In this document: positions 1 through 17,196 of the stretch, one piece after another
Layout of the letters: each line of letters begins with the position of its first letter
Numbering within the stretch: position 1 is the stretch's first letter
Source: a virus
Length of the DNA stretch: 17,196 bases
Direction: 5' to 3' (one strand)
UHGV virus genome: UHGV-0071544
The notes under the pieces: generated by a model
The model's input: the letters and a program-made list of their open reading frames with translations, nothing else
Database searches by the model: none
What the model was told of the DNA's origin: nothing
Translations under genes and position numbers: made by a program

Positions 1-139
1 CAACAATATCTTTGTATGGTATGTAGCTGACACCTTCCAGACCATCGTTACCACTCGGTCCAGTGATTAACACAGATGCTATAGCAATAGCCCCGCCACT
101 TATCGCCGCTATTACGCTATTTCGTAGTGCCGGTGACAT
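1..139 (-). CDS. SAR-type endolysin (phage 21 R-like lysozyme), N-terminal 46 codons only; gene runs off the window start
   Basis: Minus-strand ATG at 139 overlapping the holin 3' end. Translation [46 protein letters not shown] is a Gly/Ala-rich signal-anchor-release segment, closely resembling the phage 21 R N-terminus as recalled. Below the ORF-track length cutoff because truncated. Confidence 0.65.
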
Positions 140-320
140 TGCCATTCAATCTGTCCTCGCGCTCTTTGCGCTTGTAGTACCAGTTGATGCCAAATGTGCC
201 GACAGTACAAAGAATACCAATGATGACAGCCCAGTCATTCAGGGAGAGAATGCCACCCATCGCAGTCAGTCCCCCGAAGCTGTAACTGAACCATTCTCTG
301 ATTTTGTCCATACGGTACAT
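117..320 (-). CDS. Holin, pinholin-like class II with dual-start motif
   Basis: 67 aa starting MYRMDKI (two Met separated by a basic residue). Two hydrophobic segments ([17 protein letters not shown] and [20 protein letters not shown]) and a charged C-terminus KRKEREDR. Sits immediately upstream of and overlapping the endolysin start. SD-like AAGGGG 7 nt upstream. Confidence 0.7.
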
Positions 321-326
321 GCTCTA

Positions 327-342
327 CCCCTTCATTGAGGGG
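327..342 (-). promoter_or_regulatory. Short hairpin (CCCCT-N6-AGGGG) overlapping the holin ribosome-binding site
   Basis: 5-bp inverted repeat whose 3' arm on the mRNA strand is the SD-like AGGGG just upstream of holin ATG 320. Confidence 0.3.
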
Positions 343-441
343 ATTTGCTCTATTTAATTAGGAATAAGGTCGATTACTGATAGAACAAATCCAGGCTACT
401 GTGTTTAGTAATCAGATTTGTTCGTGACCGATATGCACGGG

Positions 442-477
442 CAAAACGGCAGGATGTTGTTAGCGCGACCTCCTGCC
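442..477 (-). terminator. Candidate intrinsic terminator (tR'-like) between late promoter region and holin
   Basis: Minus strand reads GGCAGGA, a 16-nt loop, TCCTGCC, then GTTTTG; 7-bp GC-rich stem but only a short U-run, so weak. Confidence 0.3.
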
Positions 478-564
478 ACCCGCTTTCACGAAGGTCATGT
501 GTAGAAGTCCGCAGCGTAACTATCACTGATGAATTCAGGATAGCCAGTGGCTACGGCTCAGTTT

Positions 565-694
565 GGGTTGTGGCGGCCGGAATCGAACCGGCTTCCATCG
601 GTGCGCTGCCGATTGCAGTACGCGCGGCGGTCAGCTACATGACTAGTATTTTCACTGTCGCCTATCTGCTAGCTCGCCATTGAGCTTCACCACA
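565..694 (-). ncRNA. tRNA-like element (T-arm consensus plus acceptor-like and D-arm-like segments); too long for a canonical tRNA
   Basis: Minus strand contains GCCGG-TTCGATT-CCGGC (T-stem/loop consensus, plus-strand 579-589 ggaatcgaacc) followed by CGCCACA. About 120 nt upstream lies TGTGGTG (pairs with the putative 3' acceptor) then AGCTC-AATGGC-GAGCT (D-arm-like). There is no CCA directly after the acceptor and about 55 extra nt in the middle. Confidence 0.3.
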
Positions 695-859
695 ACGATA
701 AGAGCACTGCGCGGCACCTTTCACCAATTCCGCGAGGTCTGCGGGTTCAATGCTCTTACCTGTTGTGCAAACAAAAAAAGCCACCGTTGCAACTTAAGAG
801 TCACTAACGGCAGCTTATGCGAATAGTGTTGCTCATTTGCTCAATGATGTCAACACGTT

Positions 860-1348
860 CTATGCTACATGTTTAATTTTCTCTACACGTTTTCGGTTTT
901 TAAACGCACTATCCAGAACCGGATAAATCATAAACAACGAGGCATTGAGGATTTCGTCAACTTCCCGGCGACAGGTTGCGAGCGATGGTTTTTGAATGCG
1001 CCCGCCGCCCCGGCATAACATCTTGCGAGGTCTTGCGACGCGATGATAGTAAGATGCAATGGCGTGCTTGGAAGAGCCATGAGCGTAGTAGCTTAGGAGG
1101 ATGCCAAAGGCTTTCTTGTCAATGTACATGACGGAATCGACGACCTGAGAAATCAACATTCCATCATCATCATTACACATTGGCCTTGTCATAACTCTTC
1201 CCGGCTCTACGCTCTCCATGAACTTCGCTATTACGCTGCTCATGCGCTTTTCCAGACGACCTGAATAAACCCATGCGCCCCACAGTTCAAGCCAGCCATT
1301 CAGCCACTCATGCTGTTCTTTGGTGAGGTTTAGTTCTCTTATGCTCAT
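860..1348 (-). CDS. Putative late-gene antiterminator Q (non-lambda Q family, possibly Q21/Q82-type)
   Basis: 162 aa, last gene of the minus-strand nin operon (ATG overlaps ninH stop as ATGA), about 540 bp upstream of the holin. Position matches lambda Q; sequence is not lambda Q. TTGACA hexamer directly after its stop (plus 848-853). Confidence 0.55.
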   Translation of the reverse strand: MSIRELNLTKEQHEWLNGWLELWGAWVYSGRLEKRMSSVIAKFMESVEPGRVMTRPMCNDDDGMLISQVVDSVMYIDKKAFGILLSYYAHGSSKHAIASYYHRVARPRKMLCRGGGRIQKPSLATCRREVDEILNASLFMIYPVLDSAFKNRKRVEKIKHVA

Positions 1349-1533
1349 CGTCTTCCCCTCTTGCCCTGTTTGACCATCAGGACGCCGTTAACTATTACGT
1401 GACGTTCGCCTTTGCTGTCTCGGTTGTACTTGAGCACCGTTCCTCTTGCGCAGGAAAGCATCCTTGCCACTTCGGTCTGATTGCCTCGTGTCTGGATAAG
1501 AAGCTCTGGTATCGTTTGAATTGTGGCGTTCAT
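1345..1533 (-). CDS. ninH: NinH-like small DNA-binding protein
   Basis: 62 aa; TIPELL...GNQTEVARML.C.RGTV.KY closely resembles lambda NinH as recalled; start overlaps rusA stop. Confidence 0.75.
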   Translation of the reverse strand: MNATIQTIPELLIQTRGNQTEVARMLSCARGTVLKYNRDSKGERHVIVNGVLMVKQGKRGRR

Positions 1534-1892
1534 ACGCTCTCCAGTTCGGTGATTTTTATTCCAAGCCTTCCGCCTGGTACTTTCACACCACGAATTACGC
1601 GAATGTCATCGAATTGCTCGTCGTCTTCCGCAAATCCGGCGTGGATAAGGGAGTCGAGTAAACCTTTCAGGATGTTGTCGAGGTCGCGGCGGCGGGAGTC
1701 TGGAACGTCTGCGATGACTTTGATGCGGAGTCGTGATTTGGTGAAAATGTCTAACTTGAGTTGGCGGATTATTTGCTGAACTTCTTTTCGGTATTTCTGA
1801 CCTTTATCGCTGATGTAGTATTGGTTTCCCCGTCTTCGCCAGTAGGTATTCACCGACGGCGGGTATGGAAGCACAAACTGATATTCGTTCAT
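1530..1892 (-). CDS. rusA: RusA-family Holliday junction resolvase
   Basis: 120 aa; motifs LPYPPSVNTYWRR, RRRDLDNILKGLLDSL, GGRLGIKITEL match E. coli RusA as recalled. Confidence 0.9.
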   Translation of the reverse strand: MNEYQFVLPYPPSVNTYWRRRGNQYYISDKGQKYRKEVQQIIRQLKLDIFTKSRLRIKVIADVPDSRRRDLDNILKGLLDSLIHAGFAEDDEQFDDIRVIRGVKVPGGRLGIKITELESV

Positions 1893-2179
1893 GACTTAAT
1901 CTTCCCCTCCTTCAGCAGTATCGCCTGCGTCCTGATTACGCCTTCGAGGTGGCAAAGTCTGGCGTCTTTGTTGTCGAGGTTATGGGTGCGTCGGTCGATT
2001 TCATCGTGACACGCGCTACAAGCCCATGCGCCGATCAGGTCGTCAGGCTTCATTCCCGCTCCGCAAATTCCAGCCATCCGGTAATGTGCCAGAACTGTAG
2101 TTTCAGGGTTGCCATTGCATACGCCGTAAATACGTACCTGGCATTCTCTGCCGCGTGCTTCTTTGCGTAGGTTAGCCAT
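1889..2179 (-). CDS. YbcO-like DUF1364 protein (putative metal-dependent nuclease)
   Basis: 96 aa; RGRECQVRIYGVCNGNPETTVLAH...CSACHDEIDRRTH resembles DLP12 YbcO as recalled; Cys/His cluster; TAATG overlap with the upstream gene. Confidence 0.75.
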   Translation of the reverse strand: MANLRKEARGRECQVRIYGVCNGNPETTVLAHYRMAGICGAGMKPDDLIGAWACSACHDEIDRRTHNLDNKDARLCHLEGVIRTQAILLKEGKIKS

Positions 2180-2901
2180 TAAGCAGCCTCCCCTGTTACT
2201 TTCAGCATTCCGTTATCGAGCAGCTTTCTGGTCAGCCACTGTTGACCACGCCCGGTGATTTTTGTGGTGAACGATATCTGTATTCCGTGATTTGTGTTGA
2301 CCGCTGTTTCCTTCACTGCGAAATAGCCGCGATCCATATATTCCTGCATTGGCACATTGCGCCGGGAACCTGAAGCAATAAGGATTTTGTGACCGCGCAT
2401 CCACGCAAACAGTTTGTTTGGACCAATTCCAACAACCTTTGCAAAGTTTCCAATCAAAATTCCGCTGGCCTCGCCAACGCGATCGGCAAACTCAACTTTA
2501 GGTGCGGCAATTGCGAGCTGGTTTTCCAGTTGCATTTTCTGCTCAGCAAGATCAGCAGCAAGGCGCAACGCTTCTGGTAGCGTTTTGGGGATATTAACCG
2601 CAGTTTCTTCAAGCTCTCGCCAACGGTCAACAAGACGAGCGGTGAATTCCGGCGACAACTGGGCAACAACGACAATACTGTCTCGCTTACCTTGTTCGCC
2701 TTCGAAGACGTAATGCTCGTACTGAACATTGAACCCTAAGTTATTGATTCTTTCGGAAACCTCAATTTGAGGAAGCCGGATAACACCATTTTTAGCCAGC
2801 GTTTCGATGGTACGTTTCACATTGTCATGACGCTTACCAACCAACTCAGCGATTTCAATGCTTGTCATTTTGATGGCATTGCCATTTATTAACTCATTCA
2901 T
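2179..2901 (-). CDS. Rha-family regulatory protein with C-terminal KilA-C/ANT antirepressor-like domain (Roi-like)
   Basis: 240 aa; N-terminal MTSIEIAELVGKRHDNVKRTIE is typical of phage Rha domains; C-terminal half resembles antirepressor KilAC domains; located in the nin region like HK022/HK97 roi. Confidence 0.65.
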   Translation of the reverse strand: MNELINGNAIKMTSIEIAELVGKRHDNVKRTIETLAKNGVIRLPQIEVSERINNLGFNVQYEHYVFEGEQGKRDSIVVVAQLSPEFTARLVDRWRELEETAVNIPKTLPEALRLAADLAEQKMQLENQLAIAAPKVEFADRVGEASGILIGNFAKVVGIGPNKLFAWMRGHKILIASGSRRNVPMQEYMDRGYFAVKETAVNTNHGIQISFTTKITGRGQQWLTRKLLDNGMLKVTGEAA

Positions 2902-3064
2902 CGTCTTCTTCCTCGTACATTGAGCTATTCGGATCGCTCATCAGTTCTGCGCAGCAGTGCTCACACACATGAACTTCCAGCACATGCAGCTTCTGACCGC
3001 AGTTAGCACACGTTAAAGCTCGCTCGACGCTTTCTTGTTCGTAACTTCGATTTTGGTCAATCAC
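2894..3064 (-). CDS. ninF: NinF-like protein
   Basis: [39 protein letters not shown] matches lambda NinF as recalled. Start placed at GTG 3064 (GTGA overlap with ninE stop); the ORF-track ATG at 3106 would overlap ninE by 45 nt. Confidence 0.7.
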
Positions 3065-3243
3065 CTTGTTTTCCTCGCACGATGTCTTAGCCACCGGATA
3101 TCCCACAGGTGAGCCGTGTAGTTGAAGGTTTTTACGTCAGATTCTTTTGGGATTGGCTTGCGTTTATTTCTGGAGCGCTTCGTTGGAAGGTATTTGCAGT
3201 TTTCGCAGATTATGTCGGTGATACTTCGTCGCTGTCGCCTCAT
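3061..3243 (-). CDS. ninE: NinE-like protein
   Basis: Internal ATG at 3243 gives 60 aa [51 protein letters not shown]..., lambda NinE-like; ATGA overlap with the methyltransferase stop. The longer track ORF is an upstream extension. Confidence 0.8.
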
Positions 3244-3767
3244 GCCGCCCTCCTGACGCCCTGCCCGATCGCCATCAATGCCGCTTTTGATACGGTAGTA
3301 AACATCCGTCGAGGACTGATGAACGGTCGCCAAATCAGCAGCATGGAACCTTTGCTGTTTCCCTTCTTCTCCAGCCCTGTCGATGGTTCGATAAAATTAA
3401 TCCGTCCATCAGTGATAATGCGAACTTCGTCGACACTCTCCAGAGCCTTGCTGAACCATCCGACTGACATATCCTCTGGCACAAGCATAACTACCGTCTG
3501 TCGCTGTTGTATGCACTGCTCAGCGGCTTTTTCCACCCACGGCCTGATATTGCTGTACGGTGGGTTATTCCAGATTGCACCGTGGCTTACCCACTCAGAA
3601 TTGAGCGCGTCGTCGGCCTCAGTTAGCCAGTGAGCACACAGAGCATTTTTGTCGCTCGCTGCCGAATCCAGCCAGAATCCAAACTCAATATCCAGTGCAT
3701 CAAAAAGCCAAAGCGGCGTTTGCCAGCAGTCCTTGTCGTGTGCTGGCGTATTTGATTGGATAGTCAT
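3240..3767 (-). CDS. DNA N6-adenine methyltransferase (phage Dam-like orphan MTase)
   Basis: ATG 3767 (ATGA overlap with ninB stop) gives 175 aa; catalytic NPPY motif (IWNNPPYSN) and a DCWQTP-type motif; small phage MTase architecture, no adjacent restriction gene. Confidence 0.8.
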
Positions 3768-4204
3768 GCAGCCCGATCTCCCCATCTCGCTTTCCACTCC
3801 AGAGCCAGTCGCGCTTCGTCCGACCACTTAACGCCACGCTCTGTACCGAATGCCTGTATAAGCTCTAATAGCTCCGCAAATTCGCCTACACGCATCCTGC
3901 TGGTTGACTGGCCTATTACCACAAAGCCATTCCCGGCAAGGTTAGGAACAACGTCCTGCTGCTTTAATGCTGCGGTAAACACACACTTCCAGCTTTCTGC
4001 ATCCAGCCAGCGACCATGCCATTCAACCTGACGCGAAACGTCACCAAGGCAAGCCCAAAGCTTCCGATTTTGGTCTAAGCTGCGGTTGCGCTCCTGAATG
4101 GTTACTACGATTGGTTTTGTTGGGTCTGGAAGGATTTGCTGTACTGCGTGAATAGCGTTTTGCTGATGTACTGGAGATCGAATTTCAAAGGTTAGTTTTT
4201 TCAT
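3764..4204 (-). CDS. ninB: NinB (Orf-family recombination mediator)
   Basis: 146 aa; essentially full-length match to lambda NinB as recalled (MKKLTFEIRSP.HQQNAIHAVQQILPDPTKPIVVTIQERNRSLDQNRKLWACLGDV...). Confidence 0.9.
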   Translation of the reverse strand: MKKLTFEIRSPVHQQNAIHAVQQILPDPTKPIVVTIQERNRSLDQNRKLWACLGDVSRQVEWHGRWLDAESWKCVFTAALKQQDVVPNLAGNGFVVIGQSTSRMRVGEFAELLELIQAFGTERGVKWSDEARLALEWKARWGDRAA

Positions 4205-4397
4205 GACTTCCCTCTCTAACAGATTTCAGGTTATTCCACTCCGTTACCGCACTGCGATAATTCGCGGCCGCCACAGCGGCGTGGTTAGCGCAGTAGATTT
4301 GGCACCCGTTCTCCATGTCGAATATTGTCGGTGATTTTCCGCATTTACATTTTTTGGCACGCGGTGCGTCTGAACACATTCCGTTAACGGTGTCCAT
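4185..4397 (-). CDS. Small Cys-rich hypothetical protein (possible zinc-ribbon) at the ren position
   Basis: 70 aa with C8, C17, C19, C32, C36; SD GAGGGGGA 5 nt upstream of ATG 4397; lies between the tR2-like terminator and ninB. Confidence 0.5.
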   Translation of the reverse strand: MDTVNGMCSDAPRAKKCKCGKSPTIFDMENGCQIYCANHAAVAAANYRSAVTEWNNLKSVREGSHEKTNL

Positions 4398-4422
4398 CAG
4401 AATCCCCCTCGTTCTTAATCCA

Positions 4423-4451
4423 ATAAAAAAGGGCTACTGTGTAAATAGCCC
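4423..4451 (-). terminator. Intrinsic terminator after helicase gene (tR2-like)
   Basis: Minus strand GGGCTA-tttacacag-TAGCCC followed by TTTTTTATT; sits between the helicase stop (4479) and the nin genes. Confidence 0.55.
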
Positions 4452-4478
4452 CTGTTATTATCTCAGTGATGTAGATGG

Positions 4479-5855
4479 TCATACGTCAGCCCCTTGTGCA
4501 TATCGTCTGCCACGTGCAGCGGGTGCATTTGATGTTGTGCAAATCTGTCTGGCTTCATCCTGGTCACATGCAACAAAGTGTCCGTTGCAGAACCGCTGGT
4601 AAACCGTACCAAGCGAGCCAAAACGGTTTTTCGTCACAATGATTTCAGCAAATGGTGCGGCGCTACTGTTCTCGTCATATACAGCTTCCCGATAGAGCAT
4701 GATGATTGAGTCTGCGTCCTGTTCAATGCTTCCTGAATCACGCAAATCTGCGTTTGTCGGGCGTTTGTTTGGTCGCTTCTCAACATCGCGTGAAAGCTGG
4801 CTTAGTGAGACAACTGGCGTTTTCAGGTCTTTCGCCATCGCCTTCAGGCTTCCGGAGATGTGAGCAATTGCGAGGTCGTTGCGGTCTGCTTTCGGCTTCT
4901 CAATCAGACCAAGATAATCCGCCATGATGAGTGACAGGTTTGGATTTTCCTGTTTGTGCCGTTCTGCGATTGAGCGAATTTCTTCGACCGATAACCGCGA
5001 GGCATCGACTACCCATACATCCAAATCTGCAAGCTGACTCATGCCGTTAGCAACACGCGCCCAGCCTTCGTCATCCATCGATGCAGGATTTCGCAGCACG
5101 CTAACCGACATCCTCCCGGCGTTGGCAATGCTTCGCTCTGCAATCTGCAATGCGCTCATTTCCATCGAGAAAATCAACACTCCGCGCCGGACGTCAGAAC
5201 CAGGAATAACGCGGCTTGCAACGCCTTCGGCAATCTTCAGCGCCAGTTCGGTTTTCCCCATACCCGGACGAGCAGCGATAATCACCAGGTCTTCCGCGTT
5301 CATCCCTCCGGTGATGGCGTCAAGTTCTTCGATTCCGGTTTTCAGGGTATCTGACTCTTCTCCGTTCCTCAGACGCTTGTCAAGCGTGTCAGTGTAGTCA
5401 GTGATGATTTCCCCTAAGCGTACCGGTTTAACCTCGTCACGGGGCTTTCTGATGGCTGAGAGACGCTTTACAAGCTCGTCCATCGCCTGACTCGATGTAT
5501 CGATGGTTCCGCTCTGAATTGGTTCACGCATTTCATCCATGATTTCCAGCACCAGACGGCGGTGATAGTTATCCGCGACCATTCCGGCATATCCCTTCAG
5601 GTTTGCGGCACTCGGGCAGTTTTTGCTGGTCATCAGGATTGACGTGAAATGCTCCTCTCCGCACGCCTCGGCAACCATCAGCGCATCGATTAGGTTTCTG
5701 TTTCTCGCCTGCTTGCGGATAACCTCGAAGGCTTTCCGGTAGAGCGGAATTGAAAACGCTTCCGGCTCCAGCGTTGCCAGAACGTCGCTGGCGGTTGGAG
5801 TTAATCCACCAATCAGCAGGCCACCGATAACGCTCGCTTCGATATCCTGTCTCAT
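4479..5855 (-). CDS. DnaB-type replicative DNA helicase
   Basis: 458 aa; Walker [10 protein letters not shown], DnaB-family N-terminal helical domain and C-terminal RecA-like domain ([22 protein letters not shown]); start overlaps O stop. Confidence 0.9.
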
Positions 5856-6673
5856 GCAATCCCCCTGTCTGCAAACTTCCCTTCCCGTACTCCCGTTAAC
5901 GAATCTTCCCTCAGCAGGTAATCAAAATCTGCCGTCCAGCCAGTGTCGTTGTCTCCGAAGTAAAACGGCTTGGCCTGATGTACAAACGCCCTGACATACG
6001 CTCTGAAACCGTCCACGTTTGGCGTTTTCAGTTGCGGGATGATTTTCTTCAGGCGGCGTTTGCGTTTCTCGTTGACCGCAACAGCGTGTGGCAGTCTGTC
6101 ACCGACTTCGGTGTTGTAGGCGTTCAGGAAGGATTCATAGTCGATTCGTTCTGCCTTGCGACGTTCAGGTTTAACCTGCCCATCGCCGCCCCCGTTAGGG
6201 GGTAAGGGGGTATTTGTATTTATTGTCTTTTGTATATTGTCTTTTGTGTTTAGCTGACTTGGCTTATACCCATTAGCCGACTTGGCTAATGTTTTATTAG
6301 CTGTTTTAGCTAATGTTAAGCTGTCCTGGCTAATCCACTGAGAAACCACCTTGTTCACTCCGATTTTCACGCCATCAGCAATGAGGAATTTACGCTCGAT
6401 AAGCTGGCGCTTGGCAGCGCAAACATGAGTGTGATGAATACCTGTCATGGCTGCTATCTGCGTGTTTGTGAGTCGATCCATCGGCTTATTGAATCCGTAT
6501 GTCTTGCGCATGATAGCGAGCATCACCTTCAACTGCCGGACGGTTAAATCAGCCATCAGCAGACTGTCGGTAATCTCGTTAGCAACGCGCATGAAACCAT
6601 CTTCGGTATCTGCCACGCGATGCTCCACGACCTCCAGTTGAGGCCTGTAATCAGCTAACTTAACGACGCCCAT
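5852..6673 (-). CDS. Replication initiator O-like protein (iteron-binding)
   Basis: 273 aa; [37 protein letters not shown] resembles the lambda O N-terminal domain; the iteron array lies inside the coding sequence as in lambda; C-terminal part differs. Confidence 0.85.
6210..6335. repeat. Phage replication origin: AT-rich segment plus four about 19-bp palindromic iterons
   Basis: AT-rich run 6210-6249 with direct repeat attgtcttttgt x2. Iterons ttagctgacttggcttata (6250-6268), ttagccgacttggctaatg (6273-6291), ttagctgttttagctaatg (6297-6315), ttaagctgtcctggctaat (6316-6334), each an inverted repeat TTAGC..GCTAA. Confidence 0.75.
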
Positions 6674-6821
6674 GTTTCACTCCTGCTTTGGCTAGTCTGT
6701 AAACACCAACAAGGCGCTCTGCGAACGCCCTGTTATTTGCTGCGGCTACCACTAATCCCTCAGGTGAATCAGGGTGTCGAATCTCTTCTTTTTCCTGGTA
6801 TTTCTTACGACGTTTTGTCAT
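6660..6821 (-). CDS. Small basic hypothetical ORF between cII and O (53 aa)
   Basis: ATG 6821 preceded by AGGAG 5 nt upstream; translation [53 protein letters not shown]; 3' end overlaps the O start by about 12 nt. Lambda has no gene here as I recall. Below the ORF-track cutoff. Confidence 0.4.
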   Translation of the reverse strand: MTKRRKKYQEKEEIRHPDSPEGLVVAAANNRAFAERLVGVYRLAKAGVKHGRR

Positions 6822-6855
6822 AATTACTCCTGTGGATTGATCCAGTCTTTCTACA

Positions 6856-7134
6856 TCAGGCCTCGAAGAATTCGCCGTTCTTCGGGGCTTTTTCTTTTGT
6901 CAGCATTCTGGCTACTTGCTTAGCCAGTTCCGCCAACTCCTCGTCTTCAACACCCCATTCAAGAACAGCCAGAAGCATTCCCATTTTGGGGATGAAGCTG
7001 TCTTTCCATCGCGAAATTTGCGATTCATTAATCCCTAACGCGTCGGCAACCTTTCGCTGACCACGTACAGCAATTCGATTCAGGATGTTGCTTGTAATTG
7101 CATTCGCTTTCTTGCGAGTACTTGTAAGTTGCAT
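6856..7134 (-). CDS. cII: CII-like transcriptional activator
   Basis: ATG 7134 with AAGGAAA SD gives 92 aa; core SQISRWK..FIPKMGMLLAVLEWGV as in lambda CII but termini diverge; track ORF start 7194 is an upstream extension. Confidence 0.85.
   Translation of the reverse strand: MQLTSTRKKANAITSNILNRIAVRGQRKVADALGINESQISRWKDSFIPKMGMLLAVLEWGVEDEELAELAKQVARMLTKEKAPKNGEFFEA
7088..7130 (+). promoter_or_regulatory. PRE-like promoter with CII site TTGC-N6-TTGC
   Basis: ttgcttgtaattgc at 7088-7101 on the plus strand, inside the 5' end of cII and oriented toward cro/cI, the arrangement of lambda PRE. Confidence 0.5.
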
Positions 7135-7213
7135 ATGTAAGTATTTCCTTAGATAACAATTGATTGAATGTATGCAAATAAATGCATACACCATAGGTGT
7201 GGTTTAATTTGAT

Positions 7214-7245
7214 GCCCTTTTTCAGGGCTGGAATGTGTAAGAGCG
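7214..7245 (-). promoter_or_regulatory. nutR (boxA CGCTCTTA, boxB GCCCTGAAAAAGGGC)
   Basis: Minus-strand boxB is the complement of plus 7214-7228 and boxA the complement of 7238-7245, between cro and cII. Confidence 0.7.
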
Positions 7246-7252
7246 GGGTTAT

Positions 7253-7462
<210 letters not shown>

Positions 7463-7479
7463 TTAGTACATGCAACCAT

Positions 7480-7543
7480 TATCACCGCCAGAGGTAAAAT
7501 AGTCAACACGCACGGTGTTAGATATTTATCCCTTGCGGTGATA
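7480..7543. promoter_or_regulatory. Right operator oR3-oR2-oR1 with divergent pR and pRM
   Basis: tatcaccgccagaggta (7480-7496), caacacgcacggtgtta (7504-7520), tatcccttgcggtgata (7527-7543), the lambda oR half-site pattern; cI ATG at 7554 (leaderless pRM transcript). Confidence 0.9.
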
Positions 7544-7550
7544 GATTTAA

Positions 7551-8267
<717 letters not shown>

Positions 8268-8379
8268 TCGGCAAGGTGTTCTGGTCGGCGCATAGCTGAT
8301 AACAATTGAGCAAGAATCTTCATCGAATTAGGGGAATTTTCACTCCCCTCAGAACATAACATAGTAAATGGATTGAATT

Positions 8380-9219
8380 ATGAAGAATGGTTTTTATGCG
8401 ACTTACCGCAGCAAAAATAAAGGGAAAGATAAGCGCTCAATAAACCTGTCTGTTTTCCTTAATTCTCTGCTGGCTGATAATCATCACCTGCAGGTTGGCT
8501 CCAATTATTTGTATATTCATAAAATCGATGGAAAAACTTTTCTCTTTACCAAAACAAATGACAAGAGTCTGGTTCAGAAGATAAATCGCTCTAAAGCTTC
8601 AGTTGAAGATATTAAGAACAGCCTCGCAGATGACGAATCATTGGGATTCCCATCTTTTTTGTTTGTTGAAGGCGACACCATTGGTTTTGCCAGAACTGTT
8701 TTCGGGCCGACCACATCCGATCTGACAGATTTTTTAATCGGGAAAGGAATGTCATTAAGCAGTGGAGAGCGCGTTCAGATAGAGCCACTGATGAGGGGAA
8801 CCACCAAAGACGATGTTATGCATATGCATTTCATCGGCCGAACAACGGTGAAGGTAGAAGCCAAGCTACCTGTATTTGGCGATATATTAAAGGTCTTAGG
8901 GGCAACAGATATTGAAGGGGAGCTTTTTGACTCATTGGATATAGTCATTAAGCCAAAATTTAAAAGGGATATAAAAAAGGTTGCCAAGGATATTATTTTT
9001 AACCCGTCACCTCAATTTTCAGACATTAGCCTGCGGGCAAAAGATGAGGCCGGAGATATTTTAACAGAACATTATCTATCAGAAAAAGGCCATCTCTCAG
9101 CGCCTCTGAACAAGGTCACCAATGCTGAGATAGCTGAAGAGATGGCATATTGCTACGCAAGAATGAAAAGTGATATACTGGAATGTTTTAAAAGGCAGGT
9201 GGGCAAAGTTAAGGATTAA
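8380..9219 (+). CDS. rexA: RexA (exclusion system sensor/activator)
   Basis: 279 aa, same length and sequence as lambda RexA as recalled; immediately downstream of cI in the pRM operon. Confidence 0.9.
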   Translation: MKNGFYATYRSKNKGKDKRSINLSVFLNSLLADNHHLQVGSNYLYIHKIDGKTFLFTKTNDKSLVQKINRSKASVEDIKNSLADDESLGFPSFLFVEGDTIGFARTVFGPTTSDLTDFLIGKGMSLSSGERVQIEPLMRGTTKDDVMHMHFIGRTTVKVEAKLPVFGDILKVLGATDIEGELFDSLDIVIKPKFKRDIKKVAKDIIFNPSPQFSDISLRAKDEAGDILTEHYLSEKGHLSAPLNKVTNAEIAEEMAYCYARMKSDILECFKRQVGKVKD

Positions 9220-9234
9220 TTATCAGGAGTAATT

Positions 9235-9669
9235 ATGCGGAACAGAATCATGCCTGGTGTTTACATAGTAATAATTCCTTACGTTATCGTAAGCATTTGC
9301 TATCTCCTTTTCCGCCACTACATTCCTGGTGTTTCTTTTTCAGCTCATAGAGATGGTCTTGGGGCGACATTGTCATCATATGCAGGAACCATGATTGCAA
9401 TCCTGATTGCTGCCTTGACGTTTCTAATCGGAAGCAGAACGCGCCGACTGGCCAAGATTAGAGAGTATGGGTATATGACATCGGTAGTTATTGTCTATGC
9501 CCTTAGTTTTGTTGAGCTTGGAGCTTTGTTTTTCTGCGGGTTATTGCTTCTTTCCAGCATAAGCGGCTACATGATACCCACTATCGCCATCGGCATTGCC
9601 TCTGCATCGTTCATTCATATATGCATCCTTGTTTTCCAACTATATAATTTGACCAGAGAACAAGAATAA
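9235..9669 (+). CDS. rexB: RexB (membrane ion-channel component of Rex exclusion)
   Basis: 144 aa with four hydrophobic segments; lambda RexB as recalled. Confidence 0.9.
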   Translation: MRNRIMPGVYIVIIPYVIVSICYLLFRHYIPGVSFSAHRDGLGATLSSYAGTMIAILIAALTFLIGSRTRRLAKIREYGYMTSVVIVYALSFVELGALFFCGLLLLSSISGYMIPTIAIGIASASFIHICILVFQLYNLTREQE

Positions 9670-9697
9670 CCCGGCCTCAGCGCCGGGTTTTCTTTGC
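9669..9697 (+). terminator. Intrinsic terminator ending the cI-rexAB operon (timm-like)
   Basis: ACCCGGC-ctcagc-GCCGGGT followed by TTTCTTTG directly after the rexB stop. Confidence 0.7.
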
Positions 9698-9845
9698 CTC
9701 ACGATCGCCCCCAAAACACATAACCAATTGTATTTATTGAAAAATAAATAGATACAACTCACTAAACATAGCAATTCAGATCTCTCACCTACCAAACAAT
9801 GCCCCCCCCCTGCAAAAAATAAATTCATATAAAAAACATACAGAT

Positions 9846-9908
9846 AACCATCTGCGGTGATAAATTATCTCTGGCGGTGTTGACATAAATACCACTGGCG
9901 GTGATACT
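9846..9908 (+). promoter_or_regulatory. Left operator oL3-oL2-oL1 and pL promoter
   Basis: aaccatctgcggtgata (9846-9862), tatctctggcggtgttg (9866-9882), taccactggcggtgata (9890-9906); -35 TTGACA 9880-9885, -10 GATACT 9903-9908. Confidence 0.9.
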
Positions 9909-9947
9909 GAGCACATCAGCAGGACGCACTGACCACCATGAAGGTGA

Positions 9948-9978
9948 CGCTCTTAAAAATTAAGCCCTGAAGAAGGGC
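9948..9978 (+). promoter_or_regulatory. nutL (boxA CGCTCTTA, boxB GCCCTGAAGAAGGGC)
   Basis: boxA 9948-9955, boxB hairpin 9964-9978, in the pL leader upstream of N. Confidence 0.85.
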
Positions 9979-10088
9979 AGCATTCAAAGCAGAAGGCTTT
10001 GAGTAGCGCGAAATGCAGCTGCAAGACAGCAACCGTGGAGATAAGCATCACGGCGCGTTACTCAAAGCTAACTGACAGGAGAATCCAG

Positions 10089-10415
10089 ATGGATGCACAA
10101 GCACGCCGCCGCGAACGTCGCGCAGAGAAACAGGCTCAATGGAAAGCAGCAAATCCCCTGTTGGTTGGGGTAAGCGCAAAACCAGTTAACCGCCCTATTC
10201 TCTCGCTGAATCGCAAACCGAAATCACGAGTAGAAAGCGCACTGAATCCAATAGACCTTACAGTGCTGGCTGAATACCACGAACAGATTGAAAGCAACCT
10301 GCAACGTATTGAGCGCAAGAATCAGCGCACATGGTACAGCAAGCCACGCAGTGAAATGGGTGTGACTTGTGTTGGTCGCCAGAAAATGAAATTAGGCAGC
10401 AAACCACTTATTTGA
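10089..10415 (+). CDS. N: N antiterminator
   Basis: ATG 10089 with SD AGGAGA gives 107 aa; arginine-rich motif MDAQARRRERRAEKQAQWKAAN; lambda-N-like except the last about 25 residues, which differ from lambda as I recall. Track ORF start 9999 is a leader extension. Confidence 0.9.
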   Translation: MDAQARRRERRAEKQAQWKAANPLLVGVSAKPVNRPILSLNRKPKSRVESALNPIDLTVLAEYHEQIESNLQRIERKNQRTWYSKPRSEMGVTCVGRQKMKLGSKPLI

Positions 10416-10423
10416 GGTGATAT

Positions 10424-10675
10424 ATGGAATTTCATGAAAGTGCGATTTATGATTTTCGCGCTAACGCAAATTCAGTAAAACCACAGCCAATTGCAGTTCT
10501 TTTTAAAACAATGGGTGCGTGGGCTGTTTTATGCTTCGCCGCTGATGACACTGACGCAAGAATGGCAATAGGCCAAGAGATGGAGATGGACCCGACAAAC
10601 GATGAATTCATAATTTATGGCGCTCCATCTAATTACTTACTTGATACCTGCAACATTTACAACAAGGCTGCCTGA
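10424..10675 (+). CDS. Hypothetical acidic protein (83 aa), first gene of the cassette at the sieB/ral position
   Basis: Strong RBS GAGGTGATAT-ATG 9 nt after the N stop; no recognisable motif; followed by a hairpin plus T-run. Confidence 0.55.
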   Translation: MEFHESAIYDFRANANSVKPQPIAVLFKTMGAWAVLCFAADDTDARMAIGQEMEMDPTNDEFIIYGAPSNYLLDTCNIYNKAA

Positions 10676-10733
10676 TGGTGGCCTTTATTTTTGGCCGTAA
10701 ATAATTTCATGCTTATTACAATCAAGGTGATAT

Positions 10734-11183
10734 ATGGAAGAACAAGCAAACAAGATTCTCGTAGAACTACTGCAAAAAGCCAGTAATGGAATAGACGCGG
10801 CTGTTTCATTTAGCCAGGCACAGATTCCTGATGTTGTTCATCAGTTGCTGCTATGGAATATGGTTGACAGTCTGATTAAAACATTAATGGCCATTCTAAC
10901 AATCCCACTGGTTTTCTGGTTTATGAAGAAGCAGTGCCAAAGAGTTGAGACAGGTAAAATCGGTGATGAAGGATATTCATGGGAGAAAGGAAATCCCAAA
11001 TACAGGCCGACAATGGTTTGGGATAGCAAAGGTGATATTAATCTTCTTATCATGCCATTGGTTGGAGTTTTGACTCTGTGGGGGATTTTTATTATTGGTG
11101 TAGTAACCAATATGACTTGGTTAAAAATTTGGCTGGCCCCAAAGCTTTACCTTATCGAATATGCAGCATCATTGGTTAAGTAA
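10734..11183 (+). CDS. Hypothetical two-pass membrane protein (149 aa), candidate superinfection-exclusion or abortive-infection factor
   Basis: Two hydrophobic helices (LIKTLMAILTIPLVFWFM and INLLIMPLVGVLTLWGIFIIGVV); same 15-nt RBS/start module as the upstream gene; followed by a strong intrinsic terminator; occupies the lambda sieB-equivalent position. Confidence 0.65.
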   Translation: MEEQANKILVELLQKASNGIDAAVSFSQAQIPDVVHQLLLWNMVDSLIKTLMAILTIPLVFWFMKKQCQRVETGKIGDEGYSWEKGNPKYRPTMVWDSKGDINLLIMPLVGVLTLWGIFIIGVVTNMTWLKIWLAPKLYLIEYAASLVK

Positions 11184-11188
11184 TTTCA

Positions 11189-11213
11189 GGCCGCATGGTC
11201 GGCCTTTATTTTT
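11189..11213 (+). terminator. Intrinsic terminator after the membrane-protein gene
   Basis: GGCCG-catggt-CGGCC followed by TTTATTTTT. Confidence 0.65.
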
Positions 11214-11332
11214 GGCATAAACAACAGAATAAACACTGCACTGTGTATTCATTCCAACGAGTGAATACACGGAGCAATGTCGCTCGTAACTAAACAGGAG
11301 CCGACTTGTTCTGATTATTGGAAATCTTCTTT

Positions 11333-11359
11333 GCCCTCCAATGTGAGGGCGATTTTTTA
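11333..11359 (+). terminator. Intrinsic terminator upstream of ea10-like gene (tL-type)
   Basis: GCCCTC-caatgt-GAGGGC followed by GATTTTTTAT, 20 nt before the ea10 RBS. Confidence 0.6.
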
Positions 11360-11378
11360 TCTATGAGGAAATGAATAG

Positions 11379-11747
11379 ATGTCAAACATCAAAAAATACA
11401 TCATTGATTACGACTGGAAAGCATCAATAGAAATTGAAATCGACCATGACGTAATGACAGAGGAAAAACTTCACCAGATTAATAATTTCTGGTCAGACTC
11501 TGAATACCGACTCAATAAACACGGCGCTGTATTAAATGCTGTATTAATCATGCTGGCGCAACATGCTCTGCTTATAGCAATTTCGAAAGACTTAAATGCA
11601 TATGGTGTTGTTTGTGAGTTCGACTGGGATGATGGAAATGGTCAGGAAGGATGGCCTCCAATGGATGGTAGTGAAGGAATAAGAATTACCGATATCGATA
11701 CATCAGGAATATTTGATTCAGATGATATGACTATCAAAGCCGCCTGA
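11379..11747 (+). CDS. Ea10-like protein (lambda early-left protein)
   Basis: 122 aa, same length as lambda Ea10 and in the equivalent position between the N-proximal genes and cIII; SD GAGGA upstream. Identity to lambda Ea10 not verifiable here. Confidence 0.6.
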   Translation: MSNIKKYIIDYDWKASIEIEIDHDVMTEEKLHQINNFWSDSEYRLNKHGAVLNAVLIMLAQHALLIAISKDLNAYGVVCEFDWDDGNGQEGWPPMDGSEGIRITDIDTSGIFDSDDMTIKAA

Positions 11748-11822
11748 GCGCGGCTTTACCGCATACCAATAATGCTTCACGAGAGGCATTTTCGTTATGC
11801 AATCAAATATAAGGAGTTACCC

Positions 11823-11957
11823 ATGATGCACTTTCAGCTCGCGGGTAGCGGCGTCATGTCCGCTTTCTACCCGCACGAATCTGAATTATCACGCCGAGTT
11901 AAACAATTAATCAGAGCAGCAAAGAAACAACTGGAGGCGTTATGCGCAATGAAATAG
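11823..11957 (+). CDS. CIII-like protein (FtsH/HflB protease inhibitor family), non-lambda allele
   Basis: ATG 11823 after SD AAGGAG; 44 aa MMHFQLAGSGVMSAFYPHESELSRRVKQLIRAAKKQLEALCAMK; amphipathic ESELSRR..QL..A.K motif like the CIII/C3 family but not lambda CIII. Confidence 0.55.
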   Translation: MMHFQLAGSGVMSAFYPHESELSRRVKQLIRAAKKQLEALCAMK

Positions 11958-12094
11958 CCATTAATCACCAGATGCTTCGTGCTGCACAGAACAAAGCAGT
12001 AATAGCCAGATTTATTGGTGATTCAAAAATGTGGCTTGAAGCAAATAAAGCGATGAAATCAGCTATCAACCATCCGTGGTATCGCAGGAAATGA
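11942..12094 (+). CDS. Kil-like small protein (FtsZ-inhibitor family)
   Basis: 50 aa MRNEIAINHQMLRAAQNKAVIARFIGDSKMWLEANKAMKSAINHPWYRRK; motif IA.FIGD.KM shared with lambda Kil as recalled; overlaps the cIII-like 3' end by 16 nt as kil/cIII do in lambda. Below the ORF-track cutoff. Confidence 0.5.
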   Translation: MRNEIAINHQMLRAAQNKAVIARFIGDSKMWLEANKAMKSAINHPWYRRK

Positions 12095-12249
12095 GTTTTA
12101 CAGATAACTGGTCAGACGAAGAATTCATTCGTCAGATGAAAGAATTAATCGGTAACGAAGGAGATATTCATGTCACTTGCAACCACAGTGAAGGAGAGCA
12201 AGTTACAGAGACGCATGTACACGCAGAAAGCTCTCTGGTATCGCCATAA
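12091..12249 (+). CDS. Small hypothetical ORF (52 aa), position of P22 arf
   Basis: ATGA overlap with the kil-like stop; MSFTDNWSDEEFIRQMKELIGNEGDIHVTCNHSEGEQVTETHVHAESSLVSP; lies between kil and erf as arf does in P22-type operons. Below the ORF-track cutoff. Confidence 0.4.
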   Translation: MSFTDNWSDEEFIRQMKELIGNEGDIHVTCNHSEGEQVTETHVHAESSLVSP

Positions 12250-12350
12250 TGGCGACCGCGAAGGAATGCAGGTATGCCTTAATTTGTCCCGAGTCGAAGT
12301 ATTAAATCAGCGTTATTTCCTTGGGCCATGTCCATTCTGAGAACAAACAT

Positions 12351-12956
12351 ATGAGCAAAGAATTTTATGCAAGACTGGCAGCTATTCAGGAGAATCTGAA
12401 CGCGCCAAAGAATCAGTACAACTCATTCGGTAAATATAAATACAGAAGCTGCGAAGACATTCTTGAAGGCGTTAAGCCGTTACTGAATGGTCTGTTTTTA
12501 TCAATCAGCGATGAAGTTGTGTTGATTGGTGATCGGTATTACGTGAAAGCCACGGCAACTATCACCGATGGCGAAAACAGTCATACGGCAACCGCACTAG
12601 CACGAGAGGAAGAAAGCAAGAAAGGAATGGATTCTGCACAAGTTACTGGAGCTACAAGCTCTTATGCACGCAAGTATTGCCTCAATGGTTTGTTCGGCAT
12701 TGATGATGCGAAAGATGCAGATACAGACGAGCATAAACATCAGCAGAACGCAGCAGCAAAGCAATCAAAACCATCACCTACACCTGAACAGGTTCTAAAA
12801 GCATTCACTGACGCAGCATTGCAGAAAAACACCGTGGAAGAGCTTAAACAGGCGTTCGCCAAAGCGTGGAAGATGCTCGAAGGCACACCGGAGCAGCAAA
12901 AAGCGCAGGACGTTTACAACATCAGACGAGACGAATTAGAAGGGGCGGCCGCTTAA
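12351..12956 (+). CDS. erf: Erf-family single-strand annealing recombinase
   Basis: ATG 12351 gives 201 aa beginning MSKEFYARLAAIQENLNAPKNQYNSFGKYKYRSCEDILEGVKPLL, very similar to P22 Erf as recalled. The track ORF start at 12321 is a TTG upstream extension. Confidence 0.85.
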   Translation: MSKEFYARLAAIQENLNAPKNQYNSFGKYKYRSCEDILEGVKPLLNGLFLSISDEVVLIGDRYYVKATATITDGENSHTATALAREEESKKGMDSAQVTGATSSYARKYCLNGLFGIDDAKDADTDEHKHQQNAAAKQSKPSPTPEQVLKAFTDAALQKNTVEELKQAFAKAWKMLEGTPEQQKAQDVYNIRRDELEGAAA

Positions 12957-13339
12957 TGGCACATTCGATTACTGTAAGACTAAACAAGCCCGCAAGAGAG
13001 TTTCAGGCCGGGGAAAATATCGGATTCAACATCCGTGCTGGAGTTCAGTATTACGATCGCCAGACAGAAAAGAAAGAATGGACAAACTACAGCGCCGTTG
13101 TATTTGCCAAGCCGGGAGCGCAAGCGGATTACTACCGTAGTGTTCTTGTTGAAGGTGGCATTGTTGAAATTACCGGAGAAAACATCAGGGTTGATATTTA
13201 TCAGGGGCAAAATGGTCAATCAATCACTCTTGAATTACTGAATGCAAAGATTGGATTTGCAGCTTCAGGAAATGGCCCGCAGCAGCAAAGTAGTAACCAG
13301 CAGAACACTCCTGTATACGACGATTCCATCCCATTCTGA
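12956..13339 (+). CDS. Short SSB-like single-stranded DNA-binding protein
   Basis: ATG 12956 (TAATG overlap with erf stop) gives 127 aa; OB-fold-like N-terminal region, Gln/Gly-rich linker and acidic C-terminal tail ...VYDDSIPF resembling the SSB DDDIPF client-binding tip. Confidence 0.7.
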   Translation: MAHSITVRLNKPAREFQAGENIGFNIRAGVQYYDRQTEKKEWTNYSAVVFAKPGAQADYYRSVLVEGGIVEITGENIRVDIYQGQNGQSITLELLNAKIGFAASGNGPQQQSSNQQNTPVYDDSIPF

Positions 13340-13362
13340 TTTAGAAAAATAAGGATTTAATT

Positions 13363-13656
13363 ATGCCAGCGCCTTTGTATGGTGCGGATGACCCGCGCCG
13401 CTGTTCCGGCAATTCCGTATCGGAGGTGCTGGATAAATTCAGAAAAAACTACGATCGAATAATGTCTCTACCGCAGGAAACGAAAGAGGAAAAGGAATTT
13501 CGCCACTGTATATGGCTTGCAGAGAAAGAAGAACGCGAGCGAATTTACCAGACATCAATCCGACCATTCCGCAAAGCCACATATACCCACTTCCCTGAAA
13601 TTGACCCGCGCCTGCGTAATTACCGCTCACGCTATGGCGCTATCAGTAATGACTGA
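13363..13656 (+). CDS. Hypothetical 97-aa protein; possibly Abc2-type anti-RecBCD factor by position
   Basis: Good RBS AAGGA; follows the erf/ssb genes, where P22-type phages carry the abc genes; no motif I can verify. Confidence 0.45.
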
Positions 13657-13666
13657 GGAATTTACA

Positions 13667-13834
13667 ATGAGAGGACTTGCATACAATCCCGGCATTCTTC
13701 CGGCAGAAATGATTATTCGCCAACGCGTAAAGCCAATGCCATCGAGAGAGGAATTGCTTAAGAGAAATTCTTTTCCGTCAGTAAATCAAAACAAATATCT
13801 GAATGCGATGTGGCGCAAAGGAGGCAACCAGTGA
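13667..13834 (+). CDS. Small hypothetical ORF (55 aa)
   Basis: ATG 13667 with SD GAGGA 9 nt upstream; [55 protein letters not shown]; the longer track ORF 13517.. overlaps the preceding gene. Confidence 0.4.
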
Positions 13835-14055
13835 GCGGAAAAAGAATGACTAACAGAGAGCTTGTCGATGCCGCGATTAAGCTTGCTGGTGATTTTTATT
13901 CAATGATGGGGTACACGCATCGCCCAGGCTTCAAATATTGGGAGTCTCCTCACCCGCAAGAGCAACTGGTATTTCAAATGGCCTGCCGTGCTTTTGAGGT
14001 TATTCGCGGTTCTGATGTGATGGACGCCGTTGCCGACTTGGAGGATGAAGAGTGA
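13831..14055 (+). CDS. Hypothetical protein (74 aa from GTG 13831, or 69 aa from ATG 13846)
   Basis: SD AAAGGAGG 7 nt upstream of GTG 13831, GTGA overlap with the upstream stop; acidic C-terminus DLEDEE. Confidence 0.5.
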
Positions 14056-14462
14056 ACAAGATTGACTATCAGGCACTGCGTGAAGCGGCAGAGAAAGCCG
14101 GTGAAGATAAGTGGCAGGCTAAAAAAATAAATGGTGATTTTTTCGTTATTCGTCACGGTAGTTATACAAGACAGCATGGCTACACATTGTATCAACCCAT
14201 TGCGGAGATTGATTGTAAGCCAGTCCGGGATTTTGTTGCCAAGGCTAATCCGGCTACCGTGCTGGAATTACTGGATGAACTGGAAGCAGCAAAAAAGCGC
14301 ATTGCAGAACTGGAAGCGCGGGAAATACTGCTCCCGGAACGTAGCAGCATGCTTCATCGAACAGATTTTCACGATGATTACCAAACGGTAATGGCATACA
14401 AAGTTTCTGAAGTCATCGCTGCAATCCGCGCCGCAGGCATTCGCATCAAAGGAGGTGAGTAA
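14052..14462 (+). CDS. Hypothetical coiled-coil protein (136 aa), Ead/Ea22-region type
   Basis: GTG start after SD GGAGGA, overlapping the upstream stop; heptad-like segment LELLDELEAAKKRIAELEAREILL. Confidence 0.55.
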   Translation: MNKIDYQALREAAEKAGEDKWQAKKINGDFFVIRHGSYTRQHGYTLYQPIAEIDCKPVRDFVAKANPATVLELLDELEAAKKRIAELEAREILLPERSSMLHRTDFHDDYQTVMAYKVSEVIAAIRAAGIRIKGGE

Positions 14463-14638
14463 TGCGTGTGGCATGTATCGGCTTGTTACCGTACCCGACT
14501 CGTTTTTGGGCTTCTGCGCTAATTGCAAAGCCGTATGTCCTGATGGCTGACAACATCATCCCGGCACCAAAGCGCCGCCATACCGGTATTGCAGCGGCAC
14601 GACGAGCAGCAAAGAGACGCAGGAGAGCAAAGCGATGA
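14462..14638 (+). CDS. Small ORF (58 aa) with Arg-rich C-terminus
   Basis: ATG 14462 after SD AGGAGGTGAG, TAATG overlap upstream and ATGA overlap downstream; MRVACIGLLPYPTRFWASALIAKPYVLMADNIIPAPKRRHTGIAAARRAAKRRRRAKR. Below the ORF-track cutoff. Confidence 0.35.
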   Translation: MRVACIGLLPYPTRFWASALIAKPYVLMADNIIPAPKRRHTGIAAARRAAKRRRRAKR

Positions 14639-14823
14639 AAAACCGTAAAGCAAAGATTCTGTTAGTTCGTAGAAACGCTCCTGGCGTCTGGCAGTGGGTG
14701 AGACTCAGCAACCGACGGATGGGGTTGATGAAATATTACGGGATGATGGATTGTGGTTTTTGCAAAAAGCCCAGCGCGGCGCAAAACCGCTGGAAAAACA
14801 ACTTGCGCACTAAAGGAGAGTGA
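14635..14823 (+). CDS. Hypothetical small protein (62 aa)
   Basis: Translationally coupled to neighbours; Cys pair CGFC; no recognisable family. Confidence 0.4.
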   Translation: MKNRKAKILLVRRNAPGVWQWVRLSNRRMGLMKYYGMMDCGFCKKPSAAQNRWKNNLRTKGE

Positions 14824-14824
14824 T

Positions 14825-15373
14825 ATGACCACTATAACCGATAAGAAACAGTATCCAGGCGAGCAATATCTTAATGAGCTGATCACCAACATAGAGTTTG
14901 CTGCAAGGGCACCAGTTGAAGTCGTGAGAGCAATGGCAGCAGAGCTACAGAAGCGGCGCGAAGCTGATAGTGCCGAACCTGCAAGTAATCATGAAGAGTT
15001 GCCGCTTGATTATCTCCAAGGTCAAAAAGATGGTCTTGAATGGGCTGCGCAGCTTGCAGAAGCAAATCACCCACAAACTGGCGACTGGCTTTACGATGAC
15101 CCGCTGGAGCTGGCTAAAGCTATCAGAAAAGGTCCTGACATGCCCGAATTCGATGGACCAACTCCGGTAACTCCGGATGGTTGGATAAGCTGTAGTGAGC
15201 GAATGCCCGCTCAAGATGATTGGATTTTAATTTATTCAAAGCACGGCGAGTATATGGCAGGACAGGTACAAGAGGAATACGTGGAGTTGAGCGACGGCAC
15301 TTTATCGTGGTTAGGGAACGCCTTGTTCTGGATGCCTCTACCAGAACCGCCGCAGGAGGTTAACCGTGGCTAA
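14825..15373 (+). CDS. Ea22-like protein (182 aa)
   Basis: ATG 14825 after SD AAAGGAGAG; same length and relative position as lambda ea22; C-terminal ...LFWMPLPEPP motif typical of a lambdoid early-protein family. Confidence 0.65.
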   Translation: MTTITDKKQYPGEQYLNELITNIEFAARAPVEVVRAMAAELQKRREADSAEPASNHEELPLDYLQGQKDGLEWAAQLAEANHPQTGDWLYDDPLELAKAIRKGPDMPEFDGPTPVTPDGWISCSERMPAQDDWILIYSKHGEYMAGQVQEEYVELSDGTLSWLGNALFWMPLPEPPQEVNRG

Positions 15374-15650
15374 CCTTCAACTGGCAGTTAACGGTGAATA
15401 TTTCGACCAGATGAAGTCAGGCGAGAAAACGGAAGAGTATCGCCTGTGTAATGACTACTGGAATAAGCGAATTATGTTCCGGGAGTATGACCGCCTGATT
15501 ATCACAAAGGGATATCCGAAGCGCGACGATTCCAGCCGCAGAATTGATGTTCCGTATGACGGATATGAAATCAAGACAATCACACATCCGCACTTCGGCG
15601 ATAAACCGGTAAAGGTATACGCGATAAAGGTGAATATCAGCAATGAATAA
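15366..15650 (+). CDS. Ea8.5-like small protein
   Basis: GTG start after SD AGGAGG; 94 aa, size and position equivalent to lambda ea8.5; GEKTEEYR-type motif. Confidence 0.55.
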   Translation: MANLQLAVNGEYFDQMKSGEKTEEYRLCNDYWNKRIMFREYDRLIITKGYPKRDDSSRRIDVPYDGYEIKTITHPHFGDKPVKVYAIKVNISNE

Positions 15651-15722
15651 CAATCCTCGCACTCGCGGGGATTTCTTTTATCTGAACTCGCTACGGCGGG
15701 TTTTGTTTTATGGAGATGATAA

Positions 15723-15890
15723 ATGCACTTCCGAGTCACAGGAGAATGGAATGGAGAGCCATTCAACAGAGTTATCGAAGCAGAGGACATCAACGACTGC
15801 TATGCCCACTGGATGCTGTGGGCGCAGATAGCACATGCAGACGTAACCAATATTCGAATTGAAGAACTGAAAGAACACCAAACCGCCTGA
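15723..15890 (+). CDS. Small ORF upstream of xis (55 aa), lambda orf55-equivalent
   Basis: MHFRVTGEWNGEPFNRVIEAEDINDCYAHWMLWAQIAHADVTNIRIEELKEHQTA; same length and position as the small lambda ORF next to xis; a clean terminator follows. Below the ORF-track cutoff; the track ORFs 15643..15831 and 15708..16061 overlap it in other frames. Confidence 0.5.
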   Translation: MHFRVTGEWNGEPFNRVIEAEDINDCYAHWMLWAQIAHADVTNIRIEELKEHQTA

Positions 15891-15906
15891 TGGCGGTTTT
15901 TTCTTG
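15881..15906 (+). terminator. Intrinsic terminator just upstream of pI and xis
   Basis: AACCGCC-tgat-GGCGGTT followed by TTTTCTTG. Confidence 0.6.
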
Positions 15907-15945
15907 CGTGTAATTGCGGAGACTTTGCGATGTACTTGACACTTC
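15904..15945 (+). promoter_or_regulatory. pI promoter with CII site TTGC-N6-TTGC
   Basis: ttgcgtgtaattgc at 15904-15917 overlapping the xis 5' end, as in lambda pI. Confidence 0.6.
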
Positions 15946-16148
15946 AGGAGTGGAACGCACGCCAGCGACGTCCAAGAAGCCTTGAAACAGTTCGTCGATG
16001 GGTGCGCGAATGCAGGATATTCCCTCCTCCGGTTAAGGATGGAAGAGAGTATCTGTTCCACGAATCAGCGGTAAAGGTTGACTTAAATCGACCAGTAACA
16101 GGTAGCCTTTTGAAGAGGATCAGAAATGGGAAGAAGGCGAAGTCATGA
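15930..16148 (+). CDS. xis: Excisionase Xis
   Basis: 72 aa MYLTLQEWNARQRRPRSLETVRRWVRECRIFPPPVKDGREYLFHESAVKVDLNRPVTGSLLKRIRNGKKAKS, lambda Xis as recalled; 23-nt overlap with int. Confidence 0.95.
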   Translation: MYLTLQEWNARQRRPRSLETVRRWVRECRIFPPPVKDGREYLFHESAVKVDLNRPVTGSLLKRIRNGKKAKS

Positions 16149-17196
16149 GCGCCGGGATTTACCACCTAACCTTTATATAAGAAACAATGGATATTACTGC
16201 TACAGGGACCCAAGGACGGGTAAAGAGTTTGGATTGGGCCGAGACAGGCGAATCGCAATCACTGAAGCTATACAGGCCAACATTGAGTTATTTTCAGGAC
16301 ACAAACACAAGCCTCTGACAGCGAGAATCAACAGTGATAATTCTGTTACGTTACATTCATGGCTTGATCGCTACGAAAAAATCCTCGCCAGCAGAGGAAT
16401 CAAGCAGAAGACACTCATAAATTACATGAGCAAAATTAAAGCAATAAGGAGGGGTCTGCCTGATGCTCCACTTGAAGACATCACCACAAAAGAAATTGCG
16501 GCAATGCTCAATGGATACATAGACGAGGGCAAGGCGGCGTCAGCCAAGTTAATCAGATCAACACTGAGCGATGCATTCCGAGAGGCAATAGCTGAAGGCC
16601 ATATAACAACAAACCCGGTCGCTGCCACTCGCGCAGCAAAATCAGAGGTAAGGAGATCAAGACTTACAGCTGACGAATACCTGAAAATTTATCAAGCAGC
16701 AGAATCATCACCATGTTGGCTCAGACTTGCAATGGAACTGGCTGTTGTTACCGGGCAACGAGTTGGTGATTTATGCGAAATGAAGTGGTCTGATATCGTA
16801 GATGGATATCTTTATGTCGAGCAAAGCAAAACAGGCGTAAAAATTGCCATCCCAACAACATTGCATGTTGATGCTCTCGGGATATCAATGAAGGAAACAC
16901 TTGATAAATGCAAAGAGATTCTTGGCGGAGAAACCATAATTGCATCTACTCGTCGTGAACCGCTTTCATCCGGCACAGTATCAAGGTATTTTATGCGCGC
17001 ACGAAAAGCATCAGGTCTTTCCTTCGAAGGGGATCCGCCTACCTTTCACGAGTTGCGCAGTTTGTCTGCAAGACTCTATGAGAAGCAGATAAGCGATAAG
17101 TTTGCTCAACATCTTCTCGGGCATAAGTCGGACACCATGGCATCACAGTATCGTGATGACAGAGGCAGGGAGTGGGACAAAATTGAAATCAAATAA
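16126..17196 (+). CDS. int: Tyrosine integrase Int (lambda type)
   Basis: 356 aa; matches lambda Int as recalled, including the catalytic region HELRSLSARLY ... HLLGHKSDTMASQYRDDRG with the C-terminal nucleophilic Tyr; window ends at its stop codon. Confidence 0.97.
   Translation: MGRRRSHERRDLPPNLYIRNNGYYCYRDPRTGKEFGLGRDRRIAITEAIQANIELFSGHKHKPLTARINSDNSVTLHSWLDRYEKILASRGIKQKTLINYMSKIKAIRRGLPDAPLEDITTKEIAAMLNGYIDEGKAASAKLIRSTLSDAFREAIAEGHITTNPVAATRAAKSEVRRSRLTADEYLKIYQAAESSPCWLRLAMELAVVTGQRVGDLCEMKWSDIVDGYLYVEQSKTGVKIAIPTTLHVDALGISMKETLDKCKEILGGETIIASTRREPLSSGTVSRYFMRARKASGLSFEGDPPTFHELRSLSARLYEKQISDKFAQHLLGHKSDTMASQYRDDRGREWDKIEIK

Follow-up and report, generated by a model that had tools for sequence, protein, structure and literature searches.

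The minus strand of the viral genome UHGV-0071544 carries, at positions 567-696 of the 17,196-nt stretch analysed here (the window), a conserved structured RNA of 130 nt which is not a decayed tRNA. The RNA is clearly derived from a tRNA, and in alignments made with our covariance model of the family (R1) one of its hairpins coincides with the anticodon arm of a tRNA-like gene. There is in our judgement an even chance that it is a structured noncoding RNA which is excised from its leader transcript and acts in trans, with a tRNA shape used for something other than decoding. Literature searches, including searches with exact sequence strings, returned no description of the tRNA-like element, and we could not find the family described elsewhere. 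The lambdoid phages, in whose early and late leaders it has gone without a proper label, are among the best-studied genetic systems.

The element lies between two genes that an earlier note on this DNA had read as a Q-like gene and a holin, and domain matches bear this out. The late antiterminator gene upstream (860-1348, minus strand) matches PF06530 (Phage_antitermQ, E = 8.8e-25) and is the same Q as in phage JEP4, and the holin gene downstream (117-320, minus strand) matches PF16080 (E = 4.4e-21). On the same strand, alignment to the annotated promoters of Sf6 and HK75 places the late promoter pR' region at 825-853, with TTGACA at 853-848; a simple promoter scan of the window did not call it. 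The terminator tR', a hairpin with a U-run (GCAACGGUGGCUUUUUUU), follows at 774-815 and is nearly identical to the annotated tR' of Sf6 and HK75. Then come a CACAAC box (762-767), a hairpin termed module A (697-760), the tRNA-like RNA (family 1) and a lambda-type late leader (321-563) which runs up to the holin start and is nearly identical to lambda upstream of S, the lambda and window late leaders aligning with 91% mean column identity overall. The position of the RNA downstream of tR' in this leader, together with a tRNA elbow that is invariant in 61 variants, confirms one of the proposals first made for it, that of a tRNA-like structure within the pR' leader.

The late leader also contains, on the minus strand, a hairpin at 477-448 (arms 448-457 and 468-477), a 9-bp inverted repeat (383-391 and 415-423, 100% complementary) and a hairpin at 342-327 immediately ahead of the holin start codon. 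The first of these had been put forward as a candidate terminator at 442-477. The hairpin is indeed conserved, but it is followed only by GUUUUG, lacks a proper U-run and was not called by a terminator scan. The gap had also been described as containing no ORF; mechanical ORFs of 40-50 aa do overlap it, but single-base indels among close variants argue that these are non-coding. Existing annotations leave the region without a label or mislabel it as 'polyubiquitin-A', a 58-nt 'tRNA-Ser' or small ORFs.

Structure and covariation of the tRNA-like RNA

The motifs noticed in the earlier reading (T-arm, CGCCACA, TGTGGTG, D-arm and inverted repeat) are all present on the minus strand, and the first four belong to one fold. 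An acceptor-like closing stem of 9 bp (696-688 with 575-567; (GT)TGTGGTG and CGCCACA(AC)) encloses, in order, a D-arm (686-671, AGCTC-AATGGC-GAGCT, with GG in its AAUGGC loop), an extra arm of about 55 nt (669-615), a hairpin that we call H (597-613, AUCGG-CAGCGCA-CCGAU, with a 5-bp stem and a 7-nt loop) in the position of the anticodon arm, and a canonical T-arm (592-576, GCCGG-TTCGATT-CCGGC); the ends are open. The extra arm, inserted between the D-arm and hairpin H, has a 20-nt apical loop that bears the palindrome ACUAGU (642-647), and without it about 75 nt and the four arms of a tRNA would remain. The acceptor-like pairing suspected from the two motifs is real, but its length is 9 bp, as backed by covariation, and not 7 bp. 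The statement that the element lacks an encoded CCA was mistaken, as CCA occupies 566-564 directly 3' of the stem. CCA also follows the stem in Pantoea phage PdC23 and in L046; it is absent from Skate-type copies, several clades of the family are without it, and the 'ACCA' of copies in N leaders is better read as a bulge plus stem.

Folding of the minus-strand transcript, a check proposed with the original observation, gave z = -2.9 for the single sequence, and none of 200 shuffles was as stable. We then considered an alignment of 61 distinct variants from phages and prophages, in which 95.3% of cells were paired, compared with 30-45% when partners were slid. Compensatory changes were present in every variable helix, including the extra arm. 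Seventeen pairs showed double changes and 0 of 500 shuffles matched the observed covariation score, with these counts partly inflated by common descent (effective sequence number 1.2). RNAalifold, unaided, gave the same helices, and R1 scored the window element at 167 bits. The tRNA elbow bases G18 G19, U54 U55 C56 and A58 were invariant in the 61 variants, as was the internal loop. Many pairs are G.U (at pair 20-137, U.G in 26 of 61), and since a G.U pair would be C.A on the opposite strand, the structure makes sense only as an RNA of the minus strand.

Searches against known RNA families called nothing at this site. ARAGORN and Rfam, both suggested as checks, missed the element: ARAGORN found 0 genes in the window and never called the element in 67 related loci, and Rfam 15 at gathering thresholds gave 0 matches in the whole window, its tRNA model having no match in the region even at E <= 10. 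Relaxed Rfam scans of the region and of its CUS-3 counterpart returned nothing relevant, only noise. For tmRNA, ARAGORN gave none and the Rfam model matched a 17-nt T-arm only, at 10 bits against a gathering threshold of 47; there was no Rfam match for C4 RNA. The earlier note had held that lack of a tRNA or Rfam hit combined with lack of conserved structure would speak against its proposal. The hits are absent, but the structure is strongly conserved. In one GenBank record, that of phage vB_CECAV_048, a family member has its 3'-terminal 58 nt annotated as tRNA-Ser.

Compared with canonical tRNAs, the element has the elbow (a UUCRANY T-loop and GG in the D-loop) and differs in size, with a 9-bp stem instead of 7 bp, A instead of U at position 8, a fifth arm of about 55 nt and a length of 130 nt against 73-93, which confirms that it is too long for a canonical tRNA. 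Neither U33 nor a purine at 37 is present in the anticodon loop. The acceptor and T stems stack to 14 bp; RNase P and EF-Tu measure a stack of 12 bp. The element is no YrlA RNA either, its parts being unpermuted, its ends open and its neighbours Q and holin. The phi80 M3 RNA, which we take to be an RNase P substrate from a lambdoid phage, was rejected as a relative, as it is annotated as an oop homologue and phi80 is without a family member. Integron attC-like core sites were rejected as an account of the CACAAC/GTTGTG repeats, which on inspection do not fit the consensus.

The hexamer in the apical loop of the extra arm was self-complementary in 61 of 61 variants, in the form of six different hexamers. 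Its outer pair was AU in 30 variants, UA in 30 and GC in 1, and its central pair UA in 44, GC in 13, UG in 3 and CG in 1. Because the palindrome is kept across six hexamers, its conserved self-complementarity suggests a homodimer formed through kissing loops, with ACUAGU as the candidate dimerisation site in the window.

Hairpin H is invariant in its stem and in the CGCA of its loop. The loop, CAGCGCA, has A33 and C37 (U33 occurs in one of the 61 distinct variants), and positions 34-36 are GCG or UCG, which are Arg anticodons. This invariant loop is unfit for decoding. E. coli tRNA-Arg(ACG) has an anticodon arm, CUCGG-CUACGAA-CCGAG (tRNA-Arg sequence verified), that is similar to hairpin H, and this likeness is the sole lead to a possible target. 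On inspection against the identity rules, TadA and ArgRS were rejected as targets, the A34/U33 or A20 that they need being absent. We also dropped a tertiary pairing between CGC of the hairpin-H loop and GCG of the internal loop. No true family member with an altered hairpin-H CGC was found in IMG/VR; the five matches all arose by chance, so there is no covarying variation by which to judge this pairing.

Leader scaffold and genomic contexts

In the late leader, the tRNA-like RNA is cargo inside a conserved scaffold consisting of the CACAAC box, the module A hairpin and the closing stem. Inverted repeats and folds define module A, which has the base GGUAAGAGCAUUG / CAGUGCUCUUAUC, a variable apical part and compensatory variants in L076, L033 and L016. 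Comparison of window 767-564 with lambda (L163:339-495) showed that all four scaffold features are shared, namely the CACAAC box, the GGUAAGAGCA/UGCUCUU hairpin base, the GUUGUG...CACAAC closing stem and then the lambda S leader. The closing stem shows a compensatory change between the two, GUG/CGC in the window and CUG/CAG in lambda. Since other phages, lambda included, hold unrelated cargo in the same scaffold, the cargo may be less important than the scaffold around it. Homology between phages ends exactly at the closing-stem strands, and the cassette is flanked by CACAAC direct repeats. The CUS-3 annotation (Casjens) marks 'boundary sequences' bsq3 and bsq4 in the Q-S interval. We did not find an assigned function for the scaffold region of lambda.

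The sequence of the box recurs, in direct orientation, as the 3' strand of the closing stem. As both compete for one 5' strand, the RNA can form either a duplex (S2), in which the box (762-767) pairs with GUUGUG (696-691), or the closed tRNA-like fold (S1). S2 has 19 bp and one bulged A in the window, and is a perfect 20 bp in L076. The two folds are nearly iso-energetic (-78.7 against -75.6 kcal/mol). While the transcript grows, S2 is its MFE state up to synthesis of the 3' strand, and S2 prevails until only the last 10 nt are still to be transcribed. Across 22 distinct scaffolds, pairing of the box helix is 97.7%, and wobble pairs and two double changes occur; the helix is also present in lambda, where the competition between S1 and S2 is conserved.

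The family extends over hundreds of phages but is narrow, as it was found in Enterobacterales only. Among complete E. coli genomes, 175 of 5426 had a member, as did more than 120 contigs in IMG/VR, R1 scoring having been applied to loci selected by pattern. GTDB, at one genome per species, gave 21 pattern matches; five were real, and four of these belonged to Enterobacterales or were an identical phage contig within a MAG. Copies recur at 73-100% identity in at least five genomic contexts that are unrelated to each other. Where they follow tR', the neighbouring Q gene belongs to one of at least two unrelated families (PF06530 and PF03589). Those in the N leader come after nutL and sit where lambda has its RNase III hairpin. 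Others are antisense between tail genes in Skate-like phages or antisense between portal and terminase, and in Pantoea phage PdC23 the RNA lies in a large non-coding gap. The Skate copy has a promoter-like site of its own (TTGACA-17-TAGATT), and the Skate-like copy is apparently a stand-alone unit. No int/integrase gene or att site was seen beside any copy with inspected annotation, which included the ORF clusters flanking all 126 copies.

Neither the box nor module A is present in the N-leader copies. These copies have an extended stem of 9 + ~10 bp (~19 bp) with one bulged A, which covaries, and are flanked by GCUUUGGGGUGUG...CACACCACCAAAGCUAACUG, as is the lambda hairpin; in L009, the element substitutes the interior of the lambda N-leader hairpin and the flanks are identical. 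We take this lambda hairpin to be the RNase III site controlling N translation (Kameyama et al. 1991; Wilson et al. 2002). Its interior was rejected as a distant homologue of the element (R1 8.8 bits, E = 0.025, with filters off over 1.7 kb). Folds of N-leader copies in which the start of the pL transcript pairs with the closing stem were likewise set aside as an MFE artefact: given the lambda pL start site, most of the N-leader 'box' lies upstream of +1.

Possible functions of the RNA

The trans-acting reading that we favour would begin with cutting of the leader transcript and release of the tRNA-like RNA. RNase III would act on the long duplexes, S2 in the window and the 19-bp extended stem in N-leader copies, and RNase P might act on the tRNA-like fold. 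Features relevant to RNase P are the elbow, found in all copies, the CCA of the window copy and the stack of 14 bp as against 12. Daniels et al. 1988, as cited in PMC7547250, recorded sites at which RNase III acts in vivo in the late leader of lambda. The product would be a stable RNA of ~130-150 nt, which could pair with a second copy through its palindromic loop and, by mimicking a tRNA, act in trans on a host or defence factor that binds tRNAs. Such an RNA could be termed an 'RNA moron', with a tRNA shape that would serve processing and stability.

We consider it possible, if somewhat unlikely, that the element is purely a cis-acting processing or insulation module, in which cuts by RNase P and RNase III uncouple the downstream mRNA (the lysis genes in the window, N elsewhere) and set its stability or translation. 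Its place behind tR' or nutL, in the leaders of operons under antitermination, is consistent with such a role, as are the L009 copy at the position of the lambda N-leader hairpin, the exchange of cargo between phages within one scaffold and the occurrence of the S1/S2 competition in lambda as well. However, the invariant hairpin-H loop, the invariant internal loop and the covarying palindrome would all be superfluous for a cleavage signal, and one cargo is kept at 73-95% identity across unrelated contexts. Skate-like copies, which are antisense to structural genes and have their own promoter-like site, also have no downstream gene to control.

A broader proposal, which we regard as doubtful, is that the leader, with its RNase III-type duplexes, is an 'RNA cassette holder' for swappable structured RNAs, in lambda as in other enterobacterial phages, and that the window cargo is a homodimeric decoy or inhibitor of a tRNA-directed host factor, with kissing loops that would encode specificity. 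The resemblance of hairpin H to tRNA-Arg would then point to a tRNA-Arg-specific anticodon nuclease or modification enzyme as the target. If this decoy reading were true, the family would represent a new class of RNA-only counter-defence or host-takeover genes.

It seems improbable to us that the leader is a conformational switch or attenuator, in which the choice between S2 and S1 senses polymerase speed, Q modification, a tRNA-binding factor or a ligand and controls read-through or processing. Mutually exclusive folds of near-equal energy, the prevalence of S2 until the last 10 nt are transcribed, the maintenance of the box helix in 22 distinct scaffolds and in lambda, and a terminator-like hairpin downstream (477-448) would all suit such a device. 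Yet any direct repeat of a stem strand gives such competition automatically, the box and module A are missing from N-leader copies, and an output domain is not evident, the downstream hairpin being without a proper U-run. Q-modified polymerase moreover ignores terminators.

We think it very unlikely that the element works as DNA, either as a 'boundary sequence' where mosaic exchange recombines phages or as a palindrome bound by a protein. The bsq3 and bsq4 annotations in CUS-3, the break in homology at the closing-stem strands and the CACAAC repeats around the cassette would suit it, but G.U pairs and strand-specific compensation fit RNA, the interior is conserved as a folded unit, and the palindrome is, at 6 bp, too short for a typical dimeric DNA-binding site and free to vary in sequence.

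We give almost no credence to the remaining suggestions of the earlier note, a degenerate or pseudogenised phage tRNA and the scar of a tRNA-targeting integration. The element does occupy the Q-holin slot in which Sf6, L, BTP1 and Oslo carry real tRNA genes (PMC8022706), filled by tRNA-Asn and tRNA-Thr in Sf6, and it is tRNA-derived and uncalled by ARAGORN and Rfam. Covariation already contradicts decay, as 95% of cells are paired, each variable helix shows compensatory changes, and conservation and covariation extend to the added arm. The strong structural selection, the spread through at least five unrelated contexts and the numbers of E. coli genomes and IMG/VR contigs that carry the RNA also argue against a degenerate gene. 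An integration remnant is not supported, as the element is complete, covaries, contains G.U pairs specific to the RNA strand and has no integrase or att beside the inspected copies.

A working decoding tRNA of odd shape, such as a tRNA-Arg with an extra arm or removable intron, is scarcely credible: excision of the extra arm would give ~75 nt with four arms, hairpin H combines a 5-bp stem with a 7-nt loop that contains the Arg anticodons GCG/UCG, CCA follows the stem in the window and the vB_CECAV_048 copy is labelled tRNA-Ser, but A33 (in all but one variant), C37, A8, the 9-bp acceptor stem, ARAGORN calls in 0 of 67 loci and the lack of an Rfam tRNA match at E <= 10 all stand against it, and we know of no bacterial splicing system for an insertion at tRNA position 26.

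The family bears on RNA-based conflict between phage and host, on RNA dimerisation and on the excision of stable RNAs from long antiterminated transcripts. As lambda itself carries this scaffold, and the competition between two folds, in its late leader, a role can be tested in a standard laboratory phage. Model R1 would also label several hundred phage and prophage loci.

Comparison with known RNAs

The tRNA genes of lambdoid late operons (Sf6 tRNA-Asn/Thr, phage L tRNA-Asn/Leu, 933W-type) lie in the same slot between tR' and the holin and on the same strand, have the T-arm and D-loop elbow in common with the element and are probably its evolutionary source. Unlike these tRNAs, the element has 130 nt, a 9-bp closing stem, an extra 55-nt arm and A8, and lacks U33 and R37. 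The lambda N-leader RNase III hairpin shares its outer ~19-bp helix and bulged A with the N-leader copies, but its interior is unrelated, and the window copy lies in the late leader.

The C4 antisense RNA of P1/P7 is located in a phage operon leader and is reportedly freed by RNase P by means of a tRNA-like acceptor and CCA (Hartmann et al. 1995). C4 has neither T-arm nor D-arm and acts by base-pairing to its own mRNA, whereas the element has no Rfam C4 match and no evident mRNA target, and is found in other contexts. In the DIS of HIV-1, a 6-nt palindrome in an apical loop mediates dimerisation through self-complementary kissing loops. The element is like the DIS in that changes occur only where they preserve self-complementarity; its loop is 20 nt and its dimerisation is predicted.

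Noncoding RNAs from the pR' leader region of lambdoid prophages include StxS and PasD/STnc100; StxS is short and ends at tR', and Pas sRNAs are Hfq-bound, with 3' intrinsic terminators described for some (PMC7547250; bioRxiv 10.64898/2026.05.13.724894). In contrast, the element is located downstream of tR', has the shape of a tRNA and does not end in its own terminator.

YrlA, the bacterial Y RNA bound by Ro60/Rsr, mimics the D-arm, T-arm and elbow of tRNA without decoding, and some YrlA RNAs, which also occur in phages, are cut by RNase P and given CCA (PMC4201824). YrlA is circularly permuted, with the T-arm, a closed 'acceptor' loop and the D-arm in that order and its ends on the anticodon side; it contains a Ro-binding helix, and its gene adjoins rsr (PMC4201824). 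The element has the order of a tRNA, ends at the acceptor stem and has no rsr nearby. As a covarying tRNA mimic, it adds to the short list of bacterial tRNA-like noncoding RNAs that includes tmRNA and YrlA.

A conserved tRNA-like RNA between the Q and holin genes

The region 340-859 is bounded by a Phage_antitermQ gene (860-1348, minus strand; PF06530, 9e-25) and a holin gene (117-320, minus strand; PF16080, 4e-21). All motifs that an earlier note had read from this sequence are present as described on the minus strand, among them the T-arm GCCGG-UUCGAUU-CCGGC (592-576), the D-arm AGCUC-AAUGGC-GAGCU (686-671) and an acceptor-like 3' strand, CGCCACAAC (575-567), which pairs with GUUGUGGUG (696-688). 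A 9-bp inverted repeat (383-391 / 415-423) was likewise found. The closing stem proved to be 9 bp rather than the 7 bp proposed, and the encoded CCA described as missing lies directly 3' of this stem (566-564). Folding of the minus-strand RNA, which the note had suggested as a check, gave a multi-arm cloverleaf over a 136-nt stretch (-50.8 kcal/mol, z = -2.9), and none of 200 shuffles was as good.

In an alignment of 61 distinct variants the five-arm structure was 95.3% paired, and RNAalifold recovered the same helices when no structure was supplied. Changes on both sides were seen in 17 pairs and the observed covariation score was reached by none of 500 shuffles, although the effective sequence number is low, so that shared descent inflates the covariation counts in part. 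Controls in which the partners were slid by 1-3 columns retain this relatedness, yet their pairing dropped to 30-45%. G.U pairs are frequent, indicating that the minus-strand RNA is the selected molecule, and single-base indels among close relatives speak against coding. The element (567-696) is a structured RNA of tRNA origin that is conserved and strand-specific.

The tRNA elbow is intact, with D-loop G18 and G19 and T-loop U54, U55, C56 and A58 invariant. A hairpin of 5-bp stem and 7-nt loop (613-597, minus strand), 4 nt before the T-arm, occupies the exact anticodon-arm position, and R1, the covariance model of this RNA family (family 1), aligned it to the anticodon arm of an Aeromonas-phage tRNA-like gene. 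In both stem and loop this hairpin is similar to the E. coli tRNA-Arg(ACG) anticodon arm, CUCGG-CUACGAA-CCGAG (tRNA sequence verified). The loop itself, CAGCGCA with A33 and C37, is not built for decoding. Between the D-arm and this hairpin lies an extra arm (669-615, minus strand) with a covarying base helix (GCAG/CUGC, GUGU/ACAC, GGG/CCC), an invariant internal loop (AAUAG / GCGCGUA) and a covarying inner helix tipped by a 20-nt apical loop; the RNA minus this arm is about 75 nt. The simplest account is that a tRNA took up additional sequence at position 26 and that decoding features were lost.

ARAGORN called no tRNA or tmRNA in the whole window, and Rfam 15 gave no match at gathering thresholds; at E <= 10 its sole match was to tmRNA, over the 17-nt T-arm. 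The earlier note had held that a tRNA-like element would be refuted if tRNA and Rfam matches and conserved structure were all lacking; such matches were indeed absent, but conserved structure was present. A literature search that included exact sequence strings found no description of the element. By membership tests it is not a tRNA, tmRNA, YrlA or member of any Rfam family, and we rate it as a tRNA-like ncRNA, a known class and not a categorically new one.

Distribution and genomic contexts

By BLAST, unrelated phages share a discrete module of 140 nt, namely HK75 and relatives (97-100% identity), the Skate, seszw and Akira siphoviruses (93-96%), ST1UNAM (81%), Pantoea phage PdC23 (79%) and the P22-like phage BIS08P22 (73%). 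The element occurs in 175 of 5426 complete E. coli genomes, always chromosomally and with no RefSeq annotation there. A pattern scan of IMG/VR yielded at least 120 contigs and at least 70 distinct variants, a set chosen by a 21-base pattern that fixes part of the anticodon-arm-like hairpin and the T-arm by construction. Family 1 is narrow, being found in Enterobacterales only. A copy identical to that of the window is carried by a 9.7-kb contig of a 'Cellvibrionaceae MAG' (JAUVQU010000080.1), which most likely comes from an enterobacterial phage and was mis-binned.

Several existing annotations over the element are spurious: a 'polyubiquitin-A' CDS in ON470589 and ON470594, a 58-nt 'tRNA-Ser' spanning just its 3' part in PQ186186 (L156:472-529, in coordinates local to that extracted locus), and, in Skate (MH321493), several small hypothetical ORFs to which ribosome-binding sites were assigned.

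The 126 copies fall mainly into two types, A-type (89) and N-type (31). Each A-type copy, including that of the window, is preceded by a CACAAC box (762-767 in the window) and a hairpin termed module A (697-760, minus strand). The majority are flanked by a Q gene and the lysis genes, and at least two unrelated Q families are represented (PF06530, PF03589). The A-type composite also occurs antisense between portal and terminase genes, within an 800-nt non-coding gap in PdC23, and, in Skate-like phages, antisense between tail genes, where a TTGACA-17-TAGATT promoter-like site is directed into it, with a tRNA-Ile after it on that strand.

N-type copies follow a cI-like repressor gene and lie just upstream of an N-type antiterminator gene. 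In one such locus (L009) the flanks are exactly those of the lambda N leader (nutL boxA/boxB, GCUUUGGGGUGUG..., ...CACACCACCAAAGCUAACUG, then the N start), and the element substitutes for the interior of the lambda leader hairpin. The N-type closing stem is lengthened by about 10 covarying bp, with one bulged A, to a 19-bp duplex. The lambda hairpin is reported to be an RNase III site with a modulating effect on translation of N (Kameyama et al. 1991; Wilson et al. 2002).

A short tRNA-like RNA stands in tandem about 130 nt upstream of one family-1 copy (L082:8690-8785), with T-arm GGUUCGAUUCC and an extended outer stem as in the adjoining copy; ARAGORN called no tRNA in L010, which shares the upstream outer-stem strand. 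An HNH_3 homing-endonuclease gene lies directly upstream of tR' and the scaffold in HK629 (L129:1-295) and in at least 14 IMG/VR loci, and downstream of N in BIS08P22. This proximity may be relevant to movement of the cassette.

A lambda-type late-leader scaffold with competing folds

The element belongs to a lambda-type late-leader scaffold. In the lambda late leader, tR' is directly followed by the CACAAC box, by module A and by a closing stem of 9 bp (GUUGUGCUG...CAGCACAAC) whose sequence shows compensatory change against that of the window. From this stem to S the two leaders are near-identical; over the whole alignment, mean column identity is 91%. The lambda cargo within the closing stem is different, about 65 nt long and non-tRNA-like. 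We know of no function assigned to this lambda interval (44788-44944; L163:339-495).

A second tRNA-like family occupies the same closing stem (UUGUGGUG...CCACAA) in JEP4 (L128:505-625), HK629 (L129 ~420-545), CUS-3 (L003 ~1118-1352), ep3 (L154 ~968-1112) and Aeromonas phage 62AhydR11PP (L130 ~1500-1735). Its D-like hairpin loop (GGCUGA) and T-like hairpin loop ((A)GUUCAGC(A)) are complementary (GCUGA:UCAGC), its stems covary between phages, and its interior ranges from about 60 to about 200 nt. The Aeromonas phage also carries an unannotated tRNA-like gene (L130:1954-2042; anticodon loop CUGUUAA, Asn GUU), which scores 27.9 bits with R1 and shares a 680-nt non-coding gap with the family-2 RNA. 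Salmonella phage LPSTLL (L155:~968-1060) shares its box, module A and closing stem with Skate-like phages, here around a third kind of content, AU-rich and non-tRNA-like, and Sf6 has real tRNA-Asn and tRNA-Thr genes instead.

The box directly repeats the 3' strand of the closing stem and can therefore pair with GUUGUG, extending module A to a 19-20-bp helix (S2) that competes with the closed tRNA-like fold (S1). S1 is favored by only 3 kcal/mol (-78.7 vs -75.6), and S2 remains the MFE fold of the growing RNA up to the synthesis of its final 10 nt; lambda shows the same competition. Across 22 distinct scaffolds the box helix shows 97.7% pairing, and its variation includes wobble changes and two double changes; in one locus (L076) S2 is a perfect 20 bp. 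Duplexes of RNase III size flank the element. In vivo, RNase III is reported to process the lambda late leader at sites described by Daniels et al. 1988 (cited as ref 49 in PMC7547250).

Two further hairpins were seen downstream. The hairpin read earlier as a candidate terminator (448-457 / 468-477, minus strand), followed by GUUUUG at 447-442, is kept from lambda to the window, with a compensatory change in CUS-3 and JEP4 (GGCAUGAGGUU / AACCUCAUGCC); it is possibly one of the tandem late terminators described for lambda. Directly upstream of the holin start codon, the hairpin CCCCUCAAUGAAGGGG (327-342, minus strand) stands where lambda has the hairpin CCCCUUAUUGGGGG; the loop differs and the stem is kept, although the window holin belongs to another family than that of lambda.

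Proposed action of the RNA

Copies of the element are found either within leader transcripts or as what appears to be an independent unit. RNase III would excise it at the long duplexes, perhaps with RNase P cutting at the tRNA-like fold, and the excised element would accumulate as a stable RNA. A 6-nt self-complementary sequence is present in the extra-arm apical loop of 61/61 variants, in six forms (ACUAGU, UCUAGA, UCGCGA, UCUGGA with G.U, ACCGGU and GCUAGC), whereas the CUAG and CGCG that also occur in other parts of the RNA are invariant and show no covariation with this sequence. As the hexamer is unable to fold on itself and has no covarying CUAG or CGCG partner, pairing between two copies fits, making the palindrome a candidate kissing-loop homodimer site through which the stable RNA may dimerise. 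The RNA would mimic tRNA and act on some tRNA-binding factor.

The main alternative is that the element serves solely in cis, as a module for processing and insulation. This would account for its leader positions and for the interchangeable cargo, but leaves the invariant loops, the palindrome and the apparent stand-alone unit in Skate-like phages unexplained. Readings as a pseudogene or integration scar, as the earlier note had entertained with its degenerate tRNA and integration remnant, or as a decoding tRNA or DNA site, are contradicted by the tested features, covariation included.

The proposed action is that of other tRNA mimics, of which YrlA is closest in spirit; YrlA differs from the element in its permuted order, in binding Ro60 and in its place next to rsr. 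P1 C4 is a processed phage RNA embedded in a leader, and the element resembles RNAs of this kind.

Follow-up and report, generated by a model that had tools for sequence, protein, structure and literature searches.

An intact dam-type orphan N6-adenine DNA methyltransferase gene between ninB and ninE in a lambda-like phage

A very close counterpart of the gene analysed here is dam of the Stx2 phage VT2-Sakai. Its product, M.EcoVT2Dam, is given as an orphan methyltransferase targeting 5'-GATC-3' in PMC6602927, which cites Radlinska & Bujnicki 2001. ATGA junctions, in which a stop codon and the next start codon overlap, are a recognised general feature of the lambdoid nin regions (PMC8022706), and the gene for M.EcoVT2Dam lies between a ninB homologue and ninE with precisely such overlaps at its ends. 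HK97 carries an equivalent gene, the product of which is gp62 (NP_037744, "DNA methyltransferase"). More distant members of the same Pfam family include phage T1 Dam (M.EcoT1Dam), which likewise methylates GATC, and M.Btr190III, which is 35% identical to T1 Dam and methylates GATC with substantial off-target activity (PMC4996451).

We analysed a 17,196-nucleotide stretch of the virus genome UHGV-0071544 (the window), which corresponds to the early region, in reverse orientation, of a lambda-like phage. The minus strand reads, in order of position, Q (860-1348), NinH, RusA, YbcO, Roi/antirepressor, NinF, NinE, the methyltransferase, and NinB, and past NinB a 70-aa ORF, a DnaB-like helicase, an O-like initiator, CII, and Cro. 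The plus strand encodes CI, RexA, RexB, N, Erf, an SSB-like protein, Ea22-like genes, and an integrase. The nin and replication region is collinear with that of HK97, and the ninF-ninE-dam-ninB block is 96-98% identical in DNA to HK97 and to its equivalents HK544, HK140, mEp043, mEp506, SfI, 434, and Sf6. In contrast, the immunity region of the window is of the lambda type (cI, rexA, rexB, and N), whereas HK97 has HK97-type immunity. The window is a mosaic in which lambda-type immunity (7554-10415; RexA, E 1e-97; RexB, E 8.5e-92) is joined to HK97-type replication and nin genes (860-6673), with an Erf-type recombination module as a further part, and neither among phage records nor among complete E. 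coli genomes does any entry cover at least 80% of it. The Cys-rich 70-aa ORF (4185-4397, minus strand), the equivalent of HK97 Gp60, overlaps the start of ninB by 20 nt and matches phrog_6308, a family of unknown function. A likeness of this ORF to Lar-type restriction-alleviation proteins found no support, with no Pfam match even at E ≤ 10.

The methyltransferase gene fills positions 3240-3767 exactly, as a single CDS with its stop codon included. It lies on the minus strand, which an initial annotation of this DNA had left unstated. The gene, its neighbours, and the junctions between them are as follows.

3240-3767, minus strand: dam-type orphan N6-adenine DNA methyltransferase CDS, 175 aa plus stop (ORF/translation, PF05869, TIGR01712, phrog_111)
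3764-3767, minus strand: ATGA overlap of the ninB TGA (3766-3764) and the methyltransferase ATG (3767-3765), from the sequence
3240-3243, minus strand: ATGA overlap of the methyltransferase TGA (3242-3240) and the ninE ATG (3243-3241), from the sequence
3764-4204, minus strand: ninB, orf-family recombination mediator, upstream neighbour (PF05772, E 7e-54)
3061-3243, minus strand: ninE, downstream neighbour (PF05322, E 8e-44)

In a mechanical ORF list, the dam frame runs on to a GTG at 3827. Considering that this extension overlaps ninB and that the family profile begins at residue 4 of the ATG-initiated protein, we take the ATG at 3767-3765 as the start. A Shine-Dalgarno-like GGGGAG is present 10 nt upstream of this ATG, and a similar AGGAGG, located within the methyltransferase coding sequence, precedes the ninE ATG by 5 nt. 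The initial annotation had described the gene as flanked by ninB and ninE within the nin operon and as translationally coupled there. The identity of the flanking genes is borne out by their PF05772 and PF05322 matches, and the gene shares an ATGA with its neighbour on either side. Judging by these overlaps, translation of dam is probably coupled to that of ninB.

Several further observations concern these junctions. The 8-mer GATCGGGC (minus strand), which has a Dam site inside, occurs at both 3263-3270 and 3771-3778, i.e. 19 nt before the ninE ATG and 3 nt before the dam ATG, near both ATGA junctions. This repeat was noticed post hoc and is roughly what chance would give in the region, although its presence at both boundaries is less expected; the pair could be a module-junction remnant. 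Among the protein database matches there are fusions of Dam (PF05869) and NinE (PF05322) of 233-235 aa, one cluster of which has 41 members; a frameshift at the ATGA overlap, or read-through there, is their presumed origin. Other chimeras among the matches, in which Dam is joined to CII, RusA, NinB, or Q domains, resemble products of recombination or of faulty gene calling.

As assessed by profile searches, the protein matches PF05869 ("DNA N-6-adenine-methyltransferase (Dam)") over profile positions 1-167 of 169, with an E-value of 5.8e-65 and a score of 218.5 bits (cut-off 28.1). Its match to the NCBIfam equivalog TIGR01712 ("phage N-6-adenine-methyltransferase") covers positions 2-165 of 165, with an E-value of 1.6e-79 and a score of 265.2 bits (cut-off 97.05), and there is a further match to phrog_111. 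Since the PF05869 and TIGR01712 matches are full-length, the dam ORF is far beyond chance, and its sequence identifies the protein as a member of the phage HP1/T1/VT2 "Dam" family (PF05869/TIGR01712). Taken broadly, this is a very large family: in a library of 1.84 billion representatives, the PF05869-type proteins amount to 8770 clusters at 50% identity (E ≤ 0.001). Three conserved elements can be located in the gene.

3714-3725, minus strand: N-terminal W-x-T-P motif of the family, codons of W15-Q16-T17-P18 (alignments)
3654-3671, minus strand: motif-I-like region, codons of L33-D34-S35-A36-A37-S38 (D34 invariant in both alignments)
3555-3566, minus strand: catalytic motif IV NPPY, codons of N68-P69-P70-Y71 (sequence and alignments)

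We used two alignments to assess the conservation of these elements, one with 32 homologues at 59-98% identity and the other with 25 sequences down to 30% identity, phage T1 Dam included. In the former, N68, P69, P70, Y71, T17, P18, and D34 are invariant, among other residues. In the latter, the invariant residues are T17, P18, D34, N68, P70, R122, F125, and S141, while P69 is found in at least 90% of the sequences and position 71 is Tyr or Phe. W15 is near-invariant, at 90% or more across the family, and such conservation suggests that the W-x-T-P motif has a functional role. The region around D34 is the presumed AdoMet site, as we take the likeness of L33-S38 to the LEPACAHG motif of M.TaqI to be meaningful. 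The initial annotation had described a compact N6-adenine methyltransferase with an NPPY motif, to be checked by a Pfam search and by looking for loss of the catalytic motifs on alignment. The 175-aa protein with its N68-P69-P70-Y71 and its PF05869 and TIGR01712 matches agrees with that description, and the motifs are kept at both levels of divergence.

When compared with the VT2-Sakai dam product (BAA94133; L0094 in 933W), the protein is identical at 174 of 175 residues, and the genes at 520 of 528 nucleotides. The sole residue change, Q4K, falls at a variable N-terminal position. The two genes reside in different phages, an HK97/lambda-type mosaic in the case of the window and an Stx2 phage in the case of M.EcoVT2Dam. 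With a threshold of 95% DNA identity, dam occurs in 29% of the complete E. coli genomes (1566 of 5426), a single genome holding as many as five copies. A further 423 phage records have it, among them HK97, HK544, HK140, mEp043, SfI, 434, Sf6, and many Stx phages. At the other end of the family, T1 Dam is about 30-33% identical to the window protein, and both it and M.Btr190III share the W-x-TP, D-x-AA, and NPPY motifs. This pattern of relatedness makes the adenine of GATC the most likely target of the window enzyme. We put the probability that the protein is an active GATC-type orphan N6-adenine DNA methyltransferase at roughly 80%.

The methyltransferase is an orphan, with no cognate restriction enzyme adjacent to it or in its operon, in agreement with what the initial annotation had claimed. 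No restriction endonuclease was found among the larger ORFs of the 17.2-kb window, each of which was assigned either to a family of other function or to none; this absence applies to the window, and the late region of the phage lies outside it. Similarly, there is no restriction endonuclease beside the homologues in the VT2-Sakai, HK97, Pectobacterium, Edwardsiella, Yersinia, and Klebsiella-phage loci, where the adjoining genes belong to the nin set or serve replication, recombination, or integration. The operon does encode two nucleases, YbcO and RusA, and dam is found without YbcO in VT2-Sakai, Pectobacterium, Edwardsiella, and Yersinia. In a PADLOC analysis, the best match of the protein was oMTase ("orphan methyltransferase"), and the neighbouring genes had no match. 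Homologues at 58-79% identity sit in varied early-region contexts, none with a restriction enzyme. The Pectobacterium locus reads DUF1367, Dam, NinF, NinG, and Q, in Edwardsiella Dam is followed by RusA, the Yersinia homologue ends an early operon and adjoins host genes, and in Klebsiella phage RAH1 the homologue is near the integrase.

A sequence search identified no relative in the PDB, the best E-values (0.24 and 0.72) being to unrelated proteins. An AlphaFold model was generated from the 32-sequence alignment, with a mean pLDDT of 77.8 and a pTM of 0.79. The low-confidence parts are residues 1-14 and 34-47; pLDDT drops below 50 at residues 34-40, in the region of the presumed AdoMet site. 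The predicted fold is a minimal Rossmann class I methyltransferase core, i.e. one small domain without a separate target-recognition domain. The closest structural matches of the model are NPPY-type N6-adenine methyltransferases, e.g. PCIF1 and M.TaqI. The score is 6.7 for E. coli Dam and 5.7 for T4 Dam. Foldseek gave the same structural picture, more weakly. As modelled, the protein would be a pared-down catalytic core of the gamma-type amino-methyltransferases.

What the phage might gain from this enzyme depends in part on when it is made. By its position, dam belongs to the delayed-early pR operon (cro-cII-O-P-nin-Q) and lies downstream of a tR2-like terminator.

4429-4453, minus strand: terminator-like hairpin with a 10-bp stem, followed by the T-run TTTTTATT (consensus scan only)

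The hairpin sits between the stop of the helicase gene (4479) and the nin genes, which is the position of tR2 in lambda; it comes from a scan in which the number of terminator-like sites is not above that in shuffles. Going by its position, it probably makes nin and dam expression depend on N antitermination, and dam should therefore be expressed in the lytic cycle once N antitermination has occurred, and be kept off while CI represses the operon. In lambda and P22, virion DNA is under-methylated at Dam sites, because replication outruns host Dam (PMC8022706; PMC3299994), and it follows that a phage-borne GATC methylase would complete the methylation of progeny genomes. In the scenario we propose, the phage enzyme would supplement limiting host Dam, so that fast-replicating phage DNA has all its GATC sites methylated by the time it is packaged. 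This could shield the progeny DNA from methylation-sensitive restriction enzymes cutting at GATC, and might also guard it against MutH nicking at unmethylated GATC. This specific benefit, topping up host Dam and shielding progeny DNA, is put forward tentatively, and we would rate its chances at somewhat below even.

Several considerations temper this scenario. The initial annotation had suggested an anti-restriction or epigenetic role, and either may apply to the window gene. However, as an enterobacterial host already has a GATC Dam, "anti-restriction" could here mean only completing a methylation pattern and not adding one, and for the same reason the selective benefit is not obvious. Nor are GATC-specific restriction systems known to be common among Dam+ enterobacteria. 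Extra Dam activity can even be a liability for a phage, by analogy with Retron-Sen2, which is triggered to abortive infection through msDNA methylation when host Dam or phage P1 Dam (neither of the PF05869 family) is overproduced (bioRxiv 10.1101/2020.06.22.160242).

GATC is also depleted in the window. Over positions 1-17196 there are 27 sites, a depletion of about 2.7-fold relative to 200 shuffles that preserve dinucleotides (73.4 ± 8.1); every shuffle had more than 27. Avoidance of GATC is a known phenomenon in enterobacterial phages, and it persists here although the phage carries its own GATC methylase. A depletion of ~2.7-fold would be unexpected if the phage Dam removed the cost of GATC sites in full.

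The reading of this locus as an active GATC methylase gene of lytic growth has to be weighed against others. That the coding assignment is wrong, the real gene being an antisense ORF on the plus strand or the methyltransferase a decayed pseudogene, is barely conceivable. An antisense ORF of 174 codons does run over ninE and dam (3109-3633, plus strand), and it has a full-length match to phrog_37455 (unknown function) with an E-value of 1.6e-118. Yet the frame opposite diverged dam homologues contains three, four, and seven stops in Pectobacterium, Yersinia, and the Klebsiella phage, respectively, with the dam frame intact in each, and the best Pfam match of the antisense ORF (E 0.023) is not significant and falls under the family cut-off. 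We therefore rejected it as a shadow ORF that is not kept open in diverged homologues; phrog_37455 was probably built from mis-called ORFs of this kind. Decay of the methyltransferase itself is contradicted by the end-to-end matches to curated profiles and by the retention of all family-invariant residues. A less improbable suggestion, although still a very unlikely one in our estimate, is that the substrate is not, or not only, duplex GATC, so that the enzyme would have relaxed specificity or accept RNA or single-stranded DNA as a substrate, perhaps in concert with another protein. It lacks a target-recognition domain, PCIF1 is among its structural neighbours, and M.Btr190III, a member of the family, shows substantial off-target methylation (PMC4996451). 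In addition, an unrelated Stx-phage "GATC DNA methyltransferase", M.EcoPA8orf6770P, prefers 16S rRNA when bound to a partner (PMC10810198). That enzyme is of the MT-A70 type, has a DPPW motif, and is encoded near int, downstream of its winged-helix partner PNB-2, with which it is co-transcribed (PMC10810198). It belongs to another family and another genome position and serves as a precedent only. Identity with it was rejected, as the window protein has NPPY, the gene upstream is ninB (PF05772), and the locus is the nin region rather than int. Against a substrate other than GATC, a protein differing by one residue is reported to methylate GATC. Slightly less probable again is the idea that the enzyme serves a substrate that host Dam handles poorly, be it single-stranded, replicating, or recombining phage DNA near NinB, relaxed non-GATC sites, or RNA; if this were true, the coupling of ninB and dam would point to recombination and methylation being functionally connected.

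Among these alternatives, the one that concerns timing rather than substrate is that dam is an epigenetic regulator of the lysogen, in which low levels of the prophage-encoded enzyme would alter GATC methylation at protected or regulatory sites and thereby tune induction or host genes. For a related situation, the authors of a study on Phi24B propose that host Dam is supplemented through a putative Dam gene of the phage, which is expressed in cultures of lysogens (PMC3342100) and which may or may not belong to the family of the window protein. The residence of the gene in 29% of complete E. coli genomes, at up to five copies in each, would also suit a role in the prophage state. Host Dam is reportedly needed for lysogeny of the Stx phage 933W to be stable, which points in the same direction. 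Against this, dam is deep in the CI-repressed pR operon past the terminator-like hairpin and should be silent in a stable lysogen, host Dam already methylates chromosomal GATC, and no promoter-like site is found directly upstream of the gene, the sole minus-strand match in 2800-4700 being inside ninE. On balance, we consider a regulatory role in lysogens unlikely, and favour synthesis of an active GATC methylase during lytic growth.

Taken together, these findings show that the window dam is an intact and ordinary copy of an already known, characterised, and very common gene (M.EcoVT2Dam/HK97 gp62). As a discovery it adds little, for the gene is annotated in hundreds of phage records and more than a thousand E. 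coli genome records, and the protein one residue away has a REBASE name and a reported GATC specificity. The questions it raises concern the whole family. One is how a methyltransferase without a recognition domain reads GATC, and another is what a phage of a Dam+ host gains from a second GATC methylase. The answer to the latter matters for how virion DNA is methylated, for the way in which MutH and methylation-sensitive restriction are evaded, and for the triggering of methylation-sensing defences like Retron-Sen2.

How the window protein compares with other adenine methyltransferases can be summarised by size, motifs, and domains. Within its own family, T1 Dam is larger (237 aa), with an N-terminal extension of ~45 residues and an insertion before the G-R-x-x-F motif. 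The gamma-type enzymes with NPP[YF], namely M.TaqI, Type I HsdM, and PCIF1, are two to three times larger than the window protein and have a separate recognition domain or subunit, at identities of 10-19%. The non-specific adenine methyltransferases Hia5, Hin1523, and Nma1821 are Dam-related alpha-class proteins of about 280 aa with FxGxG and DPPY (PMC3299994), and membership in this group was rejected for a protein of 175 aa with NPPY and a different Pfam family. With the canonical Dam enzymes of E. coli, T4, and P1 (alpha-class, PF02086), the window protein has in common the reported product G-m6A-TC, the cofactor S-adenosylmethionine, and an orphan lifestyle. In contrast, a PF02086 match, DPPY, FxGxG, and an inserted recognition domain, which characterise canonical alpha-class Dam, are all absent from it. 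It is a protein that performs the job of canonical Dam, yet stands outside the canonical Dam family.

Follow-up and report, generated by a model that had tools for sequence, protein, structure and literature searches.

A probable replication origin of the HK97 type within the O-like initiator gene of a lambdoid prophage

Four palindromic repeats lie in the middle of an O-like replication gene in a phage-derived stretch of 17,196 nucleotides (the window, by which we mean the whole stretch of DNA that was analysed), and the question raised by this locus is whether repeats within a translated sequence can be taken for a replication origin. We consider it very probable that they form the theta-replication origin of a lambdoid replication module of the HK97/ST104 type, built like ori-lambda. 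This reading is carried by the anatomy of the site, its homology to the origins of P22 and lambda, the selection on the iteron arms and the co-variation of the iterons with the N-terminal domain of the initiator, all of which are shown by the sequence analysis. Such an origin is of an already known kind and lies in a known gene, very common among enterobacterial prophages, as an HK97-type member of the lambda/P22 origin family. Its parts and the two genes concerned are the following:

5852-6673, minus strand: gene of the O-like replication initiator, 273 amino acids (Pfam Phage_rep_O), containing the presumed origin
6335-6619, minus strand: region of the N-terminal DNA-binding domain (aa 19-113; Pfam Phage_rep_O)
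6317-6333: iteron 1 in gene order, an outer copy; the plus strand reads TAAGCTGTCCTGGCTAA
6297-6313: iteron 2, a central copy with perfect 6-bp dyad arms; the plus strand reads TTAGCTGTTTTAGCTAA
6273-6289: iteron 3, a central copy whose dyad arms are perfect over 7 bp if the flanking A/T is counted; the plus strand reads TTAGCCGACTTGGCTAA
6250-6266: iteron 4, an outer copy adjoining the AT-rich tract; the plus strand reads TTAGCTGACTTGGCTTA
6211-6249: AT-rich tract, 39 bp, 20% GC, with a direct repeat of 14-bp period; presumed DNA-unwinding element
6189-6210: C5/G5 tract containing a short inverted repeat, beyond the AT-rich tract as seen from the iterons; the plus strand reads CCCCC-GTTA-GGGGG-TAA-GGGGG
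5852-6188, minus strand: region of the initiator C-terminal domain, presumed helicase contact, 60% identical to the C-terminal part of P22 gp18
4479-5855, minus strand: DnaB-type replicative helicase, 458 amino acids, the next gene downstream of O, overlapping the O stop codon by 4 nt

The preliminary description of this DNA had listed four evenly spaced 19-bp palindromic repeats. The repeats themselves are present between 6250 and 6333 and belong to one family of imperfect palindromes, TTAGCY-N5-RGCTAA (n = 4), with a core of 17 bp that comes to 19 bp only with the flanking A/T; the consensus given for them had 18 letters as written, although it was called a 19-bp sequence. Their even spacing holds only approximately, the distances from start to start being 23, 24 and 20 bp along the plus strand, or 20/24/23 bp in the direction of the gene. 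In the two central copies the dyad arms are perfect (ATTAGCC/GGCTAAT and TTAGCT/AGCTAA), while the two outer ones match the dyad at four of the six arm positions. When both strands of the 17.2-kb window were searched for the pattern TTAGCYNNNYTRGCTAA, allowing at most two mismatches, eight matches were found against an expectation of 0.60, seven of them inside the four iterons, and a count of eight was reached in none of 200 shuffles. The dyads lie between the regions of the N- and C-terminal domains at distances of about two helical turns, as in an origin of the ori-lambda type. A scan of the whole window against Rfam at gathering thresholds gave no family, which leaves a reading of the repeats as structured RNA unsupported.

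Followed in the direction of the gene, the N-terminal domain, the four iterons, the AT-rich tract, the short inverted repeat and the C-terminal domain succeed one another. The likeness to the lambda origin embedded in its initiator gene, which had been proposed from the layout, is supported by this order, which is the same, and by the spacing, which equals that of the gpO sites of 434 and of the repeats in the P22 rep_origin. Indeed, the 20/24/23 spacing is common to this gene, P22, a Yersinia phage and the annotated gpO sites of 434 (a lambda-type ori), and in all four the last iteron is directly followed by ACACAAAAGA. This sequence begins the AT-rich tract in the gene direction, and it does so likewise in all relatives examined.

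The AT-rich stretch with its own direct repeat and the neighbouring G-rich tract were also found where they had been described. The two copies of the direct repeat (6219-6234 and 6233-6248) have a period of 14 and are 88% identical, the GC content over 6200-6259 falls to 27-32% as compared with 50-55% in the flanks, and the least stable 40-mer of the O gene by nearest-neighbour energy is 6211-6250 (20% GC; z = 2.9 relative to the whole window). The tract adjoins the last iteron on its downstream side in the gene direction, which is the arrangement of an ori-lambda-type origin. It might be argued that several other 40-mers of the window are equally AT-rich, so that the origin could lie elsewhere in the prophage and the iterons, while binding the initiator, would mainly serve titration, autoregulation or handcuffing, or act as hairpin triggers for host defence sensors. 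Plasmid-borne lambda iterons can indeed titrate O and inhibit phage replication (PMC3349717), and a defence protein that binds the lambda ori iterons is the subject of a 2026 preprint (10.64898/2026.07.10.737580). We nevertheless regard such an explanation as very improbable. The other AT-rich segments are found in the rexAB/immunity region without adjoining repeats, whereas the full lambda layout, iterons and then the AT-rich tract, is kept here and in every relative examined; moreover, the lambda sites serve both as origin and as titration sites, and titration would therefore be an added role rather than an alternative to the origin.

Beyond the AT-rich tract, the C/G tract is conserved in P22, ST415_1NRH, TL-2011a and in Klebsiella and Cronobacter phages, while in lambda a palindrome stands in its place. 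We considered whether the C/G tract goes with the type of helicase or loader, but rejected this since phiES15 and KO-TP1, with annotated P-type partners, also have the C/G tract and since SEN34 has a lambda-like palindrome.

The initiator matches Phage_rep_O (PF04492) over amino acids 19-113 with E = 5.8e-33, covering positions 1-95 of the 95 in the profile. Membership of this Pfam family suggests that the N-terminal domain could be a winged-helix; when the initiator was compared by sequence with the PDB, no solved structure matched it at E values up to 1. The C-terminal region is 97-99% identical to its counterparts in ST415_1NRH and TL-2011a. For the product of the next gene, Pfam gives the DnaB N- and C-terminal domains (E = 1.3e-77 for DnaB_C), and BLASTP aligns it with P22 gp12 at 90% identity along all of its 458 amino acids, in agreement with the earlier view that the initiator is paired with a DnaB-type helicase in place of a lambda P-type loader.

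Upstream of O, cII (6856-7194) and cro (7253-7453) lie on the minus strand, and cI (7554-8267) is on the plus strand, divergent from cro. The 28-nt motif for the pO promoter and the 5′ end of oop, as quoted in PMC3349717, is found at 6819-6846, on the minus strand as written, with no mismatch. The order of cro, cII, O and the helicase gene, the divergent cI and the pO motif place the origin in the early right operon, as in lambda. A GC-rich hairpin followed by a T-run is seen on the plus strand at about 6860-6897. Together with the pO/oop motif it makes likely an oop-like antisense RNA that would be transcribed on the plus strand towards about position 6900 and overlap the end of cII; no Rfam family matched it. 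Between cII and O, and overlapping the start of O, there is an ORF of 53 codons (6660-6821, minus strand), the counterpart of HK97 gp53 and P22 orf48, which is absent from lambda and has no Pfam match.

The immunity region (7253-9669) is of the lambda type, with cI (237 aa), rexA and rexB on the plus strand and, on the minus strand, a Cro of the lambda family. The P22 18-12 segment can substitute for O-P in viable lambda hybrids and works in them as a self-contained replication module; these hybrids are insensitive to inhibition directed at ori-lambda (PMC3349717). The combination of lambda-type immunity with an HK97/P22-type replication module is the natural counterpart of such a laboratory lambda(18,12)P22 hybrid. 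Elsewhere the window carries the usual lambdoid cargo, with genes for a Q antiterminator (860-1348), an Ant/Rha-type regulator (2179-2901), a Dam-family methyltransferase (3240-3827) and NinB (3764-4204) within 860-4204, and for an Erf recombinase (12321-12956) and a lambda-type integrase (16126-17196) within 12321-17196.

Because the iterons are translated, their conservation was examined in five O genes of the same iteron family and spacing, one being that of this window (E. coli) and the others coming from phages of Yersinia, Providencia, Klebsiella and Salmonella. The mean pairwise identities were as follows:

Iteron arms: 0.91
Iteron centres: 0.71
Spacers between iterons: 0.75
Third codon positions of the iteron arms: 0.86
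Third codon positions of the N-terminal domain of the same genes: 0.47

The values for the arms were reached in none of 20,000 random draws of columns from the N-terminal domain. Conservation in related phages had been put forward as a check on the repeats, and they are indeed kept more strongly than the surrounding coding sequence. Judged by these alignments, selection acts on the iteron arms as DNA. Part of the conservation of the iteron block could stem from recent horizontal exchange of the segment, a reading against which the contrast with the N-terminal domains of the same genes speaks. The same comparison bears on the possibility that the repeats are a mere DNA shadow of a repetitive, low-complexity linker peptide and have no cis-acting role. 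The region is translated, and the peptide that links the Pfam domain to the C-terminal part is indeed repetitive. However, a peptide repeat has no need of dyad symmetry, the third positions of the arms are far better conserved than those of the neighbouring domain, and lambda, P22 and this gene keep the same 20/24/23 spacing although their peptides differ; the equivalent region of P22 is, in addition, annotated as an origin. On the third-position conservation and the dyad symmetry in particular we have rejected a coding artefact, and a role confined to the peptide seems to us highly improbable.

The O gene shares 99.0% nucleotide identity with that of HK97 (gp54) and 98.7-99.4% with those of HZ41, HK446, HK544, Nil2, Stx phages 1717 and 2851 and P22-like Salmonella phages. 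Matching sequences occur in 183 phage records, and 715 of the 5,426 complete E. coli genomes contain the gene. Taken over its whole length, the window is a mosaic resembling HK97, 61% of it being covered at 96.7% identity. That the module might be a decayed remnant, a former origin no longer used in a defective prophage, is very unlikely indeed: the window does appear to be a chromosomal prophage (100% matches to the O gene are found in E. coli chromosomes), and many of these are defective, but the O protein has a 100% identical counterpart in the Stx2c-converting phage Stx2_EH1904 and one of 99.6% identity in Escherichia phage HZ41, HK97 shares the 106-bp iteron block at 100% identity, the helicase ORF has its full length, and the ORFs of cI, cro, cII, Q and int are likewise intact.

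If the locus is an origin, the events at it can be pictured from the biochemistry of lambda and P22, from which we infer binding, unwinding and helicase recruitment. Early transcription from pR (leftward in the window, on the minus strand) through cro, cII, the 53-codon ORF, O and the helicase gene would yield the O-like initiator. Dimers of its N-terminal domain would bind the four dyad iterons and, because these are about two helical turns apart, could assemble into an O-some-like complex, the stress from which would melt the adjoining AT-rich tract. Through its C-terminal domain the initiator would then recruit the phage DnaB-type helicase directly, in place of the P-mediated capture of host DnaB in lambda, and the host primase and polymerase would come next. 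Indirect support for the binding of the initiator to the iterons, and for initiator-dependent replication of the segment, comes from the conservation of the arms at the DNA level and from the way in which N-terminal domain and iteron vary together.

It had been proposed that repeats of non-lambda sequence imply a different specificity of the initiator. The comparison of 12 O genes favours this proposal: the iteron differs from that of lambda (TCCCTC..GAGGGA) and from that of P22 (TTTACC..GGTAAA), and the iteron family follows the N-terminal and not the C-terminal domain. An N-terminal segment with IHHTHVC is common to five O proteins with TTAGCY..RGCTAA iterons, while the P22, Klebsiella and lambda-type proteins differ in it. 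The iteron arms and the residues found after a conserved TG in the protein alignment are paired in this way:

TTAGCY..RGCTAA, in the window and in Yersinia, Providencia, Klebsiella RCIP0114 and Cronobacter phiES15: IHHTHVC (IHHTHIC in phiES15)
TTTACC..GGTAAA, in P22 and ST415_1NRH: MAPTKCS
TTACCC..GGGTAA-like, in two Klebsiella phages: ILPHKCS
TCCCTC..GAGGGA, in 434: LPVKRCN, the conserved TG being TK in 434

Salmonella MS2 LVA, which was left out of this segment alignment, has the same TTAGCY..RGCTAA iterons and the same segment in the five-gene comparison. The C-terminal domains sort independently of the iteron class, and their own classes partly follow the helicase or loader partner:

The window, P22, ST415_1NRH, TL-2011a and Providencia: one class, the partner being a P22 gp12-like helicase
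434 and SEN34: one class, the partner being lambda P
phiES15, KO-TP1 and ST11-VIM1phi8.2: one class
Yersinia and RCIP0114: each alone in its class

In the O gene of phiES15 (nt 293-413) there are five TTAGCC..GGCTAA iterons and not four, spaced 20/24/36/24, and the partner is annotated as lambda P-type, so that in this phage the same specificity class goes together with another loader and another number of iterons.

Two of the phages are mosaics within the O gene. ST415_1NRH combines an N-terminal domain and iterons of the P22 type with a C-terminal part 97% identical to that of the window, and TL-2011a an unrelated N-terminal part, with 12-bp CCGCACATGA repeats, with a C-terminal part that is 99% identical; in both, the switch point is the conserved AT-rich/C-tract segment. 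The O gene of TL-2011a (JQ011316, 1858-2012) has at least seven of these direct repeats, in two clusters, which replace the dyad iterons and suggest that a different kind of initiator-binding array may be set on the same scaffold. The DnaB-type helicase of this Stx2a phage (2387-4387) is 95-100% identical to that of the window and has an insertion of about 339 amino acids directly after the GMGK of the Walker A motif. The insertion gives LAGLIDADG/homing-endonuclease hits in Pfam and is probably an intein in the P-loop.

The chances seem to us about even that O-type initiators follow a readable code, in which the segment after TG would specify the iteron arm, and the spacing, the AT-rich tract beginning with ACACAAAAGA and the C/G tract would constitute a fixed scaffold and a recombination hinge. 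Under such a code, a specificity module (N-terminal domain and iterons) would be shuffled against a helicase-recruitment module (C-terminal domain with DnaB, P or an AAA ATPase), and the mosaics ST415_1NRH and TL-2011a fit this reading. Modular exchange in lambdoid O genes is already discussed in the field, and a recognition code, if true, would therefore be a refinement.

The value of the locus as a discovery is small, as a textbook arrangement was read correctly in a gene present in the databases hundreds of times. Its use lies rather in the iteron class, which predicts the lambdoid phages and prophages that would cross-activate, or titrate, each other's initiators; many Stx-converting phages carry exactly this origin and so fall under this prediction. 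In the literature searched we found no paper that describes the HK97-type iterons specifically, and no binding, footprinting or plasmid replication assay on them; in none of the 66 phage records holding the iteron block is a rep_origin annotated there. This gap could be filled by an annotation rule that asks for four dyads spaced 20/24/23, followed by ACACAAAAGA.

Among known systems, the iteron origins of plasmids of the Rep/pi/RepA type share with the present locus the logic of repeated initiator sites beside an AT-rich unwinding element. As a rule, however, plasmid iterons are direct repeats to which monomers bind, and they are situated outside the rep gene, whereas the iterons here are palindromes within the coding sequence of the initiator. 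Lambdoid origins have their iterons and AT-rich tract in the middle of O (PMC7466680). Lambda and 434 share with the gene described here the Pfam N-terminal domain (43% identical), the position of the origin in mid-gene, four dyad iterons spaced 20/24/23, the first nucleotides of the AT-rich tract and an inverted repeat beyond this tract. They differ in the iteron itself (TCCCTC-N5/6-GAGGGA) and in the partner, which is the P loader capturing host DnaB and not a phage-encoded helicase, and no meaningful similarity was found between the C-terminal parts of the initiator here and that of lambda/434.

P22 is closer, and in this phage the arrangement has been on record for a long time. Its gene 18 has four repeats of about 20 bp that are unlike those of lambda, and gp12 is a helicase of the DnaB type (PMC8022706). 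The annotated P22 rep_origin (BK000583, 32840-32984), in the middle of gene 18, aligns with the region described here, with four dyad repeats at the same position in the gene and an AT-rich and C-tract segment that is 100% identical. Genes 18 and 12 were reportedly first described by Backhaus and Petri in 1984, and the gp12 helicase is said to have been first described by Wickner in the same year. The initiators are 51% identical overall, 43% in the N-terminal and 60% in the C-terminal part, and with its phage-encoded DnaB-family helicase and an initiator C-terminal domain of the P22 gp18 type the module belongs with those of P22 and HK97. In contrast, the iterons are TTTACC-N5-GGTAAA in P22 and TTAGCC-N5-GGCTAA here, and the N-terminal TGIHHTHVC segment differs as well. 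Going by these sequences, the specificity class is that of HK97/ST104 and not that of P22, and since both the iterons and the N-terminal domain differ, P22 and HK97-type origins should not cross-activate.

The closest counterpart is the replication module of O (gp54) and P (gp55) in HK97, a phage reportedly first described by Juhala et al. in 2000. This module is of essentially the same sequence and is also found in HK446, HK544, Nil2, Stx 1717, Stx 2851, ST104 and SPN9CC. HK97 likewise has the 53-codon ORF upstream and the DnaB-type helicase gene downstream, and its origin shows no differences from the one described here. What differs is the surrounding prophage, which is another mosaic and carries the lambda-type immunity of cI-rexA-rexB instead of that of HK97.

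Follow-up and report, generated by a model that had tools for sequence, protein, structure and literature searches.

Phage exclusion encoded by a prophage was first exemplified by the rexA and rexB genes of phage lambda, known from Benzer's rII system. In a lambda lysogen, CI bound at OR1 and OR2 activates the pRM promoter, which results in the continuous expression of cI, rexA and rexB (PMC11077077). According to the classical model, RexA senses a replication or recombination intermediate, whereupon the RexB channel opens, the membrane potential and ATP are lost and the infection is aborted; the outcome for the infected cell, i.e., death or stasis in a stationary-like state, is debated (PMC12894663). 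The Rex targets confirmed in the literature comprise T4 rII mutants and several lambdoid phages, and the known range is narrow; by definition, the lambda RexAB system needs both proteins to exclude T4 rII mutants.

Both proteins have been credited with further activities. RexA forms dimers, binds DNA non-specifically and has an RdgC-like fold, and work with RexA mutants showed no correlation between DNA binding and exclusion, for which this binding is dispensable (PMC11077077). It also binds CI and DNA, and it biases the switch to lysis or stabilises the lytic state without RexB (PMC11077077; bioRxiv 10.1101/2021.04.19.439022). The interaction of RexB with lambda O is strong in two-hybrid assays, and earlier reports describe RexB as stabilising O and as keeping Clp proteases from degrading the antitoxins Phd and MazE (bioRxiv 10.1101/2021.04.19.439022; PMC11077077).

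A soluble DNA-binding dimer combined with a membrane protein, as in RexAB, is also encoded by gp30/31 of Sbash, gp44/43 of CarolAnn, gp30/31 of Butters and RexABpp of the P. putida prophage P1 (PMC12894663). These Rex-like pairs of Actinobacteriophages and of P1 often adjoin a CI-like repressor and defend against heterotypic phages; in Butters, the effector is the cytosolic partner instead of the membrane protein (PMC12894663). Here, we analysed a 17,196-nucleotide stretch of the virus genome UHGV-0071544 (hereafter, the window), where the original prediction had placed a complete RexA-RexB exclusion operon at 8380-9697, downstream of cI.

Identity and integrity of rexA and rexB

In the window, rexA occupies positions 8380..9219 on the plus strand and encodes a protein of 279 aa, while rexB, at 9235..9669 on the same strand, encodes 144 aa. 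The list of open reading frames and the alignment to lambda clearly showed that both frames are intact, with a gap of 15 nt between the genes and 0 frameshifts. When compared base by base with NC_001416, the DNA of rexA (lambda 36275-37114), rexB (lambda 35825-36259) and cro revealed zero differences, and the RexA and RexB proteins are likewise identical to those of lambda. The prediction of two complete genes of these sizes proved exact in its coordinates, and the comparison with lambda RexA and RexB that it had proposed as a check returned identical proteins, no frameshifts and 100% identity instead of a low one.

The segment 7554-9720 was compared by megablast with 50,697 phage records, and full-length matches to lambda J02459, NC_001416 and others were obtained, covering lambda 35774-37940. 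The match to lambda comprised 2166 of 2167 bases, which is reported as 100.0% (E = 0). At the protein level, RexA coincides with chain A of PDB 8TWQ ('Protein rexA') in 279 of 279 residues. The Pfam scores were 326.8 bits for RexA (PF15969, cut-off 25) and 305.4 bits for RexB (PF15968, cut-off 27); PADLOC identified both proteins (RexA 9e-110, RexB 8.6e-61), and in PHROGs they fell into phrog_12654 ('RexA-like') and phrog_14878 ('RexB-like exclusion protein'). In the NCBIfam search, RexA and RexB were unmatched, the library having no models for either of them, while Pfam, PADLOC and PHROGs match strongly.

The Kyte-Doolittle profile of RexB displays four hydrophobic stretches, at approximately residues 6-26, 42-66, 80-108 and 112-137, with charged residues at their bounds; the third segment contains an acidic residue, E94. 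The four hydrophobic helices noticed at the outset are therefore recovered, in agreement with the published RexB topology, which also has four helices (PMC11077077; bioRxiv 10.1101/2021.04.19.439022). The rexB gene has an AGGAG as the Shine-Dalgarno sequence, 7 nt upstream.

Taken together, the reading frames, the identities, the family matches, the terminator (see below) and the helices agree in a way that cannot be chance. The Rex-like pairs mentioned above are distant homologues or analogues of RexAB, whereas the genes in the window are the lambda originals; in other words, judged by their DNA, they are lambda rexAB itself rather than a RexAB homologue. On these comparisons, rexA-rexB is real, intact and already well known, and its description as a known system rather than a new one is borne out by the 100% identity to lambda rexAB.

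Promoters, operators and terminator of the cI-rexA-rexB unit

The two genes are preceded by the repressor gene cI (7554..8267, plus strand), the first gene of the pRM operon, whose product of 237 aa contains the Pfam domains HTH_3 and Peptidase_S24. The CI protein is identical to lambda CI, and the gene carries a single synonymous change (window 7685 A vs. lambda 37809 G). The 112-nt spacer between cI and rexA (8268..8379, plus strand) is identical to that of lambda and includes a small hairpin at 8330-8349. This hairpin was considered as an attenuator or processing site and rejected, as its fold is no better than that of shuffled sequences (z = -1.85 and -1.80).

The operators OR1 (7480-7496), OR2 (7504-7520) and OR3 (7527-7543) are identical to lambda 37951-38014 as judged by coordinate mapping. 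The pR hexamers were found by a promoter scan on the minus strand (7506..7478), and pRM, on the plus strand, has the -35 TAGATA (7519-7524) and the -10 TAGATT (7541-7546), identical to lambda. By identity with lambda, transcription from pRM is expected to begin at the ATG of cI (7554), such that the cI mRNA would be leaderless. On the far side of rexB, mapping to the annotated lambda operators and direct reading placed OL3 at 9846-9862, OL2 at 9866-9882 and OL1 at 9890-9906 on the plus strand, and the promoter scan located pL (TTGACA 9880-9885, GATACT 9903-9908, plus strand). OL/pL (9846..9908) form the far boundary of the immunity cassette and are followed by the nutL boxB hairpin at 9964-9978. 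Within the repressor maintenance operon pRM-cI-rexA-rexB-tIMM, OR1-3, the pRM hexamers, the CI protein and tIMM are all identical to lambda, and by analogy with lambda cI, rexA and rexB would be co-transcribed.

The operon is closed by tIMM, an intrinsic terminator at 9668..9697 on the plus strand. Its stem of 8 bp, including 6 G-C pairs (9668-9689), shares bases with the rexB stop codon, and directly after it comes TTCTTTGC, i.e., a U-rich tail. The 51-nt context folds with -21.2 kcal/mol (z = -4.84), and 0 of 200 shuffles fold equally well. The terminator maps to lambda 35799-35824, the segment named 'timm' in published plasmids (PMC3349717). Optimal termination at tIMM was reported to require the distal end of rexB (bioRxiv 10.1101/2021.04.19.439022), and a stem that starts inside the rexB stop codon fits this requirement. 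The clean intrinsic terminator that had been described as closing the rex genes corresponds to lambda tIMM.

In lambda, rexB has a second promoter, pLIT, situated in the distal (3′) end of rexA, and rexB production goes on via pLIT after induction (bioRxiv 10.1101/2021.04.19.439022). Since the rexA sequence is identical to that of lambda, pLIT must be present in the window. It is not annotated in the feature tables of J02459 or NC_001416. A consensus scan (9/12) pointed to a candidate at 9150..9179 on the plus strand, composed of TTGCTA, 18 nt, TATACT and an extended -10 TG, which would serve rexB alone; we tentatively consider this site as the likely pLIT.

A candidate pRE for cI-rexA-rexB was found at 7112..7144 on the plus strand, where a CII-box-like TTGC-N6-TTGT (7112-7125) is separated by a 13-nt spacer from the -10 AAGTAT (7139-7144). 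The corresponding lambda pRE reads TTGCGTTTGTTTGC-13-AAGTAT, and the 13-nt spacing is common to the window, lambda and HK97. The promoter straddles the mosaic junction described below (7132): the -10 is lambda DNA, and the CII box, a 7-of-8 match, lies in the foreign cII gene. A perfect TTGC-N6-TTGC is present at 7088-7101, 24 bp upstream of the 7112-7125 box. In lambda, the CII-activated pRE transcribes the whole cI-rexA-rexB unit while lysogeny is established, at 30- to 100-fold the pRM level (PMC3349717), and its counterpart in the window may likewise function as an establishment promoter. The window shares with lambda the 81-codon 'preX' ORF (7349-7594), which is antisense to cro where the two overlap and extends over OR into the beginning of cI; preX is translatable only from the pRE transcript (PMC3349717).

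By analogy with lambda, the cI-rexA-rexB unit would be under three-way promoter control, by pRM, by pRE and, for rexB, additionally by pLIT. The original prediction had assigned rexA and rexB to the pRM operon after cI; their position, strand and order are confirmed, but pRM would not be the sole feed.

The immunity cassette and its surroundings

A local BLAST against lambda 27000-46000 matched window 7132-10001 to the reverse complement of lambda 38362-35496. This 2.87-kb cassette contains the pRE -10, nutR, cro, OR/pR/pRM, cI, rexA, rexB, tIMM, OL/pL and nutL, and it has only two differences from lambda, namely the synonymous cI base (7685) and the length of a C-run at 9802-9810, between tIMM and OL3, with 9 C here vs. 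6 C in lambda. The C-run is the sole length difference in the cassette and may reflect either an error in sequencing the homopolymer or natural slippage at a site upstream of pL. The left junction lies exactly at the cII ATG (7134-7132, minus strand), and the right one lies between nutL and the start of N.

The cII gene adjoining the cassette is a different allele, its product being 54% identical to lambda CII, and N shares 90.5% protein and 93.6% nucleotide identity with lambda N. The replication genes encode an O-like protein (5852-6673) that shares 42% identity with lambda O across an alignment of 134 residues and, where lambda has P, a DnaB-type helicase (4479-5855). The recombination genes encode Erf and an Abc2-type anti-RecBCD protein, and int and xis are lambda-like (98.5%). 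No tblastn match to lambda ren, ral, sieB or P was obtained in the window. Lambda thus shares the rexAB DNA and proteins (NC_001416 35825-37114; RexA UniProt P68924), cI upstream, tIMM downstream, OR/OL and the pLIT-bearing rexA sequence, but differs in the cI synonymous base, the 6-C run, its own cII, N and replication, recombination and nin modules, as well as in having ren, ral and sieB. The window spans the early region between the Q/lysis side and int, the late genes being outside it; none of the early-region ORFs looks disrupted. Searches of the whole window with Rfam (gathering threshold) and ARAGORN gave no matches.

The place of lambda ral/sieB, a known site of exclusion and anti-restriction cargo, is occupied by two ORFs just after N in the pL operon: 10424-10675 (83 aa, phrog_2471) and 10734-11183 (149 aa with hydrophobic helices, phrog_3054). 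In phages Gally, HK633 and HF4s, these ORFs are annotated only as hypothetical or as 'TM helix-containing protein'. A Rha/KilAC-domain antirepressor-like gene (roi-like, as in HK97) was observed at 2179-2901, in the nin region of this lambda-immunity phage.

The stretch 8380-9697 was matched in 103 of the 5426 complete E. coli genomes, in 99 of them at full length, and 99 records showed at least 99% identity; the rexAB cassette is hence uncommon (~2% of complete E. coli genomes) and almost invariant. No record in the collections covers at least 80% of the window, the exact mosaic being absent from those collections. The best chromosome match, a prophage of E. coli KE40, covers 69% of the window at 97.5%, adjoins ybhC and carries cI-rexA-rexB; it differs in having a toprim-domain replication protein and ral vs. 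the DnaB-type helicase and the two unknown ORFs here. In Shigella phage SfI and Escherichia phage ev243, cI-rexA-rexB is 99.9% identical and resides in non-lambda backbones. Phage 434, with a different repressor and also a non-lambda backbone, bears rex1/rex2 that are 99.1% identical to rexAB here. The record 'Campylobacter phage CJLB-4' (MW057783.1, 48,361 bp) is 99.9% lambda across cI-rexA-rexB, and in the whole-window search it aligned, at 98.4%, to the very 37% to which lambda aligns; it looks like lambda contamination or mislabelling.

HK97 matches approximately 61% of the window at 96.7%, with cro-OR-cI 97.9% identical and a related tIMM/OL, but has gp49/gp48 (HK97 8619-9523) instead of rexAB between cI and tIMM, the similarity resuming at window 9672. 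HK544, HK244, HK542 and mEp332 also have a lambda-like cI (~98% over cro-OR-cI) but unrelated or hypothetical genes in the rexAB slot. Because this slot is filled by unrelated genes in the HK97 group, the alignments show rexAB to behave as exchangeable cargo, with the cI-tIMM slot as a site of cargo exchange in imm-lambda phages.

The near-perfect lambda identity over 2.87 kb might also be expected if the segment were a contamination with laboratory lambda or a cloning vector, or a product of chimeric assembly, and such contamination is known in databases, as exemplified by a 'Campylobacter phage' record that is 99.9% lambda over a 2.2-kb query. We rejected this explanation, which is almost certainly wrong, on the junction positions and the matching natural prophages: both junctions are sensible module boundaries (the cII ATG; between nutL and N), and the same cassette occurs in similar non-lambda backbones, those of KE40 (at ybhC, the lambda attachment site), SfI and ev243. 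In addition, reference lambda has neither the synonymous base at 7685 nor the run of 9 C. Judged from its modules and their borders, the element is not lambda, nor did it arise as an artefact of a vector; it is a naturally mosaic lambdoid prophage that has the immunity of lambda. One may further suppose that the cassette is intact but silent, the prophage being a defective remnant that does not express the operon, all the more as the window does not reach beyond the early region. This is very unlikely, given that OR, pRM, the CI protein, the rexB Shine-Dalgarno sequence and tIMM are identical to lambda and the early-region ORFs look undisrupted. Moreover, even a defective prophage expresses pRM provided that cI is intact, and Rex expression needs only cI and pRM, both of which are intact here. 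Hence our preferred reading is that the lambda rexA-rexB cassette, unchanged and within a complete imm-lambda module, was with near certainty recombined into a non-lambda lambdoid prophage backbone.

Rex function and its consequences for the host

If the operon works as in lambda, CI on OR1/OR2 would turn on pRM in the lysogen and provide a leaderless cI-rexA-rexB mRNA continuously, while pLIT inside rexA would add rexB transcripts and keep RexB in excess. When a sensitive phage infects the cell (T4 rII mutants in the classical case, and some lambdoid phages), RexA, the proposed sensor and activator, would sense a replication or recombination intermediate, which is a candidate signal only, and engage RexB, the proposed ion-channel effector and a four-helix inner-membrane protein. 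RexB would then pass cations, and the resulting collapse of the membrane potential and ATP would halt both the infected cell and the phage. Furthermore, RexA may bind CI and DNA, thereby stabilising the lytic state after induction, and RexB may prevent the degradation of lambda O and of some antitoxins by Clp. We infer from the sequence identity that the element may be an active source of phage exclusion. As to its initial description as the classical abortive-infection system, the identity with lambda rexAB stands, but the label has to be qualified, since death vs. stasis is debated and RexA has a second role in the switch.

This second role underlies the view that lambda rexAB was mainly selected to tune the passage from lysogeny to lysis, exclusion being a by-product of altered energetics. 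RexA, which binds CI and DNA, would then lock the lytic state, and RexB would be a membrane hub stabilising the replication protein. The uncoupling of RexA DNA binding from exclusion (PMC11077077) speaks for such a view, and so does the occupation of the cI-tIMM slot by other genes in HK97, HK544, HK244, HK542 and mEp332, which indicates that rexAB is dispensable for the switch itself. However, the Rex-like pairs of Sbash, CarolAnn and the P. putida prophage P1 give measurable defence, and several of the lambda-specific partners of RexA and RexB are missing or diverged in the window (the O-like protein is 42% identical, and ren is absent), even though the cassette shows base-level conservation. 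We regard selection mainly for switch tuning as rather unlikely, and we retain the reading of the locus as the lambda rexAB cassette with its predicted exclusion function.

In lambda, ren protects the phage from Rex, i.e., it allows lambda to grow where Rex is present; NC_001416 annotates this gene as 'Ren-like exclusion protein'. The presence of rexAB without ren (interval 3764-6673, P-to-ninB) raises the question of how the phage avoids its own Rex on induction. If Rex senses lambdoid replication intermediates, the phage would have to be Rex-insensitive by virtue of its own replication module, or else bear an unrecognised anti-Rex function, for which the unknown ORFs 4185-4397, 10424-10675 and 10734-11183 would be candidates; we consider this highly improbable. 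Should it be true, such mosaics would offer natural experiments in the search for the Rex trigger, which has long been sought. That the ren-less mosaic leads to anything new is unlikely.

Being an exact copy, rexA-rexB in the window carries little weight as a discovery. Its value lies in annotation: the pair identifies an imm-lambda lysogen, for which lambda immunity as well as the exclusion of T4 rII-type phages are predicted. At the same time, the element documents that cI-rexA-rexB-tIMM travels between differing lambdoid backbones as one module with base-level conservation.

Follow-up and report, generated by a model that had tools for sequence, protein, structure and literature searches.

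Two genes between N and ea10 of an HK97/lambda-like phage in a probable cassette slot of the N-antiterminated pL operon

Between N and the PreS/ea10 block, the window (the whole stretch of 17,196 nucleotides that was analyzed, UHGV virus genome UHGV-0071544) probably carries a cassette slot of an N-antiterminated early-left (pL) operon and not a two-gene defence system. The stack of orf83 followed by orf149 in this window is a rare pile-up of two common cassettes, and neither protein matched SieB, Ral, Pfam, NCBIfam, PADLOC or solved structures. A false lead, that of a new two-gene defence system, is thereby removed, part of the interval being an already published small RNA, and the slot provides a clean example of lambdoid mosaicism at nucleotide resolution.

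Genomic setting

The window carries the pL operon of an HK97/lambda-like phage in the order rexA, rexB, pL/nutL, N, orf83, orf149, PreS/tL2a, and ea10 (Table 1), with rexA, rexB, the pL-like promoter, N, and ea10 all on the + strand. The rexAB genes occupy the slot downstream of cI, which in such genomes is the place for lysogen-expressed genes. Upstream of N lies a hairpin that we take to be boxB from established knowledge of lambda nutL, so that all downstream genes are expected to be under N antitermination. The G+C contents of orf83 (0.42) and orf149 (0.40) were both below that of N (0.495). Nearly all sequence features listed in the original prediction (open reading frames, modules, repeats, and hairpins) were present and needed small corrections only.

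Table 1. Features of the pL operon between nutL and ea10 (positions in the window).
Feature	Coordinates	Strand	Basis or remark
nutL boxB-like hairpin GCCCTGAAGAAGGGC	9964..9978	+	Read from sequence, hairpin flagged; upstream of N
N antiterminator, lambda type	10089..10415	+	Pfam N36, E 3.2e-25
Start module 1 AGGTGATATATGGAA (Shine-Dalgarno, spacer, ATG GAA)	10415..10429	+	Exact repeat; conserved 5' cassette boundary
orf83, acidic 83-aa soluble protein, phrog_2471	10424..10675	+	Between N and orf149
T1: type A hairpin AAGGCTGCC-TGAT-GGTGGCCTT and tail TATTTTTGGC	10664..10695	+	Predicted terminator
Start module 2, exact copy of module 1	10725..10739	+	5' boundary of orf149 cassette
orf149, predicted two-helix inner-membrane protein, phrog_3054	10734..11183	+	Between orf83 and PreS block
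T2: type B hairpin AGGCCG-CATGGT-CGGCCT and tail TTATTTTTGGC	11188..11216	+	Predicted terminator; 3' boundary of orf149 cassette
14-bp hairpin directly 5' of PreS equivalent	11241..11272	+	−18.8 kcal/mol
LPR1/PreS equivalent, 88 nt	11272..11359	+	87/88 identical to lambda sRNA; 5' end inferred from published length of ~88 nt
tL2a-type terminator, 3' end of PreS	11331..11359	+	Hairpin 11331-11352, −12.9 kcal/mol, then T run
ea10 (DUF2528), conserved right flank of slot	11379..11747	+	Pfam E 4.1e-46

Boundaries of the cassettes

The 15-nt module that had been proposed to head each gene was found as two exact copies with no third in the window, where 0.02 matches are expected by chance even with two mismatches. 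At the junction with N, the TGA stop codon of N overlaps the Shine-Dalgarno sequence of the first copy. Lambda orf28, the start of the orf28-ral cassette, begins with the identical module. At the other end of each gene stands a hairpin followed by the tail GGCCTTTATTTTTGGC, present in exact copies at 10680-10695 and 11201-11216 where 0.01 matches are expected by chance. The T1 hairpin, 3' of orf83, spans 10664-10685 (−13.9 kcal/mol) and that of T2 11188-11205 (−9.7 kcal/mol); a scan of 9600-12000 found seven terminator-like sites where 2.2 were expected. The near-identical 21-nt ATGGT(G/C) repeat described earlier is real, but what sets its second copy apart is one inserted nucleotide (ATGGT-GGCC vs. 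ATGGT-C-GGCC) and not a G/C substitution, so that this copy is 22 nt long. The final codons of orf83 (KAA and stop) sit within the stem and loop of T1, lambda ral is also trailed by a T1-type element (hairpin and TTTATTTTTGGC tail), and the T1 stem is retained via compensatory changes in Citrobacter and Klebsiella. Intra-operon terminators are common in lambdoid phages, their role being unknown (PMC8022706). Conservation of the boundaries could also stem from selection that acts on signals for translation and termination.

Cassettes with shared boundaries, single or stacked between N and PreS, numbered at least five and were unrelated to one another: orf28-ral, orf83, orf149, orf62, and orf107. 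Among module-bearing IMG/VR loci the next gene was orf28-ral about 50 times, orf149 21 times, and orf83 8 times; orf62 and orf107, likewise from IMG/VR loci, are also preceded by the start module, and both carry the terminator tail and are closed by a type B hairpin with the loop CATAGT. Divergence of the five cassettes starts exactly past ATGGAA, and a KAA-stop within the hairpin is common to Ral, orf83, and orf107. The slot contents seen with ral were orf28-Ral, SieB (on the opposite strand) plus orf28-Ral, and orf28-Ral plus orf149; those seen without it were orf83, orf83 plus orf149, orf149 alone, and orf62. In VT2-Sakai the order is N-orf83-ea10, orf149 being absent precisely between the terminator tails. 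The suggestion that the duplicated modules stem from recombination thus fits cassette exchange, with the same boundaries flanking five unrelated cassettes and orf149 precisely present or absent between the tails.

The comparative junctions point to recombination at these boundaries. Each cassette lacks a detectable promoter, opens with the common translation-start module, and closes with a G+C hairpin and the TTTATTTTTGGC tail; in the cassette directly after N, the stop codon of N overlaps the Shine-Dalgarno sequence of the module. The short boundaries, together with the long right flank (PreS-ea10), could supply the homology by which phage or host recombination swaps, adds, or deletes cassettes. 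Recombination joints within the coding sequence would account for the first two codons common to five genes and the last three common to three.

The PreS/tL2a block

Positions 11201-11378 of the window were identical to lambda at 173 of 178 positions. This segment contains the equivalent of LPR1/PreS, a published Hfq-dependent lambda sRNA ending at tL2a, for which identity to lambda LPR1 of 92% or more has been used as the criterion (bioRxiv 10.1101/2024.10.31.621285). Judged by its identity, its place just upstream of ea10, and its 3' G+C hairpin with U tail (tL2a), the copy in the window qualifies as LPR1. Two elements that had been counted as parts of the cassette belong here. The second terminator claimed at 11333-11359 is present, but it is tL2a and part of the lambda ral-ea10 block. 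The perfect 9-bp inverted repeat claimed at 11244-11271 also exists, although one base further left (11243-11270) and extending to a 14-bp stem, and it lies in the same conserved intergenic block, which encodes LPR1/PreS. Lambda, Stx phages, Gally, and CP55 share the complete hairpin base for base, and HK633 has a single change, in the basal pair of the stem. With gathering thresholds applied, Rfam gave no match anywhere in the window, and at E ≤ 1 the interval 10300-11500 gave chance-level matches only; PreS is absent from Rfam 15.

Occurrence and expression of the two genes

The two genes had been described as one unit, but among 5426 complete E. coli genomes orf83 was present in 403 and orf149 in 242, and they were adjacent in only five, which argues for independent cassettes and against a pair. 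The assignment to a sieB-type locus did not hold either: lambda sieB lies on the opposite strand, whereas orf83 and orf149 are co-oriented with pL like orf28-ral. Against lambda SieB, orf149 gave an hhalign probability of 0.3%, with no Pfam match at E ≤ 1, and the search of PADLOC-DB 2.0 at E ≤ 1 returned no match for orf83, orf149, or Ea10.

Expression as a prophage defence or moron was not supported by the promoter scan or by transcript levels in a lysogen grown in LB, and the orf149 family also has members in virulent phages. No sigma-70-like promoter was found from N to ea10 (none upstream of orf83 or orf149, one weak site inside orf83). The hexamer TACAAT at 10717-10722 was rejected as a promoter because it has no usable −35 element and its transcript would begin inside the Shine-Dalgarno sequence. 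The Gally prophage in LF82 carries the same orf83-orf149 pair at 97.9% identity, and in LB its orf149 (18.6) and orf83 (16.7) were at prophage background, N reading 7.9 and the repressor 727; Gally was termed devoid of morons by the authors of that study (PMC9928086). After 6 h in DMEM, orf149 RNA was approximately 8-fold over N and 4.5-fold over the next gene (log2 values of ~7.0 vs. 4.0 and 4.8, respectively), and it stayed high in macrophages (PMC9928086). The raised orf149 RNA could reflect a condition-dependent promoter and some prophage expression; spontaneous induction, with a stable RNA segment between hairpins in the induced cells, would look no different.

Properties of orf83

As predicted, orf83 encodes an acidic soluble protein of 83 aa (pI 4.24, net charge −7). 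The earlier statement that neither protein belongs to a recognized family was correct for Pfam, NCBIfam, and PADLOC but not for PHROGs, in which orf83 matched phrog_2471 over its full length (E 1.2e-60) and orf149 matched phrog_3054, both of unknown function. Searches with orf83 gave no match in Pfam (E ≤ 1), NCBIfam, or PADLOC, chance-level matches only in a sequence-profile search of PDB chains, and none below E 0.09 with Foldseek against BFVD; its AlphaFold2 model was of low confidence (pLDDT 67). The family is small and narrow: an exhaustive profile search returned seven representatives, two of which were discarded as false positives, being long repeat proteins whose scores add up over the repeats. 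Purifying selection acts on the gene (pS 0.70, pN 0.16).

No similarity to Ral (PF11058) was found, with no Pfam match and an hhalign probability of 0.2%; the two proteins coincide only in their terminal KAA, which the shared hairpin encodes. In our sample orf83 and orf28-ral never occurred together in one slot. The orf83 gene is always the first after N, ahead of the first terminator, and occupies this same place in Stx phages, Citrobacter, and Klebsiella. Owing to this position before the first terminator, its product is expected together with N, and its anatomy makes it a likely immediate-early gene, one that many Shiga-toxin phages carry. Acidity is shared by other slot occupants (net charge −12 for orf28, −10 for orf62, and −17 for orf107), and orf83, a small cytoplasmic protein, may most plausibly, like those small proteins, counteract a host or defence factor at an early stage.

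Properties of orf149

The two transmembrane helices claimed for the 149-aa protein were recovered as hydrophobic segments at approximately 44-64 and 105-126, and the AlphaFold2 model, with a mean pLDDT of only 63, placed helices at 33-68 and 106-125. A K/R-rich stretch after the first transmembrane segment (TM1) suggests that the loop is cytoplasmic, whereas the net-positive C-terminal tail speaks otherwise. Strong conservation of the N terminus (1-44) and C terminus (128-149) contrasts with a highly variable TM1-loop-TM2 region: pN of the termini was 0.01-0.02 against the closest relative (L133) and 0.04-0.10 in five more distant comparisons, in which pS was saturated, vs. 0.14-0.43 for the middle.

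The full-length match to phrog_3054 (E 4.2e-64) was shared by ten of ten diverse homologues. This widespread membrane family, with its unusual pattern of conserved ends and variable middle, spans at least 1445 clusters, none of which is named or has a Pfam match. It occurs in virulent phages too, and members were found in N4-like, phi92-like, Vibrio, Pseudomonas, and Ralstonia phages. No match to orf149 was obtained in Pfam (E ≤ 1), NCBIfam, or PADLOC, in a sequence-profile search of PDB chains, or below E 0.09 with Foldseek against BFVD, and a literature search for phrog_3054 returned nothing. A holin was rejected as an identity for orf149, ten diverse members having no holin-family match and the C-terminal tail being hydrophobic and amphipathic.

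A role in the lytic cycle is more likely than one in the lysogen for both genes. The conserved N- and C-terminal segments of orf149 may be the working parts of a membrane hairpin protein that would act in the membrane of the infected cell during lytic growth and not as a lysogen-expressed exclusion protein; orf149 may nonetheless have exclusion activity in lytic growth. From the anatomy of the operon, orf149 and all genes further downstream would need N read-through of T1.

Alternative explanations

Two alternatives concern the interval as a whole. That orf83 and orf149 are a prophage-expressed, moron-like pair excluding or aborting superinfecting phages, like sieB or rexAB, is highly improbable. 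Such a pair would suit the locus where lambda has sieB, the small membrane protein orf149 (as many exclusion proteins are), the G+C content below that of N, the terminator after each gene, and the level of orf149 RNA well over N in DMEM and macrophages. It is opposed by the rarity of adjacency (five of 5426 genomes, compared to 403 and 242 singly), by orientation with pL and the failure to find a promoter between N and ea10, by the background level in the LF82 lysogen in LB, by the lack of a PADLOC match or relation to SieB, by how common the orf149 family is in virulent phages, where there is no lysogen to be protected, and by rexAB already holding the slot for lysogen-expressed genes downstream of cI. 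The other alternative accepts the cassettes but regards their boundaries as kept solely as expression signals (coupling to N, intra-operon terminators), the cassettes having arrived by illegitimate recombination followed by selection. The start module is indeed a strong Shine-Dalgarno sequence with ideal spacing that overlaps the N stop, the cross-genus compensatory changes in the stems indicate selection on RNA structure, and intra-operon terminators are frequent in lambdoid phages (PMC8022706). Expression signals, however, give no reason for a GAA second codon in five unrelated proteins or for K-A-A-stop in three; identity is exact over 15-16 nt though far looser signals would suffice, and direct tail repeats flank orf149, as homology-mediated gain or loss would leave. 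We consider this explanation improbable, and retain that of a slot with recombining boundaries.

The remaining alternatives concern the function of orf149. An accessory of the lysis machinery (a lysis-timing regulator or envelope factor), for which the place in the pL operon would be secondary, is rather doubtful. Homologues in Pantoea, Buttiauxella, Dryocola, Proteus, and Providencia start a few bases past Rz/Rz1 in the same late operon, those in E. coli relatives and one Enterobacteriaceae MAG follow the lysis cassette with an ANT-family gene between, and orf149 is a small two-helix membrane protein, which would fit such a role. However, the preceding cassettes are mixed, with holins from three unrelated families and endolysins of two types, which makes a specific antiholin partnership unlikely, and a recognized holin is already present in the cassettes before the post-Rz homologues. 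Moreover, orf149 has no holin Pfam match and a C-terminal tail that is hydrophobic and not highly charged, its homologues lie in early or DNA-metabolism regions far from lysis genes in lambda-like, P22-like, N4-like, and phi92-like phages, and the region after Rz in lambdoid genomes is itself a common site of accessory genes. Superinfection immunity of the infecting or induced phage, resembling T4 Imm and blocking DNA entry or envelope damage by later phages, seems unlikely. A small inner-membrane protein from the early operons of many phages, virulent ones included, with a hairpin and loop as variable as an arms-race surface might be, would be consistent with it. On the other side, no similarity to Imm, Sp, SieA, SieB, or PADLOC models was found, and a late-operon place after Rz in many phages would be odd for immunity. 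The most constrained parts, furthermore, stay identical even where phages have unrelated hosts and enter by unrelated routes, a pattern more in keeping with a conserved cellular target than with a block of a single injection pathway. It is conceivable, though we hold it only tentatively, that the near-invariant ends of the orf149 family engage one conserved component of the Gram-negative envelope or inner membrane and, jointly, that the slot is a miniature cassette array with terminator-joints. The family would then have an undescribed general lytic-cycle function common to temperate and virulent phages, with superinfection immunity, envelope or lysis control, and neutralization of membrane-based defence as candidates, and the hairpin terminators of the slot would also serve as sites of recombination, where an arriving gene acquires the codons that the hairpin itself contains (K-A-A-stop).

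Comparison with known systems

The closest counterpart of the slot is the lambda segment containing orf28-ral and tL2a/PreS (lambda 33905-34357). Start module and tail are identical and the type A hairpin differs by one loop base; strand, operon, N control, and the downstream block including PreS are also the same. The proteins, in contrast, are unrelated (orf83 vs. Ral, see above), orf149 has no lambda counterpart, and lambda has an additional gene, sieB, which lies between N and orf28 on the other strand. With SieB/Esc of lambda and P22 (PF14163), orf149 shares the neighbourhood after N and its nature as a membrane protein, but not the strand nor any sequence or profile similarity. SieB has its own promoter and is expressed in lysogens, and it combines N-terminal membrane segments with a soluble C-terminal half. 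In orf149, unlike the 184-aa SieB, the membrane hairpin is central between two conserved termini. In the P22-like phage SPLA1b an orf149 homologue coexists with a sieB-type gene, which indicates that these are no substitutes for one another.

Morons and the conserved boundary sequences of mosaic lambdoid genomes were reportedly described by Hendrix, Juhala and Clark. As in lambdoid morons, the genes of the slot are present or absent between neighbours (N-orf83-ea10 in VT2-Sakai, N-orf149-PreS, orf28-Ral-orf149), each is followed by a terminator of its own (a predicted hairpin and T tract), G+C content is lower, and the junction sequences are short and conserved. The slot differs in that its boundaries enter the coding sequence (the first two codons; the last three and the stop). 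In addition, neither a promoter of their own nor clear lysogen expression in LB was found for orf83 and orf149, so that the transcriptional definition of a moron would not clearly apply to them.

In layout only, the slot resembles integron cassette arrays, with promoterless open reading frames bearing 3' hairpins, variable in number and order, behind one upstream promoter. Its hairpins, however, resemble intrinsic terminators, and the homology runs into long flanks, which fits general recombination. Integron-like site-specific recombination was set aside on this layout-level comparison, as an integron-type integrase or attC-type site was not evident and the junctions lie in ordinary homology. 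A paper on Red recombination that names ea10 and ral refers to them as insertion sites only.

Layout of the early-left operon

The plus strand of the window carries a lambdoid early-left operon, and HK97 is the phage that the window most resembles overall (61% coverage, 96.7% identity). The operon's genes include orf83, which encodes an acidic 83-aa protein, and orf149, which encodes a membrane protein with two transmembrane (TM) segments and belongs to phrog_3054.

Features of the early-left operon in the window
Feature	Coordinates	Strand	Remarks
rexA	8380-9219	+	
rexB	9235-9669	+	
Bidirectional hairpin	9668-9689		after rexA/rexB
pL-like promoter	9880-9908	+	TTGACA-17-GATACT
boxB-like hairpin	9964-9978	+	
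N	10089-10415	+	Pfam N36, E 3.2e-25
orf83	10424-10675	+	after N
orf149	10734-11183	+	after orf83
ea10	11379-11747	+	DUF2528, E 4.1e-46

The slot downstream of cI is occupied in the window by rexA and rexB (8380-9669), the classical abortive-infection pair of lambda. Elsewhere it contained HicA with DUF1902 (CP55) or H0093/H0092 (VT2-Sakai), and it is typically the place of lysogen-expressed protective genes in such genomes.

Repeated modules and shared cassette boundaries

As proposed in the original prediction, both genes were bounded by duplicated modules: a 15-nt start module, in exact copies at 10415-10429 and 10725-10739, and a 16-nt tail (GGCCTTTATTTTTGGC), in exact copies at 10680-10695 and 11201-11216. 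No further copies of either were found elsewhere in the window, and chance matches in shuffled sequence with at most two mismatches amounted to 0.02 for the start module and 0.01 for the tail. A terminator-like hairpin lay ahead of each tail, and another site of this kind was present at 11331-11352 (−13.9, −9.7, and −12.9 kcal/mol for the three sites); scanning 9600-12000 returned 7 terminator-like sites vs. 2.2 expected. The near-identical ATGGT...GGCC repeat described previously does occur in two copies, one of which has a single inserted base. The inverted repeat reported downstream is also present, at the corrected position 11243-11270, as part of a longer 14-bp stem (11241-11272, −18.8 kcal/mol). 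The acidity of orf83 (pI 4.24, net charge −7) and the two hydrophobic segments of orf149 were confirmed.

The orf28-ral cassette of lambda showed the same kind of layout, with boundaries identical to the window's and the same flank: orf28, a short acidic ORF overlapping ral, starts with AAGGTGATATATGGAAGAA, and ral is followed by a hairpin and the tail AAAGCTGCCTGATAGTGGCCTTTATTTTTGGC. Among the comparison loci, the start module was present in 5 of 5 and the exact tail in 4 of 5, that of the LF82 prophage Gally having one mismatch. In IMG/VR contigs with the 15-mer, it was located 5' of orf28-ral approximately 50 times, of orf149 21 times, and of orf83 8 times. Two more ORFs followed it there, orf62 (DUF7167) and orf107, both ending with the same tail; the remaining matches were chance occurrences in unrelated phages. 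Where a cassette directly follows N, the 5' junction reads ...CCACTTATTTGAGGTGATATATGGAA, the N stop overlapping the Shine-Dalgarno sequence of the start module; sequence common to the five cassettes stops exactly at the end of the second codon.

At the 3' end, a type A hairpin (AAGGCTGCC-TGAT-GGTGGCCTT) was found with ral and orf83 and a type B hairpin (AGGCCG-CATAGT-CGGCCT) with orf149, orf62, and orf107; TTTATTTTTGGCATAA follows both types. Three unrelated proteins, Ral, orf83, and orf107, end in K-A-A-stop because these codons belong to the hairpin. The arms of the orf83 hairpin were AGGCTGCC/GGCGGCCT in Citrobacter and AGGCCGTC/GGCGGCCT in Klebsiella, with pairing kept by compensatory changes, and the cassette hairpins are evidently also selected as RNA structures. 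In lambda, the sequence upstream of orf28 (...CCGCAATCCACTATTTAAGGTGATATATGG; locus L005, 1553-1600, minus strand; cf. window 10395-10429) resembles the N 3' end plus start module of phages without sieB (GCAGCAAACCACTTATTTGAGGTGATATATGG). This suggests that, in lambda, insertion of the sieB segment separated N from an older N-end/module junction.

Proposed exchange of cassettes in the slot

The interval between N and the downstream PreS sRNA block contained orf28-ral alone, with sieB on the opposite strand, or with orf149; where orf28-ral was absent, it contained orf83, orf83 and orf149, orf149 alone, or orf62. The gene order in VT2-Sakai was N-orf83-ea10, orf149 being absent exactly between two tail copies. 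The shared boundaries and the clean presence or absence of orf149 supported the recombination of cassettes that had been suggested; homology for it would come from the modules and from the long flank formed by PreS and ea10. Mosaic genomes with boundary sequences are a long-described picture of lambdoid phages, into which the layout of the window fits; the likeness of the slot to an integron array is one of layout alone.

The accompanying proposal of a paired exclusion system was unsupported, as orf83 and orf149 occur independently: orf83 was present in 403 and orf149 in 242 of 5426 complete E. coli genomes, adjacent to each other in 5, and among phage records both were found in Gally only. 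Each was recovered separately at 100% identity in other genomes, indicating that the window is a recombinant stack. When membership in the SieB and Ral families was tested, neither protein was assigned to them.

The PreS block

A gap-free alignment paired window positions 11201-11378 with lambda 34082-33905 (173 of 178 bases identical). In lambda, the spacer between ral and ea10 encodes LPR1/PreS; this sRNA depends on Hfq, measures ~88 nt before processing to ~68 nt, ends at tL2a, is produced in the lytic cycle, and increases dnaN translation (bioRxiv 10.1101/2024.10.31.621285). Its equivalent at 11272-11359 was identical at 87 of 88 positions; the "second terminator" previously counted as part of the cassette is therefore tL2a. 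Judged by sequence, this already-known block makes up the final third of the interval; Rfam 15 contains no model for PreS. The 14-bp hairpin adjoins the PreS equivalent on its 5' side and may guide 5'-end processing of PreS; it was identical base for base in lambda, VT2-Sakai, CP55, and Gally, and one base off, in the basal stem pair, in HK633.

orf83

The orf83 family was small, with 19 clusters in an indexed search and 7 representatives, 2 of them false positives, in an exhaustive profile search over 1.84 billion representatives. The profile matches P0141 (3126 aa, E 1e-32) and P0142 (1357 aa, E 2e-13) were rejected as tandem-repeat proteins, whose scores arose from the summing of many weak repeat matches; whole-sequence E-values call for caution with such proteins. 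With a pS of 0.70 vs. a pN of 0.16, orf83 is a real gene. No family, solved-structure, or fold match was found for it, nor any relation to Ral.

In Stx phages and Klebsiella, orf83 was the first gene after N; in Citrobacter it directly followed an N-type gene in one prophage and was third after the repressor, without an annotated N, in another. Three different N types were partnered by it. A hairpin terminator is predicted directly 3' of orf83, and in lambda the part of the pL transcript ahead of the first terminator is made before N acts. Because orf83 lies in this pre-N part, its product should, from this anatomy and established lambda biology, be immediate-early. Among the loci sampled, orf83 never shared the slot with orf28-ral, and the other occupants of its slot were likewise small and very acidic. 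Net charges were −10 for orf62, −17 for orf107 (phrog_1372), −12 for orf28, and −7 for orf83, which makes the slot, besides Ral, a collection of such proteins. Position and composition hint, faintly, that orf83 acts early against a host or defence factor.

orf149

The orf149 family was large, with 1445 or more clusters at 90% identity, none of them named or containing a Pfam domain, and all ten diverse homologues scanned fell within phrog_3054. Homologues were found in prophages of Enterobacterales, Pseudomonas, Achromobacter, Proteus, and Providencia, and in virulent phages, including N4-like Schitoviridae (Salmonella, Vibrio), phi92-like Justusliebigvirus, a Ralstonia jumbo phage, and Pseudomonas phages. 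In lambda-like and P22-like phages, their place was after N or after N plus sieB; in N4-like phages they lay amid genes of nucleotide metabolism. In Pantoea, Buttiauxella, Dryocola, Proteus, and Providencia (L126-L128, L147-L150, L153), a phrog_3054 gene began within a few bases of the Rz/Rz1 end, and at two further loci an ANT-family gene separated the lysis cassette from the homologue; the upstream lysis cassettes carried three different Pfam holin families. ATPase and endonuclease genes followed the homologue in the phi92-like phage PHB05 (L154 2983-5806), and in an E. coli prophage (L129 4001-5122) a DNA/RNA non-specific endonuclease (PF01223) began 4 bases after it; the recurrence of an endonuclease may be coincidence.

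The N terminus (~42 residues, ...AVSFSQAQIPDVxHQLLVW) and C terminus (22 residues, WLKIWLAPKLYLIEYAAxLxK) were nearly invariant, and TM1-loop-TM2 was free to vary in sequence and length, the loop spanning 15 to 73 residues. For the termini, pN was 0.01-0.02 against the closest relative (L133) and 0.04-0.10 in five more distant comparisons, at a saturated pS of 0.6-1.0; in the middle, pN was 0.14-0.43. From these substitution patterns, the constraint acts on the protein and not on the DNA. Right after TM1, the first 12 residues of the loop contained on average 3.8 K/R, and net charge was −2.4 for the N terminus and +2 for the C tail.

Because the family is present in virulent phages and in lytic operons, a role in the membrane of the infected cell is favoured over lysogen protection. 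The candidate specific roles, considered about equally probable, were control of lysis or of the envelope, immunity to superinfection, and antagonism towards a membrane-based host or defence factor. Comparisons of orf149 with SieB, holins, defence models, and solved structures revealed no relatives. The breadth and distinctiveness of the family merit experiment.

Expression in the LF82 prophage Gally

The Gally prophage of LF82 carries the same orf83-orf149 pair at 97.9% identity. Normalised counts in overnight LB were 18.6 for orf149, 16.7 for orf83, 7.9 for N, and 727 for the C2 repressor, at a prophage median of 15.6, which puts orf149 at background in this medium (PMC9928086). Gally was described as being without morons, a statement based on a screen of the LB data alone (PMC9928086). 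After 6 h in DMEM, log2 values were ~7.0 for orf149, ~5.9 for orf83, ~4.0 for N, and ~4.8 for the next gene, so that RNA of the orf149 homologue GALLYPH_30 exceeded N ~8-fold and the next gene ~4.5-fold (PMC9928086 Table S1). This rise may reflect a stable RNA segment, with a hairpin on either side, in cells undergoing spontaneous induction; alternatively, a condition-dependent promoter may be responsible. In macrophages, all three upstream genes were up and orf149 RNA stayed high (PMC9928086 Table S1).
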